DNA of 64,000 nucleotides. Origin: an uncultured bacterium. GTDB taxonomy: Bacteria; Patescibacteriota; Saccharimonadia; UBA4664. The notes below the pieces were generated by a model. It worked only from the letters and a program-made list of their open reading frames with translations, was not told the DNA's origin and did no database searches. The stretch is from assembly GCA_963740635.1 (NCBI GenBank), contig CAVUEQ010000003.1:33350-97349 (forward strand), written 5' to 3'. The translations under genes and the position numbers were made by a program. This document shows, piece by piece, positions 1-64,000 of the stretch; the stretch's first letter is position 1, and every line of letters begins with the position of its first letter.

Positions 1-468
1 AACGTAATTGAGGTCGGGTTTGTGCTCGGCCAGGAGTTGCTGGTGCAGATGCAGCTTGAAGCGCTCGGTTTCTTCGATCGATTTCACGCCGTACGAGAAT
101 TCACTTAGGCCCTTGATGCCGAAGTAATTCGTGACGCAGCCCAGCGCGATAATGAGTTCATCGTACGGATAGTTGGTGTGGCCGTCTTCTGAGAGGACGG
201 TTTTTGATGCGGGGTCAATTTTGACGATGACGTCCTGCACCAGGCGGACACCGGTGCCGGCCAGCAACGCCTCCAGCGGCAAGGCCGCCTCCGAGCGCGA
301 GCCGCCGGTGGCCGAATGATAGAACTGGGGGTAATAAGCGAAAGTGGTGAGGTTGGAGATGAGGGTGACATCGAGGCCGCGCTGACGGCCTAGCTTTTCG
401 GCTGCCCGAAGGCCACCGAAACCGCCGCCGACGATAACGACCCTCGTTTTGCCTGACTGGTTACCCAT
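1..468 (-). CDS. ndh: Type II NADH dehydrogenase-like FAD-dependent oxidoreductase, N-terminal part (gene continues beyond position 1)
   Basis: Not in ORF track because there is no stop in the window. Own minus-strand translation from ATG (468-466): MGNQSGKTRVVIVGGGFGGLRAAEKLGRQRGLDVTLISN... It has a GxGxxG Rossmann motif and the frame stays open to position 1. Confidence 0.75.
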   Translation of the reverse strand, partial: MGNQSGKTRVVIVGGGFGGLRAAEKLGRQRGLDVTLISNLTTFAYYPQFYHSATGGSRSEAALPLEALLAGTGVRLVQDVIVKIDPASKTVLSEDGHTNYPYDELIIALGCVTNYFGIKGLSEFSYGVKSIEETERFKLHLHQQLLAEHKPDLNYV

Positions 469-515
469 GGTTATTCAATCATAAGCGGGATCGACGCAAA
501 CGGCAATTCCAGGCT

Positions 516-2693
516 CTAGAATAACGTGTCGACAATATTGGAATAATTATCGGTCCAGACGCGGACCCCGCGCCCCCGCAGCGGGCGCCAACCGGGATTT
601 TGCGCCAAACCGCCGAGGTCATCGGTGGTGCGGGCCATCACCACCCAGCGTGAGGCAAAGGCGCCGGCGGCGGTGTCGGGCTGGGAATCGTGACGGACCC
701 GGGCCTGCAAGTGCTGGTCGGCGGCCGCGGCGCGCAGGACTGGCTCGAGGTTGAGCTGCTTGTTGGTGATATGGATGGCGAGCAGTCCGTGTGGCGCCAA
801 ATGCTTAACGTACAACGAAACGGCTTCTCGCGTGAGCAGGTGCGTGGGGATGGAGTCGGAGCTGAAGGCATCGATGGCCAGTAGATCGTAGGTTTCCCCT
901 GATCGGGCGAGGTCGATGCGCCCGTCACCGATGACGGTACTGACGCGGGCCGGTGAGCGGCTAATGTAGGTGAACAGCGATGGGTCGGTGGCCACGTGCG
1001 CGATAGCCGGATCGATTTCATAGAAGGTCAGAGTGTCGCCCGGCCGGCCATAGGCGGCCATGGTGCCCGCGCCGAGCCCGACCACGCCGGTCCGGGCACA
1101 GGCCGAACGCTCGCGGCACTCCGAGATCACGTCACCCAACGGACCCGAGCGGCTGTAGTACGTGGTGGGCGTGGCGGGATTGCTCTTGAGCTGGCTGCCA
1201 TGCTGGGTGACACCATGCACTAAGACCCGTTTGTCGCCGGCGTCGTGGATCTTGATGACCCCGAAAAATGTGCGCTGCACAAACAGGTTGGACTGCGCCG
1301 CGAGTGTGACCGTAGGCATGATGAGCAATGGCAACATGCCAATCCCGTACGCAATCGGGCGGCGGCGGTATAGCCCGTACATTGCTGCCATGGCCAAAAT
1401 GACGACAACCGGCAGCGGGCTGCCGGGGCTAGCCGGAACCCGCAGGTAAAACGCGAGAATTACGCCGTAAAGCAGGTAGGGTATGAGCGCCAGCAATATG
1501 TTGAGCGACTGCGCCCGCCACAGTTTGCGCAGCGGTACCAGCAGTGGCAGCGTGAGAAGCAGGACAACGCCTAGCTCGTAGACATCATTGAATATGAGCG
1601 GTGCGATGAGGCTATTGAAGATGCCACCCAGCACTCCGCCAACCGCTACCCAAAGGTAAAACTCGGTGAGGCGCCCGGGTACGGGACGCCCGGCGGACAG
1701 GAGGCCGTGGGACACAAAGGCGATGACCGTGAAGAGCGCCAGGTAAAACACGGCTTCGAACGCCGGCAGCCAGGCCAGTGCCAATGTCGCGAACACGACG
1801 GTACCAAATAATCCCGCCGCCATGTAAGGCCTGAGCCGCCCGGCAATCCGCTCGGGGTGCGGGTGGCCAAACGTCACCACGAAACTCAGCAGGTACAGCG
1901 AGAGCGGTATGATCCACAGCAACGGAACGGCGGCCACGTCGGTGGTGATGTGGGTGGTGACGCCGAGCATGAGACTGGAGGGCAAAAAGGCCAGCCCCAC
2001 CCAGGTAAGCCGGCGCGGCCAAGGGATGGGCCGGGCGGTGGATTGGGCGGCCGGCAAGGCCTGGGCCGGGGCGCTGAAGCGGCGGCGGATGACCGCGCAG
2101 GCGGCTATGAGCAAGACGTAGCAGTAGTACCCAGCCGTCCACCAGCGTGACTGTTGCTGCAGGCTCAGCGTGGGCTCTACTACGAACGGATAGCTTAGCA
2201 AAGCCACGAAGCTGCCCAAATTGCCCGCCGCATACAGGAAATACGGGTTGGCGGCCTGAGGGTGGCTGGTGGCCGAGAACCAGCGCTGCAGCAGCGGGCC
2301 GGAGGTGGATAGCACAAAAAACGGCAACCCCACCAGCGCGGCCACAATCGCCAGCACTTGCAGCACCGGCTGGGCTCCTGCCGAACCCGCAGTGCCCGCC
2401 GCCGCGAACGCCGGGAGCGCCAACGGCAGCGTTGCCAGCGGGGCTAGCACCAGGGCCACCTGCAGCCACGGTTGCCGCCGCAGACCGAGCAGCCGCAGCG
2501 ACCAGTGGGCCCAGGCATACCCGGCCAACAACGCCGCCTGGAAAAACACCATGCACGTCACCCACACCGCCGGCGAGCCGCCAAACAGCGGCAGTAGCAT
2601 TTTGCCCGCCATCGGCTCGACCAAAAACAGCAGGGCGGCGCTCAGAAATGAGGCGCCAATGAACAGCGATTTCAGCGCCTGCTTGGCCAGCAT
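516..2693 (-). CDS. Polytopic membrane protein fused to a C-terminal spermidine-synthase-like domain
   Basis: 765-aa ORF in track. It has many hydrophobic segments and a C-terminal VVGLGAGTMAAY...DLLAIDAFSSDSIPTHLLT motif. Start moved to MLAKQALKSLF (ATG at 2693) because the upstream 40 aa are R/P-rich. Confidence 0.7.
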   Translation of the reverse strand: MLAKQALKSLFIGASFLSAALLFLVEPMAGKMLLPLFGGSPAVWVTCMVFFQAALLAGYAWAHWSLRLLGLRRQPWLQVALVLAPLATLPLALPAFAAAGTAGSAGAQPVLQVLAIVAALVGLPFFVLSTSGPLLQRWFSATSHPQAANPYFLYAAGNLGSFVALLSYPFVVEPTLSLQQQSRWWTAGYYCYVLLIAACAVIRRRFSAPAQALPAAQSTARPIPWPRRLTWVGLAFLPSSLMLGVTTHITTDVAAVPLLWIIPLSLYLLSFVVTFGHPHPERIAGRLRPYMAAGLFGTVVFATLALAWLPAFEAVFYLALFTVIAFVSHGLLSAGRPVPGRLTEFYLWVAVGGVLGGIFNSLIAPLIFNDVYELGVVLLLTLPLLVPLRKLWRAQSLNILLALIPYLLYGVILAFYLRVPASPGSPLPVVVILAMAAMYGLYRRRPIAYGIGMLPLLIMPTVTLAAQSNLFVQRTFFGVIKIHDAGDKRVLVHGVTQHGSQLKSNPATPTTYYSRSGPLGDVISECRERSACARTGVVGLGAGTMAAYGRPGDTLTFYEIDPAIAHVATDPSLFTYISRSPARVSTVIGDGRIDLARSGETYDLLAIDAFSSDSIPTHLLTREAVSLYVKHLAPHGLLAIHITNKQLNLEPVLRAAAADQHLQARVRHDSQPDTAAGAFASRWVVMARTTDDLGGLAQNPGWRPLRGRGVRVWTDNYSNIVDTLF

Positions 2694-2809
2694 TAATCTT
2701 CCACGCGCAGTTTGGCTTTGCCGTGCAGGGTGCGCTTGCCGCCACGGGAGCCGGCGGTGCCGTGGAATAGATCGCCGGCTGTGCGTATCATCCATGGTAC
2801 CGGAGAATT

Positions 2810-3670
2810 TCACTTTGCCTTGTATGGGTACGACAGATCAAGGGAGTCGGCATACTCGAAGGGCAGCCGATCGCCGGTGGCGTCTGGGTGCAGGCTACGA
2901 AGCAACTCGTGGCGCAGTCCGTCGCCGCCTAGCCCCTGCACCTGCAGGTCGAAAATCAGCTGGATAACCTGCTCCTGAACCTCCGCCGGGAATTGGCGGT
3001 GCTCGCCCGGCCTTTGATGGTATTCCAACGGCCTCGGCGGTGGATATTCTAGGCCAAAACTGTCGCCGAGCAAGCTTTTGACATCATTTATTTCATCCTG
3101 ATGCATGGGGCGGTCAGCTGTAACATGATTTCCGAACCGCTGGTATAGCTGCGGCTTGCCGTCGAGCGGCTTGCCATCCTTGCCAAAAGTCATCGTGATG
3201 CGAGTAAGAGCCGGCTCGCCGTCTTCAGTCTGGTTGGTGATAGTAAGGGTTTTGGAGTCATCTACAACATGCACACCGGCCAGAACGTTGTATGCAGACC
3301 TCGCTTCGATGTTGCCTCTGGTGGATGGCCCGGACGTGTAATGCCGCTCAAAATCGCGAAGCGTATCGTAAACCGGCAGGTTCATGCCGTTGCGCAGGGG
3401 GGTTTCGAGCGAATAATTGTGAGCCTCGGAACTGCCCTGCATGGTACTTTGCTTTTCGGGCTTCACAGTCCCAGCCCCCATGGCTGCGTCGGTGATCATC
3501 TTGTCGAGGCCGACTTGGATGTATGGACTGATCTCGGGGGTGTCAGGCGCCTCGGCCGAATCGTCTGGGCGTGGTACATGAACTAATTCTTGGCCGAGGT
3601 CGCGGGAAGCTTTGGCTGCGTTAAAGGTCGCCTCATCGTCGTGGCTTAGCTCGTCAGCGCGGCTGGTCAT
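2810..3670 (-). CDS. Hypothetical protein (acidic N-terminus, no recognisable domain)
   Basis: 290-aa ORF in track. Start moved to ATG 3670 (MTSRADEL), which is preceded by GAGG. Codons are GC3-rich. Confidence 0.55.
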   Translation of the reverse strand: MTSRADELSHDDEATFNAAKASRDLGQELVHVPRPDDSAEAPDTPEISPYIQVGLDKMITDAAMGAGTVKPEKQSTMQGSSEAHNYSLETPLRNGMNLPVYDTLRDFERHYTSGPSTRGNIEARSAYNVLAGVHVVDDSKTLTITNQTEDGEPALTRITMTFGKDGKPLDGKPQLYQRFGNHVTADRPMHQDEINDVKSLLGDSFGLEYPPPRPLEYHQRPGEHRQFPAEVQEQVIQLIFDLQVQGLGGDGLRHELLRSLHPDATGDRLPFEYADSLDLSYPYKAK

Positions 3671-4013
3671 TGTTAGCCTCAATTTCTGTTATGCGTTCGC
3701 GCACGATGTCCTTAATGAGGGCTTCGGGGAGCGGTTTATCGAGCGTGAAGCGAATGGTGCCGCGTGATAGGCTGTAGGAGCTAAGCTTGTCTTTGAGCGC
3801 CTCTACCGGACCGGAGGACGGAAAGATGCTCAAGTGGTCCTTGAGGGCGTTAAAGGCAATCAGGTATTTTTTCTGGTACTTGTAGCCGGGCATCCCGTAC
3901 GTTATGACCTCGACGGCGTCGGGTGCGGTTTCGTGCACAATGCGGCGGATGCGCTCGAGCTCGGCGCGCTCGGGAGGTGGAATTTTCTCGAAGTAGTCAT
4001 CGATCACAGACAT
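3654..4013 (-). CDS. DUF1801 / YdhG-like domain protein
   Basis: 119 aa. The MSVIDDYFEKIPPPERAELERIRRIVHETAPDAVEVITYGMPGYKY pattern is typical of the YdhG/DUF1801 family. Confidence 0.7.
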   Translation of the reverse strand: MSVIDDYFEKIPPPERAELERIRRIVHETAPDAVEVITYGMPGYKYQKKYLIAFNALKDHLSIFPSSGPVEALKDKLSSYSLSRGTIRFTLDKPLPEALIKDIVRERITEIEANNDQPR

Positions 4014-4029
4014 AACAACATCTTAGCAA

Positions 4030-4611
4030 ATGGCTATAATTAAGGGCATGGAACCGCAAAATGTCATTTATGTGAAGAGTGCCCGGGAGATGCGCGAGTG
4101 GTTTGAGCGTAACTACCAGACGGCTCCGGAGATGTGGCTGGTGAACCCGAATAAGGCCTCGGGTAAGCCGCGCGTGGTCTATAACGACGCGGTGGAGGTG
4201 GCGCTGTGCTTCGGCTGGATTGACAGCACCCAGCGCAAGCACGACGCGGAGTCGGCGGTGCAGCGCTACACCCCCCGGCGGCGCGGCAGCACCTACTCGC
4301 AACCCAACGTCGAGCGGCTGCGCAAGCTTAAGGCCGAGGGGCTGCTGAAGCCGGAGGTGGCCGAGGCAGTGGCGCCGGTGCTGGCGGCGGAGTTTGTGTG
4401 GCCGGCGGACATTATGGCGGCCATCCGGGCCGACGAATTGGCCTGGAAGAACTTTCAGAAATTCTCGGACACGTACAGGCGTATCCGGGTGGCCTATGTG
4501 GAGGGCGCGCGCAAGCGGTCCGACGAATTCAAAAAGCGCCTGGCCAACCTGGTGGCACAGAGCGCTAAGAACAAAATGATCGGCTACGGCGGGATAGATT
4601 CGTACTTCTAA
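4030..4611 (+). CDS. YdeI/OmpD-associated family protein
   Basis: 193 aa. It carries the VEVALCFGWIDSTQRKHD and RYTPRRRGSTYSQPN motifs characteristic of YdeI-like proteins. Confidence 0.65.
   Translation: MAIIKGMEPQNVIYVKSAREMREWFERNYQTAPEMWLVNPNKASGKPRVVYNDAVEVALCFGWIDSTQRKHDAESAVQRYTPRRRGSTYSQPNVERLRKLKAEGLLKPEVAEAVAPVLAAEFVWPADIMAAIRADELAWKNFQKFSDTYRRIRVAYVEGARKRSDEFKKRLANLVAQSAKNKMIGYGGIDSYF
4576..4611 (+). repeat. Direct repeat copy 1 (last 36 nt of the ydeI-like CDS)
   Basis: ATGATCGGCTACGGCGGGATAGATTCGTACTTCTAA. The 17-nt core GGGATAGATTCGTACTT (4591-4607) is identical to 5580-5596. Confidence 0.9.
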
Positions 4612-5477
4612 GTGTGCGGGTTGAGCCCTTCGAGAGCTTCCTTGGACCGGGCGACCTCGTTGTGGGGGTCAGCGCGGACCAGGTCCGGGCCGTATTTTGC
4701 CAGTAAGTTGTTGAGCAGAGTTTCATCCTCCATTCTACGCCCCCACGTTTCATCCGCATCTTCGGGATGCTTAGATTCTATTTCGACGAGATAGTTATTA
4801 GCTACGCTAATCGAATCCATGGGGTTTTCGCCTAATTCCTGGCGTAGGCGGAGTAACGTTCTTAGCTCTTGCTGCCGTTCCGCTTGGCCGCCCTGGGGAT
4901 TTGTGCGGCGCTCCTGGGTCAGCTTGTCGATCATATCTTGCAGCGTGTGTTCACTATCCTCTCCCCACAGGTTGTCGAGGTGTTCGTACCCTTTGGCCTG
5001 GAGGTCCGAGACCATTTGACTCTCGGATATCTGGGCTTTCAGGGCCCTCATGTATTTATGGACATACACCGGTTTTTCAGCTTTTCCCCCACCGGCTGCT
5101 TTCTCTCCCTGGCTGGCGGCGATTCTGAGCATATTCTTGATAGCAAGCTCTGAGTCGTCGCCAATGTCGTCCCAGGTCATTTCGTTATCAGGAGTGTTAT
5201 CGCTTTCATCGCGACTCATCCGGTACATCTCCAAAGCCAACTCGACGTACTCAGCTGAGGCCGGGTTGGTTGTGTAATCGGGCCGGTTTTCTGGTCGCTC
5301 GGGCCACTGACCCGGGCCGGCCTGATCGTAAGCCTTCACCGTGGCATCCGTGTCTATTGTCTCCGCCAGAAGCTTGGGCAGGGGCCGCACTACGTTTTGC
5401 GCTTCATCAAAAATCTTCTGATAATCGGTATTAGCAGCTCCACTTTGTTCGTCTGAAATGTCTTCGGGATTGCGCAT
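4608..5477 (-). CDS. Hypothetical acidic protein (orphan) lying between the direct repeats
   Basis: 289-aa ORF in track. It is D/E-rich, has no TM segment and no motif I recognise. Confidence 0.6.
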   Translation of the reverse strand: MRNPEDISDEQSGAANTDYQKIFDEAQNVVRPLPKLLAETIDTDATVKAYDQAGPGQWPERPENRPDYTTNPASAEYVELALEMYRMSRDESDNTPDNEMTWDDIGDDSELAIKNMLRIAASQGEKAAGGGKAEKPVYVHKYMRALKAQISESQMVSDLQAKGYEHLDNLWGEDSEHTLQDMIDKLTQERRTNPQGGQAERQQELRTLLRLRQELGENPMDSISVANNYLVEIESKHPEDADETWGRRMEDETLLNNLLAKYGPDLVRADPHNEVARSKEALEGLNPHT

Positions 5478-5565
5478 AGCGAGCTTTCATTTACTTGTGG
5501 GTATTGTAGCCCCCGGCCCAGGGGCTAGCAATCACACCGCTGATTGCGAGACTGCCAGTGACCGG

Positions 5566-5600
5566 ATGATAGGCTAGGTGGGATAGATTCGTACTTTTGA
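5566..5600 (+). repeat. Direct repeat copy 2 (relic 3' end of the ydeI-like gene)
   Basis: ATGATAGGCTAGGTGGGATAGATTCGTACTTTTGA. It still reads GGIDSYF-stop in frame, with synonymous differences from copy 1. Confidence 0.9.
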
Positions 5601-5614
5601 ATGATTGCTGTGTT

Positions 5615-5653
5615 GTGCACGGAGCGAGCGGAGTGTCCACTCGCTCCGTGCAC
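5615..5653. terminator. Perfect 14-bp stem hairpin, probable bidirectional terminator
   Basis: GTGCACGGAGCGAG, an 11-nt loop, then CTCGCTCCGTGCAC. It lies between repeat copy 2 and the stop of the minus-strand gene 5677..5973. There is no clear U-tract. Confidence 0.5.
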
Positions 5654-5676
5654 GTAGGCGGGGGCGCGGCCGCGGC

Positions 5677-5973
5677 CTATGGCTCGAGCGGCCCGTCGTG
5701 AAACCCCCGGAACGGCTTGACCTTCACCGGGACGAGGTAGTGCCGGGCGAGGCGGATGGCCCCGGCCTCGAGACGCGCCATGAGGTTGTCCTCGGTGCCG
5801 TTGAGCCACAGCTCGCTGCCGTCGGGAGACAAACTCACGGACTGCACGCCCGCGAGCTTGCGGACGTCGGCCGCGAGCGCCTCCGCCTGCTCGAGGGTGA
5901 GCCTGAGGATGGTGAAGACGCGGAGGCGGTAGGCTCTCTCGATCGTGATCGAGGGGGTGCTGTCGTCGGACAT
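5677..5973 (-). CDS. Hypothetical small protein, visibly more GC-rich than its neighbours
   Basis: Start chosen at ATG 5973 (MSDDSTPSITIERAY...) with AAGGAG upstream. Third codon positions are almost all G/C. The overlapping 189-aa ORF 5525..6094 is R/P-rich and was rejected. Confidence 0.5.
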   Translation of the reverse strand: MSDDSTPSITIERAYRLRVFTILRLTLEQAEALAADVRKLAGVQSVSLSPDGSELWLNGTEDNLMARLEAGAIRLARHYLVPVKVKPFRGFHDGPLEP

Positions 5974-6128
5974 TCGGATCTCCTTCGGTTGGTGTAGCGA
6001 CTGGTCGAACGGACTTGCGGATTCTAGCATTAAATGGCCTCGCTTGCAACTGGCCGGGCGTGACTCCTAAGATCACAGCCGGTATCGGCCCCAAAGGGTT
6101 AGAATAGGGCTAGTAATAGGAAGCAATT

Positions 6129-6461
6129 ATGAAAATCGTGACGACCGAAGTGCTTGAGGGTTACCGGATAGTGGAGATGAAGGGGCAGGTGTTTGGGCTG
6201 GTAGTGCGCAGCCGGGGGTTGGGCGGCAATATTATGGCCGGCCTGCGCTCGCTGGTGGGCGGCGAGATCCACGAGTACACCAGCCTGCTCGAGGACGCCC
6301 GCCGCAGCGCGGTGGACCGGATGGTGAAAAACGCCAATGCCATGGGTGCGAACGCGGTGTTGCGCATGCAGTTTGATTCGTCGGAGCTGGGCGGCACCAT
6401 GAGCGAGATCGTGGCGTACGGCACGGCGGCGGTGGTAGAGCCCGAGAAGCCCGAGAAATGA
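6129..6461 (+). CDS. ybjQ: YbjQ/UPF0145 family protein
   Basis: 110 aa. The MKIVTTEVLEGYRIVEMKGQVFGLVVRSRGLGGNIMAGLRSLVGGEI pattern is typical of YbjQ. Confidence 0.8.
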   Translation: MKIVTTEVLEGYRIVEMKGQVFGLVVRSRGLGGNIMAGLRSLVGGEIHEYTSLLEDARRSAVDRMVKNANAMGANAVLRMQFDSSELGGTMSEIVAYGTAAVVEPEKPEK

Positions 6462-6757
6462 AAACGCTGAAGGTTGTGCTGCTGGTAGCGGCGGTCTTGT
6501 TTGGATTGGGGGCGCTCGGGACGGCCGCGGCCGGGCTGTGGATCCCGGCGCTGTACCTGCTGGTGAGCGCCACGGTGCTGGTGATTGGGGCGCTGTTTGA
6601 GCGCGGACGCTACCGGCCGGAGGTATCGGCGGGCGGAGACTGGGAGATGACCGATGAGAAATTCCGGGACGATGCTACCGGCAAATGGATGCAGGTGCGC
6701 TACAACAAGCGCACCGGCGAGCGGGATTATGTAGAAATGCCCACCGGTCCGCGCTAG
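6458..6757 (+). CDS. Small membrane protein, hypothetical
   Basis: 99 aa with two hydrophobic segments. It overlaps the ybjQ stop by 4 nt, which suggests an operon. Confidence 0.6.
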   Translation: MKTLKVVLLVAAVLFGLGALGTAAAGLWIPALYLLVSATVLVIGALFERGRYRPEVSAGGDWEMTDEKFRDDATGKWMQVRYNKRTGERDYVEMPTGPR

Positions 6758-6801
6758 CGGAACGGCAGGCATTCCACTAACGCGGCCCTGGCGGGCATAT
6801 G

Positions 6802-7740
6802 TCAGGCGTGACGGGCCGGGCCGAAGTAGAACAGCCAGAACCCGTATGCCGCCAGTCCGAAGCCGATCGCGGCGGCCGCGGGCATCAAGAACGAGATCCA
6901 CTTGCTGTGCTGCTGCACCGGGGTGTCGTGGTCGATGAGGTAGCGGCGGCGTAGCCGGTAGCTGGGCGTGTACACGATGTGCCACCACCAGCGCGGCTGC
7001 CGGCCGCTGCGGCGGTTGGCGTCGATGAAGAAATACTGCGTATCGGCAGCCACCTTCATGAACACCCAACGGGCGAACACATAGGAGGCCAGGAAGCCGA
7101 TCGCCTTCACCTGCCATTTGCCGCTGGCCGCCCACAGGGTCACTTCCTGCGCAATCAGCGAGTGGCCGTGAATCACGATGCCGGGGTCGTTCAGCACCGG
7201 GATGGTGGCGAACAGCACGATCCCGATCACGAAGCCCGGAATCCCGGCGATGGTCGACGTGAACGGGCTGAACGCGAACTGCAGCGGCGTCACCGGCGTC
7301 TTCTGGTCGCGGGTGGGCAGATGCAGCTTGGTGGTCCAGAACCCCGGCTCATCTTCTTTCCAGGCGAGCGGGTTGGCCGTGGCCGATTGGACACCGAGAC
7401 CGGCCCACAGCCCCTCCCAGACATCCCGGATGTTGTGCCGCAAGTCCGTCCACCACACATAGGCATGGAAGCCGGTGTATTGAGGCAGGTGGTCCCAGGT
7501 GTACTTGAAGCTCACAGTGGTGAAGCCGAGGTGCCAGTGCCACTGGGTGATCATGAAATACAGCGCCGCCACGATCCACACCCCGACGTGGCCGAGGACG
7601 TAGATCCAACCAATGTTCTCCACTTTGTGGTGGGTCTTCAGCCGGTACTTCTCCGGCGGACGGGGGCGGTTCTGCCAGCGGCGCTTGATGGCACCCAGCA
7701 GGCCCAGCCGCAACCGGCCGGTGGTCTGAGTAAGGGACAT
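6802..7740 (-). CDS. Trp-rich integral membrane protein, hypothetical
   Basis: 312-aa ORF with several TM segments and no recognised family. Confidence 0.65.
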   Translation of the reverse strand: MSLTQTTGRLRLGLLGAIKRRWQNRPRPPEKYRLKTHHKVENIGWIYVLGHVGVWIVAALYFMITQWHWHLGFTTVSFKYTWDHLPQYTGFHAYVWWTDLRHNIRDVWEGLWAGLGVQSATANPLAWKEDEPGFWTTKLHLPTRDQKTPVTPLQFAFSPFTSTIAGIPGFVIGIVLFATIPVLNDPGIVIHGHSLIAQEVTLWAASGKWQVKAIGFLASYVFARWVFMKVAADTQYFFIDANRRSGRQPRWWWHIVYTPSYRLRRRYLIDHDTPVQQHSKWISFLMPAAAAIGFGLAAYGFWLFYFGPARHA

Positions 7741-7852
7741 CTTGGTCTCTTCTCTGTGCGGTCCGTCATGGAATATGTCAATCTTCCCGCTCTGAAGCCA
7801 GGAAGTCCGTCCTATAGAACCATACGATTACGCTTCTGGCAAGAGTAGCTAC

Positions 7853-7885
7853 TTGCCATGTGGACTCATGTGCGTACAATGTACG
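7853..7885 (+). promoter_or_regulatory. Putative mazEF promoter with overlapping operator palindrome
   Basis: TTGCCA (7853-7858), 16 nt, then TACAAT (7875-7880). The palindrome CGTACAaTGTACG (7873-7885) overlaps the -10. The ATG at 7890 is only 9 nt after the -10, so the transcript may be leaderless. Confidence 0.45.
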
Positions 7886-7889
7886 TATT

Positions 7890-8198
7890 ATGACAACTAT
7901 ATCATCAAGACTCACTACGTCCGGAAATAGCAAAGCCGTCAGACTGCCCAATGCCCTACTCAGGCTAAGCCAGCTTGGCGATGCCGTTGAACTGGAGGCG
8001 AGACCGGGCGAAATAATTATTCGGGCCGCGAATAACCCAAGGGCAGGCTGGCGGGAAAAGATTCAGAAGCTCCTGGCCGCACATGGCGATCCGGCGAACG
8101 AGTTTGGGCAGTGGGGTAATTCGGCCGGTGACGGGCTGGAGGACACACCATGGGACGGCCCGACCTACGAGGAATGGGTAAAGCGTGGCAAACATTAA
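7890..8198 (+). CDS. mazE: AbrB/MazE/SpoVT-type antitoxin
   Basis: The MTTISSRLTTSGNSKAVRLPNALLRLSQLGDAVELEARPGEIIIR fold signature. It overlaps the downstream toxin gene by 14 nt. Confidence 0.75.
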   Translation: MTTISSRLTTSGNSKAVRLPNALLRLSQLGDAVELEARPGEIIIRAANNPRAGWREKIQKLLAAHGDPANEFGQWGNSAGDGLEDTPWDGPTYEEWVKRGKH

Positions 8199-8511
8199 AA
8201 GGTTCTCGATATACTGGTTTGATCCTGATCCGGGAAAGGGTTCTGAGCTTCAAAAAATTCGCCCTGGTATCGTCATCTCCCCCGATGAGATGAGTGAGCT
8301 TTTGAGGTCAGTGCTTATTATTCCGCTAACGACAACGGTGATTCGCTGGCCATTTCGGGTGCCGGTTGAAATCATGGGGCAGCAGTCGAATGCGGCCTGC
8401 GATCAGCTACGAGCTATAGACAAGTCAAGACTTAAAGACCGCATCGGGGATCTTTCCGCCAAACAACAAAAGGCGCTCATGGTGGTGCTCCGGGTGATAA
8501 TCGCAGATTAG
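8185..8511 (+). CDS. mazF: MazF/PemK-family endoribonuclease toxin
   Basis: 108 aa with a GTG start. The FDPDPGKGSELQKIRPGIVISPDEM...IIPLTT motifs are typical of PemK/MazF. Confidence 0.85.
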   Translation: MANIKRFSIYWFDPDPGKGSELQKIRPGIVISPDEMSELLRSVLIIPLTTTVIRWPFRVPVEIMGQQSNAACDQLRAIDKSRLKDRIGDLSAKQQKALMVVLRVIIAD

Positions 8512-8532
8512 ATCAGGACCTAGGCTGGTACC

Positions 8533-8712
8533 ATGAACCAGCCGAAGATGTGGCATGGTCAAGGCAAGCAGTGGCAAGGCCGCGGCAAACAGAAAGGGAT
8601 GATGGCAATATTGCTGGTGCCGTTGGCGATAGTTGCCGGCCTGGCGGTCATGACTATGAGGCGCAAGTCTCAGAAGACGGATGGGGAGACGGCCGACAAA
8701 GACGAGGGTTAG
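8533..8712 (+). CDS. Possible 59-aa single-pass membrane peptide
   Basis: Own translation, below the ORF-track cutoff: MNQPKMWHGQGKQWQGRGKQKGMMAILLVPLAIVAGLAVMTMRRKSQKTDGETADKDEG. It has one TM segment flanked by basic residues. Confidence 0.35.
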   Translation: MNQPKMWHGQGKQWQGRGKQKGMMAILLVPLAIVAGLAVMTMRRKSQKTDGETADKDEG

Positions 8713-8736
8713 CAATATGTGATAAAGGGCAAATAG

Positions 8737-9924
8737 CTAGCCACGGTCGGGAGAAGACCGGCCGTCGCCCGCGAAGGCGAAAATGAGCAAGGCCGCGGCA
8801 CCCAGGATGGCTCCGAAACCAAACGTGGCCGCCGGGCCGATAAGGGTCCACAGCAGGCCGCCGATGACCGAGGCGAGGAGGATCCCGAGGCCGGTGATGG
8901 TTTGCAGCAGGCCATACACTCCCCCGGCCTGATCTTGGGTGATGTATTGCCCAACGAGGGCCTTGGACACGCCGTCAGTTAAGGCTATATAGAGCCCGTG
9001 AATGGCAAACAGGAGCCAAACGCCGGCGGCCGAGCGGTTAAACGCAAAGCCCGTATACACCAGCACGAAGATGATGAGGCCGGCGATGAAGACGCGCTGC
9101 GGGCCGATTTTGTCGGCCACGATGCCGGCGGGAGTGGACGCCAGCATGTAGACGAGGTTGTAGACAATGTAAGCCAGCACCACCAGGGAAAGGCCGAGGC
9201 CGAGATTTTGCGAGCGCAGGATGAGGAAGCTGTCGGAACTGTTGCCGAGGGAAAACAGGCCGAAGGCCAGCAGGAATACCTTGAGCTCGCGGGGCATGGG
9301 TTTCAGGCTGACGGTGAATTTGGGCGGGGCTTGGGCGCGGGCCGTTTTCGCCGGCCGCTTGATTTCGCGCACGAAGGCCACCAGCATGACGGCCACGAGG
9401 GAGGGAATGACGGCGACGTACAGAATCCGGCGGATGTTGTCGTTAAATAGCTGGAGCAGTAGCAGCGCGATGAGCGGGCCCACGACGGCGCCGGCGCTGT
9501 CCATGGCGCGGTGGAACCCGAATACCAGGCCGCGGTTGGTCTGGCTTGAGGCGTCGAGGAGCAGGGCGTCGCGGGCGCCGGTGCGCAGGCCTTTGCCGAA
9601 TTTGTCGATGACCCGGCCCACAAACACCCCAAACCAGGCGTTCGAGAGGGCGATGACCAGTTTGGAGAGGGCCGAGGCGGAATAGCCACCGAAAACAAAC
9701 GGCTTGCGCCGGCCGAGGCGGTCCGACCACCGGCCGAAAATGGTCTTAAAGACGGCCGCGCTGCCCTCCGCCACGCCCTCGATAAGCCCGATGACCGCCA
9801 CCGGGGCGCCCAGCACCTGGTTCAGGAATATTGGCATCACCGGGTAGAGCATTTCGCTCGCCACATCGTTGAAGAAGCTGACGATGCCGAGGATGTAGAC
9901 CGCGCCGGGGATTTTCTTAAACAC
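8737..9924 (-). CDS. MFS transporter
   Basis: 395 aa with about 12 TM segments. It has the RWSDRLGRRKP loop motif typical of the major facilitator superfamily. Confidence 0.8.
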   Translation of the reverse strand: MFKKIPGAVYILGIVSFFNDVASEMLYPVMPIFLNQVLGAPVAVIGLIEGVAEGSAAVFKTIFGRWSDRLGRRKPFVFGGYSASALSKLVIALSNAWFGVFVGRVIDKFGKGLRTGARDALLLDASSQTNRGLVFGFHRAMDSAGAVVGPLIALLLLQLFNDNIRRILYVAVIPSLVAVMLVAFVREIKRPAKTARAQAPPKFTVSLKPMPRELKVFLLAFGLFSLGNSSDSFLILRSQNLGLGLSLVVLAYIVYNLVYMLASTPAGIVADKIGPQRVFIAGLIIFVLVYTGFAFNRSAAGVWLLFAIHGLYIALTDGVSKALVGQYITQDQAGGVYGLLQTITGLGILLASVIGGLLWTLIGPAATFGFGAILGAAALLIFAFAGDGRSSPDRG

Positions 9925-9945
9925 GATTCAGCTTCGCCTTTCTGA

Positions 9946-10422
9946 TTATTCGAGTGCAGCAACGTCCATGAGATCGACGGGGCGGGCCAGCAGCCTCTTG
10001 TAGCGAATGAGCTCTGGCTCGGGCATCACGGGCACAGCGACCCCGCCGAAATGCTCTGTGACCGCGAGCGGGATGGTGTTTTTTACCAAATGCTTTTGGC
10101 CCTTGGATACTACGTAAAAGCGTTCCGCCTGGCAAATGTCGATGGATACGCCGCCGAGCGAAATGACAATCTGTTGCTCGATGTCCCAATGCTCATTTTT
10201 GTAATGCCGCAGGTCGGCTGTGATGTGATCTGCGAAAACGTCCCTGACTTGTTGGATGGATGCTTTGCCGACTTGGATATCGATGTCCTCGAGCGGGCGC
10301 CTGGCCCCCCATTCGATGGCCGCGAGCCCCCCGATGACGACATACGGAATGTGATGCCCGGCCAGCGTTTTGGAAAGCATGGACAAGGCTTTGATTTCGG
10401 TGGCAGTGAGGATGCGGGCCAT
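9946..10422 (-). CDS. Putative nucleotidyltransferase-fold protein
   Basis: 158 aa. The YVVIGGLAAIEWGARRPLEDIDIQV motif resembles minimal NTase domains. Confidence 0.45.
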   Translation of the reverse strand: MARILTATEIKALSMLSKTLAGHHIPYVVIGGLAAIEWGARRPLEDIDIQVGKASIQQVRDVFADHITADLRHYKNEHWDIEQQIVISLGGVSIDICQAERFYVVSKGQKHLVKNTIPLAVTEHFGGVAVPVMPEPELIRYKRLLARPVDLMDVAALE

Positions 10423-10489
10423 GATGTTAGCATAGCAAACGCAGTTTCTCGGTCGCGGAATTACCTTGCTGTGGTCTGAGGATAATTAC

Positions 10490-10566
10490 TGGAGGGCCAT
10501 CTGGGGCTCGAACCCAGGACACGCTGCTTAAGAGGCAGCTGCTCTAACCAACTGAGCTAATGGCCC
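10490..10566 (-). tRNA. tRNA-Lys (anticodon CTT)
   Basis: The reverse complement folds as a cloverleaf: acceptor GGGCCAT/ATGGCCC, anticodon arm GCTGC-CTCTTAA-GCAGC, T-arm CTGGG-TTCGAGC-CCCAG, and encoded CCA. Confidence 0.9.
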
Positions 10567-10582
10567 GAACTCAAATTTTATA

Positions 10583-11074
10583 TCATACAAGCTTTGTTTT
10601 GACCAGCGAATAGAGCTGCTGCCCGGCGCCGAGCTTGACGGAAATGAAACCGTACCCGCCTGGGCTCACGACGGCTTTCAGGGCGGCAAGCGCTTCGCCG
10701 CAGCGAGCCTTGGGAATGTGCAGGAGAACGGCCGCCATCCAGAACACCTGGAACGTGCCGGGTGAAAAGCGCTCGGCGAGGTCGTAGACGCTCAGGACCT
10801 CGAAGCTGCGCAGCGGGTGGAGCCGGCGAGCCGTCGCAACCATTTCGGCACTCGCATCGATGCCGGCGTACTCGCCATACGAGGCCGCGAGCTGGTCGGC
10901 ATAGTTGCCGTCGCCGGCGCCCACCTCGAGTACCGGGCCACTGGGAGCGAGTTCTCGCAGAATGCGGAGGTCCTCATCCCAGAGGCCGTCGTGGTAGCCG
11001 GCGCTACTCCAGGCATGAGCGAGGGTGCCGTAGGTCTGGAGGGTGGCCTCCTCCTCCGGGGTGTGAGTCGTCAT
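10583..11074 (-). CDS. Class I SAM-dependent methyltransferase
   Basis: 163 aa. It has the VLEVGAGDGNYA motif I and IDASAEMV motif II. Confidence 0.75.
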   Translation of the reverse strand: MTTHTPEEEATLQTYGTLAHAWSSAGYHDGLWDEDLRILRELAPSGPVLEVGAGDGNYADQLAASYGEYAGIDASAEMVATARRLHPLRSFEVLSVYDLAERFSPGTFQVFWMAAVLLHIPKARCGEALAALKAVVSPGGYGFISVKLGAGQQLYSLVKTKLV

Positions 11075-11167
11075 GTGAAAGTCCTCTCAAGCAGGCTGAT
11101 TCGGATTGCGCGAGTATTTTATAACACAAAACGCCTGCTCTTACAAGTGGAGGCGTTTGATAATTGC

Positions 11168-11243
11168 TGGTGCGCCCGGAGAGACTCGAACTCCCGACAC
11201 CTGCGTCCGAAGCGCAGTGCTCTATCCGCTGAGCTACGGGCGC
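11168..11243 (-). tRNA. tRNA-Arg (anticodon TCG)
   Basis: Reverse complement: acceptor GCGCCCG/CGGGCGC, anticodon arm CTGCG-CTTCGGA-CGCAG, T-arm GGGAG-TTCGAGT-CTCTC, and CCA. Confidence 0.9.
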
Positions 11244-11298
11244 CCGTGGTGCGGCGTAACTAACCTTTTATAGCAGAAAATGCCGCCGCTGGCTAGGG

Positions 11299-11688
11299 TT
11301 ATTGATCGTGAACGACGCCGGCCTTGAAGAACAGGAACGGCGTCATGGTTGCGGGATCGGGGACAATCCAGGCCCGGCCGCGGATGCTTCTGGTTGCGCC
11401 GGTTTTGGTGACGACGCGCAGACCGATTTCGACCGACTGGCCGGTGAGAAGCGCGTCGGAGCCGGCTAGGCCGGCATGGGATTGGTCCAGCGGGTCGATG
11501 AAATCGCCCCAGTGGTGGCCGGGCATTTCCGCCTGCGTGTAGCCCAGGATCGCCAAGTGCGACGGCGAGGCCCATACACAACGCTCTTCGTTGGTGGAGT
11601 AGACCGCGACAATCGAGTCCGGGTTCTCCTGGGAGAGTCGGCGGGCACGCTCGATAATATCGCGACCGGGCTTCATAATAATACTCAC
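11299..11688 (-). CDS. PAS-domain protein
   Basis: 129 aa, with the start ambiguous between GTG 11688 and ATG 11676. The VWASPSHLAILGYTQAEMPGHHWGDFIDP motif is PAS-like. It sits between the two tRNA-Arg genes. Confidence 0.55.
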   Translation of the reverse strand: MSIIMKPGRDIIERARRLSQENPDSIVAVYSTNEERCVWASPSHLAILGYTQAEMPGHHWGDFIDPLDQSHAGLAGSDALLTGQSVEIGLRVVTKTGATRSIRGRAWIVPDPATMTPFLFFKAGVVHDQ

Positions 11689-11698
11689 AAATTATATC

Positions 11699-11774
11699 TG
11701 GTGCGCCCGGAGGGATTTGAACCCCCGACACCCAGTACCGGAAACTGGTGCTCTATCCCCTGAGCTACGGGCGC
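11699..11774 (-). tRNA. tRNA-Arg (anticodon CCG)
   Basis: Reverse complement: acceptor GCGCCCG/CGGGCGC, anticodon arm CCAGT-TTCCGGT-ACTGG, T-loop TTCAAAT, and CCA. Confidence 0.9.
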
Positions 11775-11861
11775 GTAGGCGGGGTAACGAAATAAGATTA
11801 GTACGGCAGGCGGTTTTTCTCAAGCTTGGACGCTCGCCGCTTTCTCGGCTATGCTGGGTGT

Positions 11862-12263
11862 ATGAGTACGCAATCGCCCGCCACCGAGGCCACCAAGAAC
11901 ACCATCGAGAACACGGTGAATTGGTTCTTGTCGGATAAACTCGAGGACCCGTCCACCACTATCGCGACCAAGAAATTCCTGACCAACCAAAACCTGCTGG
12001 TGCACATTACCCACTGTAATGTGGCCGAAGTGACGGTGCCGCGGATAAAGGTGCAGGTGTTTGAGCGGGTGGACGGCGGCGTGAAGGAGACAGGGTACCA
12101 GATATTTGCCGACCACCGGATGACCAAGTTTGTGAACGCCATGATTTTTGGCAAGAGGCCCGGCAGCCCGGCCGACAAGGCGGAAGAGGCGGTCACGGAA
12201 GATGAGGCCACCGGCCTGGTGACGTTGATTAATTCGCTGCAGCAGGCGCGCCAAACGCTGTGA
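11862..12263 (+). CDS. Hypothetical protein
   Basis: Start set at ATG 11862 (MSTQSPATEATK...). The stop overlaps the murB start. Confidence 0.55.
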   Translation: MSTQSPATEATKNTIENTVNWFLSDKLEDPSTTIATKKFLTNQNLLVHITHCNVAEVTVPRIKVQVFERVDGGVKETGYQIFADHRMTKFVNAMIFGKRPGSPADKAEEAVTEDEATGLVTLINSLQQARQTL

Positions 12264-13294
12264 CCGCGAAGCCAAAGCACCTGCGCGAGGGGGTGGAACT
12301 GGCGCACTACACTACCATGCGGGTGGGTGGTGAGTGCGATTATTTTGTGACGGTGAGCGATGTGGCGGGCGTAAAAGCGGCCTGCGATTGGGCGGCGGAA
12401 TCGTCCTTAAGCGTGCTGGTGATCGGCGAGGGCTCCAACATGATAGTGAGCGACCAGCCGCTGCACCGGGTGGTGATCAAGATGGAAATCATGGGGTTTG
12501 AATTGGCAGCCGAAGACGCCGACTCGGTGAGGCTGGAAGTGGGGGCGGGCGAGCATTGGGACGACGTGGTGGACCGGGCGGTGAAAATGGGCTTCAGCGG
12601 GATTGAGGCCATGTCGATGATACCGGGCACGGCCGGCGCCGCGCCGGTGCAAAACGCCGGCGCCTACGGCCAGGAGATCGCGGACACGCTCATGAGTGTG
12701 GACGCCTACGACCTGCGGGAGCGCGAAATGGTGACGCTGGGGCGGGATGACTGTGGCTTCGGCTACCGCGACAGTGCGTTTAAACGCGAGCTGGCCGGGC
12801 GGTATGTGATTGTGGGGATTACGCTTAAGCTCAGCAAGCACCGGCCGGCGCCGCCGACGTACGCCTCGCTCAAACGGTATTTGGAGGCACGCGAACTGGA
12901 GCACCCGACGCTAATGGAAATCCGGCACGCGGTGATGAACGTGCGGGCGAAGATATTGCCGGATCCGAGCGTGGTGCCCAATGCCGGCTCGTTTTTCAAG
13001 AACCCGATCGTGGAACCGCGGGTGCTCGAGCGGCTGCGGATGCGCTATCCGGAAATGCCTGCCTACGAATACGGCGACGGGTACAAGCTGGCGGCCGGGT
13101 GGCTGCTGGATCGCTGCGGCCTCAAGGGCGCCGAGCTGTTTGGGCTGAAATTGTGGGCCGAGCACGCGCTCGTGATCACCAACCCGAACCACGCGGGCTA
13201 TGCGGATTTGGTGAAACTGGTGGAGCACATTGTGGCCACCGTGGACGACCGGTTTGGGGTGAAGCTCGAGCCCGAGCCGCTGTTTATTTCGTAA
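12260..13294 (+). CDS. murB: UDP-N-acetylenolpyruvoylglucosamine reductase
   Basis: 344 aa. The YTTMRVGGECDYFV...VLVIGEGSNMIVSD FAD-binding motifs and overall layout match MurB. Confidence 0.9.
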   Translation: MTAKPKHLREGVELAHYTTMRVGGECDYFVTVSDVAGVKAACDWAAESSLSVLVIGEGSNMIVSDQPLHRVVIKMEIMGFELAAEDADSVRLEVGAGEHWDDVVDRAVKMGFSGIEAMSMIPGTAGAAPVQNAGAYGQEIADTLMSVDAYDLREREMVTLGRDDCGFGYRDSAFKRELAGRYVIVGITLKLSKHRPAPPTYASLKRYLEARELEHPTLMEIRHAVMNVRAKILPDPSVVPNAGSFFKNPIVEPRVLERLRMRYPEMPAYEYGDGYKLAAGWLLDRCGLKGAELFGLKLWAEHALVITNPNHAGYADLVKLVEHIVATVDDRFGVKLEPEPLFIS

Positions 13295-13356
13295 AATCTA
13301 CTTTTAAGGGAAACACCCGGCGTTTAAATCTTTCTCGTGGCTAAGCGATATTACGA

Positions 13357-13398
13357 AATTACTCCCCTTTTGGTATGCATACCTTTTGGGGAGTAATT
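13357..13398. repeat. 42-nt near-perfect palindrome in an AT-rich convergent intergenic region
   Basis: AATTACTCCCC-TTTT-GGTATGCATACC-TTTT-GGGGAGTAATT, lying between the murB stop (13294) and the trxB stop (13512). Confidence 0.85.
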
Positions 13399-13409
13399 CT
13401 TATTACAGA

Positions 13410-13452
13410 AGTACTCCCTATTTAGGTATTACTAAAAAAGGGAATACTTTTG
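13410..13452 (+). terminator. Hairpin plus T-run (candidate murB-side terminator)
   Basis: AGTACTCCCT, a 19-nt loop, then AGGGAATACT (one mismatch), followed by TTTT. Confidence 0.4.
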
Positions 13453-13511
13453 AGAAAATGGCGTACCAGACCGCAGTGGGCGACCGGAACAGCGGGTAGC
13501 CCGATACATGC

Positions 13512-14537
13512 CTAAGCGGAGATTTTGGCCTTAGAGGAGGGCTTTTTCGAACCCTTGGCCGCCGGCTTGGCCGCAATGCCGGGTTGGTGCGGGGCCTCGC
13601 CGTGGAGGTCTTCGAGGTAATGCTGGGCCTCGAGCGCGGCCATGCAGCCGGTGCCGGCCGAGGTAACGGCCTGGCGGTAACGCGAGTCGGTGAGGTCGCC
13701 GGCGGCGAACACACCGGGGACGCTGGTGCCGACGAAGCCGGTGGTCTTCACGTAGCCGTCGGGGCGGAGCTCGAGAGCACCGTCGAAGAGCTCAGAGTTG
13801 GGTTTGTGGCCGATGGCGATGAAGAGCCCGGCAATATCGCGGCGGGACTCGGCGCCCGTGACGGTGTCGCGCAACTTGAGGCCGGTGAGTTTCTTGTCAC
13901 CTTCCAGCCCTGTGACGACGGTGTTCCATTGGAATTTGATCTTGGGATTGGCCTGGGCACGGGCGACCATGACCTTGCTGGCGCGGAGCGCATCGCGCCG
14001 GTGGATAACTGTGACGCTATTGGCAAACTTGGTGAGGAATAATGCCTCTTCCATAGCGGTGTCTCCCCCGCCGACCACAGCGATGTCCAGGCCGCGGAAG
14101 AAAAAGCCGTCGCAGGTAGCGCAAGCCGAAACGCCATGCCCCATGAGGCGCCATTCGTCTTCGAGGCCGAGCATGAGGGGCTGTGCGCCCGTAGAGGCAA
14201 TGACGGCGTCGGCCGTGTAGAGCTCCTGTCCCACCCACACCTTGTGCGGGCGGGCAGAGAAGTCCACTTTAGTGACGCGCTTGGTGAGGATTTCGGTGCC
14301 GAAACTGGCGGCCTGCTCACGCATTTTCATCATGAGCTCCGGACCTTGTACCCCGAGCACGCCCGGGAAGTTTTCGATCTCGGTGGTGTTCATGAGCTGG
14401 CCGCCGGGCAGATCGGCTTGGCTGATGGGCTCACCCTCAAATAGCAAAGGCGCCAGGTTCGCGCGCGAGGCGTAGATGGCAGCCGTGAAACCGGCCGGAC
14501 CCGAGCCGATAATTATTAATTGGCGGTGGTTAGACAT
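13512..14537 (-). CDS. trxB: Thioredoxin-disulfide reductase with a Lys-rich C-terminal tail
   Basis: 341 aa. It has IIIGSGPAGFTAAIYASR and the CATCDGFFF redox-active motif. Confidence 0.9.
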   Translation of the reverse strand: MSNHRQLIIIGSGPAGFTAAIYASRANLAPLLFEGEPISQADLPGGQLMNTTEIENFPGVLGVQGPELMMKMREQAASFGTEILTKRVTKVDFSARPHKVWVGQELYTADAVIASTGAQPLMLGLEDEWRLMGHGVSACATCDGFFFRGLDIAVVGGGDTAMEEALFLTKFANSVTVIHRRDALRASKVMVARAQANPKIKFQWNTVVTGLEGDKKLTGLKLRDTVTGAESRRDIAGLFIAIGHKPNSELFDGALELRPDGYVKTTGFVGTSVPGVFAAGDLTDSRYRQAVTSAGTGCMAALEAQHYLEDLHGEAPHQPGIAAKPAAKGSKKPSSKAKISA

Positions 14538-14554
14538 TCATCCCCTTTCGTGGC

Positions 14555-14875
14555 CTAGGCGAGCACGGCCTTCATGGTGGCAGCGAGCTTGTCCTTGCCG
14601 GTGAGGCCGATGATGCGCTGGACAGGTTTACCGTCCTTGAAGATCAGCATATTCGGAATGCTCATGACGTCGAAACTCTGGGCGAGCTCGGGGTTTTCGT
14701 CGACGTTGAGTTTGGCGATATCGAATTTGCCCTCAAATTCGGTGGCGAGCTCCTTGAGGGCCGGCTCCATCGCGATACACGGGCCGCACCACGGCGCCCA
14801 CATGTCCACGAGTACCGGCTTGTCGGATTTTACGACTTCGTTTACAAAATTGGTCTGTGAAACAGTCTTTAGCAC
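14555..14875 (-). CDS. trxA: Thioredoxin
   Basis: 106 aa with the WAPWCGPC active site. Confidence 0.92.
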   Translation of the reverse strand: MLKTVSQTNFVNEVVKSDKPVLVDMWAPWCGPCIAMEPALKELATEFEGKFDIAKLNVDENPELAQSFDVMSIPNMLIFKDGKPVQRIIGLTGKDKLAATMKAVLA

Positions 14876-14911
14876 GTATTTTTTCTCCTGCTAACATTTT
14901 AGACTTTTTTA

Positions 14912-14966
14912 TTGACGAACACAACATATAGCGTACATAATGCTAACGTAACACAACTCGTTGTGG
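14912..14966 (+). promoter_or_regulatory. nrdR-nrdJ promoter with two tandem NrdR boxes
   Basis: TTGACG (14912-14917), 18 nt, then CATAAT (14936-14941). Box A is ACACAACATATAGCGT (14919-14934) and box B is ACACAACTCGTTGTGG (14951-14966), 32 bp centre to centre. Both resemble the acaCwAtATaTwgtgt consensus. Confidence 0.6.
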
Positions 14967-15008
14967 TGCAGCAACTACAATATTAATGTGCAGTCAGGAG
15001 ATAAGCCA

Positions 15009-15467
15009 GTGGTTTGCCCCATGTGCGCCCACGGTGACACCAAGGTCGTAGACAAGCGCGAAGCCGACGCCGAAAGCACCCGGCGGCGTCGTGAGTGCTT
15101 GGGCTGCCACCAGCGCTTTACGACCTACGAGCGCGTGGAGCAGGCCGAACTAATGGTGGCCAAGCACGACGGGCGGCGCGAACCGTTCAGCCGCGCCAAG
15201 CTTCGGACCGGCATTACGCTGGCCGCGGCGAAGCGGCCGATCGCGAGCGAACAAATCGACCGGCTGGTGGCCGACGTGGAGGCTGAGCTTCGCCAAGCGA
15301 AAACGCGGGAGGTCCCGGCCGAACTCGTCGGCGAGCTGGTGATGGCGCGCCTCAAAGCGCTCGACCATGTCGCGTACATCCGCTTTGCCAGCGTGTACCG
15401 CGACTTCACCGACGCCAAGTCGTTCTCCAGTGAAGTCAAAGAGCTGCTGCACCACGGCAACAAATAA
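15009..15467 (+). CDS. nrdR: Transcriptional repressor NrdR
   Basis: Start set at GTG 15009 with AGGAG 9 nt upstream. It has the VCPMC...CLGC zinc ribbon followed by an ATP-cone. Confidence 0.9.
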   Translation: MVCPMCAHGDTKVVDKREADAESTRRRRECLGCHQRFTTYERVEQAELMVAKHDGRREPFSRAKLRTGITLAAAKRPIASEQIDRLVADVEAELRQAKTREVPAELVGELVMARLKALDHVAYIRFASVYRDFTDAKSFSSEVKELLHHGNK

Positions 15468-15483
15468 ATAAGGACAGGGGAAA

Positions 15484-18189
15484 ATGAGTACTCCGCAGGC
15501 CATTCTAGACAACAACATTGAAGCCGAAACGCGCGAAGACCGGGAGCGTCTGGAAGAGCTCTACGTTCTCGGCAAGGAAATTCCGCCGGTGCCCGACGAT
15601 CTGCCGGACCCGAATTACTCGGAAAACGCCTGGTACATCGGCCGCACGCGCTACGCCTTCCGCGACAAGGACGGCACACCAATAGAATCCCCGCGCCAGA
15701 TGCTGTGGCGGATCTGTTACAACATTGCCACCGCCGAGCGGATGTACAGCGAGAACCCGCGCGCGCAGCACGTGGAGATCGCCCGCACGTTTTACGGCAT
15801 GATGGCACGGCAAGAGTACGTGGCCAACACCCCCACCATGCTCAACGCCGGCAAGCCCAACGAGCAGCTGAGCGCCTGTTTCGTGCTGCCCGTGCCCGAC
15901 GAGTTGGACGGCATCCTGGCCACGGCGACAGATATGGCCAAGATCCACAAGAGCGGCGGCGGCACCGGGTTTTCGTTCTCGCGGCTGCGGCCCAAGGGCG
16001 ACGTGATTGCCAGCTCCGGCGGCACCACGACCGGCCCGGTGGCGTTCATGCAGACTTACAACGACATTACGAGTAGCATTCGCCAGGGCGGCGTGCGGCG
16101 CGGGGCCAACATGGGCATCCTGCACTACAACCACCCCGACATTTTGCTGTTTGCCATCTACAAGGTGGACGAATTTTCGCTGACGAACTTCAACATTTCG
16201 GTGACGGTGGACGAGGCGTTTTATCAGGCTGTGAAGCGCGACGCCGAAGCATTGGCCGGCGATTACGAACAAGAATTTGACTTTGACGGCCTGATGGAAG
16301 AAGTGCGCGAGGCCCACCAAACCCGCGACCTCGACCTCAAGCTGGTGCGCCTGGACGCGGTGGTGAAGAAGCTGCACGAGTGGGCCGACGAGGCTGACCC
16401 CGAGCACGGCTACCCGCTGGTGAACCCCCACACCAAGCGCGAAGTGGGCCGGCTGAACGCCAAAAAAATGTACGACCTGATCACCCGCCTGGCCTACCAG
16501 TACGGCGACCCGGGGATGATCATGATTGACCGCATCAACAACAGTAGGGCCAACCCGACTCCGCAGCTGGGCCTGATCGAGGCCACCAACCCCTGCGGCG
16601 AGCAGCCCCTGCTCCCCTACGACGCCTGTACTTTGGGCCAGATCAACCTCGCCAAATTCGTGAACGCCGAGGGCAACGACTTCGACTGGGAGCGCCTGCG
16701 CGGCGTGGTCCACAACGGCACCCGCTTCCTGGACGACGTGCTGGACATGAATGAGTACCCGATCGAGGAGGTGCGCATCACAACGCGGGCGATCCGGCGC
16801 ATCGGCCTGGGCATCATGGGTTTTGCCGACGCGCTGCTGCAGATGGGCGTGGGCTACAACACCCCCGAGGGCATTGCCGCGGCCGAGCGGGTGATGAAAT
16901 TCGTGCAGTCGGAATCGGACAACGCCAGTGTGGACCTGGCCCGCGAGCGCGGCACATTCCCGGCGTTTAAGGGCAGCATTTACGACAAGCCCGGCGAAAT
17001 CCGCCCGCGCAACGGCGCCCGCACGACCATCGCGCCCACCGGCACCACGGCCATGTTGGCCGATTGCTCCAGCGGTTGCGAGCCGCTGTTTGCCCTCACC
17101 TACTCCAAGAACACCATCGAGGGCAAGCGCATGTTCCAGAGCAGCCCATACTTTGTACGGGCGTTGGAAGAGGCCGGCATTTACAGCGAAGATTTGCTCG
17201 AGAAAATCCAGGCCAACGGCGGCAGCATTCAGAACATGGACGAGATTCCGGCCGGCATTAAGCGGACGTTTGTGGTGGCCGGCGACATTACGCCGGAGTG
17301 GCATCTCAAAATTCAGGCCGCCTTCCAGAAATTCACCGACAACGCCATTTCCAAGACCATCAACTTCAACAACGAAGCCACCGTGCAGGACGTGCGCGAC
17401 GCCTACTGGCTGGCCTACGAGTCGGGGTGCAAGGGCATCACGATCTACCGCGACGGCAGCCGCCAAAAGCAGATTCTGGAAGTAAAGAAAGAGGGTTCGT
17501 ATTACGACCAGTTGGCGGGCAAGAAGCTAGCGGAAGCCGACGCCGCGCTCGTGGGGGTGCCGGTGGAGATGAAGCCGCGGCCCGAAGTGCTGAGCGGCCA
17601 AACCTACAAGGTGGCCACGCCGATCGGTACCGCGTTCATCTCGATCAACGAGGACGAGGCGGGCGACATCTTCGAGGTGTTTGTGAACCTTGGCCGGGCC
17701 GGGTCCGACATTATGGCCGACGCCGAAGCGATGGGGCGGCTGATTTCGCTGGCCTTCAGAATCCCGAGCGTGTACTCGAGCGACCGCATCGCCCAAAACG
17801 TGGTGGAGCAGCTGAGCGGCATCGGCGGCTCGGGGGCAGCCGGCTTCGGCCCGGCGCGCGTGCGCAGTCTGGCCGACGCCGTCGCCAAGGTGCTGCGCGA
17901 CCACGAGGCGGCCAGGGGCGGGCGGCAGGGCGCGGTGGCGGCGGTGGCGGCCGGCGCGGTGGCGGCCGGCCAGGTCGCGGCGGTGGCCCAGGTGGCCGAC
18001 TCGTCCGAAGTCGCAGACGCGCCCATGACGCCGGCCGCGGTCGCCGCACCGGCCAGCACGGCCGTGGCTTCCAGCGTGGGAACCGGGGCCAAAGTCCAGA
18101 CCGACCTCTGCCCCGAGTGCGGCAACGCCTCCCTGCGGTTCATCGAAGGCTGCCAGAAGTGCGAGATCTGCGGCTTCAGCAAGTGCTAA
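15484..18189 (+). CDS. nrdJ: Adenosylcobalamin-dependent (class II) ribonucleotide reductase
   Basis: 901 aa. It has the NPCGEQPL active-site motif, TIAPTGT, and a C-terminal CPECG...CQKCEICG zinc finger. An Ala/Val-rich low-complexity stretch precedes the zinc finger. Confidence 0.9.
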   Translation: MSTPQAILDNNIEAETREDRERLEELYVLGKEIPPVPDDLPDPNYSENAWYIGRTRYAFRDKDGTPIESPRQMLWRICYNIATAERMYSENPRAQHVEIARTFYGMMARQEYVANTPTMLNAGKPNEQLSACFVLPVPDELDGILATATDMAKIHKSGGGTGFSFSRLRPKGDVIASSGGTTTGPVAFMQTYNDITSSIRQGGVRRGANMGILHYNHPDILLFAIYKVDEFSLTNFNISVTVDEAFYQAVKRDAEALAGDYEQEFDFDGLMEEVREAHQTRDLDLKLVRLDAVVKKLHEWADEADPEHGYPLVNPHTKREVGRLNAKKMYDLITRLAYQYGDPGMIMIDRINNSRANPTPQLGLIEATNPCGEQPLLPYDACTLGQINLAKFVNAEGNDFDWERLRGVVHNGTRFLDDVLDMNEYPIEEVRITTRAIRRIGLGIMGFADALLQMGVGYNTPEGIAAAERVMKFVQSESDNASVDLARERGTFPAFKGSIYDKPGEIRPRNGARTTIAPTGTTAMLADCSSGCEPLFALTYSKNTIEGKRMFQSSPYFVRALEEAGIYSEDLLEKIQANGGSIQNMDEIPAGIKRTFVVAGDITPEWHLKIQAAFQKFTDNAISKTINFNNEATVQDVRDAYWLAYESGCKGITIYRDGSRQKQILEVKKEGSYYDQLAGKKLAEADAALVGVPVEMKPRPEVLSGQTYKVATPIGTAFISINEDEAGDIFEVFVNLGRAGSDIMADAEAMGRLISLAFRIPSVYSSDRIAQNVVEQLSGIGGSGAAGFGPARVRSLADAVAKVLRDHEAARGGRQGAVAAVAAGAVAAGQVAAVAQVADSSEVADAPMTPAAVAAPASTAVASSVGTGAKVQTDLCPECGNASLRFIEGCQKCEICGFSKC

Positions 18190-18196
18190 GCCGCTC

Positions 18197-18212
18197 GTCT
18201 CGCTGACGAGAC
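18197..18212 (+). terminator. Small hairpin directly after the nrdJ stop
   Basis: GTCTCG-CTGA-CGAGAC, 8 nt after TAA (18187-18189). The T-run is weak (GGTTTT at 18218-18223). Confidence 0.35.
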
Positions 18213-18230
18213 CGTAAGGTTTTAGCTGCG

Positions 18231-18330
18231 GATGAATACTGTCCCTGGCGTGAGCAAACGGGGTACTGACCCTCCTCCACGGAACGGTGGCTGAGTCCGG
18301 CTCACGCTAGCGGGACAGCATTCCTCCTCC
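18231..18330 (+). other. Unassigned ~100-nt structured element (candidate leader or ncRNA)
   Basis: Nested helices: CTGTCCC (18239-45) with GGGACAG (18312-18), and GCGTGAGC (18248-55) with GCTCACGC (18300-07). These enclose two hairpins, GGGT-ACTG-ACCC and CCAC-GGAACG-GTGG. CCTCCTCC occurs twice (18271-78 and 18323-30). Confidence 0.4.
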
Positions 18331-18363
18331 GCTCTACCCGTATCTACTAAAGAAAGGCATGAA

Positions 18364-19161
18364 ATGACCGAAGAAGCATCCAATCACGCGCCCGATGAGC
18401 AGGCCGACGCAAGCGATCAATTTAGTCGATCTCGTAAATTGAATGACGAGTTGCTCGCGCAAGGAGGTGCGAGGTTGGAGGCTACTCGGGATCAGGTTGA
18501 GACCGCACGAGGTGAAATGAGAGCAGACCTCGAAAGCCGGGGCATTGACCCGAGGTCCGACGCTGAAAAATGGCCGGATTTTTACAGAGTAGTGGGTAAA
18601 TCCGAAACCCTTACCGAGCCTCCTGACGCTTATGACGCCACATATTATGACGAGTCGAGTTTGCCTGAGTATGCCCGTGGCAATCGTGATTTGGTGATAG
18701 CGACAGCTTATGGCGCGGAGCTTCACGGCATCAGTGTAAAATCACTTTCTATTGGTAGTAACAAGAATTGGGCGGATGTAGAGGTGCTCGACATCTCTCG
18801 GCGCCCATTAGTTGAAAGGAAAGGAGAGGGCAACGTCCATAATTTAGGCCAGGATAAAGACGGCAACCCAATCGAGGTACCAGGCAATTATGCACTGGCG
18901 GCTAGAACGACGGATCTCGTAGCTTTCGATGTGGCACCGCTGGCACCAGGCCAGATGGTTACAGTTGGCCGCGCCGACGGCAACTTTGGTTCTGATGTGC
19001 CAGATTTGCTGCCTAGAGCAGTGTCCCGGGATCATTTCGCCATTGGATTGACTGATGACGGCCAAGTGAAAATTGAGAACCACAATCCCACATTTGACAC
19101 GGTGGTGGTCAAACGAAACCTTGCTACAGAGCCGGCTGACAACCTTGAAGCGCATTCCTAA
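18364..19161 (+). CDS. Hypothetical protein with a C-terminal FHA-like domain
   Basis: 265 aa. VTVGRADGNF...AVSRDHFAIGLTDDGQVKIENHNPTFDTVV carries the G-R and S-x-x-H signatures of FHA. The region looks lower in GC than its neighbours by eye. Confidence 0.55.
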   Translation: MTEEASNHAPDEQADASDQFSRSRKLNDELLAQGGARLEATRDQVETARGEMRADLESRGIDPRSDAEKWPDFYRVVGKSETLTEPPDAYDATYYDESSLPEYARGNRDLVIATAYGAELHGISVKSLSIGSNKNWADVEVLDISRRPLVERKGEGNVHNLGQDKDGNPIEVPGNYALAARTTDLVAFDVAPLAPGQMVTVGRADGNFGSDVPDLLPRAVSRDHFAIGLTDDGQVKIENHNPTFDTVVVKRNLATEPADNLEAHS

Positions 19162-19173
19162 TTGGGTGACGCG

Positions 19174-19761
19174 ATGGCTAATGTGAAATCGAAAACTAAG
19201 GCTGAGTCCAATGCGCCCGAGTTGCGGGAGGCCGACCGCGGCCTGGTGATTGTGTATACCGGCGAGGGCAAGGGCAAGACCACCGCGGCCATGGGGCTGG
19301 CGCTGCGGGCCGCCGGGTATGGCCAGCGCGTGCTGGTGATCCAATTTGTGAAGGCCTGGTTTACCGGCGAGAAGGGCGGGTTTGAGCATTTGGACAATGT
19401 GGAGTTTGTGCAGGCCGGGAAAGGTTTCTACCAGATATTGGGCGACAAGCTTCCTAAGGATGAGCATGCCGAAGCCGCCGAGGATGCACTGGCTCTGGCG
19501 CGGGCCAAAATCGCTTCCGGGGACTATGACGTGGTGGTGCTGGACGAGATCATCGGGTCGGTGACAGGCGGGTTGCTGAACGAGGAGGCTTTGCTGGATT
19601 TGGTGGATGCTAAGCCGCTGGATCTGGATTTGGTGCTCACCGGCCACCACGCCAAGCGCCTGCCGAAGCTGCTGGAGCGGGCCGATTTGGTGACGGAGAT
19701 GGTCAAAATCAAGCACCCTTACGACAAAGGGATAATCGCGAAGAAGACGATCGATTACTAA
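19174..19761 (+). CDS. cobO: Cob(I)yrinic acid a,c-diamide / cob(I)alamin adenosyltransferase (CobA/CobO/BtuR type)
   Basis: It has VIVYTGEGKGKTTAAMGLALRAAGYGQRVLVIQFVK and the VVLDEI motif. Start set at ATG 19174. Confidence 0.85.
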   Translation: MANVKSKTKAESNAPELREADRGLVIVYTGEGKGKTTAAMGLALRAAGYGQRVLVIQFVKAWFTGEKGGFEHLDNVEFVQAGKGFYQILGDKLPKDEHAEAAEDALALARAKIASGDYDVVVLDEIIGSVTGGLLNEEALLDLVDAKPLDLDLVLTGHHAKRLPKLLERADLVTEMVKIKHPYDKGIIAKKTIDY

Positions 19762-19803
19762 AGTGCTAATATGGTGGAACCTGAAATGAATGTTGAGGAC
19801 GTT

Positions 19804-20376
19804 ATGAAGAAAATTTCTTGGACTTGGGTGGCTGCGGCCGGGCTGATAGTTGTGGCGGTGCTGTGGCGGGTGCTGAATTGGCAATATTCGGTGGCTCCAA
19901 ACCTGGAGCTGGTGACGGCTTCGGCGCTGGTGGCGGCGGCGTTTTTGGGCCGGCGCGCGGCGGTCGTGGTGCCGCTGGCGATCGTGGCGGCCAGCGACAT
20001 TATCATCGGCAACTCGATGATATTGCTGTTTACGTGGTCGGCATTTGCACTGATCGGATTGGCCGGGTTGCTGCTGCGGCGGTTTACGGGATCGCCGGTG
20101 AAGCTGATGGGCGCGTCGGTGGTGGCGGCGGTGGGGGCCTCGGCGTTCTTCTACGCCTACACCAACTTCGGCGTGTGGCTACTGGGTGACGGCACGATGT
20201 ACGCGAAAAACCTCAGCGGCCTCGTGCAGTGCTACGTGATGGGCCTGCCGTTTTACCGCACCCAGCTGATCGGGAACCTGATTTTCGTGCCGGCGTTTAT
20301 GGGTGCGGCGCTGGCCGTTAAGCACCTGTGGGCTAAGCAGGCCAGTCGGTTGCCGGTACCGGCTCCCAGGAATTAA
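19804..20376 (+). CDS. Multi-pass membrane protein, possible vitamin (cobalamin?) uptake component
   Basis: About 190 aa with 5-6 TM segments, starting MKKISWTWVAAAGLIVVAVLW. The functional guess rests only on adjacency to cobO and nrdJ. Confidence 0.5.
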   Translation: MKKISWTWVAAAGLIVVAVLWRVLNWQYSVAPNLELVTASALVAAAFLGRRAAVVVPLAIVAASDIIIGNSMILLFTWSAFALIGLAGLLLRRFTGSPVKLMGASVVAAVGASAFFYAYTNFGVWLLGDGTMYAKNLSGLVQCYVMGLPFYRTQLIGNLIFVPAFMGAALAVKHLWAKQASRLPVPAPRN

Positions 20377-20872
20377 TCAGCTGTTCGAGGATGAAGAGGC
20401 AGTAGATGCGCGTATTAGCATAAATTTGCGAGGCCGGTAAATCCCGTAGTTGGCTGGGGGTGAATTGCTGAATATCGTCTGACTCACCGTGTTGGATGCC
20501 GCCCAGCGGAGGACCCGAGGCCTGCATTACGTAAACAAGGTCGGAGTGGAAATGCGCTTCCCGTTCTAGTGGGTGGGTATTGAAAAAGGCCGGCAACGGG
20601 TGCGAGACTACTTCCGGAAGAGTGCGGCGCAGGCTGCCCGGGGGCTGCAGGACTGCCAGCTGCCGGGGCGAGTACCCAGACTCCTCGCGAATCTCTCGCA
20701 GAGCACCCTGCCAGGGCGTTTCATCGAGCTCGATGTGGCCGCCGAATTGCATCATCATATCGTACTTGCGGTGCCGGTGGAGCATCACCGCGGGCTCCGG
20801 GCCGTCGGTGCGGATAATGAAAGCCGAGGTGGTGAAGTCGTGAGCACCGGGCTCGGTGTGGATATGCGCCAT
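20333..20872 (-). CDS. NUDIX hydrolase
   Basis: Nudix box GGHIELDETPWQGALREIREESGY. Confidence 0.8.
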   Translation of the reverse strand: MAHIHTEPGAHDFTTSAFIIRTDGPEPAVMLHRHRKYDMMMQFGGHIELDETPWQGALREIREESGYSPRQLAVLQPPGSLRRTLPEVVSHPLPAFFNTHPLEREAHFHSDLVYVMQASGPPLGGIQHGESDDIQQFTPSQLRDLPASQIYANTRIYCLFILEQLINSWEPVPATDWPA

Positions 20873-20876
20873 GCGC

Positions 20877-21044
20877 CTATGATACAGGACGGCGCGACGG
20901 TTTGGGCATGGGCGGCGCGTAGCGGTTGGCCAGCTCAGTGAGGCGCTCGGCCAATTCCCGGGGGTCGCGCTCGAGCACTTTGCTCAAGAAATTCAGCCGC
21001 TGTTCGTAGACGGCCCAGGATTCAGGTTTTTTTAGCTTCTTCAT
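20877..21044 (-). CDS. Possible 55-aa protein upstream of the NUDIX gene
   Basis: Own translation, below the track cutoff: MKKLKKPESWAVYEQRLNFLSKVLERDPRELAERLTELANRYAPPMPKPSRRPVS. GGGAGA lies upstream and the stop is 5 nt before the NUDIX ATG. Confidence 0.35.
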   Translation of the reverse strand: MKKLKKPESWAVYEQRLNFLSKVLERDPRELAERLTELANRYAPPMPKPSRRPVS

Positions 21045-21105
21045 GACTATTCTCCCTTGTCATCACCAATGTACAAAAGCACCCTGAGACCCGCCTGCGG
21101 AAAGC

Positions 21106-21735
21106 CTAAGCGTTTACTGAGAACGGATGGCGCAGCAGGGTGCGGAGCTTGTCGGGCCTCGCCCGGCGGGGATCGCCGAGATAAATTTCGTGGTGGCGGC
21201 CGCGCAAGGCATACCCGTGGGCCGCACAGTAGTCTTCCATTTTCTGAATATTTTCAGCCTCGGCCGAATAGGGGCCGACGTGCATTATTTGAACCGACGG
21301 GCCCTCTTCGAAGGCCTCCAGCCGGAGCTTGGCGAGGGCCGGGTTGGGCTTGCTGAGCTTCAGTTCGCCGAGAGTCTGGGCGAACTCGGCCGGGTCGATA
21401 AAGTCCGGCTGCATGATCATGAGCGTCCAGCGCCACTGGCCGGTGCGGGCGATGTCGAACGGCTGGCCGTCGGCCATCCACCACAGACCCTCCAGCGGGC
21501 TGATGGTATAATCCGGGCCCAGGCCGGCTTTCTTACGCGCAAACTTCAGCGTGAAGGTAATGCTATACAGCGCGCCGATGGCATTCTGAAACTCGGGCGA
21601 AGCCTCCGGGCCGCCCTGAGCGCCCTCGCCATCCACCATCGCAAAGATGAATTTGGGCACCACTACTTCCCCGACCTTACCGGCCGGGGCCGAGTACAGC
21701 TCATGGTATTTTTTCTTGAAATCGATTGTGTCCAT
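21106..21735 (-). CDS. GyrI-like small-molecule-binding domain protein
   Basis: 209 aa. It has PKFIFAMVDGEG...LEGLWW...IMHVGPYSAE...HHEIYLGDPRR motifs. Confidence 0.75.
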   Translation of the reverse strand: MDTIDFKKKYHELYSAPAGKVGEVVVPKFIFAMVDGEGAQGGPEASPEFQNAIGALYSITFTLKFARKKAGLGPDYTISPLEGLWWMADGQPFDIARTGQWRWTLMIMQPDFIDPAEFAQTLGELKLSKPNPALAKLRLEAFEEGPSVQIMHVGPYSAEAENIQKMEDYCAAHGYALRGRHHEIYLGDPRRARPDKLRTLLRHPFSVNA

Positions 21736-21738
21736 GGT

Positions 21739-22077
21739 TTAAGCGCTTACCGCGTGCCGGACGGTCGACAGGACCCACAGCGCCAGCATGGTCCCGGCGA
21801 GCGCGTAGAAGTAGAGCACGCTGCCGGTAATGAGGCCGAGCAAGATCAGCACCAGCGTCAGCCCGCCAAGCACCGACAGCAACATGACTGCCGGGCCGCC
21901 TTTTTGGACGTTGCTTGAGCCGGACGCGCACATCGCTATGCCCAGGACGCCCAGCGCCAACACCCCCACCCGGGGTGTTGTAAGCCAAGTGGTCCAACCC
22001 TGAACTTTCGCGTATAGCAGCGCGATAATACCTCCGGCCAAGACGGTTGATAATGCATCTTTCCAAGTTAATCCCAT
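21739..22077 (-). CDS. Small membrane protein, hypothetical
   Basis: Start set at ATG 22077 (MGLTWKDALSTVLAGG) with GGAGGA upstream. It has 3-4 TM segments. Confidence 0.6.
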   Translation of the reverse strand: MGLTWKDALSTVLAGGIIALLYAKVQGWTTWLTTPRVGVLALGVLGIAMCASGSSNVQKGGPAVMLLSVLGGLTLVLILLGLITGSVLYFYALAGTMLALWVLSTVRHAVSA

Positions 22078-22162
22078 CGCAGATTCCTCCGTTACACCAT
22101 CATGGTACCCGCCGGCCGCAATCACTGCGGTGAGGGGGCAGATAGCGAAGACGTGACCGCGA

Positions 22163-22327
22163 TCACACAAATATAGGCAGCAATAATTGGATTGGACGGG
22201 CGGATTTCCAACCCCAGCGGACGCGGGCGGGCTCCGGATCTGGCGTACGCGAAAAGTACTGCACTTCCTGCCGGCGGATGCGCAACTCTTGGCTGAGCTG
22301 AAAAATTGTCAGGCGTTGCTTCGCCAT
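22163..22327 (-). CDS. Possible small HTH protein
   Basis: MAKQRLTIFQLSQELRIRRQEVQYFSRT... with GGGAG upstream. The similarity to excisionase-type HTH is weak. Confidence 0.3.
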   Translation of the reverse strand: MAKQRLTIFQLSQELRIRRQEVQYFSRTPDPEPARVRWGWKSARPIQLLLPIFV

Positions 22328-22444
22328 CGTTATACTCCCTCGTAACGTTCCACACACTCTCTGACATAAAGGTAAGGCTTATCGGAGCATGGCATCATTG
22401 ACGATGCTCATGCCCCGCGAGTGATGATGATCACACGAAGCCGC

Positions 22445-23092
22445 TTAGAGCTCTCGGCCGATGGATCCGGATAGCAGCTCGAAGTCTTTGATAATAATGT
22501 CGCGGCCGGAGATGGTGATGAGGCCGTCGGTTTTGAGCTTTTGCATTTCGCGGTTGACGGTTTCGCGGGCCAGGCCGGAGCGGGCGCCGATGTCGCCCTC
22601 GTTGAGCGTGATCGACAAGCCTTCGGGACCGGCTTTGCCAAACCGCCGGCCCTCGATGAGCAATTCGTACATCACGCGGCTCTTGGCGCTACTGGCCATG
22701 AGGTGCGCGATGCGGCCGAGCAGGCCGTCGGTGCCGCGGTACACGCGGGCCAGCAGGTCGTAGAGCACATCGGGGTTGGCCTTCACAAATTCCACGACCG
22801 CCTCGGGTGGCGCCATCTGGAGCTCGACGTCTTCCTCGGCCTCGAAGAAGTATTTGTTGGCGGTTTTGTTCATGGCGTAACTCATGGGGAAAAAAGCGGG
22901 CGGGCTAAACACGTTGAGCACCACCTCGTCGCCGCGGTAGCTGATATCGTACTGCTTCACGCGGCCGCTTAGCAGCCGGTAAATGGCCTCCGGATCATCC
23001 TGGGCATGAATTAGGATTTGGCCCTTGGCGTATTTTCGGGGGCGGTATTTGGCGAAGAAGTCTTCGATCTTTTTGGCAATCTGTGGGTCCAT
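22445..23092 (-). CDS. Crp/Fnr family transcriptional regulator
   Basis: Start set at ATG 23092 (MDPQIAKKIEDFF). It has a cNMP-binding-like N-terminal domain and the C-terminal HTH GARSGLARETVNREMQKLKTDGLI. Confidence 0.8.
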   Translation of the reverse strand: MDPQIAKKIEDFFAKYRPRKYAKGQILIHAQDDPEAIYRLLSGRVKQYDISYRGDEVVLNVFSPPAFFPMSYAMNKTANKYFFEAEEDVELQMAPPEAVVEFVKANPDVLYDLLARVYRGTDGLLGRIAHLMASSAKSRVMYELLIEGRRFGKAGPEGLSITLNEGDIGARSGLARETVNREMQKLKTDGLITISGRDIIIKDFELLSGSIGREL

Positions 23093-23099
23093 ACGGCCA

Positions 23100-23480
23100 T
23101 TATATGACGCCGTGGGCGGCAAGACGAGTTTCGCGCCCGGTTTGGGAGATAACTTCGTGCGTGGGAACAATGCGGCTGCGGGTTTTTGACTCCGTGGGCA
23201 GCCCCGTGAGCAGCAGGTAGCCCTGCCACTGGCCGTTGCCGACCAGGAGCTCAAGGTGCTGGTTGTCGGAGTACTTGGGCTCCGAGTCGACGTCGTAGCG
23301 CCGGAAGCGGCCGGTGGCGAGCACGTGGTCGGCGCGGTGCGGCACGTGCGTTGCCACCAGGATTTCGCCGCTGTCGTGAGCGTAAATCCAGGCATAGACC
23401 TGGTCGTCCAGATAAAGAATTTTGACCTGGCCGCGGGTTTCGATGAGGCGGTAATCGCCTTTTTGCAAAAGTTTAATCAT
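23100..23480 (-). CDS. Hypothetical protein
   Basis: 126-aa ORF located 8 nt upstream of the crp-like gene, so probably in the same operon. Confidence 0.6.
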   Translation of the reverse strand: MIKLLQKGDYRLIETRGQVKILYLDDQVYAWIYAHDSGEILVATHVPHRADHVLATGRFRRYDVDSEPKYSDNQHLELLVGNGQWQGYLLLTGLPTESKTRSRIVPTHEVISQTGRETRLAAHGVI

Positions 23481-23511
23481 GCCTCCATCTTAGGGTGTCG
23501 GCGGGATGGCA

Positions 23512-23529
23512 CAGTGACCGGTATCACTG
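23512..23529. promoter_or_regulatory. CRP/FNR-like palindrome
   Basis: CAGTGA-CCGGTA-TCACTG has perfect arms and a GTGA-N6-TCAC core. It lies 32 nt upstream of ATG 23480 and 9 nt after the stop of the upstream dehydrogenase gene. Confidence 0.45.
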
Positions 23530-23537
23530 AGCCGGAG

Positions 23538-24572
23538 TTAGGCAGGAGGCTTGACCTGGTTGACCGGCGCTCCGGCTAAAAAGGCGGTGATGTTTTCGAT
23601 GCTGGTTTGGTTGATGCGGGCGACCGCCTCGCGGGTGTTGAAGGCGTTGTGGTTGGTGAGGATGACGTTGGGCATTTTTTGCAAGATGCTCAGTTCGAAA
23701 CTCTGCTCAAGCACCATCCGGTCGACCTTGGCGGCACGAAGTTGGCCGAGCTCGGCGTCGATGCCGGCCACGTTTTCGCCCTCGAAGACATCGAGCGCGG
23801 CGCCGGCGAGGCGGCCGCTGGACAGCGCTTCGATGAGCGCGCCGCTATCCACGACCTCGCCCCGGGCCGTGTTTACGAGCATGGCAGTGGGCTTCATTTT
23901 GGCGAAGGCGTGAGCGTCCATGAGGTGCCTGGTGCTCGGGATGTTGGGTACGTGGAGGCTGAGCATGTCGGCGGCGGCGAGCACTTCGTCCTGCGACAAG
24001 TATTTGAAACCAAATTGCTCGGCGCGCCCCGGGTCCGGGAAGGCGTCGAAGGCCACCACGTTCATGCCGAAGCCCCGGCCGATGGCGGCGGCGCGGCAGC
24101 CGATGCGGCCGGCGCCGAGAATTCCGAGGGTTTTGCCCAGCAGGTCGGTCCCCTGCAGGGCAACGTGTGAGGTTTGGCCGGCGCGCAGCTGCTCGATGGC
24201 TTGCGGAATTTTGCGGGTGAGAGCCAGCAGCAATCCGAAGGCAAATTCGGCCACCGTGTTTTCCCCGTAGCTCGGCACGTTGGTGACCGTGATGCCGTGC
24301 GCGGCGGCTTCTGCCAGGTCGACGTTGTCGGTGCCGGTGGAGCGGCAGGCGATTAGGCGCAGGTCCGGCATTTTGGCCATCATGCCGGCGGTCACGCGGC
24401 TGTTCACGAACGGCGAGATCACGACCGCGCCGGGCACGGGCTCAACCTCGCCGGGGTGGTAGGTGACGCGGACGTCCGGCGGCAGCGCTGACACCAGGCC
24501 GGCTACCTCCGCCTGAAACTTATCGTCGGCGTCAAAGAAGTGGACCGCGACTCCCCCGTTAGCCATGCTCAA
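23538..24572 (-). CDS. D-isomer-specific 2-hydroxyacid dehydrogenase (D-lactate dehydrogenase-like)
   Basis: 344 aa. It has the GILGAGRIGCRAA NAD-binding motif plus the catalytic R/E/H region. Confidence 0.85.
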   Translation of the reverse strand: MSMANGGVAVHFFDADDKFQAEVAGLVSALPPDVRVTYHPGEVEPVPGAVVISPFVNSRVTAGMMAKMPDLRLIACRSTGTDNVDLAEAAAHGITVTNVPSYGENTVAEFAFGLLLALTRKIPQAIEQLRAGQTSHVALQGTDLLGKTLGILGAGRIGCRAAAIGRGFGMNVVAFDAFPDPGRAEQFGFKYLSQDEVLAAADMLSLHVPNIPSTRHLMDAHAFAKMKPTAMLVNTARGEVVDSGALIEALSSGRLAGAALDVFEGENVAGIDAELGQLRAAKVDRMVLEQSFELSILQKMPNVILTNHNAFNTREAVARINQTSIENITAFLAGAPVNQVKPPA

Positions 24573-25102
24573 CGCTTGGTCCAGCTGAGGTGAACGAGGC
24601 CAAACGCAACCAGTATGCCCATTACGGCCGCCGCGCCGAACATTAGCGCCATCGCCCAGTAGGCAATCACGCCGAAGCGCGAGAAGGCGTAGGCGGTGAG
24701 GAGGCTGGAGCGCAGCATGTCACCCTGGAACAGGGTGGCCTTGAGCCCAGCGAGCTGGGTGTTGGTCTTGTCGGCCGACGCCAAGGCACTGACCTCGGCG
24801 TAGGTCTTACCGCCCGAAGCCTTCATCATGTGCACCCAAATGAACTCATCGGCGTAGGCCTTGGCTTTGATGCCGCTATCCACTTGTTGGCCGGCATATT
24901 GCTGCAGACCCGGGAATTCCTTGGGGTCGAGCGCCGGCGTACCGGCCTTGGGGAAGAAAATCTTCTCCTGGGTGAGCTGGCTGCTAACTTGGTCGTTGGC
25001 GAATGTGTAACCTAAATAGGCGAGGCCGCCTCCGATGAGGAGTACGATCGTCGCCACAATACCGAGCGAAATTAATATTTGGTCGATGACCCTGCGTTTC
25101 AT
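24569..25102 (-). CDS. Membrane protein with N- and C-terminal TM segments, hypothetical
   Basis: 177 aa. It overlaps the downstream dehydrogenase start by 4 nt. Confidence 0.65.
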   Translation of the reverse strand: MKRRVIDQILISLGIVATIVLLIGGGLAYLGYTFANDQVSSQLTQEKIFFPKAGTPALDPKEFPGLQQYAGQQVDSGIKAKAYADEFIWVHMMKASGGKTYAEVSALASADKTNTQLAGLKATLFQGDMLRSSLLTAYAFSRFGVIAYWAMALMFGAAAVMGILVAFGLVHLSWTKR

Positions 25103-25168
25103 TTTCTTATGCCTTTTGGTTTATGGCATTTATTTTAGCATAAGCAATTTAGTGACAAGTGATTTTTG

Positions 25169-25642
25169 TCACAGAGCACCGGGAGCCAGCAGGCGTTGGT
25201 AATCGGCCGGGTGCCTCACATCGTGAAGCTCAAGCGTTTCATTGTAGCCCGACGAAGACAGTTCGAGGGTGATGTTGCCGAAGCGCAAAAGCCGTCCCAG
25301 CCAATCCTGGTGCACGTTAATTTTCTTGATCTTGGAGATGTCATACAGGCGTTCGTTGCGGGCGTATACCCCGTTGTCGGCAACCAGCTGCTGGCCTTCG
25401 ATGACGTACGAGGTGCCGATCCACTCGAGGGTGGTGCGTAGCAGCAAGATGGTGATGAGGATGTATTTCGCCGTGTGCAGGGCCCACAAAAACAACACGA
25501 AATAGCGGAAGTATTCTGCAGACGGCGCCAGCGCTAAGAACAGCATTATCAGCAATGCATAGGCGGTATCTATGAGAAACAGCATCAGCACCAAACGGAC
25601 TCCCAGCGACGCCGGGCTACGTTTTAGGATCGTCGTCTTCAT
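25169..25642 (-). CDS. Membrane-anchored bacterial PH (bPH_2/YdbS-like) domain protein
   Basis: Start set at MKTTILKRSP. Two TM segments are followed by YVIEGQQLVADNGVYARNERLYDISKIKKINVHQDWLGRLLRFGNITL. Confidence 0.65.
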   Translation of the reverse strand: MKTTILKRSPASLGVRLVLMLFLIDTAYALLIMLFLALAPSAEYFRYFVLFLWALHTAKYILITILLLRTTLEWIGTSYVIEGQQLVADNGVYARNERLYDISKIKKINVHQDWLGRLLRFGNITLELSSSGYNETLELHDVRHPADYQRLLAPGAL

Positions 25643-25808
25643 CCCGGGCCTCGTAGTTCCCTTCGAGAAGCCGCGGGTGCTCGAAGCTGTATTTGAGGCC
25701 GGCGAGGAATTTCTTGAGTTTAGGGTGGCGGATAGGCGCAACCGGCTTTCGCGGCGGGTTAATTGTGGGCGGAGTGGGCGCGGTGTTGGGTTGGGTGAGC
25801 GGGCTCAT
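25617..25808 (-). CDS. Possible small Pro-rich protein
   Basis: MSPLTQPNTAPTPPTINPPRKPVAPIRHPKLKKFLAGLKYSFEHPRLLEGNYEARDEDDDPKT. It overlaps the PH-domain gene start by 26 nt and is uncertain. Confidence 0.3.
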   Translation of the reverse strand: MSPLTQPNTAPTPPTINPPRKPVAPIRHPKLKKFLAGLKYSFEHPRLLEGNYEARDEDDDPKT

Positions 25809-25915
25809 GGCTAGCACTCCTCGTTACGGCCTAATCTTAGGCCTCGGGTACGGATGATGCAGTGACGTGGGTCACGATGCTTGTGTGCAGGCGCCGGGAG
25901 CATTATCTTGGTGGT

Positions 25916-26419
25916 ATGGGCGAGACAGACACCAGAGAACCAACAGAAGAAATGACCTTTCGGAAGCTCGAGGAACAGTTTGCCCAGGGCTCGCCCGAAA
26001 TATCCGAAACCGAGCAGCGGCTATCGGCCATCCAAAAGCGCATTGATGCCATCAGGAAGCAAAGCCGGTTCCAGGCACAAACGTCCGCAGCCAGCAGCTT
26101 CCACGATGTCACGACCAACCTGATGAGCTCGGCCAGGTCGTGTGTCCGTTTTTTGAGCGACCCCTTCGACGACGACCCGGACGACCCCGACGATTCCATG
26201 GATGACGCCGCTGTTTTGACAGGATGCATCGAAAAACTGGAGAAGTACCTGGACCTCGTGGAATCTAGAGACGACATCCTGGTGTCGGAAATGACCAACG
26301 GAAGCTACGCCTCGCCGGAGGCCAGGGCGGCCGCGGATCAGGGCGGGTGGGCGATACCAAAATACGTTGACATGTTGGCCCAGCATGCGCTGGACGACCA
26401 GGATCGACCGCCGGCGTGA
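25916..26419 (+). CDS. Hypothetical acidic protein
   Basis: Start set at MGETDTREPTEEM. It contains a DPFDDDPDDPDDSMDD acidic patch and no recognised domain. Confidence 0.55.
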   Translation: MGETDTREPTEEMTFRKLEEQFAQGSPEISETEQRLSAIQKRIDAIRKQSRFQAQTSAASSFHDVTTNLMSSARSCVRFLSDPFDDDPDDPDDSMDDAAVLTGCIEKLEKYLDLVESRDDILVSEMTNGSYASPEARAAADQGGWAIPKYVDMLAQHALDDQDRPPA

Positions 26420-26490
26420 TGAAACGCGTTCAACCGCCGGCGTGACACAGGTCACAGCGCGGGGTTCACGGAAAGCGTAGGCTGGGCCGC

Positions 26491-26919
26491 GTGGATTCAA
26501 ACGCAAGCAATATCAAAGGCTCGGTGTGGACCGCTTGGGTGACGGCGCTAGCGGCGTCATCGGCCAGTGTGTACTTCATTGAGATTGCGCATAAGCCGGC
26601 GGCCACCCTGTGTTGGGTCGACCGGATGCTGATGTTTGGCTTGTTTTTGATCCTAACTGCCGGCATCGTGATGCGAGACCGCGCGGTCTGGCGCTACACG
26701 GTGCCGTTTTTGGCCATTGGCATACCAGTTTCTGCCTACCAGCAGCTGGTGCATTGGGACATAATCCACGTGGTACCGCAGGTGTGCAGCGTGAGCTACG
26801 TGTGCACCACCAAGTTTTTTAACCTGTTTGGATTTATCACGCAGGCCACTTTGTGCCTGACGGCGTTTGTGGTGGTGGCTGTGTGTATGTGGTGGCTCAG
26901 CTCTCGAGATCTGCGCTAA
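26491..26919 (+). CDS. DsbB/BdbC-like membrane protein with a degenerate first CxxC
   Basis: 142 aa with 4 TM segments. KPAATLCWVDRMLMF stands where BdbC-type proteins have PCxLCWYQR. The second Cys pair CSVSYVC is present. Confidence 0.55.
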   Translation: MDSNASNIKGSVWTAWVTALAASSASVYFIEIAHKPAATLCWVDRMLMFGLFLILTAGIVMRDRAVWRYTVPFLAIGIPVSAYQQLVHWDIIHVVPQVCSVSYVCTTKFFNLFGFITQATLCLTAFVVVAVCMWWLSSRDLR

Positions 26920-27181
26920 TAATTGCAGCTGCCGGCGGTATGTTAACCTGTTGCCGGCGGTTCTGGTGCTTGTTCAAAGCAACGGTGAACCAAATAGGAG
27001 GCAGGCAGATGAGCCCGAGCGCCAAACCGCCGGCGGTGCGGTGACGCGGCCCGGGAGCTGAAACCCCATGAGCCAATTTGGCCGGTGCTCCCGCGATCTG
27101 CTCATCAGACTTGCCTCCTCGCCCCATTTGTATCAGGCTCAGACATGCGTTGTCAGTGACCAAGGTCACGGAAATTGCGAT

Positions 27182-27886
27182 TTAGATGCTGGCGCCGACG
27201 AGGTGGCCGATGAGCGCCGTGACGGCCATGGCCAGCCCGCCGCCGATCAGCACGCGCAGGGCGGCCCGCACCCGGTGGGCGCCGCCGAGGTAGGCGCCGA
27301 TGCTGCCGGAAATGGCCAGTGCTGAAAGCGAGAGCGCGACTATCCAAAAGCCGCTGTTGCCGGGGATGAGGGCGGCCAGGATGGGCACGACGCCGCCGGC
27401 CGAAAAGGTGAGCGCGGACACCAGAGAGGCTTGCACCGGGTTGGCCAGAGCGTCGTGGTCGATGCCGAGCTCGTCGCGGACGTGGGCGCCGACGGCGTCG
27501 CGGTCGTGCAGCTGGCGGGCGACCTCGAGGGCCAGTTTTTGGTCCAGGCCGCGGCTTTCGTAAATGCCCGCCAGCTCGGCCAGTTCGGCCTCCGGGTTGG
27601 CCTCCAGCGAGCGCGTTTCGATGTCGATATCGGCTTTTTCGGCGTCTTTTTGTGAGCTCACCGACACGTATTCGCCGGCGGCCATCGACAGCGCGCCCGC
27701 CGCCAGGCCGGCAATGCCCGCCGTCAGGATGGCCCGCGGGCCGGTGCCGGCCGCCAGCACGCCCAGCATCAGGGCCGAGGTGGACACGATGCCGTCGTCG
27801 GCCCCCAGCACGGCCGCGCGCAGCCAGGCCGCGCGGTGCGAGCGGTGTTCTTCTTCAGGATGGGGCGTGGGAGCGGCTTCTTTCAC
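27182..27886 (-). CDS. VIT1/CCC1 family iron/manganese transporter
   Basis: 234 aa with the AAWLRAAVLGADDGIVSTSALMLGV signature. Confidence 0.85.
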   Translation of the reverse strand: MKEAAPTPHPEEEHRSHRAAWLRAAVLGADDGIVSTSALMLGVLAAGTGPRAILTAGIAGLAAGALSMAAGEYVSVSSQKDAEKADIDIETRSLEANPEAELAELAGIYESRGLDQKLALEVARQLHDRDAVGAHVRDELGIDHDALANPVQASLVSALTFSAGGVVPILAALIPGNSGFWIVALSLSALAISGSIGAYLGGAHRVRAALRVLIGGGLAMAVTALIGHLVGASI

Positions 27887-28093
27887 TGGTTACAGTATAC
27901 AGCCGGGGCCGACAGCCGTGGCGGGCGCTGGGCGGCTCGCTCCGGACCTCTACAATCCTTCAGCTTTGACTGCGGACAGCAGTTGCGGGCCTACAGCCCG
28001 GACCAGCACCGTCGCCCAGGTGCGGAACGGCTGCCAGTTTTCGGCAATCGCTTCGAGCTCTCCGGTAGTTGGCAACCCCGGCAGATTATACAG

Positions 28094-28527
28094 CTGCCAA
28101 ATAAGACCATTTACGTATCAAGGGAAGACCAAGCCGTTTATGAGCGGGCTCAAAAACTAGCCGGAGACAACCTTTCGGCGGTGTTGGTGCGGGCACGAAG
28201 GGCTTTGCGCAGGAGAAGCGGTTTAACGGCCGTTTGCTCATTAAGTGGCAGGGCGCCGGCGATAATAATGACTGGTACACGGCCCGGGTTTTTAAGACGG
28301 CCAAGAATCAATGGGCGGTGGAGATCACCAAACAACCCAATTTCGAGGTATTTCGTCAGCGCGACTTTTGGCGGACGGCAGATTACTTTGACTATACACC
28401 AGACACCCAGCTCGTCGTATTCGCGTCATTGGAAGAGGCCGACGGCAAGCTGCCAAGTGCGCTGCTCAAGCTCATGCACCAGGCGCAAAACCGCGACGAA
28501 GCGCCGGTGGAATATTTAGATATTTAA
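28094..28527 (+). pseudogene. EXLDI-family protein gene, apparently frameshifted and lacking an ATG start
   Basis: The N-terminal part (L)PNKTIYVSREDQAVYERAQKLAGDNLSAVLVRA is in frame 2. The C-terminal part KRFNGRLLIKWQGAG...APVEYLDI-stop is in frame 1. The switch lies around 28185-28235, and a CTG stands where the family has Met. Confidence 0.55.
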
Positions 28528-28542
28528 TTTGAAGGAGTAATA

Positions 28543-28737
28543 ATGTCAAATGATCATCAACCTACAAACCCGTTTAAGGACTACGAGTCCGGTGGGATCG
28601 CACTGGCCGGCTGTTTTATGGTCGGCCTGGGCGCCGGGCTGTTCTACCGGCCGTTGTGGCTTGGCTTGCTGGCGGGCGGCGTTATCGGCATGGGCGTGGG
28701 CCTGCTCGCTATGGCCTGGATGAGCCGCGACCGGTAG
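28543..28737 (+). CDS. Small two-TM membrane protein
   Basis: 64 aa with GAAGGAG upstream of the ATG. Confidence 0.6.
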   Translation: MSNDHQPTNPFKDYESGGIALAGCFMVGLGAGLFYRPLWLGLLAGGVIGMGVGLLAMAWMSRDR

Positions 28738-28758
28738 CGAAACGCACCGGTAGGGACG

Positions 28759-28778
28759 CGAGGCCGAAATGGGCCTCG
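28759..28778 (+). terminator. Hairpin terminator candidate
   Basis: CGAGGCC-GAAATG-GGCCTCG followed by TTTGG. Confidence 0.45.
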
Positions 28779-28816
28779 TTTGGCCATGTTTTGTGGCTCG
28801 ATTAAGCCAATAATCC

Positions 28817-28826
28817 CTGGGGCGAG
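28817..28826. repeat. Direct repeat of the tRNA-His 3' end (att-like)
   Basis: CTGGGGCGAG is identical to 29989-29998, the 3'-terminal nucleotides of the minus-strand tRNA-His. The next ~20 nt (CTAGGATTCAAGTTTCGAAC) look like a degenerate T-arm. Confidence 0.6.
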
Positions 28827-28865
28827 CTAGGATTCAAGTTTCGAACGGAGTGTTACATAGGACGC

Positions 28866-29414
28866 CTAGTCCCTTGGTGGCTTCCAAAACCTGTATTTGC
28901 TGTTTTGGGCTACAATCAGCTGCTCTAGCCTGCTCCAATCCTGCCGAGCATTACCATCATCAAACATGGCATCAATATCCCAGGGGCTCAGGCCGGCGTA
29001 TAATCCCGCGAGTAAGTATCTTACGCCTTGATTGTCGTGAGGCGTGAACTTAAGGAGTAATTTGTAAAGCCGCTCAGCATCCTCGACTTCTCCTTCGATA
29101 TGATGGAGCGCCGCTTTATAGCAGATGGCTCGCAGATAGGGCCGATTTTCGATTATCCCCCAGTCCAATTGCCTGGGCCAGCGCGGAAAGCGCTGAATGG
29201 TTTTATCGTAGCCCGATTCTGTGTATTGGCGGACACCGTCAAAATACCCTGCAGCCTGATTAACGGCAACTAGCCCAACGTGTGTGGCAACAAAATCTTC
29301 GTTGAGAGCCAGCGCTTTTTGCAGATACTCCTCGGCCCCTGGCAGATTGCCATCCGATAGCAACTCCATTGCGTCATAATAGTAGTCTTCTAATCGAGCT
29401 TTCTTTGATGTCAT
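28866..29414 (-). CDS. TPR-like repeat protein, hypothetical
   Basis: 182 aa. EEYLQKALALNEDF...AERLYKLLLKF resembles TPR helices. The region is visibly lower in GC. Confidence 0.55.
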   Translation of the reverse strand: MTSKKARLEDYYYDAMELLSDGNLPGAEEYLQKALALNEDFVATHVGLVAVNQAAGYFDGVRQYTESGYDKTIQRFPRWPRQLDWGIIENRPYLRAICYKAALHHIEGEVEDAERLYKLLLKFTPHDNQGVRYLLAGLYAGLSPWDIDAMFDDGNARQDWSRLEQLIVAQNSKYRFWKPPRD

Positions 29415-29423
29415 ATCACGATA

Positions 29424-29651
29424 TTACCGTTTTGAAAGGAATTCTTCTGGCGAGAGGTTAATGTCTTTGCAAATCTGACGAAGGAGCAACGGCGATAGAT
29501 CTCGTGAGCCGTGCACGGGAACGGTGGTGGCACGGCCATCTGAATGGCGGAATTGCTGATGCGAGCCTTTTTGACGCGCTAATGTGAACCCGTGTTTCTC
29601 GAGCAAAGCGACTACTTCCTTGGGTTTGAGGACGGGGAGGTTACCGCCCAC
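29424..29651 (-). CDS. hicA: HicA-family mRNA interferase toxin
   Basis: 75 aa. LKPKEVVALLEKHGFTLARQKGSHQQFRHSDGRATTVPVHGSRDL is the HicA/YcfA signature. Confidence 0.85.
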   Translation of the reverse strand: MGGNLPVLKPKEVVALLEKHGFTLARQKGSHQQFRHSDGRATTVPVHGSRDLSPLLLRQICKDINLSPEEFLSKR

Positions 29652-29653
29652 GT

Positions 29654-29872
29654 TCAGGCAACTACCAGCTGAGTCCCCACAAACTCGGATTCGGGCTTGG
29701 GTAGATCACCATCCTCTAGGACAAGCTCGACCACCTCTTTGAGATTGTCTTGCAATTCCTCAAGAGTTTCAGCCTGTGTGTGAGCACCCGGCAGATCAGG
29801 AACGTAAGCAACGTAAAGACCGGTCGCGGTGTCGCGCTCGATTACAGCGGTGTAGGTGTGGTGGTCTTTCAT
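29654..29872 (-). CDS. hicB: HicB-family antitoxin (short form without a DNA-binding domain)
   Basis: 72 aa. YTAVIERDTATGLYVAYVPDLPGAHTQAETLEELQDNLKEVVEL is typical of the HicB/UPF0150 fold. Confidence 0.8.
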   Translation of the reverse strand: MKDHHTYTAVIERDTATGLYVAYVPDLPGAHTQAETLEELQDNLKEVVELVLEDGDLPKPESEFVGTQLVVA

Positions 29873-29989
29873 AATCGTATTTTAACATTTCCTGGTTGTC
29901 AGTTCTAAACAAGTTCAAAAGTGATTAGTGGGTTCGACGGGTTATAACATAATAATGACTCTGTGAAGCCATTATTTCTATAATTACAC

Positions 29990-30068
29990 TGGGGCGAGTA
30001 GTGGGACTTGAACCCACGACCTACTGGACCACAACCAGTCGCTCTAACCAAACTGAGCTATACCCGCC
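29990..30068 (-). tRNA. tRNA-His (anticodon GTG) with encoded G-1
   Basis: The reverse complement is G-GCGGGTA...ACTGG-TTGTGGT-CCAGT...GTGGG-TTCAAGT-CCCAC-TACTCGC-C-CCA. The extra 5' G lies opposite C73. Confidence 0.9.
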
Positions 30069-30143
30069 ATATGGTTATTCAATTTTTGACCCTAGTACTT
30101 TACCCTATTTTAACCTGCAAATCCACCCTTTCTAGGCAGCAGG

Positions 30144-33100
30144 CTACCCGGTCCAGTGGGAGAGGAGGATGCTGAGGTCGAAGACGTTGGTGGTGCCGTC
30201 GGAGTTGAGGTCGGAGGAGCCGGACTGGCCCCAGTGAGAAAGCATGATGGAGAGGTCGAAGACATTGACGTGGCCGTCGGAGTTGAGGTCGGCCGAGCCG
30301 CTTGGAGACGGCGTGGGGGTCGGCGTGGGCGTGGGGGTGGGGGTCGGCTGGCCGGCGCCCGCAGCGTAGGCCTCGATGGCGTAGACGGTGGTTTGGCCCG
30401 ACCACAAGTCGTTGTTGGTGCGGAAATCGGCGGGCCAGAAGGTGGGCGGCAGGCCGTCGCCGTAGCCGGAATAGTTGACGGCGAGGTTGTTTAGCCGGAT
30501 GCGTTTGACGGTCTGAGCCGGAAACGACACGAGGTTGTTGTGGGCGTAGAACTGGTCGCGGACCTGGGCCACGGTGGTGAAGGTGCCGGTGCCGGGGTCC
30601 ACTTCGACGTCGTAGTTGCGCAGGCCGGTTTGGACTGAGCCAATGCCTTGGCTGGATACGTAAACCCGGTCGATATTTTGGGGGGCGCTGAGCGTAACAG
30701 TGATATTAGGGGCGGTGTCGGAGAGGGCGGCGAACCACAGCGAGCTGGAGCTGGTGTCGCAGTTGTTGCCGTTGCCCTGCATGTCGCCGATGCCGTCGAT
30801 GACCTTGCTGGCCGGCAGCGTGAACGAGCCGCAATTCCACGACGAGCTGGCGGCGGCGGTGGCGCCTGAGGTGGTGGCGGCGTAGTTGGTGCCGAAGGTC
30901 TCGGCGGGTGCGACGGTGAGGGTCTGGCCCGAGGGTACGGCGACGTACTGGACGGAGCCGGTGAGCGAGATGGCGGAGCCGCTAGCCGGCGCGGAGGCGG
31001 CGCCCCATTCGTCGGTGACGGGGAGGCTACCGCCGCCCGAGAGGCTGAGCTGGGCGTCCACGGCGTAATCATCGGACCACACGGCCACCACACTGCCGGG
31101 GTCGCTGCCGCTCGGGCCATACTGAGCGGCGTAGGTGTGGGGGATGTTGGTGGTGAGCCAGCTTTGGAAACTGCGGCCGCCGAGGTGCTGCTGGAAGACG
31201 CTGGAGGCCAGGCCCGCGGGCGTCAAGTTCGTACCCAGAAGCGCCCAGGTGGCGCCGTCCACCTGGTAGCCGCCGTCGTTATAAAAGTTGGCGTACCGGT
31301 CGAGGCCGATGGATTGTTGCAGGATCTCTTTGCGGATGAGTTTGTCGCCCTGGGTGTAGGTGTTGTTGGTGCCGTTGCTCCAATAGCCGCTTTCACTGTT
31401 AAATATCGGCCCGTTGTAGCCCTGGCTGCTCAGATATTGCTGCAATTGCTGCAACGCGCCCACGCGGCCGTTGGCATACGGCGGGGGGATGATCTGGCCC
31501 TCTTCTTCCACCGAGCGGTTGTGGCCGGTGTAGGGGTGGCTGCCCACGATGTCCAGGTATTGCAGCCCACCCGCCGCCACGAGCGCCTGCCAGTAGCCCT
31601 GCGAAACACCGACAAACGTGCCGCCAACCACCTTGTCGCCGGCAGTGGCGGCTTTGACGCCCTGGTAACAGGGCTTGAGGATATTGTTGACGTAATTCGC
31701 CGTGCCGCTGTAGGTGTTGTTGGGTTCGTTCCAGCACTCCCAATATGTGACCTGCGGGTAATGTGCGGCCATCAGCTGGACCAGCCGCTGCCATTGGCCG
31801 CTGGTGTCAGCGTTATGGTCAAACGTCGTGCCGGTACCAAGCTGGATCTCGTAAGTGACGCCGAGCTGTCCGGCCAGCGTGGCGGCCGCCGCGATGTCCG
31901 AGTCCATGTTGGCGGGACAATTCAGGGCCGTACCTGCGTCCGGGGTAGTCACGCCCGGGAAACAGGCGGTGAGGTTGTAGGAGCTGCGGAAGAGTTTTTG
32001 GTTAAACTGGGCAGCCAGCTTGATGCCGCGCGATTCGCCGCCGGGCAGCGCGGATAGATTGAGCGTGGAGCCGGCCGCGCCGACGGTGTAACCCAGGCAG
32101 TCGGCGCCGACGGTGGTGCCGTTTTTTTGCAGCGTGACATTGACTTCGTAATAGCCGGGCGATGTGGCCGGTAGCGTGATTGGCACGCTGGCAAAGCCGC
32201 CGGAGTAGCTGCCGGCGGTGGCGGGTACGCTAAAGCTATTGGCCGAGACAGTCTGATTGGCTTTGACCTGCTGGATGGAGCGCACGGTGTAGCTGCCGGT
32301 GTAATTGCCGGCGACGTTTTGCCACCAGGGCGAAAATTGCAGGTTGACTTGCGGCGTATTGCCGGAGGGGAAGTAGTTGCCGGTGGCTGGGGTAGACAAG
32401 GCCGCACCCATGCCCAGGTGATACGGCGCGCCTTGGGGCGCCTGGTACAGTATCTGGGCGTTGGCGGTGGTGAAATATGTTAACTTATTGGGCGAGCTGA
32501 AGGGATTTTCGGCCGAATAGTAAATGCGGCCACCAACAGTCTCGATATCGCCGAGTGAATTGAGATAATCCAGCGGATCGCCGGCAAAGGTATCGGCGCC
32601 AACGACACCGAGCAGTACGCCGGTGGGGTCGAAGAAGTCCATATTGCGGTGGGCGAAGTCCGATACCACGATAGTGCCGTCGGCCAGCTCGTTGGCGCCA
32701 TACACCGAAACCGACCATGAGCTGTTCGCCACGCCGCTGCTGCTCATGCTGAACGTCTGGGTGGTGGCGGTGGAATTATAAATCCTGACGGCGCTGTTGG
32801 CGCCCTGGGCGTCGTAGGCGACGATATCGTTGCCGTGGGTGGTGGCGATGCTGACACCGTCGCCGCTGACGGGATTGCTGCCGAGCGAGGCTCCGGAAGT
32901 GTTAAACGTCGCGGAGCCGCCCGTGGTCAGGGTGGCTGCTACCCGGAAGACCACACTGGCGTCGATGTAACCATATACCGCCCCGTTCGGGTAACCCGCC
33001 GTGATCGCAGAGGTCCACTGCTCACCGGAGCCGTTCCAGCGGGCCATGGTGCCGTGAGAACTTTGGGCGTTATAGATGGCTACATATACGTCACCGCTCG

Positions 33101-33557
33101 ACGGGTCGACCGCGAACTCCGGTTGCAGTTGGCCGAAACTGCCGATCTCGCCGGCCGGCGGGCTGATTACGAAGTGGTTAATTTGGGTGTCGTTAGTGGC
33201 GTCATAGACATACACGTCCATAGTCTTGTCACCGTTGCTCAGTTGGTCGATGTACCAGCGGGCGTTCTGGCCGCTGCCGCCGGGCCAATACCGATAGCCC
33301 GCGATACCGGTGGTGCCGCCGGGGGTGAGCTCATTGGTGAAGGCGGGGTTGGGTTTGGCCGGGCCGGAGTATTGCTCGATGTCGCTGGCTTTGCGCTCCC
33401 CGCAGACAGGCACCGTGGGCGTGGTGAGGGGCGCGATGGAGGCGTGGCCGCCTTTGGGCGTGATTTGGAAACCGACAACGACGATGGCAGTTATCAGCAT
33501 TACGGCGAGAGAGCTGCGAAATGTTAGTTTTGGTTTGAGAAGTTGCTGCGACTCCAC
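30144..33557 (-). CDS. Large secreted multidomain protein: N-terminal anchor or signal, beta-propeller-like region, clan GH-A-like glycoside hydrolase core, discoidin (F5/8 type C)-like domain, PT linker, and two dockerin-type repeats
   Basis: 1137 aa. It has an N-terminal hydrophobic segment and the YWECWNEPNN motif typical of GH-A TIM barrels. It also has a PTPTPTPTPTPTPSPS linker and the repeats DLNSDGHVNVFDLSIMLSHWG / DLNSDGTTNVFDLSILLSHW. Confidence 0.8.
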   Translation of the reverse strand: MESQQLLKPKLTFRSSLAVMLITAIVVVGFQITPKGGHASIAPLTTPTVPVCGERKASDIEQYSGPAKPNPAFTNELTPGGTTGIAGYRYWPGGSGQNARWYIDQLSNGDKTMDVYVYDATNDTQINHFVISPPAGEIGSFGQLQPEFAVDPSSGDVYVAIYNAQSSHGTMARWNGSGEQWTSAITAGYPNGAVYGYIDASVVFRVAATLTTGGSATFNTSGASLGSNPVSGDGVSIATTHGNDIVAYDAQGANSAVRIYNSTATTQTFSMSSSGVANSSWSVSVYGANELADGTIVVSDFAHRNMDFFDPTGVLLGVVGADTFAGDPLDYLNSLGDIETVGGRIYYSAENPFSSPNKLTYFTTANAQILYQAPQGAPYHLGMGAALSTPATGNYFPSGNTPQVNLQFSPWWQNVAGNYTGSYTVRSIQQVKANQTVSANSFSVPATAGSYSGGFASVPITLPATSPGYYEVNVTLQKNGTTVGADCLGYTVGAAGSTLNLSALPGGESRGIKLAAQFNQKLFRSSYNLTACFPGVTTPDAGTALNCPANMDSDIAAAATLAGQLGVTYEIQLGTGTTFDHNADTSGQWQRLVQLMAAHYPQVTYWECWNEPNNTYSGTANYVNNILKPCYQGVKAATAGDKVVGGTFVGVSQGYWQALVAAGGLQYLDIVGSHPYTGHNRSVEEEGQIIPPPYANGRVGALQQLQQYLSSQGYNGPIFNSESGYWSNGTNNTYTQGDKLIRKEILQQSIGLDRYANFYNDGGYQVDGATWALLGTNLTPAGLASSVFQQHLGGRSFQSWLTTNIPHTYAAQYGPSGSDPGSVVAVWSDDYAVDAQLSLSGGGSLPVTDEWGAASAPASGSAISLTGSVQYVAVPSGQTLTVAPAETFGTNYAATTSGATAAASSSWNCGSFTLPASKVIDGIGDMQGNGNNCDTSSSSLWFAALSDTAPNITVTLSAPQNIDRVYVSSQGIGSVQTGLRNYDVEVDPGTGTFTTVAQVRDQFYAHNNLVSFPAQTVKRIRLNNLAVNYSGYGDGLPPTFWPADFRTNNDLWSGQTTVYAIEAYAAGAGQPTPTPTPTPTPTPSPSGSADLNSDGHVNVFDLSIMLSHWGQSGSSDLNSDGTTNVFDLSILLSHWTG

Positions 33558-33639
33558 CCGTTTACCGCACAGTTATGCGGTTATTGTAAGGGCTCTGATT
33601 TTTAAGCACAAGCTTTATTGCTTGAAGTATCACGGTAAA

Positions 33640-33669
33640 TTGACCCTGCGGGGGCCGCGCCCGTATAAT
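33640..33669 (+). promoter_or_regulatory. Near-consensus sigma-70 type promoter for tRNA-Pro
   Basis: TTGACC (33640-45), 18 nt, then TATAAT (33664-69), 15 nt upstream of the tRNA 5' end. Confidence 0.6.
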
Positions 33670-33683
33670 TGACGGGCTCGTGC

Positions 33684-33759
33684 CGGGGTGTGGCGCAGCT
33701 GGTAGCGCGCCTGCTTTGGGAGCAGGAGGCCGAAGGTTCGAGTCCTTTCACCCCGACCA
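33684..33759 (+). tRNA. tRNA-Pro (anticodon TGG)
   Basis: Acceptor CGGGGTG/CACCCCG, anticodon arm CCTGC-TTTGGGA-GCAGG, T-arm GAAGG-TTCGAGT-CCTTT, and CCA. Confidence 0.9.
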
Positions 33760-33867
33760 GTGTATTTATTTGTATTTTTTGTTTACTTTTTCTAAAAACA
33801 TGGTATCGTCTCATAAGCTGGTGGCACTTGCTACCGGTACCCGTCAGCAACGATTGGAGCTGTCATT

Positions 33868-34383
33868 ATGGCAGTCATTCAGGCTCGTGAGGTAAACGTG
33901 ACCGGCCGCCGGCAGACGTTCGTGGAGTTCCTGTTCCACCAGACGTCAGTCGACATCCTGACTCAGCCGCCGCCCGGTGACCTGCGCGGACCCCTATGGG
34001 ACCTGGCTTTGGACCATCGGGACCCACACGAGGTCGCTTCAAGAAACCGCGACGACTTGCCGGAGATCCCGGCCGAGGCCTACGGCTACGTCTACTTCGA
34101 CCGCTACGCCTTCCTCGTCACCGACGAAGGCCATCGGATCGAGTACGTGGAACCCGTACGGGGCACCCGCTCCGGCATCTACTTCCTGGGCGGAACCATC
34201 ATGTACCGCGCGCGGATCGATGCGGCAACCAGCCGGGACAGCCGGGATGACACCCTGCTGAGGATGCAGGCCCACGATTTGCTGAGGCAGATGACAGACA
34301 ACGGCTTGGGCCACATCGTCCTCACCGCCCGGGGGTCCGTGTTCAAGCCTTTCCGGGAAGGACGCGATACGCTCGTCCTCTAG
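33868..34383 (+). CDS. Hypothetical protein
   Basis: 171-aa ORF with GC3-rich codons and no recognised domain. Confidence 0.55.
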   Translation: MAVIQAREVNVTGRRQTFVEFLFHQTSVDILTQPPPGDLRGPLWDLALDHRDPHEVASRNRDDLPEIPAEAYGYVYFDRYAFLVTDEGHRIEYVEPVRGTRSGIYFLGGTIMYRARIDAATSRDSRDDTLLRMQAHDLLRQMTDNGLGHIVLTARGSVFKPFREGRDTLVL

Positions 34384-34495
34384 CCGGCCCACGCACCACA
34401 GCACGCTGACGACATCCGCCCCCTGAGGAGCACAAGCTCCAACGGGGGCGTCGTCTTGCCTTAGCGCGACGGGGGCCTCACCTGGTATTCTAGAA

Positions 34496-35725
34496 GTGAT
34501 GCCGAAATATTCGTTCCCGAAAGAGAAGATTAAGGTGCTGCTGCTGGAGAATATCCACGCCGAGGGGGTGGAGCGGCTGCGCGCCGAGGGGTATGCCGTG
34601 GAAACGCTGCCGGGGAGCCTGAATGATGCGGAGCTGGCCGAGCGGATCGGCGAGGTTTCGATACTCGGCATTCGCTCGAACACGCAGGTGACCGCGGCGG
34701 TGCTGGAGCGGGCCAAGCGGCTGCTGGCGGTGGGCGCGTTTTGCATTGGGACGAACCAGATTGATCTGGAGGCCGCGGCAGCACATGGGGTGGTGGTGTT
34801 TAACGCGCCGTTTAGCAACACGCGCAGCGTGGTGGAGCTGGCGATCGCCGAGATTATCGCGCTCAACCGGCGGCTGCTGGAGAAAAATGCAGCCACGCAC
34901 GCGGGCAAGTGGGACAAGTCGGCCGACGGCAGCCACGAGATTCGCGGGCAGCGGCTGGGGATAGTGGGGTATGGGAATATCGGCACGCAATTGAGCGTGC
35001 TGGCGGAGAATTTGGGCATGCAGGTGATGTATTACGACCTGGCCGATAAATTGTCACTGGGGAATGCCAAGCGGGCCGAGACGTTGGGCGAGCTGCTGGG
35101 TTGGGCCGACGTGGTGAGCTTGCATGTGGACGGCCGCAAAAGTAATACAGGAATTTTTGGCGAAGCGGAGCTGAAATTGATGAAGCCCGGCGCCCTGCTG
35201 CTGAACTTGAGCCGCGGGATAGTGGTGGATTTGGCGGCTTTGAGCCGGCACCTGAAGAGCGGGCACTTGGCCGGCGCGGCGGTGGACGTGTACGAGCAGG
35301 AACCCAAGCGCAAGGGTGATGAGTTTGTGAGCGGGCTGCAAGGCCTGCCCAACGTCATCCTGACCCCGCACGTGGCCGGCAGCACCGAGGAGGCGCAGGC
35401 GAATATCGGGCGGTTCGTGGCCGATAAGCTGATCTCGTTTATTAATGAGGGCACGACGGCGTTGAGCGTTAACCTGCCGGGATTGGGTCTGCCTCAACAA
35501 AAGGGCTCGCACCGGTTAATATTGATACACAAGAACCTGCCGGGGGTGCTGGCGCGGATAAATGGACTGATGGCCGAGGCCGGCGTAAACATCGACGGAC
35601 AGTACCTCGGCACGCGCGGGGATACAGGGTACGTGATCACGGACGTTAATGCTGAGCATGGTGACGAGATGGCCGAGGCCTTGCGGGCGATGCCGGAAAC
35701 TGTGCGACTGCGAATATTGTATTAG
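34496..35725 (+). CDS. serA: D-3-phosphoglycerate dehydrogenase with a C-terminal ACT domain
   Basis: 409 aa. It has the GIVGYGNIGTQ NAD motif, a catalytic H/E region, and an ACT-like tail (HRLILIHKNLPGVLARINGLMAEAGVNI). Confidence 0.9.
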   Translation: MMPKYSFPKEKIKVLLLENIHAEGVERLRAEGYAVETLPGSLNDAELAERIGEVSILGIRSNTQVTAAVLERAKRLLAVGAFCIGTNQIDLEAAAAHGVVVFNAPFSNTRSVVELAIAEIIALNRRLLEKNAATHAGKWDKSADGSHEIRGQRLGIVGYGNIGTQLSVLAENLGMQVMYYDLADKLSLGNAKRAETLGELLGWADVVSLHVDGRKSNTGIFGEAELKLMKPGALLLNLSRGIVVDLAALSRHLKSGHLAGAAVDVYEQEPKRKGDEFVSGLQGLPNVILTPHVAGSTEEAQANIGRFVADKLISFINEGTTALSVNLPGLGLPQQKGSHRLILIHKNLPGVLARINGLMAEAGVNIDGQYLGTRGDTGYVITDVNAEHGDEMAEALRAMPETVRLRILY

Positions 35726-35737
35726 GAGGAGCAAAGT

Positions 35738-36829
35738 TTGGCCGTATTTTTCACCCCAGGACCAGCGCAGCCGTATCCGAAATTGAAGGCGTTTATGGAA
35801 GAGGCCTGGGCGGAGGATGTGCTGTCGACCAGCCACCGCGGCGCGCAATTTAAGGACATTTACCGGCGGACTGACTTGGCTTTGCGCGCGCTGATGGACG
35901 TGCCGGCCGATTGGCAGATTGTGTTTATGGGGTCGGCGACGGAGGCGATGGAGCGCACTTTGCAGGGTTTGGTGCGGCGGCGCAGCCACCATTTTGTGAA
36001 CGGGGCGTTTTCCAAGAAGTGGTACGAGATGGCGTGGCAGCTCGGGAAATCGCCGTCGGTGCACCGGGCGGGGGCCGGCGAGGGCTTTGGCGAGGTGACG
36101 CTGGAATCTGAGGGCGACGCCGAGCTGGTGTGCGTGACGCTGAGCGAAACCAGCACCGGGGTGGTGTGGCCGGCGGCGGAGCTGGCGTGGCTGGCCGCGG
36201 CGGTGGCGGCGCGCGGCGAGGGCCAACCGCTCGTGGCGGTGGACGTGGTGAGCGCGGTGCCGGTGGTGCCGGTGCCATGGGCGCAGGCTGATGCGGCGTT
36301 TTTCTTGGTGCAGAAGGCTTTTGGTTTGCCGGCCGGGCTGGGGGTGCTGATGCTGGGACCGCGGGCGATGGAGCGCGCGGAGGAGCTGGCGGCGGACGGC
36401 GAGCCGGTGGGCAGCTATCACCGCCTGACCGAGCTGGCCAAGGGCGGCCGCCAGTTCCAGACGCCCGAGACGCCCAATGTGCTGGCGATTTATCTGCTCG
36501 GACGGGTGGCCGAGGACATGCTCGCGCGGGGTATCGGGGCGCTGCGGGACGAAAACGCGGTGCGGGCGGCGACTTTGTATGGCGCCGTAAACGCGCACCG
36601 GCGCCTGGAACCATTTGTGGCGGATGAGGCCTGGCGCTCACCGACCGTAGTGGTGGCCGAGGTCGAGGGCGGCAGCGCGGGGCTGCACGACCACCTGGCG
36701 GCGCGCGGGTACGTGCCCGGCCGGGGCTATGGCGAGCTCAAGGACCGGCACATCCGCATCGCCAACTTCCCCGCCTCCACCGATGAGGAATTTGAGGCGG
36801 TGCTGGAACATTTGGCCCAATATGACTGA
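35738..36829 (+). CDS. serC: Class V aminotransferase, phosphoserine aminotransferase-like
   Basis: 363 aa with a TTG start. FTPGPAQPYPKL...SHRGAQFKDIY and its position directly after serA support the call. Confidence 0.75.
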   Translation: MAVFFTPGPAQPYPKLKAFMEEAWAEDVLSTSHRGAQFKDIYRRTDLALRALMDVPADWQIVFMGSATEAMERTLQGLVRRRSHHFVNGAFSKKWYEMAWQLGKSPSVHRAGAGEGFGEVTLESEGDAELVCVTLSETSTGVVWPAAELAWLAAAVAARGEGQPLVAVDVVSAVPVVPVPWAQADAAFFLVQKAFGLPAGLGVLMLGPRAMERAEELAADGEPVGSYHRLTELAKGGRQFQTPETPNVLAIYLLGRVAEDMLARGIGALRDENAVRAATLYGAVNAHRRLEPFVADEAWRSPTVVVAEVEGGSAGLHDHLAARGYVPGRGYGELKDRHIRIANFPASTDEEFEAVLEHLAQYD

Positions 36830-36901
36830 GCCGGCGTACGTGGTGCTGGATTTTGATAGCACAGGGGTGTAAAACTGTACAATACTTACGTCGAATCTTA
36901 C

Positions 36902-36976
36902 GCGGGCATAGTATAGAGGTTATTACTCCAGTTTTCCAAACTGGCTACGGGGGTTCGATTCCCCCTGCCCGCTCCA
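36902..36976 (+). tRNA. tRNA-Gly (anticodon TCC)
   Basis: Acceptor GCGGGCA/TGCCCGC, anticodon arm CCAGT-TTTCCAA-ACTGG, T-arm GGGGG-TTCGATT-CCCCC, and CCA. Confidence 0.9.
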
Positions 36977-37047
36977 GTATTTTTCTTGTAAGCCCGCTGG
37001 CGGAAATTATCGGAGTAGTTGCGAATTTATGATAAAGTACCTGTAAT

Positions 37048-38025
37048 ATGACGATGGAGATCCCAAACAAGAAGCGGCTGCAGATTTTTTCCGGGTCGCA
37101 CAATGGGAAGCTGGCTCAGGACGTGGCCAAAGAACTCGGTGTGGAGCTGGCGCCGCTGCGGCTGGGGCGGTTTGCGAATGGTGAAATATTGGTGCAGCTG
37201 GGGGAATCAGCGCGCGGGGCGGACGTGTTTGTGTTCTCGACGCACGACGAGCCGGTGAACGACGCCATTATGGAGCAGCTGATAATTATTGACGCGGTGA
37301 AGCGGGCGTCGGCCAAGCGTATTACGGCGGTGTGCCCGTATTTTGGGTACGCGCGCCAGGACCGCAAGGCCGCCGGACGCGAGCCAATCACGGCGAAATT
37401 GTTGGTGGATATGCTGACGGTGGCCGGGGCGGACAGGATTGTGAGCGTGGACCTGCACTCGGGCCAGATCCAGGGCTTTTTCGACGGGCCGTTCGACCAC
37501 CTCACGGCGCTGCCGGCGCTGAGCGAATACATTAAGGAGCACTTTGGCAACGACGTGGTGATAGTGTCGCCCGATGCCGGACGGGTGAAGACGAGCGAGC
37601 GGTATGTGCGGCGGATTGGCGCTGATCTGGCGATCGTGCACAAAACGCGATCGAAGACCAAGGCTAACGCGGTGGAGGCCAAGAACGTGATCGGCGAGGT
37701 GGAGGGCCGCAACTGCGTGCTGATTGACGATATGATTGACACGGCCGGCACGATTGTGGCGGCGGCTGAGCTGCTAAAGCAAGCCGGCGCGGCGGAAATT
37801 TTGGTGATGGCCACGCATGGGATTTTGTCGGCGCCGGCGCTGGAGCGGCTGGAGGAAGCCCCGATTGAGCGCATTGTAGTGACCGACACTTTGCCCTTGC
37901 CGGCGCTGCCCAGATCCAAGAAGCTCGAGGTGGTGACTATCGCCCCGCTGATGGCCGAAGCGATCCGGGCCATTTACCTCGACGAATCCGTCTCCAAGAT
38001 TTTTGGCGGCGAAAACCACATCTGA
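37048..38025 (+). CDS. prs: Ribose-phosphate pyrophosphokinase
   Basis: 325 aa with the YFGYARQDRK and VLIDDMIDTAGT PRPP-binding motifs. Confidence 0.92.
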   Translation: MTMEIPNKKRLQIFSGSHNGKLAQDVAKELGVELAPLRLGRFANGEILVQLGESARGADVFVFSTHDEPVNDAIMEQLIIIDAVKRASAKRITAVCPYFGYARQDRKAAGREPITAKLLVDMLTVAGADRIVSVDLHSGQIQGFFDGPFDHLTALPALSEYIKEHFGNDVVIVSPDAGRVKTSERYVRRIGADLAIVHKTRSKTKANAVEAKNVIGEVEGRNCVLIDDMIDTAGTIVAAAELLKQAGAAEILVMATHGILSAPALERLEEAPIERIVVTDTLPLPALPRSKKLEVVTIAPLMAEAIRAIYLDESVSKIFGGENHI

Positions 38026-38076
38026 TACAATGACTGCGCCTTAAATTAGGTCAATCGCGCATTGTAGCGCGAATAC

Positions 38077-38152
38077 GCCCCGGTAGCTCAGCTGGATAGA
38101 GCAGTGGACTTCTAAGCCAAGGTCGCAGGTTCGAATCCTGCCCGGGGTACCA
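38077..38152 (+). tRNA. tRNA-Arg (anticodon TCT) with a non-canonical anticodon stem
   Basis: The acceptor, D-arm and T-arm (GCAGG-TTCGAAT-CCTGC) are canonical. The anticodon arm GTGGA-CTTCTAA-GCCAA has only 3 Watson-Crick pairs, with G.A at 27-43 and A.G at 31-39. Confidence 0.75.
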
Positions 38153-38169
38153 AGGAATTATTTGATCGT

Positions 38170-38442
38170 TTAGCGGATAGTTTCTTTGAGACGTTTGCCG
38201 GCGCGGAAGCGGGGCATGGCCATCTCGGGGATCTGGATTTCGCTGCCGGTCTGCGGGTTGACTCCGCGGCGGGCGGCGCGCTTGCCCAGATCAAACGTGC
38301 CGAAGCCGGTGATGGAGACCTTTTCGCCTTTGGCTACGGTCCGCTCAACAATCGCCACGAGCGCGGCGAGCATCTTCTCCGTCTGCCGCTTAGTAGTGTT
38401 GGTCTCGGCGGCTAGGGTTTCTATGAGGTGCTGTTTCGTCAT
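38170..38442 (-). CDS. hup: HU family DNA-binding protein
   Basis: 90 aa. It has MTKQHLIETLAAETNTTKRQTEKMLAALV...GFGTFDLGKRAARRGVNPQTG. Confidence 0.9.
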   Translation of the reverse strand: MTKQHLIETLAAETNTTKRQTEKMLAALVAIVERTVAKGEKVSITGFGTFDLGKRAARRGVNPQTGSEIQIPEMAMPRFRAGKRLKETIR

Positions 38443-38503
38443 CTCTACTCCCAGATTACATATTCTATATTACTCGCGAGGCTTGGCTTAGGTAAAGCCG
38501 GAA

Positions 38504-39301
38504 TTATACAAACTTTATGACTTGCTCGATGGATTTAGCGCGAATTTTGCCAGTTTCGGTCTCTATGAGGACCGAGCAAAACTGCATGGCGCCGCCATTT
38601 TCGAGTTCATTGCGGCTGCGGCTGCCGGTTTTCCAGCGCTCAATTATCACCTCGGTCTTGATGCCCAGGCTGGAATCCAGGCTGCCGGCCATGCCGACGT
38701 CGGTGATGTGGGCCGTGCCGCCAGGCAGGATGCGGGCGTCGGCGGTGGGGACGTGCCAGTGGTCGCCGATGACGGCCGTGACGCGCCCGTCCAGATACTG
38801 ACCAATTACGAGCTTCTCAGACGAAAAATCACCGTGATAATTCACAACAATGGCAGCCGGTTTGAGAGATTTTGTGTCTTCGAGAATACGGTCGGCGACC
38901 TCCAGGGGGTTGTCGAGGTTTTCGGGCTGGCGGTAACCGACGGTTTGGCCCAGCAGGCTGATGACGAGGATTTGGCCAAACGGCGTATCGGCCACTTTGT
39001 AGCCGCGGCCGGGCGTGCCTGCCGGGTAGTTGGCGGACCGGATGAGGGGGCGGGCCGGGTCCTCGAGCCAGGGGTAGATTTCAGCGCGGTGGAGCGTCCA
39101 GTCGCCGGCGGTGAAGAAATTGACTCCGGCCGCCTGCGTTTCCTCCACCGCTTTGATTTGCAGACCCTTCCCGTTGGACAGGTTCTCGCCTTGGGCCAAC
39201 ACGAAGTCGATCGCGCGCTCGCGGATAAGATCCGGGAGGAGCTGCTTGACGGTTTTGCGGCCGGGCCGCCCCATTATGTCGCCGATGTAGAGGAGCTTCA
39301 T
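38504..39301 (-). CDS. ymdB: YmdB-like metallophosphoesterase (2',3'-cyclic-nucleotide phosphodiesterase family)
   Basis: 265 aa with the MKLLYIGDIMGRPGR...AQGENLSNGKGL signature. Confidence 0.85.
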   Translation of the reverse strand: MKLLYIGDIMGRPGRKTVKQLLPDLIRERAIDFVLAQGENLSNGKGLQIKAVEETQAAGVNFFTAGDWTLHRAEIYPWLEDPARPLIRSANYPAGTPGRGYKVADTPFGQILVISLLGQTVGYRQPENLDNPLEVADRILEDTKSLKPAAIVVNYHGDFSSEKLVIGQYLDGRVTAVIGDHWHVPTADARILPGGTAHITDVGMAGSLDSSLGIKTEVIIERWKTGSRSRNELENGGAMQFCSVLIETETGKIRAKSIEQVIKFV

Positions 39302-39831
39302 GCACCGGCCTTCTTAACCATTTCGATTTCCGGCATGACCGCACCGCTGGGCAAAGCAAATTCGTCATCGTGTGAGTGGTCGGATGGCATAAACCCCGCT
39401 TTGGAGTAGGCTGCGATGGCCGGGTGGTTATACGCGACTACGTGAAGGAAAGAGTCTTTGCCGCTGCCAAGCCAACCGATAGCCTCCGCGAGCAACCGCG
39501 TACCAATTCCCTGTCGCTGGTAAGTGGGCAACACGTATAGAGCTTTGATTTCGTTGCGGGGGTCACCGGTAGCACCGGCCACAAAGCCGACGATTTCGCC
39601 ATCGGCTAGGGCGACCCAGTTTTTCATGGTATCAGTTGGCAAAAGGTAGCCCCGCCAACGTTCAATCCGGTCTTCAGCCGGATCCTTGGCGATATGAGAG
39701 CGAATGTCGGCAATGGTGACGCCATGCTCTGCGCTCGGGTAGGCGTCGAGCCAGGTGTCGTCCTTGAGGCGCAGCACCTGCGCGGCATCGTCGGGCTGCG
39801 ACAGTCGGATGGTGATGGTTTGAGAGCTCAT
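39298..39831 (-). CDS. GNAT family N-acetyltransferase
   Basis: 177 aa with the acetyl-CoA motif YQRQGIGTRLL. Confidence 0.75.
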   Translation of the reverse strand: MSSQTITIRLSQPDDAAQVLRLKDDTWLDAYPSAEHGVTIADIRSHIAKDPAEDRIERWRGYLLPTDTMKNWVALADGEIVGFVAGATGDPRNEIKALYVLPTYQRQGIGTRLLAEAIGWLGSGKDSFLHVVAYNHPAIAAYSKAGFMPSDHSHDDEFALPSGAVMPEIEMVKKAGA

Positions 39832-40373
39832 GATATGACCCGGGAAAGTTCTTTTTTGAGAGTGTCGATTAATTCTGGGAAGGTATTATCCTCGAAATGA
39901 CCCCGTTTGGGAAGCTCGAAGTACTTGGTGCGCAGGTGCTTGGCGATGAAGCGGGCTTCCGCGATGGGGATATATGGATCTGTGGGCGAGGCAAATTGGA
40001 TGATGAACCGCTGGTTTCGGCGGATGGCGTCCCAGTCCCAAGGAGCGTCGAAATAGCCGCTGACCTTTTCGCTGGATTCACCGAGGTCGGTGTGGCTGGC
40101 GCCAACGAGGACGCTGCCCAGGATTTGGTGGGTTTCGGCGTAGCGCATGGCGGCCACGGCGCCGGAGCTGTGGCCGATAATGACGGTATTGGCGTCGGCG
40201 CCGAGCTCATCGATAAAGGGCAACCAGTACTGCGCACGGGCCTTGTCGTTGTCGGGGAAGGTGCGGTTGATGACCTCGAGCCCCAGCTTTTCGAGCTCGC
40301 GCTCGGCGTACGGCAGCCAAACGTCGTTGGAATTCGAGCCGCCGTTGCCGTGGATGAGAACTACTTTGGTCAT
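39828..40373 (-). CDS. RBBP9/YdeN-like alpha/beta serine hydrolase
   Basis: Start set at [13 protein letters not shown]. The nucleophile motif is IIGHSSGA. Confidence 0.7.
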
Positions 40374-40792
40374 AGGCCGAGGGCGTCCAGAGTGGCAAAC
40401 AGGTAATCCGGGGCGCGCAGGTCGGAGGTAATGGCGCGGATTTCGGCCGGGGTAAACCATTGGGCGTCGAGGATTTCGTCGGGGTCGAAATGGAGCTCGC
40501 CGCCGGTGATATCGGCCGCAAACGGGTGCAAAACCGGACGGTCGATGGCGGCATGCATGACCGGCAAGGCTGTTGTAAGAGTTACATCTAGGCCTACCTC
40601 TTCGCGCGCTTCGCGGATAGCGGCATCCTCAATCGTTTCGCCTTCGTCAACGTGGCCGCCGGGTAAATTCCATTTGCCATAGACTTTGGGGATTTTTTCC
40701 TGGATCATCAGCACCTTGCCGTGCTCGACGATTACGACACTGGCCACGACGTGGATGAGGGCCGGCTGGGGTTCGCGGGTTAAATCAGGCAT
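40370..40792 (-). CDS. NUDIX hydrolase
   Basis: Nudix box [24 protein letters not shown]. Confidence 0.8.
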
Positions 40793-41384
40793 TGGCGGCC
40801 TCCTTTTTACCGGGCCTCAGGTTTGGGAATTTCACAAAGATGAAGATGGTGCCGCAGAGAATGGCGGCGTAGAGCGGGAAAGCGACGTTGGCGAGGTTCC
40901 AGGTGTCGATAGTGAGCAGCGTCAGTATACTGCCAAAGAAGCCCGAGAGGTAGGCGAAGGCGCTCTCGGTGGCGGGATGGCGGTAGGCTTTGATGACGGT
41001 GGGGGTGGCGGCGAGGGCGTCGGCCAGAATGCTGAAGACGATAGCAACATTGCCGGTTTTGGTGATAATCCAGAGGATGAGTGCGAGTACCGACATGGCC
41101 CCGCAGGCGATGTCAAACCGGGATAGGCGCCAGTAAGACTGCTTGTTCAGGAATGAAGCCAGCATCACCAGCGCCGGGCCGAAGAAGGCCACAAAGGTGA
41201 ATGCCGCGGGAAAGGTGACTCCTTGCTGGATTTCAGCCGCAAACGTGATGAGCGGCGCCAGCGACCACAGCACCCAGGTGACGCGGTTGGGCTTGGTAGT
41301 GCCGCGGAGGGTGTCGATCGCGTACATGCCGGTGCCCACCAGGTTGATGGCGGCGCCGAGGAGGGCGAAACGGGGATCAAGCAT
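40785..41384 (-). CDS. Multi-pass membrane protein, hypothetical
   Basis: 199 aa with about 6 TM segments. Confidence 0.65.
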
Positions 41385-41402
41385 GCGTTTCTCCCCTACG
41401 AG

Positions 41403-42926
41403 TTATTTCGCGTACTCGACGGCGCGGGTTTCGCGGATGACGTTGACCTTGATGACGCCGGGGAACTTGAGGGTGGCCTCGACTTTGGTGGCGATGTCTC
41501 GGGCCATTTTGATGGCTTGGAGGTCGTCGATGCGCTCGGGCTCGACGATGATGCGGATCTCGCGGCCGGCGGAGATGGCGTAGGACTTCTCGACGCCGGG
41601 GAAGCTGTTGGCGAGGTTCTCGAGCTCGGTCATGCGCTTGGCGTAGTTTTCGAGGGTGTCGCCGCGGGCGCCGGGACGGCCGGCGGAGAGGGCGTCGCAG
41701 ATGCGGACAATGACGGCCTCGGGGGTGGTGGCTTCGACGTCGTCGTGGTGGGCATTGATGGCGTGCACGATGGCCTCCTCCATGCCGTACTTCTGCGCCA
41801 GCTCGGCGCCGATGTGGTGGTGGCCGCCCTCGATCTCGTGGGTGACGGCCTTGCCGATGTCGTGCAGCAGGGTGGCGGTCTTGGCGATGCGGACGTCGGC
41901 GCCGACGTCTCCGGCGATCATGCCCGCGAGGTTGGCCATTTCGACCGAGTGCTTGAGGACGTTTTGCGAGTAACTGGTGCGGTACTTGAGCTGGCCAAGG
42001 AGCTTGACCATCTCAATGGGTACGCCCACCACGCCGGTTTCTTTGAGGGCTTTTTCGCCGGCCTCTTTGACGGCGCGGTCGATCTCGGATTTGGCCTTTT
42101 CGACGACCTCCTCGATGCGGGCAGGGTGAATGCGGCCGTCGGACAGCAACTTTTCGAGCGCCACGCGGGCGATCTGCCGGCGCATGGGGTCGAAAGACGA
42201 TAGCACGATAGCGCCGGGGGTTTCGTCGATGATGACATCGACGCCGGTGGCGCGTTCGAGCGCCTGGATGTTGCGGCCCTCCTTGCCAATCACGCGGCCC
42301 TTGAGCTCATCGGACGGCAGCGGCACCGTGGTGATAGTGCGCTCGGCGGTCTGGTCGGAGGCCATGCGCTCCATGGCGGACACCAAAATCATCTTGGCGT
42401 CTTCGTCGGCTTCCTCTTTGGCGTCGGTCTGGAGCTTGGAAACCACCTTCACGAGGTCGGCTTTGATATCGCGCTCGGTCATTTTGAGGAGCTTGTCTTT
42501 GGCCTCGTCCTTGCTGAGGCCGGCAATCTTCTCGAGGTTAACCTGCTGCTTGGCGCGGATTTCGCGCAGCTCTTCTTTTAGGTTATCGAGGTCAGCTTCG
42601 TGCTTGCGCAATTTCTCGCCGCGCCGGTCGAGCTCTTCCAGTTTTTGGTCGAGGCTGCCCTGGCGTTGCATGAGCTGCTGTTCGGTCTGGGTGATTTGGC
42701 TGCGGCGCTCTTTTTCTTCGCGCTTGGCGGCTTCGGCCGTACGCAGAGCTTCGGTTTTGGCCTCCAGCGTTATGCTCTTGGCTTCGTTGCGGGCGTCCGC
42801 CACGAGTTTGGTGGCGGTATCGGATGCCGACTTGGCCTTGCGACTTGTGGAAACCTGGTTATAAACAATGACGCCGCCGCCTCCAATCAGAAGGGCGCCG
42901 AGCACGGAAAAAATCTCTAAAAACAT
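41403..42926 (-). CDS. rny: Ribonuclease Y
   Basis: 507 aa. It has an N-terminal TM segment, a coiled coil, a KH domain (GRVIGKEGRNIQALE) and an HD domain (LLHDIGKA). Confidence 0.92.
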   Translation of the reverse strand: MFLEIFSVLGALLIGGGGVIVYNQVSTSRKAKSASDTATKLVADARNEAKSITLEAKTEALRTAEAAKREEKERRSQITQTEQQLMQRQGSLDQKLEELDRRGEKLRKHEADLDNLKEELREIRAKQQVNLEKIAGLSKDEAKDKLLKMTERDIKADLVKVVSKLQTDAKEEADEDAKMILVSAMERMASDQTAERTITTVPLPSDELKGRVIGKEGRNIQALERATGVDVIIDETPGAIVLSSFDPMRRQIARVALEKLLSDGRIHPARIEEVVEKAKSEIDRAVKEAGEKALKETGVVGVPIEMVKLLGQLKYRTSYSQNVLKHSVEMANLAGMIAGDVGADVRIAKTATLLHDIGKAVTHEIEGGHHHIGAELAQKYGMEEAIVHAINAHHDDVEATTPEAVIVRICDALSAGRPGARGDTLENYAKRMTELENLANSFPGVEKSYAISAGREIRIIVEPERIDDLQAIKMARDIATKVEATLKFPGVIKVNVIRETRAVEYAK

Positions 42927-43054
42927 TATTATTGGCCTTTTCAGACCTGCGGAGCCGGAAGTACTAGATTGAAAGCGTCAATGGAATTATCGGCAATAGC
43001 AGGTGTCAGCAGTAGTAGGGAACAGTCTCATTAAACGTGAGTTTCAGATTTCGG

Positions 43055-43450
43055 TCAAGTTTTGGGACGAGTGATGTGAGCTTCGGAGCCGTATTCCGGC
43101 AGGGCTGGGTGACCTGGTTTGGTGCTTACGAGCGCCTCAATTGCAGCCTGCACCCAGTTACCGCCAGACGCGCCGGCCACCGGAATGCCAACACTATCGG
43201 CCAGCGCGTTGGCGACCGTGTGGCCGATGCGCAACGACGTGAATGAGCCGGGCCCGGAAAAAACCACAATGCCGGTGAGGCCACCGGGGGTCTTGGAACG
43301 GGCGGCCAAAAGGCTGTCGATGCGCTCCAGAAGCTGGTCGGCCAGCGCCCGGCCGCTTTCCCAGTGCGTTTCGGCCAGCGGCTCGTCCACGCCCGGCTGG
43401 TACAGGGCGAGGTGGGTGTTGGCATCGGCGGTTTTGATGGCGAGAATCAT
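43055..43450 (-). CDS. tsaB: tRNA t6A biosynthesis protein TsaB (short form)
   Basis: 131 aa with GIVVFSGPGSFTSLRIGHTVANALA. Confidence 0.8.
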   Translation of the reverse strand: MILAIKTADANTHLALYQPGVDEPLAETHWESGRALADQLLERIDSLLAARSKTPGGLTGIVVFSGPGSFTSLRIGHTVANALADSVGIPVAGASGGNWVQAAIEALVSTKPGHPALPEYGSEAHITRPKT

Positions 43451-43911
43451 TGCCGAAGGCCCTCGACTAGCTGGTTTGAAACCGGGCCGCCGGCGCTGAA
43501 CTGGAGCCGCCGGCGCTGAGCGCTTACGACTTCGAAGTTAATCTTGAGGCGGTCGGCGGGCAGCCGGCCCTCGGCCACCCCGGCCCATTCGATGACGGTG
43601 ATGGTGTGCGGCTCGGCGATGTCTTCGCCGAGCTCGTCCCCCACCACGCCGGCGGTGTTAAGCCGGTACAGGTCGTAGTGGTGCAGCTCCCGGCCATCCG
43701 GCAGCGCGTAAATGTTGCTAAGGGTGAAGGTCGGGCTGGTAACCAGCTGCTTGTAGCCCAAGCCGGCTGCCAGGCCCTGGACGAAGGTGGTTTTACCCCC
43801 GCCGAGGTCGCTCGTCAGCTCGATCACTTCCCCGCCCGACAGCAACCGGGACAGGCGCCGGGCGGCCGACTGGGTACCCTCGGAGCTTGTAGTAGTAGTT
43901 TCGTAGGTCAT
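43447..43911 (-). CDS. tsaE: tRNA t6A biosynthesis ATPase TsaE
   Basis: It has the SDLGGGKTTFVQG P-loop, SPTFTL, and HYDLYRL. Start set at ATG 43911 (MTYETTT). Confidence 0.85.
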   Translation of the reverse strand: MTYETTTTSSEGTQSAARRLSRLLSGGEVIELTSDLGGGKTTFVQGLAAGLGYKQLVTSPTFTLSNIYALPDGRELHHYDLYRLNTAGVVGDELGEDIAEPHTITVIEWAGVAEGRLPADRLKINFEVVSAQRRRLQFSAGGPVSNQLVEGLRQ

Positions 43912-45568
43912 AGCGGAATTCATAGATAATATAGGCAATCGTAAGTGAGGCCAGGATAATCAGCAACCAGCGCCCGCCGGGGGTGGTAGCGGCAGCAAGC
44001 ACGGGCTTGACTGTGGACTTGGAGGCCTTGGGTTTGGCAGCCGCTTTGGCCTTTGTGGTTTTGGGTTTAGCGGCCGCTTTGGCTTTGACGGCTTTGGCTA
44101 CGGCGGCGGCGGTACCGGGAGCCACCAGGACGTTTTCAGCGCCGGGTGTTGGCTCACCGGTCCATTGCCAACTGCCGTCGATGAGGGCCCAGGCGTCGCC
44201 GGCGCCGGCTTTGCCGTACGTAACCGTCGCTCCAAGCTGGGCGCCGGCGGGCGTATAAAGCGCCACCGAGCTGCCGGAGTTAGAGAGCGCCAGCCTGGTG
44301 AGGGAGGATTTGAGCACTGCCAGGCCGCCGGCCGGAACGGTGACGTTTGCGATCACGTATTTTTTGCTCAGGTCCGACCCGGCCTTCAGCACATAGCCGG
44401 TGAGGTCAATTTCGTCCGGATTCGGGTTGTAGATCTCTATGAACTCGTCGTTGGCGTTGGTGAGCGGTGCGACGGGGTCTGGTAAAAGCTCGTTTAAGTA
44501 CGCGGCCGGGTAGTCGACTGCGTCTTCCGAACCGGCAGTGCCGGGAACGGGGGTGTACTCATTGGCCGCGCCGGGAGTGGGTGTGAGAGTCCACAACCAA
44601 GTGTCATCGATGAAGGCCCAGCTGGCTCCCGGAACAGCGGTCTCCCAGGCAGCAGCGGTATCGATGATCTCGCCGGCGGGATTGAGCAAATTTGCTACGC
44701 CCCCGGAATTAGATAGCGAGATGTTAGTATTGCCGGATGTCACGACCAGATAGCCGTCGGTTTCGAGGATGGTTTCGGGGAATTTATAGGTGTGGGTACC
44801 GGTTTTGACGGCGTAATCCTTGATATCGAGCGCATCCGTTCCGGTATTGTGGATTTCGACGAATTCATCGGCGGCATCGGTTTGCGGGGCGGCAGGATCG
44901 ATTAACAGTTCGCTGAGCTGGAGGCCGGCGGTGTTGGTGACCGGAGCCGGATCGGGTGACGCGGACGGAGCCCCAGGAGCCGGGCTGAATGTGGCAGTTG
45001 TCGATTGTGGTTGGGGGTTGGCTTGAATGAAATAATCCGCTGCATTGTCGCCGTGAGCGCCATCGGCGCCGGGGTGGCGCTCCAGGCTCTGACCGGCGGA
45101 CGGAGCGGCGGCCGCGTTACCGGTGCCGCAGGTCGCTGTGCCCCAGGCGAGCGCGTCCACGGGTGTTTTTGATGCATCGAGCAGCCGCACCGTACCGGCC
45201 GCAGCGAGTCCCGGACTGAAGGCGGAGTCGGGAGTTAAATATCCTGTGGCAGCGAACAAATAGTGCCCGCCCGCCGGGATGCTGCCGGCACTGACAGTTG
45301 ATTTGGTAATCCAGCCCTTTGTGCAATCTGAGCCGTTGGTGGCCGAGGCGGCGCGGTATTGAAGCGCCCAGCCGGACACCGGAATGTCGGCGCCGGAGGT
45401 GTTGGCCAACTCCACGAATTCGTCGGTGGACTTGGTTTGGCCGGCATTTTGCAACTGCGAGATGACTACCCCGCTGCCGGACGCGAAAGCCGGGCGCGTT
45501 AATACAACTTCTAATCCGAACATCTGACAGAGCAAAACCGAGACACAAACCGCAATCCGCAAACGCAT
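43793..45568 (-). CDS. Secreted protein with three lamin-tail-domain (LTD) repeats, a Lys/Ala-rich segment and a C-terminal TM anchor
   Basis: Start set at MRLRIAVCVSVLL, which looks like a signal peptide. The three LTD signatures are DEFVELANTSG..VSGW, DEFVEIHNTG..IKDY and DEFIEIYNPN..LTGY. A KAKAAAKPKTTKAKAAAKPK segment follows. The last ~40 codons overlap tsaE. Confidence 0.75.
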   Translation of the reverse strand: MRLRIAVCVSVLLCQMFGLEVVLTRPAFASGSGVVISQLQNAGQTKSTDEFVELANTSGADIPVSGWALQYRAASATNGSDCTKGWITKSTVSAGSIPAGGHYLFAATGYLTPDSAFSPGLAAAGTVRLLDASKTPVDALAWGTATCGTGNAAAAPSAGQSLERHPGADGAHGDNAADYFIQANPQPQSTTATFSPAPGAPSASPDPAPVTNTAGLQLSELLIDPAAPQTDAADEFVEIHNTGTDALDIKDYAVKTGTHTYKFPETILETDGYLVVTSGNTNISLSNSGGVANLLNPAGEIIDTAAAWETAVPGASWAFIDDTWLWTLTPTPGAANEYTPVPGTAGSEDAVDYPAAYLNELLPDPVAPLTNANDEFIEIYNPNPDEIDLTGYVLKAGSDLSKKYVIANVTVPAGGLAVLKSSLTRLALSNSGSSVALYTPAGAQLGATVTYGKAGAGDAWALIDGSWQWTGEPTPGAENVLVAPGTAAAVAKAVKAKAAAKPKTTKAKAAAKPKASKSTVKPVLAAATTPGGRWLLIILASLTIAYIIYEFRYDLRNYYYKLRGYPVGRPAPVPVAVGRGSDRADERPRRG

Positions 45569-45683
45569 CGCAAGCACTCCCCTTTTATTCGTCTGACGCA
45601 CACTCTGAGAACTTTCTGAAGGATATGCGAACAAAAACCGTAGTGCAAGCACGAGCGCGATATTTTGTGCAAATTCGGCTTAA

Positions 45684-46259
45684 CTAGGCGGGATGGGGCG
45701 AGGTTTGGCGGGGTGCGGCATTTTTGGCGTCCCCGTAGGACGCGGCCTTTTCGACATATATGGCATAACTGGTCGTTGAGCCCCCGAAAAGGTCGAGAAC
45801 CGGCCCCGGTTGGCAGAACCCTGGCCGGCCGGTCACATACTCGGCGTAGCTTGACCAGCGGTATTTACGGTAATCGTTAAATGGATGCGGGTTGAGGTGA
45901 ATGTAGCGGCTGACGCTCACAAGGTAGCCTTCGTCGCCGACAGGCTTGGCTTGGAACCGTCCCTGAAACAGTGATCCGACCGTGCCATACTTGCTGTTGT
46001 ACCGGCGGGCGTAGCCGGCGAGCAGAGACCTCATTGCAACTGTAACGGGCCTCGGGCCGGTCTGCCTGAGCAGCAGGTGGAAATGGTTGTCCATGAGGCA
46101 ATATGCAATTATGCCCAGCCCGTCGCGGTCGCAAAATTGGTCCAGCTTTGAAAGAAAGTGGCGCCGATCGGCCTTGTCCCTGAAAATGACGTCTTTGTGG
46201 TTGCCCCGGCTGAAGACGTGGTAGAAGCCCTTACTAAAAGAGCGTGGAGCGGTTCCCAT
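45684..46259 (-). CDS. IS200-like / REP-associated HUH tyrosine transposase (RAYT), copy 1
   Basis: 191 aa. It has YHVFSRGNHKDVIF, the HUH motif CLMDNHFHLLL, LFQGRF, and the catalytic-Tyr helix SRYIHLNP. Confidence 0.85.
   Translation of the reverse strand: MGTAPRSFSKGFYHVFSRGNHKDVIFRDKADRRHFLSKLDQFCDRDGLGIIAYCLMDNHFHLLLRQTGPRPVTVAMRSLLAGYARRYNSKYGTVGSLFQGRFQAKPVGDEGYLVSVSRYIHLNPHPFNDYRKYRWSSYAEYVTGRPGFCQPGPVLDLFGGSTTSYAIYVEKAASYGDAKNAAPRQTSPHPA
45727..45743. repeat. RAYT-1 hairpin, 3' side (inside the last codons of the CDS)
   Basis: On the gene strand it reads GCGTCCT-ACG-GGGACGC, encoding A-S-Y-G-D-A. Confidence 0.8.
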
Positions 46260-46312
46260 ATTATCTCCTGTATCTGTAAAACGCTATTATACCATACAAA
46301 AACCGTACACTT

Positions 46313-46328
46313 CGTCCTGCGGGGACGC
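46313..46328. repeat. RAYT-1 hairpin, 5' side
   Basis: CGTCCT-GCG-GGGACG(C), lying 54 nt beyond the RAYT-1 ATG and 46 nt before the GNAT ATG. Confidence 0.8.
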
Positions 46329-46373
46329 AAATAACGCCCGGTATGCTAAATTGGTTCGAAACGGATATCCGCT

Positions 46374-46913
46374 ATGCTTGACGAACATATCGACGACCAC
46401 ATTACGATGCGAACACTGGAGCAAAACGACGCAGCGGCGCTGTCTGCAGCCGTGGATGCCAACCGCGACCACCTCGGGGCGTTTTTACCGTGGGTTCCGA
46501 ACAGCCGAACTGTAGCCGATAGTCTTGCGTTCATCGAGGAAACCCAGCAGCGGATCCGCGATGGCAAGCAACTGGCGGCCGGGATTTGGCTGGACGGCAA
46601 ACTGGCCGGCCACATCGGGCTGGAGTTTTCCGGCGAAGGACGTCACGAGCGAGGCGAGATCGGCTACTGGCTGAGCCGTGATGCAACCGGCCGCGGTATC
46701 ATGACGCGGGGCGTAAAAGTGCTGATGGACGCGGCCATGACCGACGAAAGACTGACACAGTTTTTGATACGGGCGCGCACAGATAACCGGCCGAGCCGGG
46801 CGGTCGCCGGGCGGCTGGGCTTCCGGCACGCCGGGCGCGACGTGGGGGTGGAGCGCATGGGCGGCCAGACCTACGACTTGGAGCGGTACGAGCTAAAGCT
46901 CGGCTCTTCGTAA
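46374..46913 (+). CDS. GNAT family N-acetyltransferase (RimJ/RimL-like)
   Basis: 179 aa. It has LRTLEQNDAAALSAAVDANRDHLGAFLPW and GYWLSRDATGRGIMT motifs. The last 43 nt overlap the 3' end of RAYT copy 2. Confidence 0.8.
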   Translation: MLDEHIDDHITMRTLEQNDAAALSAAVDANRDHLGAFLPWVPNSRTVADSLAFIEETQQRIRDGKQLAAGIWLDGKLAGHIGLEFSGEGRHERGEIGYWLSRDATGRGIMTRGVKVLMDAAMTDERLTQFLIRARTDNRPSRAVAGRLGFRHAGRDVGVERMGGQTYDLERYELKLGSS

Positions 46914-47437
46914 GAAACGGCCTTTTCGACATATATGGCATAACTGGTCGTTGAGCCCCCCAATAAGTCCAATACTGGCCCCGGGTCACAGAATCCCGAT
47001 TTGGGCGAGACGTATTGTCGGTAGCTGGACCACCGGTACCGGCGGTAATCCGCAAATGGGGCGGGGTTGAGGTGAATGTAAGCGCTTAACCGTATCAGGT
47101 ATTGCTCATCGTGAACCAGCTTGGCCCGAAACCGGCCCTGAAACAAGGCCCCTGACGTTCCATATTTGGCGTTGTAACGGCGCGCGTAGCCGATTAACAG
47201 CGACCGGAGAGACTTCGAGAGAGGCAGCCGGCCGTCCTGCCTTAGCGCCAGGTGAAAATGGTTGTCCATCAGGCAATAAGCGAGGACGGTGATGTTGTCG
47301 CGCTCACAGTATTCATCAAGCTTAGAAAGAAAATATACCCGGTCGGAATTGTCCTTGTAAATGACATCCTTATGAACACCCCGGCTAAAAACGTGATAAA
47401 TTTGGTCTTCTGAAAATGCTCGCGGAATGGTTCCCAT
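46871..47437 (-). CDS. IS200-like / REP-associated HUH tyrosine transposase (RAYT), copy 2
   Basis: This is the C-terminal 188 codons of track ORF 46871..48754, whose upstream part is an R-rich shadow frame over pilB. It has MGTIPRAFSEDQIYHVFSRGVHKDVIY, CLMDNHFHLAL, and SAYIHLNP. By eye it is about 60% identical to copy 1. Confidence 0.85.
   Translation of the reverse strand: MGTIPRAFSEDQIYHVFSRGVHKDVIYKDNSDRVYFLSKLDEYCERDNITVLAYCLMDNHFHLALRQDGRLPLSKSLRSLLIGYARRYNAKYGTSGALFQGRFRAKLVHDEQYLIRLSAYIHLNPAPFADYRRYRWSSYRQYVSPKSGFCDPGPVLDLLGGSTTSYAIYVEKAVSYEEPSFSSYRSKS
46903..46920. repeat. RAYT-2 hairpin, 3' side
   Basis: On the gene strand it reads CCG-TTTCTT-ACG-AAGAG-C. The GNAT stop codon TAA (46911-13) lies in the loop. 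Confidence 0.8.
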
Positions 47438-47485
47438 ATTGCTCCGTATCTGTGGGGATCTACTATACCATACAAATACCGAATA

Positions 47486-47503
47486 CCGTTTCTTGCGAAG
47501 AGC
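47486..47503. repeat. RAYT-2 hairpin, 5' side
   Basis: CCG-TTTCTT-GCG-AAGAG-C, lying 49 nt beyond the RAYT-2 ATG and 37 nt before the pilB ATG. Confidence 0.8.
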
Positions 47504-47539
47504 TGCACGGATTGCGCTTATGGTAAAATAATAGGGACT

Positions 47540-49588
47540 ATGCGCATATCTGATGGTGAGCTCAAGAAGCTGCTGCTCGACTCCGGTTTGGTGAAACCGG
47601 AGGACGTGGAGGCGGCCACGCCCAAGACCGAGGGCGCCGAAAGCCTGCAGACGGCCGTGCTCAAGCGCAAGCTGATTTCGGACAAAGACCTGGTGAAGCT
47701 GTATGCCAAGAGCATTGACGTGCCGTTTGTTGACTTGGCCGAGCAGAAGATTCCGCGCGAGCTGCTGCTGAAGATTCCGGAGCGGATTGCCCGCAAGTAC
47801 CAGGTGGTGATGTTTGGCGCCGAGGAAGACGCGCTGCAGCTGGCGATGGCCGACCCGGAGGATTTCCAGGCGGCGGACTTTATTACGAAGCAGGTCGGCG
47901 GGAAACTCAGGACCTACATCGCGACGGCGACCGACATCGTGGCGGCGCTGGACCAGTACAAAGGCGACATTTCGAATGAGGTGACGAAGGCGATTAAGGA
48001 TTCGTCGTCGGAGGCGGCGGCGGAAGAGAAGGTGAGCGCCAAGGACCTGGCCGAGGACGCGCCGATCGCCAAGACGGTGAACGTGATATTGGAGTACGCG
48101 ATCAAGAGCCGGGCGTCGGACATCCACATCGAGCCGCGCGAAAACATCGTGCAGGTGCGCTACCGGGTGGACGGCGTGCTGCGCGAGACCATGACCTTGC
48201 CCAAGCCGATATTGGCCGCGGTGGTGAGCCGCATTAAGATTTTGGCCAACTTGAAAATTGACGAGCACCGGGTGCCGCAGGACGGGCGGTTTAAGTTTGC
48301 GATGGGCTCGAAGCAAGTGGCGCTGCGCGTGAGCACGCTGCCGATCATGGACGGCGAGAAGGTCGTGATGCGCATCCTGGACGAATCGGCGCGGGCGCTG
48401 TCGCTGGAAGAGCTCGGGTTTACCGGCCACGCGCTGGAGACGATTGTGCGCAACCTGCACAAGCCGCACGGCATGACGCTGGTGACCGGCCCGACGGGTT
48501 CGGGTAAATCGACCACTTTGTACTCGGTGCTGAGCCTGCTGAACACGCCGGGCGTGAACATTTCGACGGTGGAAGACCCGGTGGAATACCGCGTGATGGG
48601 CGTCAATCAGACGCAGGTGAATCCGAAAACCGGCATGACGTTCGCGGCGGGATTGAGGGCGCTGTTGCGGCAAGACCCCAACATCATCATGGTCGGGGAG
48701 ATCCGCGACGGCGAGACGGCCGACCTGGCCGTGCAGGCCGCGCTGACCGGCCACGTGGTACTATCCACACTGCACACCAACAACGCCGCCACCACGCTCC
48801 CCCGCCTGCTCGACATGGGCCTGGAGGCGTTTTTGATCGCCAGCACGGTGAACACCGTGATTGGCCAGCGGCTGGTGCGGCGGCTGTGCCAGGTGTGCCG
48901 CGTCGGCTACATTCCGGAGGGCGTGGAGCTGAGCAACGTGAAGCGCGACTTCCAGCTCGACGCGGCGTTGAAGCGGTTTAACGAACTCAAAGGCACGCCC
49001 GAGGCCACGCCGGAGGCAACGGTGGCGCCGACGGTGGAAGCTCCCCCGCTCATCCCGGTGGCGCAGGTTATCGTGCCGACCGAGCACAAGAAGGGCAAGG
49101 TCATCAACCCCGACCACGACATCGAAACCGCCGGCAGCATTCTCGACAAGATCGCGGCCGACCCCAACATTATCAACCGCAGCGCCGCCGACGCCGGCAA
49201 GTCCAAGGCCGCGCCCGCGGCGGGGGCTGCAGCGGCCGCCGCCCCGGGGGCGAAACCCGGCACCGCTACGGCCACCGCGCCGGCCCCGCCCGCGCCCCCG
49301 CCGTCGGTTGACCCCAAGGACCTCAAAGCCGGGCAGTTCATGCTGTTTAAGCCCGGCCCGGGCTGCGAGACCTGTGGCGGCGCCAGTTACCAGGGGCGCA
49401 TGGGTATATATGAAGTGCTGGAGGTCGACGAAACCATTTCCAAGATGATCGTGGGCCGCGCCACCTCGGACGACATCCAGATGGCGGCCGTGCGGGCCGG
49501 CATGCTGACAATGCAGCAGGACGGTTTCGTGAAAGCATTGCAGGGAAAGACTACTATTGAGGAAATCCTGCGCGTAACGCGGGAATAA
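47540..49588 (+). CDS. pilB: Type IV pilus assembly ATPase PilB (GspE family)
   Basis: 682 aa. It has an N-terminal T2SSE_N-like domain, the Walker A motif GPTGSGKSTT, an Asp box and a His box. A ~110-aa Ala/Pro-rich insert splits the CQVC...CETC tetracysteine motif. Confidence 0.9.
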   Translation: MRISDGELKKLLLDSGLVKPEDVEAATPKTEGAESLQTAVLKRKLISDKDLVKLYAKSIDVPFVDLAEQKIPRELLLKIPERIARKYQVVMFGAEEDALQLAMADPEDFQAADFITKQVGGKLRTYIATATDIVAALDQYKGDISNEVTKAIKDSSSEAAAEEKVSAKDLAEDAPIAKTVNVILEYAIKSRASDIHIEPRENIVQVRYRVDGVLRETMTLPKPILAAVVSRIKILANLKIDEHRVPQDGRFKFAMGSKQVALRVSTLPIMDGEKVVMRILDESARALSLEELGFTGHALETIVRNLHKPHGMTLVTGPTGSGKSTTLYSVLSLLNTPGVNISTVEDPVEYRVMGVNQTQVNPKTGMTFAAGLRALLRQDPNIIMVGEIRDGETADLAVQAALTGHVVLSTLHTNNAATTLPRLLDMGLEAFLIASTVNTVIGQRLVRRLCQVCRVGYIPEGVELSNVKRDFQLDAALKRFNELKGTPEATPEATVAPTVEAPPLIPVAQVIVPTEHKKGKVINPDHDIETAGSILDKIAADPNIINRSAADAGKSKAAPAAGAAAAAAPGAKPGTATATAPAPPAPPPSVDPKDLKAGQFMLFKPGPGCETCGGASYQGRMGIYEVLEVDETISKMIVGRATSDDIQMAAVRAGMLTMQQDGFVKALQGKTTIEEILRVTRE

Positions 49589-49612
49589 TAATGAAACGGA
49601 CCGGAAAATAGC

Positions 49613-50833
49613 ATGGGCCAATTTAGTTACAGCGCGCGGGACAAGAGCGGAGCCATTAAGAAGGGCAGCCTGTTCGCGGCCGACCGCCCGGCTGCCACCG
49701 CGGCCCTCACCGAACAGGGCCTCACGCCGATCCTGGTGAAGGAGCTGGAGGCGAAGAAGGGTGGCAAGGGCCTGCTGGGCGGCCTGAGCCTGGGCGGCGG
49801 CAAGGTTAAGCTCCAGGACAAGGTGATTTTCAGCCGCCAATTCGCCACCATGATCAACGCCGGCGTGCCGATCGTGCAATCGCTCAACATCCTGCGCCAG
49901 CAGTCCGAATCCAAGAAGCTCAAAAAGACGGTGGCCGAGGTCGCCAAGCAGGTGGAGGGCGGCGGCACGCTGGCTGCGGCGCTGGCCGCGCACCCCGACG
50001 TGTTCAACCCGATCTATGTCAACATGGTGAAGGCCGGCGAAACCGGCGGTATTTTGGACCAGGTGCTCGACCGCCTGGCCACGCAGCAAGAAAAAGACGC
50101 CGAGGTGGTGAGCAAGGTGCGCAGCGCCATGATTTACCCGGCGGTCATCACTACGGCCACCGTGAGCGCTTTCTTCTTCCTGATGACCGTGATAGTGCCC
50201 AAGCTGTCGAGCATTTTCGAAAGCGTTGGGGCGCAGCTGCCCATATACACCAAGATCATGCTCGCGATTTCGGGATTCCTGGTGAAGGACTGGTATATAG
50301 TGATCGGCGGGTTTGTGGCGGCGGTGATCGCGTTTATGCGCTGGCACAAGACGACCAACGGCAAGCGCACGGTCGACCGGCTGATGCTCAAGGCGCCGAT
50401 ATTTGGGCCGATCCTCGTGAAGGTGAACGTGGCGCGGTTCGCGCGCACTTTCGGCTCGCTAATGGCCTCCGGTATCTCGGTGCTCGACGCCATCAACGCC
50501 ACTAAAACCGCCCTCGGCAACACGGTCTACCAGGATGAGCTGGCGATAGTGGCGCAGAAGGTCAAAAACGGCCGGCCGATGAGCGAGCACATCCGCGAAT
50601 CCAAGCACTTCCCGGCAATCGTGGGCCAGATGCTGAGCGTGGGCGAAGAAACCGGCCAGCTCGACAGCATTTTGCTGAAATTGGCGGAATTCTACGAAAA
50701 AGAAGTGGACACGGTGGTGTCGGGCATTACGTCGATCATTGAGCCGATTTTGATTATGGTGCTCGGCGGTATGGTCGGCTTTATCGTGATTTCGGTCTTC
50801 GGGCCGATCTCGAGCATTGGAAATTCGGTCTAG
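49613..50833 (+). CDS. pilC: Type IV pilus platform protein PilC (GspF family)
   Basis: 406 aa with two T2SSF repeats (FSRQFATMINAGVPI.. and FARTFGSLMASGISV..). Confidence 0.9.
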   Translation: MGQFSYSARDKSGAIKKGSLFAADRPAATAALTEQGLTPILVKELEAKKGGKGLLGGLSLGGGKVKLQDKVIFSRQFATMINAGVPIVQSLNILRQQSESKKLKKTVAEVAKQVEGGGTLAAALAAHPDVFNPIYVNMVKAGETGGILDQVLDRLATQQEKDAEVVSKVRSAMIYPAVITTATVSAFFFLMTVIVPKLSSIFESVGAQLPIYTKIMLAISGFLVKDWYIVIGGFVAAVIAFMRWHKTTNGKRTVDRLMLKAPIFGPILVKVNVARFARTFGSLMASGISVLDAINATKTALGNTVYQDELAIVAQKVKNGRPMSEHIRESKHFPAIVGQMLSVGEETGQLDSILLKLAEFYEKEVDTVVSGITSIIEPILIMVLGGMVGFIVISVFGPISSIGNSV

Positions 50834-50920
50834 TTTGACATGCAACCGTAAGCGGTTTATGATTTGGGCTAAATAGAGCATGGCTTTATTCGTCCACAAA
50901 TATTAAGGAGGTGAGCACTC

Positions 50921-51355
50921 GTGTCCATCAACAAACTATTAAAGAAACAGGGCGGATTTACACTCCTAGAGCTCTTGATCGTAATTGTGATCATCGGCAT
51001 CTTGGCGCTGTTGATCATCCCGAACATTACGTCCGCGCCGAAGAAGGCCCGCGACACCAAGCGCAAGACCGACATCACGACGGTCCGCAAAGGTCTCGAG
51101 GAATACTTCGTGAACAACAACGTGTACCCCAACGCGTTGACGGAGCTCACGACCGGTTCGGCTCCGATCGTCAAGACCCTGCCGACCGACCCCAAGAACA
51201 CCGGCGCGTTCGTGTACGTGTACACGCCCGCCAACTCTTACTCGACCTACACGCTTGAGGCGTGTCTCGAGAACGACCAGGACAACGGTCAGAACGTGAT
51301 TCCTCCGGTCGGCTCCTGCACAACCAAAACGTTCCAGCTGGTGAACGGCAACTAA
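50921..51355 (+). CDS. pilA: Type IV major pilin
   Basis: GTG start 9 nt after AAGGAGG. It has the prepilin leader and class III signal KKQGGFTLLELLIVIVIIGILA. A strong terminator follows. Confidence 0.8.
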   Translation: MSINKLLKKQGGFTLLELLIVIVIIGILALLIIPNITSAPKKARDTKRKTDITTVRKGLEEYFVNNNVYPNALTELTTGSAPIVKTLPTDPKNTGAFVYVYTPANSYSTYTLEACLENDQDNGQNVIPPVGSCTTKTFQLVNGN

Positions 51356-51374
51356 AGCAACTGCTTTAGGAAAC

Positions 51375-51423
51375 CCGGGATTATCCCGGTAAGCAAAATG
51401 GGATCCGAAAGGGTCCCATTTTT
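51375..51423 (+). terminator. Tandem hairpins, the second a canonical intrinsic terminator, after pilA
   Basis: The first is CCGGGA-TTA-TCCCGG (51375-89). The second is ATGGGATCC-GAAA-GGGTCCCAT (51398-51419) followed by TTTTT. Confidence 0.75.
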
Positions 51424-51455
51424 GTATTTGAGAGAATATATCTATCAAGTGACTG

Positions 51456-51521
51456 TTCCACTATATGGAATTTTGCCTGTTACTACAGATAAGGGATCAA
51501 GAATTATTCCATATACTGGAA
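51456..51521. promoter_or_regulatory. Two copies of the TTCCA-N5-TGGAA inverted repeat (candidate operator pair)
   Basis: TTCCActataTGGAA (51456-70) and TTCCAtatacTGGAA (51507-21), with centres 51 bp apart. They lie in the AT-rich gap between pilA and the minor-pilin genes. Confidence 0.45.
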
Positions 51522-51586
51522 CACCTCCCAAAGGTGGACGCCCTTTTTCCTTAAAAGAAAGTGAGCGTAAGCGTTATAATGAAAAT

Positions 51587-52951
51587 ATGAAACGCGATAC
51601 CCAAGGCGGGTTCACGCTGGTAGAGGTTGTCTTCGGGGCTGTCATCATGGCCCTGATGATTACAGCCATAAGCACGTTATTCCTGGATAACCTGCGCGTG
51701 GTGACGCTGGGTAAGGCCAGGGCGATCGGACTGGCGATTGCCAACGAGAAGTTGGAGGCGCTGCGCGACCTGCCGTATGATTCGCTGGCGACCCAGGGCG
51801 GCGCGATTTACCCGCCCGGCAATATTCTCGATAACGAAACGCTAACGCGTGACAACTTCAAGTTCAGTGTCAATACCAATATCAGCTATGTGGACGACCC
51901 TTATGACGGCTATGCCAGCTGCCCCTGTGGGAGTGGGCCCGCCCAGGGCAAACCCCAGGATTTGTACCCGTACGATTACAAAAAGGCGGAGATCAACGTG
52001 AAGCTGGTGTCGAGCGGGCAGGTGGTGGCCACGCTCACCACCAATGTGGCCGGAAAGGCGGCGGAGACGTCGTCGAACACTGGGATCTTGAGCATTACGG
52101 TGCTTGATGCCAACGGGCAGCCGGTTCCGGACGCGGTCGTGACGGTGACCAATGCCAACCCCAGCCCTGCTGTTAATATTACAACTACCACCGACAGCAA
52201 CGGACTGGTGGTGATCCCGAAGCTGCCGCCGGATTCGAGCAACCGCTACCAAGTGACCGCGAGCCTGGCGGGATATTCGACCGACGGCACCATTCCCGAC
52301 CCGGCCGGGTCGCAAAACGCGGTGGAGCTCAACCCCAACGTGCTGGCGCAACAGATCACCGCGCTCACCTTGTCAATCGACCGGGTAAGTACTTTGTACG
52401 TCCACGTCGTGGATACCAGCGGCAACCCGGTGTCGGGGTTGGCGGTGACCACGTCGAGCACCAAGAAGATCAAGACCAACCCGGATGAATTCAAGTACTC
52501 GCAGGCTACTAACACCAACGCCAGCGGCAACATTACGCTGACCGGCATGGAGTGGGGGGCCTACAGCTTCGCGGTACCGGCCGGGAATTACATCGTGGCT
52601 ACCTCTCCGTATGCCCCCGTGGCACTTAACCCCAATGGCTCTGTCACGGCCAATCTGGTTGTAAGCACGTCGAGCACGTGGCCGGAGATCACCAGCCTCA
52701 CTCCCCTCACCCAGGCCACAGGCTCCAACCCGGTCTCGATCACAGTGACAGGCGTGAACTTTAGCAGCGGCCAGGTGAAGCTGCAAAAATCGGGCCAAAG
52801 CGACATCAATTGCACCGGCGGCTCCACTACCAGCACCACCATCACGTGCGACTTGAACCTCACCGGCGCGGTCACCGGGGATTGGGACGTGGTGGTGACC
52901 AAGAGCGGCAATTCGACCACGCAGACAGGAGGGTTCAGTGTCACACCGTAG
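51587..52951 (+). CDS. Large pilin-like protein with adhesin-type Ig-like domains
   Basis: Start set at MKRDTQGGFTLVEVVFGAVIMAL, a prepilin-type N-terminus. It has a CarboxypepD_reg-like segment (VLDANGQPVPDAVVTVTNAN...DSNGLVVIPKLPP) and a C-terminal IPT/TIG-like segment. Confidence 0.7.
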   Translation: MKRDTQGGFTLVEVVFGAVIMALMITAISTLFLDNLRVVTLGKARAIGLAIANEKLEALRDLPYDSLATQGGAIYPPGNILDNETLTRDNFKFSVNTNISYVDDPYDGYASCPCGSGPAQGKPQDLYPYDYKKAEINVKLVSSGQVVATLTTNVAGKAAETSSNTGILSITVLDANGQPVPDAVVTVTNANPSPAVNITTTTDSNGLVVIPKLPPDSSNRYQVTASLAGYSTDGTIPDPAGSQNAVELNPNVLAQQITALTLSIDRVSTLYVHVVDTSGNPVSGLAVTTSSTKKIKTNPDEFKYSQATNTNASGNITLTGMEWGAYSFAVPAGNYIVATSPYAPVALNPNGSVTANLVVSTSSTWPEITSLTPLTQATGSNPVSITVTGVNFSSGQVKLQKSGQSDINCTGGSTTSTTITCDLNLTGAVTGDWDVVVTKSGNSTTQTGGFSVTP

Positions 52952-53540
52952 TGCCTTGGCCCGGAGCGGCCAGCGCGGATACAGCCTGGTGGAGCTCCTG
53001 ATTGCCATCACGCTGACGACGATGCTGGCGATTCCGCTGGTGGTGTTCTCTTACAAGGGGCTGACGTCCTATGAATTCCTGCAGGCTCAATCCAACACGT
53101 CGCTGGAGTTGTCCACGCTGTCGCAACGCATCGGCAAAGTGGTGCGCGGGACCACGGGCATCATCAGCGCCGGCGCGAATACGCTTACGATTTACGGCTA
53201 CTTTTCGCCTCAGGATACGGTCGTGAAGAAGATCCGGTATTTTGTATCGGGAACGAACCTCAACATCGGCGTGACTCCCCCGACAGGCACGGCCCCAAAT
53301 TACACCTACAATGCTGCCGACGAGGTGGTGACGACCACGCGCGTGGACCTGGCGATGGGCGCGAATTCGATGTTCACCTACTACGACGACCAGGGCAACG
53401 TGCTGCCGAACGGCTTCGCGGTGGGCCAGGTGAAAGCGATCGGGATATATGTGGCGGCCAATCCGCGGGTGAAGCAGCTGAGCGTGCCGATCGCGGTGAG
53501 CACCAGGGTAACATTGCGTAATTTTAAGACGAACCTATGA
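52938..53540 (+). CDS. Minor pilin (PilW-like) with a prepilin-type N-terminus
   Basis: RGYSLVELLIAITLTTMLA. It overlaps its neighbours by 14 and 4 nt. Confidence 0.7.
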   Translation: MSHRSALARSGQRGYSLVELLIAITLTTMLAIPLVVFSYKGLTSYEFLQAQSNTSLELSTLSQRIGKVVRGTTGIISAGANTLTIYGYFSPQDTVVKKIRYFVSGTNLNIGVTPPTGTAPNYTYNAADEVVTTTRVDLAMGANSMFTYYDDQGNVLPNGFAVGQVKAIGIYVAANPRVKQLSVPIAVSTRVTLRNFKTNL

Positions 53541-54895
53541 AAACGAACGGGCAAAAAAGCGGATTCATCATGCTAACGGTTTTGATAATGGCGTTTATTT
53601 TGTCGGCCCTGGGCATGACCGGCGCCCAACTGCTGGTGTCGAACGCCCGCTACAACCAATACGAGGTACGCAGCGCGACGGCCCTGAACGTGGCCGAGGC
53701 GGGGATTAATTATTACCTGTGGCATATGTCACACAACTCAACCGACTATAAGGACGGGGGCACTACGCCGAGTACGCCGCCCTACGGCCCGTACGTCCAT
53801 AATTACTACGATTCAAGCAATAAATTGCTGGGGACGTACACGATTTACGTGACGCCGCCGGCCGGCGGGTCGACGATCACGACCGTGAAGTCGATTGGGC
53901 AGGTGCCAAATTTTTCGGGCACCCGGACGATTCTGGCCCAGCTGGGGCAGCCGTCGTTTGCCAATTACGCCCTACTGACTGGCACGGAGGTGTGGTTTGG
54001 GCCGGGCGAGGACTCAAACGGCCCGGTACACTCCAACGTGGGCGTACACATGGACGGCACCAATAACGGCACCGTGACGTCGGCCAACGCCACCTACAAG
54101 CCCACGCCGTCCTTCGGCGGCGACGGCGCCACGCACAACGGCGTGTGGGGCAACGGCGGGCCGACCAGCCAGTGGCAGTTCCCGGTGCCGCTCATCGACT
54201 TCTCGAAGGTGACGGCGGACTACAGCACATGCATCGCCTCGGCCCAGGCGCAGGGAATTTACCTGGCCAAAACCAACAAGCAGGGCTACTACCTCAAGCT
54301 TCGATCCGACGGCACGATCGACGAGTATATCGTGAAGAACGAGACCTCGAGCGGGTTTTCGACCACCACCGGCTCCCCCATCGCCAACTTGGCGCCACCG
54401 ACCAATGGGATATTGTACGTGGAGGACAACGTGTGGGTGGAGGGCACGAATTTTCCCGGCAAGATCAATATCTTAAGCGGCCGACTGCCCGACAACCCCG
54501 CGACCAACACCAGCATCACGATCGTGGGCAACCTCACCTACGCGGCCAAGGACGGTTCGGCGGTGGTGGGATTGATTGCGCAAAAAAACGTCCAGATTGC
54601 CAAGTACTCGCCTAACACCCTGGAGATCGACGCGGCCATGCTGGCGCAGAAGGGGCACGTGTGGTTTCCCGGCAGCGGCCCGGCCAAAACCGGCTCGCTG
54701 ACGTTTTATGGCTCAATCGACACCTTTGATTATTGGACCTGGAGCTGGATAAACGGGGGCGGGTCGCTGATTGCCGGATACGGCACCAACACCAACACGT
54801 TTGATGACCACCTCACCTACGGGCCGCCGCCGTGCTACCCCACGACCGGGACCTATGCCGTTTTGAACTGGCGGGAGCAGTTATTTAACCCGTGA
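53537..54895 (+). CDS. PilX-like minor pilin / pilus-associated protein
   Basis: 452 aa. SGFIMLTVLIMAFILSALGMTGAQLLVSNARYNQYEVRSATALNVAEAGINYYL resembles the PilX N-terminal domain. Confidence 0.6.
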   Translation: MKTNGQKSGFIMLTVLIMAFILSALGMTGAQLLVSNARYNQYEVRSATALNVAEAGINYYLWHMSHNSTDYKDGGTTPSTPPYGPYVHNYYDSSNKLLGTYTIYVTPPAGGSTITTVKSIGQVPNFSGTRTILAQLGQPSFANYALLTGTEVWFGPGEDSNGPVHSNVGVHMDGTNNGTVTSANATYKPTPSFGGDGATHNGVWGNGGPTSQWQFPVPLIDFSKVTADYSTCIASAQAQGIYLAKTNKQGYYLKLRSDGTIDEYIVKNETSSGFSTTTGSPIANLAPPTNGILYVEDNVWVEGTNFPGKINILSGRLPDNPATNTSITIVGNLTYAAKDGSAVVGLIAQKNVQIAKYSPNTLEIDAAMLAQKGHVWFPGSGPAKTGSLTFYGSIDTFDYWTWSWINGGGSLIAGYGTNTNTFDDHLTYGPPPCYPTTGTYAVLNWREQLFNP

Positions 54896-54905
54896 GCAGC
54901 TAAGC

Positions 54906-55970
54906 ATGAGCCGCATATTGATTAGCTACCGGCTGCGGAGTTTGCGTGCATGGGTGCGCACGATTGTGGTGCGGTCGTTCAGCATTGCCGGGACGGTGGC
55001 GCTAGTGGGCTTGCTGCTGCTATTGCCGGTGGCGCTGCTGACGGCGCTGGTGGCCGACCAGCAAACCAAGATTGCCGGCGAGCTGCCTTACACGACGGTG
55101 AGCGGCGACAATCCGGACAACCGGGTGCTGGCCATAACGGTGAAGGGCGAGATCGACGGCGAGCCGGCCGATCCGGCCAACCCCGTGCCGGGCGTGGCGT
55201 ACGGTTATGATATCGCGGCTCAGCTGGCCAAGGCCGCCAAGGACGACAGCGTGAAGGCGGTGGTGCTGGTGGTGGACTCCCCCGGCGGCACGATTTACGG
55301 CGCGCGGGCGATCGCCGAGGCGGTGGACAAATACCGTGCCGACACTAAGCGGCCGATCATCACCCAGGTGGCCGGCGCGGCCGACTCCGGGGCCTACTGG
55401 GTGGCGGCCAGCACGGATGCGATCTGGTCGGATTACGGCACGGACATTGGCAGCATCGGGGTGATCTCGGGGCCGTTCCATTATTACGACAAGGTCACGA
55501 GCGTGAACGACCCGGTGGACGGCCAGGTCACGGCGGGTACGATTAGCTCGTACAACATCACGGCCGGGGCAGGCAAGGACGAGGGCGACCCGTACCGGCA
55601 ATTGACGCCGGCCGAACGCGCGAACGTGCAGAAGGGCGTGGACAACGACTATGCCGCGTTCGTGAATTTTGTAGCCGGGCGGCGCAAGCTGGCCGCGCCG
55701 GTGATCCGCACCCAGATTGGCGCGTACTCCTACGATCCGGTGACGGCGCTGGGGCTGAAGCTGATCGACAATATTGCCGGCCGCAATGCTACCTTTGACG
55801 AGGCGGCGCGAAGGGCGGGGCTAAAGCTGGACGACTACGAGGTCGTAACCGTGCCGCCGTCCGGATCGGCCACGCCCACGCCGGGCGCCGGTACCAGCAT
55901 CGGACCGGGGGCAGCGGCCTGCCGCGCCTTGCGGTTGGCTATTAAGCCCGGCCTGATCTGCTCAAAATAG
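54906..55970 (+). CDS. S49 family (SppA-like, ClpP fold) serine peptidase with an N-terminal TM segment
   Basis: 354 aa with VVLVVDSPGGTIYGA...AGAADSGAYWVAASTDAIW motifs. It is embedded in the pilus operon. Confidence 0.75.
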   Translation: MSRILISYRLRSLRAWVRTIVVRSFSIAGTVALVGLLLLLPVALLTALVADQQTKIAGELPYTTVSGDNPDNRVLAITVKGEIDGEPADPANPVPGVAYGYDIAAQLAKAAKDDSVKAVVLVVDSPGGTIYGARAIAEAVDKYRADTKRPIITQVAGAADSGAYWVAASTDAIWSDYGTDIGSIGVISGPFHYYDKVTSVNDPVDGQVTAGTISSYNITAGAGKDEGDPYRQLTPAERANVQKGVDNDYAAFVNFVAGRRKLAAPVIRTQIGAYSYDPVTALGLKLIDNIAGRNATFDEAARRAGLKLDDYEVVTVPPSGSATPTPGAGTSIGPGAAACRALRLAIKPGLICSK

Positions 55971-56024
55971 GCTCAGAGGTGATACAATGCTCATAATGGC
56001 TATGGTTATACGAGGTGGGATGTA

Positions 56025-57077
56025 ATGCGGGTACCATTGGTTTACCGCGACCAGCCAATTTTCGGGTTTGACCTGGGGACGCGCACGGCCAAACTTATCC
56101 AGCTGCGGCCGAGCGGTAAAACCATGCAGGTGGCGGGCTACGGCTACGCAATGTTCCCAGATGACGCCATCACTGAGGGCATAATTGTGGACCCGCAGGA
56201 GATTGTGAAATCAATAAAGCCGCTGCTAGCCAAAATGCCTTACGGCCAGGTGACGGCCCGCAAAGTGGCGGCGAGCCTGCCGGTGGCGAAAGTGTTTACC
56301 CGCGTGCTCGAGCTGCCGCCCATGAACCCCACCGACCTGGCGCAGGCGGTGCGGCTGGAGGCCGAGCAATATATTCCGGTGCCGTTGCCCGACCTGTATA
56401 TCGATTTTGAGACGATTGAAACCGGCGCTGAGCGCAATGAGGTGCTGATGGTGGCGGCGCCGCGGGCGATCGTGGACAGCTACCTGAAGCTGTTTGACCT
56501 GCTGGGCCTCGAGGTGGCGCTGATTGAATCGAGCATGGCGGCCACAACGCGGGCGGTGATGGCCTCCACGCAGCTCAACAAGCCGACACTGGTGGCGGAT
56601 ATCGGCTCCACGTCGATCGACATCACCGTCCACGACAAGGTGATCCGCCTCACCGATACCATCCCGCTGGGCGGCGATAGCCTGACGGCGCAGCTCGTGA
56701 AAGACCTGGGGATCGGCCGGGAGCAGGCCAACGAGATCAAGTTTAAGTTTGGATTGGGGCCGTCGGGCCTGCAGCCCAAGGTGATGGCTAGCCTGGGCGC
56801 GCCCTTGAAGAAGATGTGCGACGAGATGCACCGGGTGGTCAAGTTTTACCAGGACCGCGGCGCGCAGAAGCGCAAGATTGAGGCCATCATCGTGGGCGGC
56901 GGCAGCGCCAGTATGCCGGGATTCCTGGAGTACATGGCGGCGGAAATCAACATCCCGGTGGTGGTGGCCGACCCATGGGCGGGCCTGGAGATGAAGCGTT
57001 TGCCGGCCGTGTCCAAATACGACGCGCCGATGTACACCACCTCGATCGGGTTGGCACGGCTGGAGGGCAAGCTGTGA
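56025..57077 (+). CDS. pilM: Type IV pilus assembly protein PilM
   Basis: 350 aa with an actin-like ATPase fold (FGFDLGTRTAKLIQL...IVGGGSASMPG). Confidence 0.85.
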   Translation: MRVPLVYRDQPIFGFDLGTRTAKLIQLRPSGKTMQVAGYGYAMFPDDAITEGIIVDPQEIVKSIKPLLAKMPYGQVTARKVAASLPVAKVFTRVLELPPMNPTDLAQAVRLEAEQYIPVPLPDLYIDFETIETGAERNEVLMVAAPRAIVDSYLKLFDLLGLEVALIESSMAATTRAVMASTQLNKPTLVADIGSTSIDITVHDKVIRLTDTIPLGGDSLTAQLVKDLGIGREQANEIKFKFGLGPSGLQPKVMASLGAPLKKMCDEMHRVVKFYQDRGAQKRKIEAIIVGGGSASMPGFLEYMAAEINIPVVVADPWAGLEMKRLPAVSKYDAPMYTTSIGLARLEGKL

Positions 57078-57619
57078 TTAACTTGCTGCCGCCGGACCAA
57101 AAAGAACAGGTCCGCTACGCCAAGCTCAACCGGTTGGCGCTAGTGTACGTGCGAACGACAGTGGCGGTGGTGTTGGTGCTGGGCGCTATTTTCGGTTACG
57201 CCCTGGTGCAGCTGAAGAAACAGACGGACGATGTGACGGCCAAGGTGACCGCCGAAAAGGGCACAATCGCGTCGCTCAACAAGACCTTTACGCCCAAGGC
57301 CAAAGACGCCAACGACCGGCTGACGGCTATAAAGTACGTGCTGGCCACGCAAACGCGGTTCTCGGGCGTGGTGGCCGATATCGCCAAGGTGGTGCCGCAG
57401 GGCGTGTCGATCGACGCCATGACGCTCACAGGCGACGACAAGGCGCCGGTGCGCATCAATGTGACGGCCCAGAGCTATGCGGCGGCGCTGGCCTTTCGCA
57501 ACGCCCTCATCACCAGCCCGCGCATCGCCGGCGCCGACCTCGAGACCATCGCCTCGAGCAACGGCACCACCTACCAGACCAGTGTGGTGATCGCATTTAA
57601 GCCGGGGCAGGCCAAATGA
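57074..57619 (+). CDS. pilN: PilN-like pilus assembly protein
   Basis: GTG start overlapping the pilM stop. VINLLPPDQKEQVRYAKLNR is followed by a TM segment. Confidence 0.7.
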   Translation: MINLLPPDQKEQVRYAKLNRLALVYVRTTVAVVLVLGAIFGYALVQLKKQTDDVTAKVTAEKGTIASLNKTFTPKAKDANDRLTAIKYVLATQTRFSGVVADIAKVVPQGVSIDAMTLTGDDKAPVRINVTAQSYAAALAFRNALITSPRIAGADLETIASSNGTTYQTSVVIAFKPGQAK

Positions 57620-58170
57620 AACCCAAGCAATTCTTCCTGGTGTTGCTGGGGATTTTCGCGGGCATTGTGCTGCTGGCGGGCGGCGGCTATTATTACGCTC
57701 TCAAGCAGCTGAAAGCCAATGCGGTTGAGCTGTCCGACGGGCTGGCCCAGCAGGCCCAAGCCGACAGCGAGTATGATTCGCTGGGCAAGCTGAAGTACCA
57801 ATATGACCACAATATTGTGCCGATTTTGCCACTGCTCGACGCTGCCCTGCCGCGCGAAAAGAAGCAGACCGAGATTTTGGCGCAGCTGCAAACGATAGCC
57901 TCGAATGTCGGACTCCAGATCACGAGCGTGAGTATGCCGAGCCCGTTGGGGCTGCCGACCGAGGTGTCGCAGACCGTGAAATCCGGCACGGTGCTGGCGC
58001 TGCCGATCAGTTTCCAGCTATCCGGCAGCTACGACCAGCTCCAGCAATTCACCGCGCGCGTGGAGCGCCTCAACCGTTTTACCAACGTCACCAACCTGGC
58101 CATCAGCCGCCCCGACAAAACTAAGCCCATTGTTTATTCCATAGCACTTAACGCCTACATAAAGCCATGA
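57616..58170 (+). CDS. pilO: PilO-like pilus assembly protein
   Basis: 184 aa with an N-terminal TM segment, a coiled coil and a ferredoxin-like C-terminus. Its position after pilN supports the call. Confidence 0.6.
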   Translation: MKPKQFFLVLLGIFAGIVLLAGGGYYYALKQLKANAVELSDGLAQQAQADSEYDSLGKLKYQYDHNIVPILPLLDAALPREKKQTEILAQLQTIASNVGLQITSVSMPSPLGLPTEVSQTVKSGTVLALPISFQLSGSYDQLQQFTARVERLNRFTNVTNLAISRPDKTKPIVYSIALNAYIKP

Positions 58171-58452
58171 ATTTGAATCTAAAACTCGACGGGGATTACA
58201 AGAAATACTTGCCCTTGCTGCGGCAGGCCCAGCCTTACATCTTCGGGCTGGTGTTGATCGGGGTGTTTGGGTACACGTTGGTGCAGGTGAATGCGGCGCT
58301 GAACGTGAAGGCGGCGCAAACGACGGCGGCGGCCACCACGGCCTCGAAGATTAAATTCGACAAGAGCACGATCGACGCGGTGAAGAAGCCTCGACGTGGT
58401 GACCGGCGACGTGCCCACCGGCGACCTCGGCAAGGGCGACCCGTTTAATTAG
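58167..58452 (+). pseudogene. Last gene of the pilus operon (small TM protein) with an apparent +1 frameshift near its 3' end
   Basis: Track frame ends KKPRRGDRRRAHRRPRQGRPV, with GC3-poor codons. Removing one C at 58389/58390 gives KKLDVVTGDVPTGDLGKGDPFN-stop (58450-52), with GC3-rich codons. Confidence 0.55.
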
Positions 58453-58670
58453 GTTCGGATTCGGGTGCCGGCGGTTTCTTGGGCGGCTTTTTCGGCGGGT
58501 TGGCCTCGGCCCATTCGAGCGGGTGGTGGCGCCAGCGGCCGGGCTTGATCGGGCGCTTGGCCCGTGGCCCTGGTTTCGAGCTCGGTTAGCAGCGCGGCCA
58601 TTTCGGCTTTGATGGCTTCGGCGCGGGCGAGGTTTTGGGCCAGTCCGGATTGTGGCTGGGGGTCGTTCAT
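58445..58670 (-). pseudogene. Small hypothetical gene with an apparent frameshift
   Basis: The 5' part MNDPQPQSGLAQNLARAEAIKAEMAALLTELETRAT is GC3-rich in the track frame. After the CCC run at 58561-63, the GC3-rich frame switches and reads AKRPIKPGRWRHHPLEWAEANPPKKPPKKPPAPESEPN-stop. Confidence 0.35.
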
Positions 58671-58671
58671 A

Positions 58672-58962
58672 TTAACTCTTCTGATCCGGCGGCAACTCTG
58701 AAGCTACCACAACCACGCCCTCCGCATACCACATCGTGTCGTCCCAGATCGATAGGAGGGTTCGCTTTTGTCCATACTTATAGTCAATTACTGCATTACC
58801 GCCTTTGCGCCTAGCTTTTTCGGCAAGTTTCATTTTTAGTTCGGCTAGGTTTGAGTTCATTCTCTTACTTTCCACACGCTCCCGGCCGAGCGTCTGGCGA
58901 ACCCTTATTTCGCCTCCCTCGGTAAAGTATATTCCGCCTGAATAATTGCCATGGTTTGACAT
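58672..58962 (-). CDS. Hypothetical protein
   Basis: 96-aa ORF in a visibly lower-GC region. Confidence 0.5.
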   Translation of the reverse strand: MSNHGNYSGGIYFTEGGEIRVRQTLGRERVESKRMNSNLAELKMKLAEKARRKGGNAVIDYKYGQKRTLLSIWDDTMWYAEGVVVVASELPPDQKS

Positions 58963-59150
58963 TATCCGCGCTCAAGAATCATTATCATCTCTTCTCGCTT
59001 TCCTCCAAATCCAGGGAATTCCGCAGTTGTGGCCGCCTTAAGTTCCCACCCTTCTTGCGCATACGCGTTAAGAGCTGCCTCGACTTTCTGCGGGTCAAAC
59101 TTATTCCCAAAAAATCGATCCTTTTGTGTCAGCACTTTATATTGCTTCAT
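58962..59150 (-). CDS. DUF4177-like small protein
   Basis: Start set at MKQYKVLTQKDRFFGNKFDPQKVEAALNAYAQEGWEL with AGGAAC upstream. Confidence 0.55.
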   Translation of the reverse strand: MKQYKVLTQKDRFFGNKFDPQKVEAALNAYAQEGWELKAATTAEFPGFGGKREEMIMILERG

Positions 59151-59269
59151 TTGAGAGTTCCTGATTATACGCGCGAGTGTAGCAGGTTTTTGCGAATTTT
59201 TCGCAAAAAGTGGCGACACGCGTGAGAGATGCGCGCATTGACATCCGGCTTAGGAGAGACCGCTTTCGC

Positions 59270-60295
59270 TCACGCGCCCGCACCTGCCGGCGGGGTGAGG
59301 CCGAGGTGGGAATAGGCTTTGGGGGTGGCGCGGCGGCCGCGGGAGGTGCGCTCGAGCAGGCCGATTTGCATGAGGTAGGGCTCGTAGACGTCCTCGATGG
59401 TGGCGGTTTCTTCGGAGGTGAGGGCGGCCAGGGTGGTGAGGCCGACGGGACCGCCGGCGTAATTGATGATGATGGCGGACAGGAGCTGGCGGTCGGCGGT
59501 GTCGAGGCCGAGGTCGTCGATTTCGAGGAGATGAAGGGCCGCGCGGGCGTCGCGGCGGGTGATGGTGTCCACGTGTTTGACCTGCGCGTAGTCGCGCACG
59601 CGCTTGAGCAGGCGGTTGGCGATGCGGGGGGTGAGGCGGGCGCGGGTGGCGATTTCTTCGGCTGCCTCGCGGTCGAGGGTGACGCCCAGGATGCCGGCCG
59701 CGCGCTCGATGATTTCGATCATTTCGGCGGGCGCATAAAATTCCAGCCGGTGGACGTGGCCGAAACGGTCGCGCAGGGGGGCGGAAGGGCCCCGGCGCGG
59801 GTGGTGGCGCCAATGATGGTGAAGCGCGGCAGGTCGAGGCGGATGGATTTGGCCGACGGGCCTTTGCCGAGCATGACGTCGAGGCCGAAATCTTCCATGG
59901 CCGGGTACATTATTTCCTCGACGGTTTTGGGCAGGCGGTGGATTTCGTCGATGAACAGCACGTCGCCGTCTTGGAGGTTGGTGAGGATGCTGGCGAGGTC
60001 GCCCGCGCGCTCGATGGCCGGGCCGGAAGTCACGCGCAGGCCGCTACCGAGCTCGGCCGCGATGACATGGGCCATGGTGGTTTTGCCGAGGCCGGGCGGG
60101 CCGTAGAGCAGAACGTGCTCGACCGGCTCGCCGCGGTGTTTGGCGGCCTCGATGGCCAGTCTGGAGGTTCTGCTTGAGCAGCCGCTGGCCGACGTAGGAT
60201 CCGAAGGAACGGGGTCGCAGGGTCTCGAAGGCCCGCTCCTCGGCCTCGGCTGCGGGGGTTTCGGGGATTTCCGGATTAACGATGCGCTCGATCAT
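59270..60295 (-). pseudogene. ruvB: Holliday junction helicase RuvB, interrupted by two compensating single-nucleotide frameshifts
   Basis: It is split over three track ORFs. 60295-60044 reads MIERIV...[20 protein letters not shown]. 60075-59719 reads (GPPGLGKTT)[10 protein letters not shown]...LFIDEIHRL...[11 protein letters not shown]. 59722-59270 reads [13 protein letters not shown]... The indels are at about 60154-57 and 59785-86. Confidence 0.85.
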
Positions 60296-60371
60296 AGCAC
60301 CATTGTATCAGTCTGCAAGTTGACAGCCTCGGAGGGTTGGCTTAATAAAAGATAAGCTGCCGGAACCGCCG

Positions 60372-60740
60372 GTGGCAAGACACTCGGAAAGGGTGATAGA
60401 GATGGGTGTCAATGGTCAACGTACCGTCTGGACGATCGCGATGGCGGCCCAGGAACCCGTGAGAGCACGCGAGCGGCTCACGGCCCTGACCTGTTTCACT
60501 TGGACGTTGTTCAGGGAGAGCCAGGGCCACACCCCGCGTCGTCGCTTCGAGGCCATGATCCGCAGGCACCAAGCCACCAACGGGTGCTCGAACTGCGCTC
60601 ATGATCCCAGCACCTCCATCAGCCACTACATCGCCGACAAACTGGCGGTGCGGGGGCTGGTGCCGGCAGTTGGCGCGGCTGCGTGGTACTCACTGGCTTT
60701 CGTGCTGGTGGGTCACCACAAGACGGTTTCGACCCGGTAG
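60372..60740 (+). CDS. Hypothetical protein
   Basis: 122-aa ORF followed by a 9-bp stem hairpin (60759-60797) and a T-run. Confidence 0.45.
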   Translation: MARHSERVIEMGVNGQRTVWTIAMAAQEPVRARERLTALTCFTWTLFRESQGHTPRRRFEAMIRRHQATNGCSNCAHDPSTSISHYIADKLAVRGLVPAVGAAAWYSLAFVLVGHHKTVSTR

Positions 60741-60758
60741 TCTCCCTGGGGTCGTTTG

Positions 60759-60807
60759 GCGCCGGGCGGGGTGGTTGAACGACCTCCTGCCCGGCGCTCC
60801 AGCTTTT
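60759..60807 (+). terminator. Hairpin plus T-run
   Basis: GCGCCGGGC, a 21-nt loop, then GCCCGGCGC, and then TCCAGCTTTT. Confidence 0.4.
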
Positions 60808-60921
60808 GACTCATCATGGAGTTACTGTCCCAGATGGAGTACTATAGGCCGCATCAATGCTCGCTAGCAACGCGGAGCTTGACAACCTATGGCTCGTCCA
60901 ACCCGACGAAAGGAGAGGGCC

Positions 60922-61209
60922 ATGACTGGTCCAGATTGGGATAAGCCTTACACGCCGCCGACTTACATCAAGCCGGGCATCCGGCGGCCGGATGTTTACG
61001 CGCCGCAGAACCCTGAGGGCGATCCGGGGAATAATCCGGGAAACGACCGGGCGGATCTGATTGCGTTCTTCGCCGTGTTCTTGGTGGTGTTGCTGGTGCT
61101 GATAGGGGCCGGCTGGGCCGCCGGCCTGGCTTTTGTGGCAGCAGTGATGTTCGGAGGGATTGCCGCGCGGCTCGCTGAGTATCTGGTTAGCAAGAGGGAC
61201 CAGAAATGA
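60922..61209 (+). CDS. Small Pro-rich protein with a C-terminal double TM segment
   Basis: Start set at MTGPDWDKPYTPPTY with AAAGGAGAGGG upstream. Confidence 0.5.
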   Translation: MTGPDWDKPYTPPTYIKPGIRRPDVYAPQNPEGDPGNNPGNDRADLIAFFAVFLVVLLVLIGAGWAAGLAFVAAVMFGGIAARLAEYLVSKRDQK

Positions 61210-61862
61210 GAAAACGGCGGCCGATTTGGTGGAATCTTGTGGCCGGCTCAGCAGCCATCCTGCTGGTATGGCTGCTAATCACGTCCTGGGCTTCACCCTC
61301 CAAGGGCGCCCATCCGTCCACCGGTCCCCCGCCGGCAGCGGCTCCGGCCGGGCCGTGCGCAGGGTACTACTCCCAGCAGGTGATTAAGCGCCCGCACTAC
61401 GATGTATACGATGCGGTCGTCACCGGCGATGAGTTCGGCCCGGAAGTATCGGGCCGGACTGCGCCGGAGATCCTGGGTGTGCTGCAGACGCGGGCGTGCT
61501 ACAACTCAGCGTTGCTCGTGGACCTCACGAATCACGCGCTGTACGGCATCGAGCCGCATGTGAGCGTAGCGTCGCGGCGCCAGGAAATCGAGTCGCTGAA
61601 TCAGGGTCCAGGAGCCGCCTGGGACCAGAAGGTCAACGCGCTGATGGCCATTGTCCGCTCGGGCGCCCACATCGAGCCGCGGGACGGGGCCTACCGCAGC
61701 TGGTGGTACAAGCCGGGTCCGTTACCCACGGACATCCCGGCGCTGTACACCGGCAATGCGCCGGCACGCCAGTCCGTTTACCTCGTGTACACGAAGAAGG
61801 GCAGCGGGACGCGGTATCTGCGGCTGGAATGTGATTTCCAACCCTCCGACCCGCTGTCATAA
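61206..61862 (+). CDS. Membrane-anchored or secreted hypothetical protein
   Basis: 218 aa. The N-terminus MRKRRPIWWNLVAGSAAILLVWLLI looks like a signal anchor. It overlaps the upstream gene by 4 nt. Confidence 0.6.
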   Translation: MRKRRPIWWNLVAGSAAILLVWLLITSWASPSKGAHPSTGPPPAAAPAGPCAGYYSQQVIKRPHYDVYDAVVTGDEFGPEVSGRTAPEILGVLQTRACYNSALLVDLTNHALYGIEPHVSVASRRQEIESLNQGPGAAWDQKVNALMAIVRSGAHIEPRDGAYRSWWYKPGPLPTDIPALYTGNAPARQSVYLVYTKKGSGTRYLRLECDFQPSDPLS

Positions 61863-61977
61863 GCGGGACGAGGTCGCTCGTGGGCGGGGGCTGACACCTC
61901 CCGCTCACGAGCCTCAAATTTTTGCAATTATTCCAGAGGGTACCATTTAATGAGAGTCATTGACACCTATCATGGAA

Positions 61978-62280
61978 TTAATGTTTACCATACGATTCAG
62001 CGATGGTAAAGATTAGTTTGTCCATGCGTTGGTTGAGGTTGGTGCGGACAGCACGAATTTCATCCCGGACAGCACGGGTTTCGGATTGTGACTCCTGCTT
62101 AAACTGTGAGAGGTCAGCTTCGATGGTGTCTAAGCGATGAGAGGTCTTGCCGAGGTTGAAGATCTTACTGGCAAACCATAAGAAGCCACTCATGACGATG
62201 GCGACGGTGGTTGCGATGGTGCTGATATTGGTCCAATCGGGAGAGGTCATAAACAGGCTCCTATACAAGTATTCTAGCAT
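61978..62280 (-). CDS. Hypothetical TM plus coiled-coil protein, AT-rich gene
   Basis: 100-aa ORF, with an alternative start at ATG 62250. It is clearly lower in GC than the flanking ruvA. Confidence 0.5.
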   Translation of the reverse strand: MLEYLYRSLFMTSPDWTNISTIATTVAIVMSGFLWFASKIFNLGKTSHRLDTIEADLSQFKQESQSETRAVRDEIRAVRTNLNQRMDKLIFTIAESYGKH

Positions 62281-62325
62281 AGAAATAGAGTAATGTACGG
62301 TTTTTGTTTGGTCAAGGTTAACGCT

Positions 62326-62886
62326 TTATTTGCCGGCGCCCTTGAGCGCGGCCTTGAGGCGGGCCTGGTCGCCGGTGATTTTATCAGGGATGGCGGCCAC
62401 GGCGGTGGCGGCTTGGGGCGGGGTGAAGCCGAGGCCGATGAGGGCCTGGTAGGTGGGGTCGGCGACCGGCGCGAGGCCGGCACTCCCCTGCTCGACCCGG
62501 CCGCGCAGCTCCATGATGACGCGGTGGGCCGTCTTGGGGCCGACGCCGGTGATGCCTTTGAGCAGATCCGGGTCGCCTGAGGCAATGGCCTGGCGCAGCC
62601 GCGGCTCGCCCGCCGCCGAGAGGATTTGCAGCGCCAGCTTGGGGCCCACGCCGGAAATTCCCAGTAGCTGGGCAAATAATTGCCTGGAAGCAAGGCCGGC
62701 GAAGCCGTACAGATTGTGCGCGTCTTCGCGGATTTGCTCGTAAACATAATAGGTGCCGACCGCCCCGAGCGTGGCACTCCCCCATTCTTCCGTGGTCACG
62801 AACAGTTCGTAGCCGACGCCCCCGGCCTCCACCACGAGGCTGGTTTCGAATTTCTCGGTGATAACGCCGCGCAATGTAGCAATCAT
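62326..62886 (-). CDS. ruvA: Holliday junction DNA helicase subunit RuvA
   Basis: Start set at MIATLRGVITEKFETSLVVEAGGVGYELFV. It has the HhH motifs GISGVGPKLALQIL and GITGVGPKTAHRVI. Confidence 0.9.
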   Translation of the reverse strand: MIATLRGVITEKFETSLVVEAGGVGYELFVTTEEWGSATLGAVGTYYVYEQIREDAHNLYGFAGLASRQLFAQLLGISGVGPKLALQILSAAGEPRLRQAIASGDPDLLKGITGVGPKTAHRVIMELRGRVEQGSAGLAPVADPTYQALIGLGFTPPQAATAVAAIPDKITGDQARLKAALKGAGK

Positions 62887-62954
62887 GGAGTAATTGTAGC
62901 AGCCTGTGCCAGGCCCATTGGTGCCCACGGCTAAATCGAGCTAAAATGAGGTTA

Positions 62955-64000
62955 ATGAATGTCTTAATGATAGCCGGCGAAGTGGCCCCGTACGCGAAAA
63001 CCGGGGGCCTTGGGGAGGTGATGGCGGCGCTGCCCAAGGCGGTGCGGCGGCTGGGGCATGACGTGCGCGTGTTTATGCCCCGCTACGGCTCGATCGACCG
63101 GCAGCTGTACCCGATGGTGCCGATCGGCAAAACGACCAACCTGATCGTGGGGGGCGAGAAGACGCCGATTAGTTTTTCGGCCAGCATCTTGGCGCAAGAG
63201 GTGCCGATTTACTTTTTGGAGTCGGCGGTATATTTTCCGCCGGACCAGACGACTATCTACGACCCCACGCGGGGCAATCTGCCGTTTTACGCTTTTAATT
63301 TGAGCGTGTTCCGGCTGCTCGAAACGCTCGACTGGGTGCCGGATATCATTCACGTGCACGACTGGCACGCCGGGTTGATTCCCAACATCATCAAGTACCT
63401 GCCGGCCAGCTCGCCGTTCGCGGGCATTGCGACGGTGGAGACCATCCATAACAGCTCGTACGTGGCGATAGCCGACCAGTGGGCGATTCCCGAGAGCGAG
63501 CGCGACACGGGGACGGGGCTGCCGCCGACCAACCTGGAGAAGGTGAAGTATATTAACTTTTTGAAGCGCGGCATCGTGGGCGCCGACATCGTGACCACGG
63601 TGAGCGAGCAGTACGCCAAGGAACTGCTGGTGCCCAAAACCAGCCATGGCCTCAGCGACGTGCTGGTGCCGCGCGCGCGGACGTTTTTCGGGATTCGCAA
63701 CGGGGTGGATTATTCGTACTGGAACCCGATGTTCGACCCCAACCTGCCGGTAAACTACGACTTTGAGATTATGCACCGCAAATACGACAACAAGCGGGCG
63801 CTGCAGCACCGCATGAACCTGCCGATCGACGACAGTGTGCCGGTGCTGGGTATGAATTCGCGGATAACGGAGCAAAAGGGCTTCAGTCTGGTGCTGAAGA
63901 TTTTTGACCAGCTGATCGCGAAGGGAATCCAGCTGGTGGTGGTGGGCGACTCGAGCTCGGGGTCGTCGTATTCGGCGTTTTTGACCGAGAAGATGAAGCG
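62955..64000 (+). CDS. glgA: Glycogen/starch synthase (GT5), N-terminal part (continues beyond the window)
   Basis: Not in the track because there is no stop. Own translation: MNVLMIAGEVAPYAKTGGLGEVMAALPKAVRRLGHDVRVFMPRYG...IHVHDWHAGLIP. Confidence 0.9.
   Translation, partial: MNVLMIAGEVAPYAKTGGLGEVMAALPKAVRRLGHDVRVFMPRYGSIDRQLYPMVPIGKTTNLIVGGEKTPISFSASILAQEVPIYFLESAVYFPPDQTTIYDPTRGNLPFYAFNLSVFRLLETLDWVPDIIHVHDWHAGLIPNIIKYLPASSPFAGIATVETIHNSSYVAIADQWAIPESERDTGTGLPPTNLEKVKYINFLKRGIVGADIVTTVSEQYAKELLVPKTSHGLSDVLVPRARTFFGIRNGVDYSYWNPMFDPNLPVNYDFEIMHRKYDNKRALQHRMNLPIDDSVPVLGMNSRITEQKGFSLVLKIFDQLIAKGIQLVVVGDSSSGSSYSAFLTEKMK

Follow-up and report, generated by a model that had tools for sequence, protein, structure and literature searches.

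The locus described here lies in a genome of Candidatus Saccharimonadia (TM7), and we refer to the whole 64 kb stretch of DNA that was analyzed as the window. The locus consists of two units of about 600–620 nt each, arranged in tandem. Each unit carries one gene of the Y1 HUH nuclease family together with a pair of inverted ends, and a gene encoding a GNAT acetyltransferase lies between the two units (Table 1). Y1_Tnp was the only Pfam domain found in either nuclease. This confirms the original prediction of two diverged HUH genes side by side, and the sequences and coordinates given in that prediction were all correct. A third paralog of the nuclease pair, P0024, was also noted, and amino acid identity among the paralogs ranges from 52 to 66%. 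The GNAT gene may be cargo or a bystander; its TAA stop codon falls within the 3′ outer box of unit 2. Since PADLOC returned no match for either nuclease or for GNAT, we dropped a reading of the locus as a defense system. An Rfam scan of the window reported seven tRNAs and nothing else.

Table 1. Features of the two units and of the gene between them (positions are those of the 64 kb window; an empty strand cell means that no strand was assigned).
Feature	Position	Strand	Content	Evidence
Unit 1 gene	45684–46259	−	Y1 HUH nuclease P0001, 191 aa, short-form TIRYT	Pfam Y1_Tnp, 45.5 bits; AF2 model; best PDB match 4ER8
Unit 1 3′ outer box	45717–45743		Core GCGTCCCCGTAGGACGC at 45727–45743; within the ORF, encodes ASYGDA (disordered tail)	26-nt arm, 85% complementary to 46313–46338
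Identical 3′ block	45743–45785 = 46918–46960		43 nt, 100% identical between the units; covers spacer, inner box and adjoining codons	Unit–unit alignment
Unit 1 3′ inner box	45759–45769		TATGGCATAAC (+ strand), the 5′ inner box in inverted form; lies in the SYAIYVEK codons	In register in nine elements
Unit 1 5′ inner box	46286–46298	−	TGTATGGTATAAT, reads as extended −10 (TGnTATAAT); downstream of it, 5′ UTR and ribosome-binding site ACAGATACAGGAG	Sequence reading
Unit 1 5′ outer box	46313–46338		CGTCCTGCGGGGACGC plus a 10-nt outward extension	Inverted-repeat search
GNAT gene	46374–46913	+	GNAT (RimJ/RimL-type) acetyltransferase, between both units	Pfam Acetyltransf_3, 73.7 bits
Unit 2 gene	46871–47437	−	Y1 HUH nuclease P0002, 188 aa	Pfam Y1_Tnp, 38.9 bits; 66% aa identity to unit 1
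Unit 2 3′ outer box	46903–46920		GCTCTTCGTAAGAAACGG on the + strand; within the ORF, encodes VSYEEP	40-nt arm, 73%
Unit 2 3′ inner box	46934–46944		TATGGCATAAC	Nine-element end alignment
Unit 2 5′ inner box	47462–47474	−	TGTATGGTATAGT, reads as extended −10-like promoter	Sequence reading, end alignment
Unit 2 5′ outer box	47486–47503		CCGTTTCTTGCGAAGAGC	Repeat search

Family placement of the two nucleases

The HUH motif (DNHFHL) and the tyrosine helix (YIHLNP) were originally described as intact in both proteins, and we indeed found both, along with the motifs LFQGRF and RWSSY. In an alignment of 35 sequences of the clade, the catalytic residues H59, H61, and Y119 of P0001 were invariant; that the HUH and tyrosine residues are kept in 35/35 members indicates that nuclease chemistry is under selection. 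By analogy with TnpA-REP and IS608 TnpA, both nucleases are predicted to be active. In a comparison with the published Table 1 (PMC6006769), the motifs of both proteins match the signature of subclass 2.1, whose key motifs NH[YF]H, FQ (replacing W), Y[IV]HLNP, and SS in the proximal tail are all present.

The AF2 model of P0001 (pLDDT 87) is ordered up to about residue 172. Its C-terminus forms a short helix at residues 162–170 and then a disordered tail, with pLDDT below 50 at residues 174–189. The top Foldseek match was 4ER8, the TnpA-REP of E. coli (E 2.7e-8, TM 0.64/0.74), at 14% identity in the structural alignment, whereas the TnpA proteins of IS200, IS608, and ISDra2 scored lower (TM 0.44–0.47). 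The proteins thus fall, as anticipated, on the RAYT side of the Y1 family. Searching the PDB by sequence yielded marginal ISDra2 matches alone (E about 0.13). The sole NCBIfam match of the two proteins was to REP_Tyr_transpos (NF047646), at 38.6 and 40.6 bits, far under the 80-bit cutoff, and neither protein matched any NCBIfam IS200 model. Neither Pfam nor the AF2 model revealed a distal C-terminal HTH (Bac_DnaA_C, HTH_23 or HTH_28 like) in the two proteins, whereas longer relatives gave Pfam matches to Bac_DnaA_C, HTH_23 or HTH_38, and all published subclass 2.1 TIRYTs carry a C-terminal HTH (PMC6006769).

Matched bipartite ends

As predicted, each gene sits between a matched pair of inverted ends of its own. 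The repeat is unit-specific, 16–18 nt long, and present once upstream of the gene and once, in inverted orientation, inside the 3′ end of the gene's own coding sequence; in both units the 3′ copy sits inside the ORF, not past its end. In the window, the repeat of unit 1, CGTCCTRCGGGGACG, occurs only at 45728–45742 (−) and 46313–46327 (+), and that of unit 2, CCGTTTCTTRCGAAGAGC, only at 46903–46920 (−) and 47486–47503 (+), in agreement with the earlier statement that the window holds no more copies. When up to three mismatches were allowed, 0/100 shuffles contained two matches. The inverted repeats are longer than first described: the one of unit 1 extends over 26 nt (85%) and the one of unit 2 over 40 nt (73%). 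When whole units were folded as ssDNA, the MFE and the centroid structure alike were closed by pairing of the two ends.

We then aligned, in register, the ends of nine independent elements, namely units 1 and 2 and the related elements L161, L163, L164, L165, L166, L167, and L168. The 5′ and 3′ outer boxes agreed at 14.0/16 positions within the same element and at 8.0/16 across elements, and the best match of an outer box was its own partner in 9/9 elements (ties counted). In 200,000 random re-pairings of the ends, the score of the true pairing was reached once. Hence, the divergence of ends between units, with each pair staying matched, is a pattern kept in all nine elements. Protein distance correlated with box distance (Mantel r=0.62, p=0.002), as would be expected from co-inheritance alone. 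Columns outside the boxes showed 24–27% identity between elements and no conserved tag.

About 16 nt inward of the outer box lies a second, inner box, TATGGYATAA, which is common to the whole clade (94% identity among the nine 5′ ends and 83% among the 3′ ends). The spacer between the two boxes is 74% identical among 5′ ends and 69% among 3′ ends; it is not inverted, given an identity of 33% to its own partner. The 5′ copy of the inner box can be read as an extended −10 promoter, TGGTATAAT. A two-hexamer promoter scan left these TGnTATAAT elements uncalled, as they have no −35 match. The block TTTGTATGGTATA[AG]TAG was found in the window exclusively at both 5′ flanks. The conservation of about 55 nt between start codon and outer repeat, noted from the outset, stands; we interpret this stretch most readily as the promoter together with the 5′ UTR and the ribosome-binding site.

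At the 3′ ends, the two units share the identical 43-nt block listed in Table 1, which had gone unmentioned in the original prediction. Synonymous sites are frozen around it: in a 17-codon window (residues 157–173), codons were identical at 14/15 conserved residues, compared with 56/102 elsewhere (Fisher p=0.004). Gene conversion between the neighboring units could account for part of this identity. The 3′ repeat is embedded in the last codons of the gene: the final helix is encoded by its inner box, the disordered tail by its outer box.

Profile searches of genome and metagenome contigs with the clade alignment recovered relatives 33–48% identical among the matches listed. Among these listed matches, 130 of 148 more distant relatives were flanked by an inverted repeat that scored above every shuffle, and 93 of the 130 contained an exact GGGGWSAS, with 7/8 positions present in 16 more. 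GGGGWSAS is the published TIRYT consensus, found in the majority of TIRYTs and not obligatory (PMC3733652). It is degenerate at both units studied here: unit 1 retains 7/8 positions, on the opposite strand only, and unit 2 at most 6/8, while L163 and L168 each retain 7/8.

Based on the protein motif signature and on the flanking inverted repeats and GGGGWSAS of the distant relatives, we assign the locus to the TIRYT/TIRtron class (Di Nocera et al. 2013, PMC3733652), which largely corresponds to TnpA-Y1 subclass 2.1 (Quentin et al. 2018, PMC6006769) and Group 1 RAYT (Bertels et al. 2017, PMC5581495). Specifically, with a probability of roughly 70%, the locus comprises two diverged TIRtrons in tandem, whose class-2 RAYT-like Y1 HUH ssDNA nuclease genes belong to the TIRYT, or subclass 2.1, type and encode a short form that lacks the C-terminal HTH, and whose terminal inverted repeats (TIRs) are bipartite. 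As in published TIRtrons, a RAYT-like Y1 HUH gene with the identical signature NH[YF]H / FQ / Y[IV]HLNP / SS is bracketed by TIRs rather than REP hairpins, the genes are low-copy, diverged paralogs with different TIRs, and the TIR can overlap the 3′ end of the gene; both the presence of several TIRYT genes with different TIRs per genome and the 3′ overlap have already been reported (PMC3733652). The proteins are, however, only 188–191 aa long, compared with a median of 238 aa in the published set and 257 aa in the relatives recovered here. Apart from the missing HTH and the decayed GGGGWSAS, the locus further differs in its bipartite TIR with a clade-wide inner box that also reads as a promoter, in a 3′ TIR that is fully intragenic, in its CPR host, and in the tandem arrangement around a GNAT gene. 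We view it as a short-form lineage within the class.

Alternative readings of the flanking repeats

We considered several other explanations for the ends. The one that fares best, though we judge it unlikely, is that the units are not mobile: the upstream outer box and the inner box would act as an autoregulatory operator and promoter, the copy at the 3′ end would be a second operator (acting, for example, through DNA looping) or a by-product of coding, and no cleavage would take place. The 5′ inner box is indeed a perfect TGnTATAAT, the outer box lies just upstream of the would-be −35 position, and the paralogs are old and single-copy. Moreover, a TGGTAnAAT-type element is also found upstream of pilB in three genomes, so that part of the conservation is simply promoter. 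A purely regulatory role, however, does not account for the invariant HUH and tyrosine residues of the clade, nor for a 3′ outer box that encodes a disordered tail and yet tracks the 5′ box in every one of the nine elements. It also sits poorly with the flanking repeats of the distant relatives (130/148 among the matches listed), whose promoters and spacings are quite different.

The original prediction had viewed the ends as REP-like hairpins and the units as REPtrons, in which the flanks are REP-type ssDNA hairpins recognized by their cognate RAYT and a dispersed REP/BIME population would exist elsewhere in the genome. We consider this quite unlikely. The predicted hairpins held up for unit 1, where the repeat forms a GC-rich hairpin of 6–7 bp (−6.8 and −4.8 kcal/mol; z-scores −1.9 and −2.9), and failed for unit 2, where the two copies reached −2.8 and −0.5 kcal/mol and 49/200 and 156/200 shuffles, respectively, folded at least as well. 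Overall, 16 of the 18 ends of the nine elements folded no better than shuffles, and the unit 1 repeat is the only credible hairpin among units 1 and 2 and the seven related elements. The whole-unit folds likewise preferred end-to-end pairing over local hairpins. A compensatory C-G to T-A change between the units, originally cited in favor of the hairpins, was rejected as support: it concerns one pair in an otherwise degrading stem, and both arms are already constrained by the coding sequence and by their inverted-copy relationship. No GTAG-type tag lies at the hairpin foot, and the GTAG of unit 1 lies in the loop of one copy only. The 64 kb window contained no further copies of either repeat, and 228 kb that included related loci contained no orphan ends; the window, it should be noted, represents about 6% of a genome of roughly 1 Mb. 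The inverted orientation of the flanks, the structural match to TnpA-REP bound to its REP hairpin, and REP_Tyr_transpos as the sole NCBIfam match all agree with a REPtron, but the NCBIfam scores remain far from the cutoff, and subclass 2.1 is not REP-associated according to the literature (PMC6006769). The possibility that the repeats are ordinary terminators, which the original prediction had itself raised, was ruled out, as there is no T-run at the repeats and a terminator scan made no call there.

E. coli TnpA-REP (RayT/YafM; PMC3333891; 4ER8, PMC3479197) shares with the two nucleases its fold, the HUH and single-tyrosine chemistry with the Y...NP motif, the inversely oriented cognate repeats on both sides of the gene, and a single-copy, apparently domesticated state. 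Its REPs, however, are imperfect palindromes of 20–40 nt that carry GTAG as a 5′ tag and are dispersed in about 600 copies, whereas the ends described here are mostly non-palindromic, have no GTAG at the foot, and have no dispersed copies in the sequence searched; sequence similarity is low as well, both in the structural alignment and in the NCBIfam scores. Similarly, the REPIN-RAYT systems of Pseudomonas and Stenotrophomonas (PMC3116915, PMC3686654) include several diverged enzyme genes per genome, each with its own type of repeat, implying matched specificities of enzyme and DNA. Those repeats, which belong to subclasses 2.2 and 2.5, are present in tens to hundreds of copies, in contrast to the two gene-flanking copies per unit in the sequence searched here. 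In that sequence, both units behave as low-copy, diverged paralogs; neither resembles an insertion sequence that proliferates or a source of REPs.

Another reading, which we regard as highly improbable, takes the units as invertible cassettes, with the matched inverted repeats as crossover sites between which the Y1 enzyme would flip the segment. The orientation of the nuclease gene relative to pilB and the LTD gene is indeed opposite in the window and in the syntenic relative L164. Nevertheless, the promoter lies inside the repeats, so that inversion would leave expression of the enzyme unswitched, and the window and L164 also differ in which genes lie between pilB and the LTD gene, which a simple inversion is insufficient to explain. 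Furthermore, we know of no Y1 HUH enzyme that acts as an invertase.

Finally, the label "IS200-type" in the original prediction, and with it the barely credible notion of autonomous IS200/IS605-type insertion sequences transposing via subterminal hairpins, is already contradicted by motifs and end orientation: despite the Pfam domain name ("Transposase IS200 like"), the IS200-like unit size of about 0.6 kb, and a nuclease gene position that varies among related genomes, the proteins have YIHLNP (Y...NP) and NHFH instead of the Y[IV]ENQ (Y...Q) and DH[VI]H of that class (Table 1, PMC6006769), their ends are inverted repeats whereas IS200/IS605 elements have subterminal hairpins of one shared orientation and no terminal inverted repeats, their copies are 52–66% identical rather than near-identical (about 99%), numerous, and often tnpB-linked, their closest structural match is TnpA-REP, and NCBIfam IS200 models do not match. 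What they share with IS608 and ISDra2 TnpA is the Y1 HUH fold and a predicted ssDNA cleavage chemistry via a 5′-phosphotyrosine intermediate.

Possible function and the pilB–tsaE region

Returning to the two units as tandem TIRtrons, we propose that each enzyme recognizes its own two ends. In ssDNA, these ends could pair to form a panhandle that closes the unit, and the enzyme would cut and rejoin at this panhandle, using Tyr119 and the metal site of the HUH motif in the way that TnpA-REP and IS608 TnpA act on their hairpins; binding and cleavage by both enzymes are extrapolated from these two proteins. The outer box of 16–18 nt would be the element-specific part of the site and the inner TATGGYATAA the clade-wide part, with the 5′ inner box probably doubling as the extended −10 promoter of the gene. 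Since the 5′ site overlaps the promoter, binding there may also autoregulate expression of the enzyme. Under this scheme, the units may also be mobile.

A more ambitious reading, and a rather unlikely one in our estimation, is that the short-form TIRYTs of Saccharimonadia are active, self-specific ssDNA nucleases whose specificity resides in the variable outer box and, as the HTH domain is lost, whose Y1 core alone performs recognition. The tandem pair would then constitute two orthogonal enzyme/site systems, and their activity would drive the turnover of cassettes (GNAT, UPF0114, trehalase, and LTD genes) in the pilB–tsaE island of reduced CPR genomes.

The conceptual gain is modest, since the TIRtron layout and the presence of multiple enzymes with different TIRs per genome have been published. 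TIRYTs are nonetheless the largest RAYT group (subclass 2.1 / Group 1) and a little-studied one, with no biochemically characterized member in the literature. The clade offers a compact test case: enzymes of about 190 aa without the extra HTH, ends in which a conserved box can be told apart from a specificity box, and two diverged cognate pairs that lie within a few hundred bases of each other, suited to cross-specificity assays. It also extends the TIRtron layout to the Saccharimonadia, CPR bacteria whose mobile-element biology is poorly known.

The region between pilB and tsaE is flexible. In L171, whose RNase Y is 88% identical, pilB and tsaE are separated by just 316 nt and the whole insert is missing. 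BLASTN homology resumes at position 47503 of the window, precisely the outer edge of the 5′ outer box of unit 2. We examined this arrangement as an empty site that would prove insertion and rejected it: the final 58 codons of the LTD gene are still present in L171, which is thus a deletion derivative, not a clean empty site, with a breakpoint adjoining the pilB promoter. This promoter starts about 16 nt away, and the position of the breakpoint may instead reflect selection to keep it.

Two Y1 nuclease genes and their flanking repeats

The two units each consist of a Y1 HUH nuclease gene with its own flanking inverted repeats, and a GNAT acetyltransferase gene lies between them. As originally predicted, both proteins carry the HUH motif DNHFHL and the Tyr helix YIHLNP. 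They are 66% identical, and nucleotide identity between their genes is only about 70%. Neither the HUH histidines nor the catalytic Tyr varied across the clade (35 members aligned). An AF2 model built from a profile of 35 clade members (pLDDT 87) had as its top PDB match 4ER8, the complex of E. coli TnpA-REP with a REP hairpin (E 2.7e-8, TM 0.64/0.74), with the TnpA proteins of IS200, IS608 and ISDra2 ranking below it (TM 0.44-0.47 to the model). The sole NCBIfam match of both proteins was REP_Tyr_transpos, at 38.6 and 40.6 bits, far under the 80-bit cutoff.

Features of the locus and of the corresponding interval in relatives (window positions unless a relative is named)
Feature	Positions	Strand	Description
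Unit 1 ORF	45684-46259	-	191 aa, Pfam Y1_Tnp 45.5 bits
Unit 2 ORF	46871-47437	-	188 aa, Pfam Y1_Tnp 38.9 bits
GNAT acetyltransferase gene	46374-46913	+	between the two units
Lamin-tail domain (LTD) gene	43793-45652	-	619 aa
pilB-tsaE interval, window	43946-47502		LTD gene, unit 1, GNAT, unit 2
pilB-tsaE interval, L164 (syntenic relative)	8139-11199		trehalase, hypothetical gene, one TIRYT (opposite orientation), UPF0114, LTD gene
pilB-tsaE interval, L171 (closer relative, RNase Y 88% identical)	8736-8980		316 nt only, pilB to tsaE

A 627-aa ORF (46871-48754, minus strand) that extends the unit 2 frame upstream, antisense to pilB, is spurious, the real start being the ATG at 47437; the mechanical ORF list of this window (GC about 60%) includes further long spurious antisense ORFs. 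The gene of the homologous protein P0006 (relatives' loci L161, about 9950-10000, and L162, about 765-815) is annotated from an internal GTG, upstream of which the family N-terminal codons ..TTARSFEAGRFYH are present, with the ATG out of frame beside a five-G run. Two samples show the same sequence, and this gene is either a frameshifted pseudogene or an assembly error common to both.

All four flanking repeats lie exactly where the first reading of the sequence had placed them. Each repeat type occurs only twice within the 64 kb, and the upstream block TTTGTATGGTATA[AG]TAG was found at the two 5′ flanks only. In both units the 3′ repeat is located within the ORF, and the 3′ coding ends share a 43-nt run with no mismatch (45743-45785 and 46918-46960). 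The full inverted repeat of unit 1 is 26 nt long (85%), that of unit 2 40 nt (73%). The claim that hairpins frame both genes held for unit 1, whose repeats fold credibly as ssDNA (-6.8 and -4.8 kcal/mol, z-scores -1.9 and -2.9), but not for unit 2, whose energies (-2.8 and -0.5 kcal/mol) fall within the shuffle range, 49 and 156 of 200 shuffles folding equally well. Folds of each whole unit as ssDNA were closed by end-to-end pairing, in MFE and centroid structures alike.

Bipartite terminal inverted repeats in nine elements

We compared these ends with those of seven more independent elements (L161/162, L163, L164, L165, L166, L167 and L168), taken from close homologues with 52-71% amino acid identity to unit 1. 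A short upstream sequence recurs inverted at the gene 3′ end in all seven, and none of their repeats beats shuffles in folding. Aligned on a common inner motif as anchor, all 18 ends of the nine elements were in register, with an outer box, a spacer and an inner box. The two ends of an element agree at 14.0 of the 16 outer-box positions, compared with 8.0 of 16 between elements; the best match was an end's own partner in 9/9 elements (ties counted), and when the ends were re-paired at random 200,000 times, a single re-pairing reached the score of the true one. The spacer is not inverted (own-pair identity 33%) and is conserved at 74% among 5′ ends and 69% among 3′ ends. The inner box, TATGGYATAA, is common to all ends (94% among 5′ ends, 83% among 3′ ends). 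Given the poor folds of the added elements and these in-register, own-matched ends, the conserved feature is a bipartite terminal inverted repeat (TIR) rather than a hairpin.

The locus is best read as two old, diverged TIRtrons, a finding that we consider real and tidy. The original prediction of a REPtron, in which REP hairpins flank the gene, was not borne out: four of the five REPtron features examined failed here. On the fifth, genome-wide dispersal of the repeat, the search covered 228 kb (the window plus related loci), where profiles of both end types detected not a single orphan end. For unit 1, or with dispersed copies in the rest of the genome, a REPtron is conceivable but improbable.

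A TIRtron is a RAYT-like gene with flanking TIRs in place of REPs; GGGGWSAS is common to many TIRs, some overlap the gene 3′ end, and genomes with two or three such genes (TIRYTs), each with different TIRs, are known (Di Nocera et al., PMC3733652). Both window proteins have exactly the motif set that Quentin et al. 2018 (PMC6006769) give for TnpA-Y1 subclass 2.1, namely NH[YF]H, FQ, Y[IV]HLNP and, in the tail, an SS motif. These authors treat the subclass as the same group as Bertels' Group 1 RAYTs and as the TIRYTs that Di Nocera et al. described in 2013. We also surveyed, among the matches listed, 148 more distant relatives (33-48% identity). Within this set, a flanking inverted repeat scored above every shuffle in 130, of which 93 carry GGGGWSAS exactly and 16 more at 7/8 positions; repeat copies are almost always limited to the gene flanks, and the proteins, with a median length of 257 aa, carry an HTH domain at the C-terminus. 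The survey agrees with the published description of TIRYTs. Proteins of the window clade are smaller than these relatives and have no HTH domain, and the GGGG motif has decayed; the clade is a short-form TIRYT variant, and the locus belongs to an already described, though neglected, class.

Sequences overlapped by the ends and predicted activity

The 5′ inner box, TG-G-TATAAT, reads as a textbook extended -10 element and is followed by a conserved ACAGATA-GGAG ribosome-binding region. The conservation initially noted across 55 nt upstream is real, and this putative promoter element and ribosome-binding region explain it. A two-hexamer promoter scanner, for want of a -35 match, did not call the 5′ inner box, and a terminator scan found none at any repeat. 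The 3′ inner box lies within the codons of SYAIYVEK, which forms the final helix (residues 162-170) of the model, and the 3′ outer box codes for a tail whose pLDDT is below 50. Around this 3′ block (17 codons, residues 157-173), 14 of 15 conserved residues use the same codon, versus 56 of 102 elsewhere (p=0.004). These frozen codons indicate a DNA-level constraint, to which gene conversion may possibly add.

Upstream of pilB, TTATGGTAAAAT (47519-47530; columns 89-100 of alignment A4) is conserved in three genomes and similar to TGTATGGTATAAT, the inner box of the TIRYTs. In this lineage TGGTAnAAT may simply be the usual extended -10 form, in which case the inner box would owe some of its conservation to this.

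In a TIRtron reading, the Y1 nuclease of each unit would recognise its own matched ends, with specificity in the outer box and a 5′ recognition site overlapping the putative promoter. If it acts as TnpA-REP and IS608 TnpA do, it would cleave ssDNA at those ends and join it again; binding, cleavage, autoregulation and mobility are all inferences.

Genomic setting

Proteins named Candidatus Saccharimonadia match the window RNase Y at 83-84% identity. The units are placed between pilB and the LTD gene, which adjoins tsaE, and among Saccharimonadia relatives the pilB-tsaE interval is a variable island, reduced in L171-L174 to about 316 nt with a 58-codon LTD remnant. L171 and the window become homologous again at 47503, where the unit 2 5′ box has its outer edge, faintly suggesting that the repeat edge could be a recombination point. 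This breakpoint counts weakly, since L171 keeps the final 58 LTD codons and is therefore a deletion derivative, and since the position also abuts the pilB promoter. A third paralog, P0024, is encoded elsewhere on the source contig (52-57% identical, different subclade).

In five of the nine elements a convergent gene directly adjoins the 3′ end of the TIRYT. The GNAT and unit 2 ORFs of the window share 43 nt (46871-46913), and the GNAT stop TAA falls within the unit 2 outer box; in L161 (10495-10498), L163 (10552-10555), L164 (10579-10582) and L167 (10573-10576) the stop codons overlap by 4 nt, which read CTAG in the first two. Gene 3′ ends may be preferred, or the ORF calls may extend until the repeat gives a stop.

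In addition to three lamin-tail domains, the 619-aa LTD protein has a stretch rich in Lys and Ala and a hydrophobic anchor at the C-terminus, and its true start is likely at an internal signal-like sequence, MRLRIAV, about 28 codons past the listed GTG. The 2-kb bin holding the units and GNAT (46001-48000) is mildly low in GC, at 56.6% where most of the window has about 60%, and lower bins occur elsewhere (28001-30000, 52.2%; 50001-52000, 54.0%).
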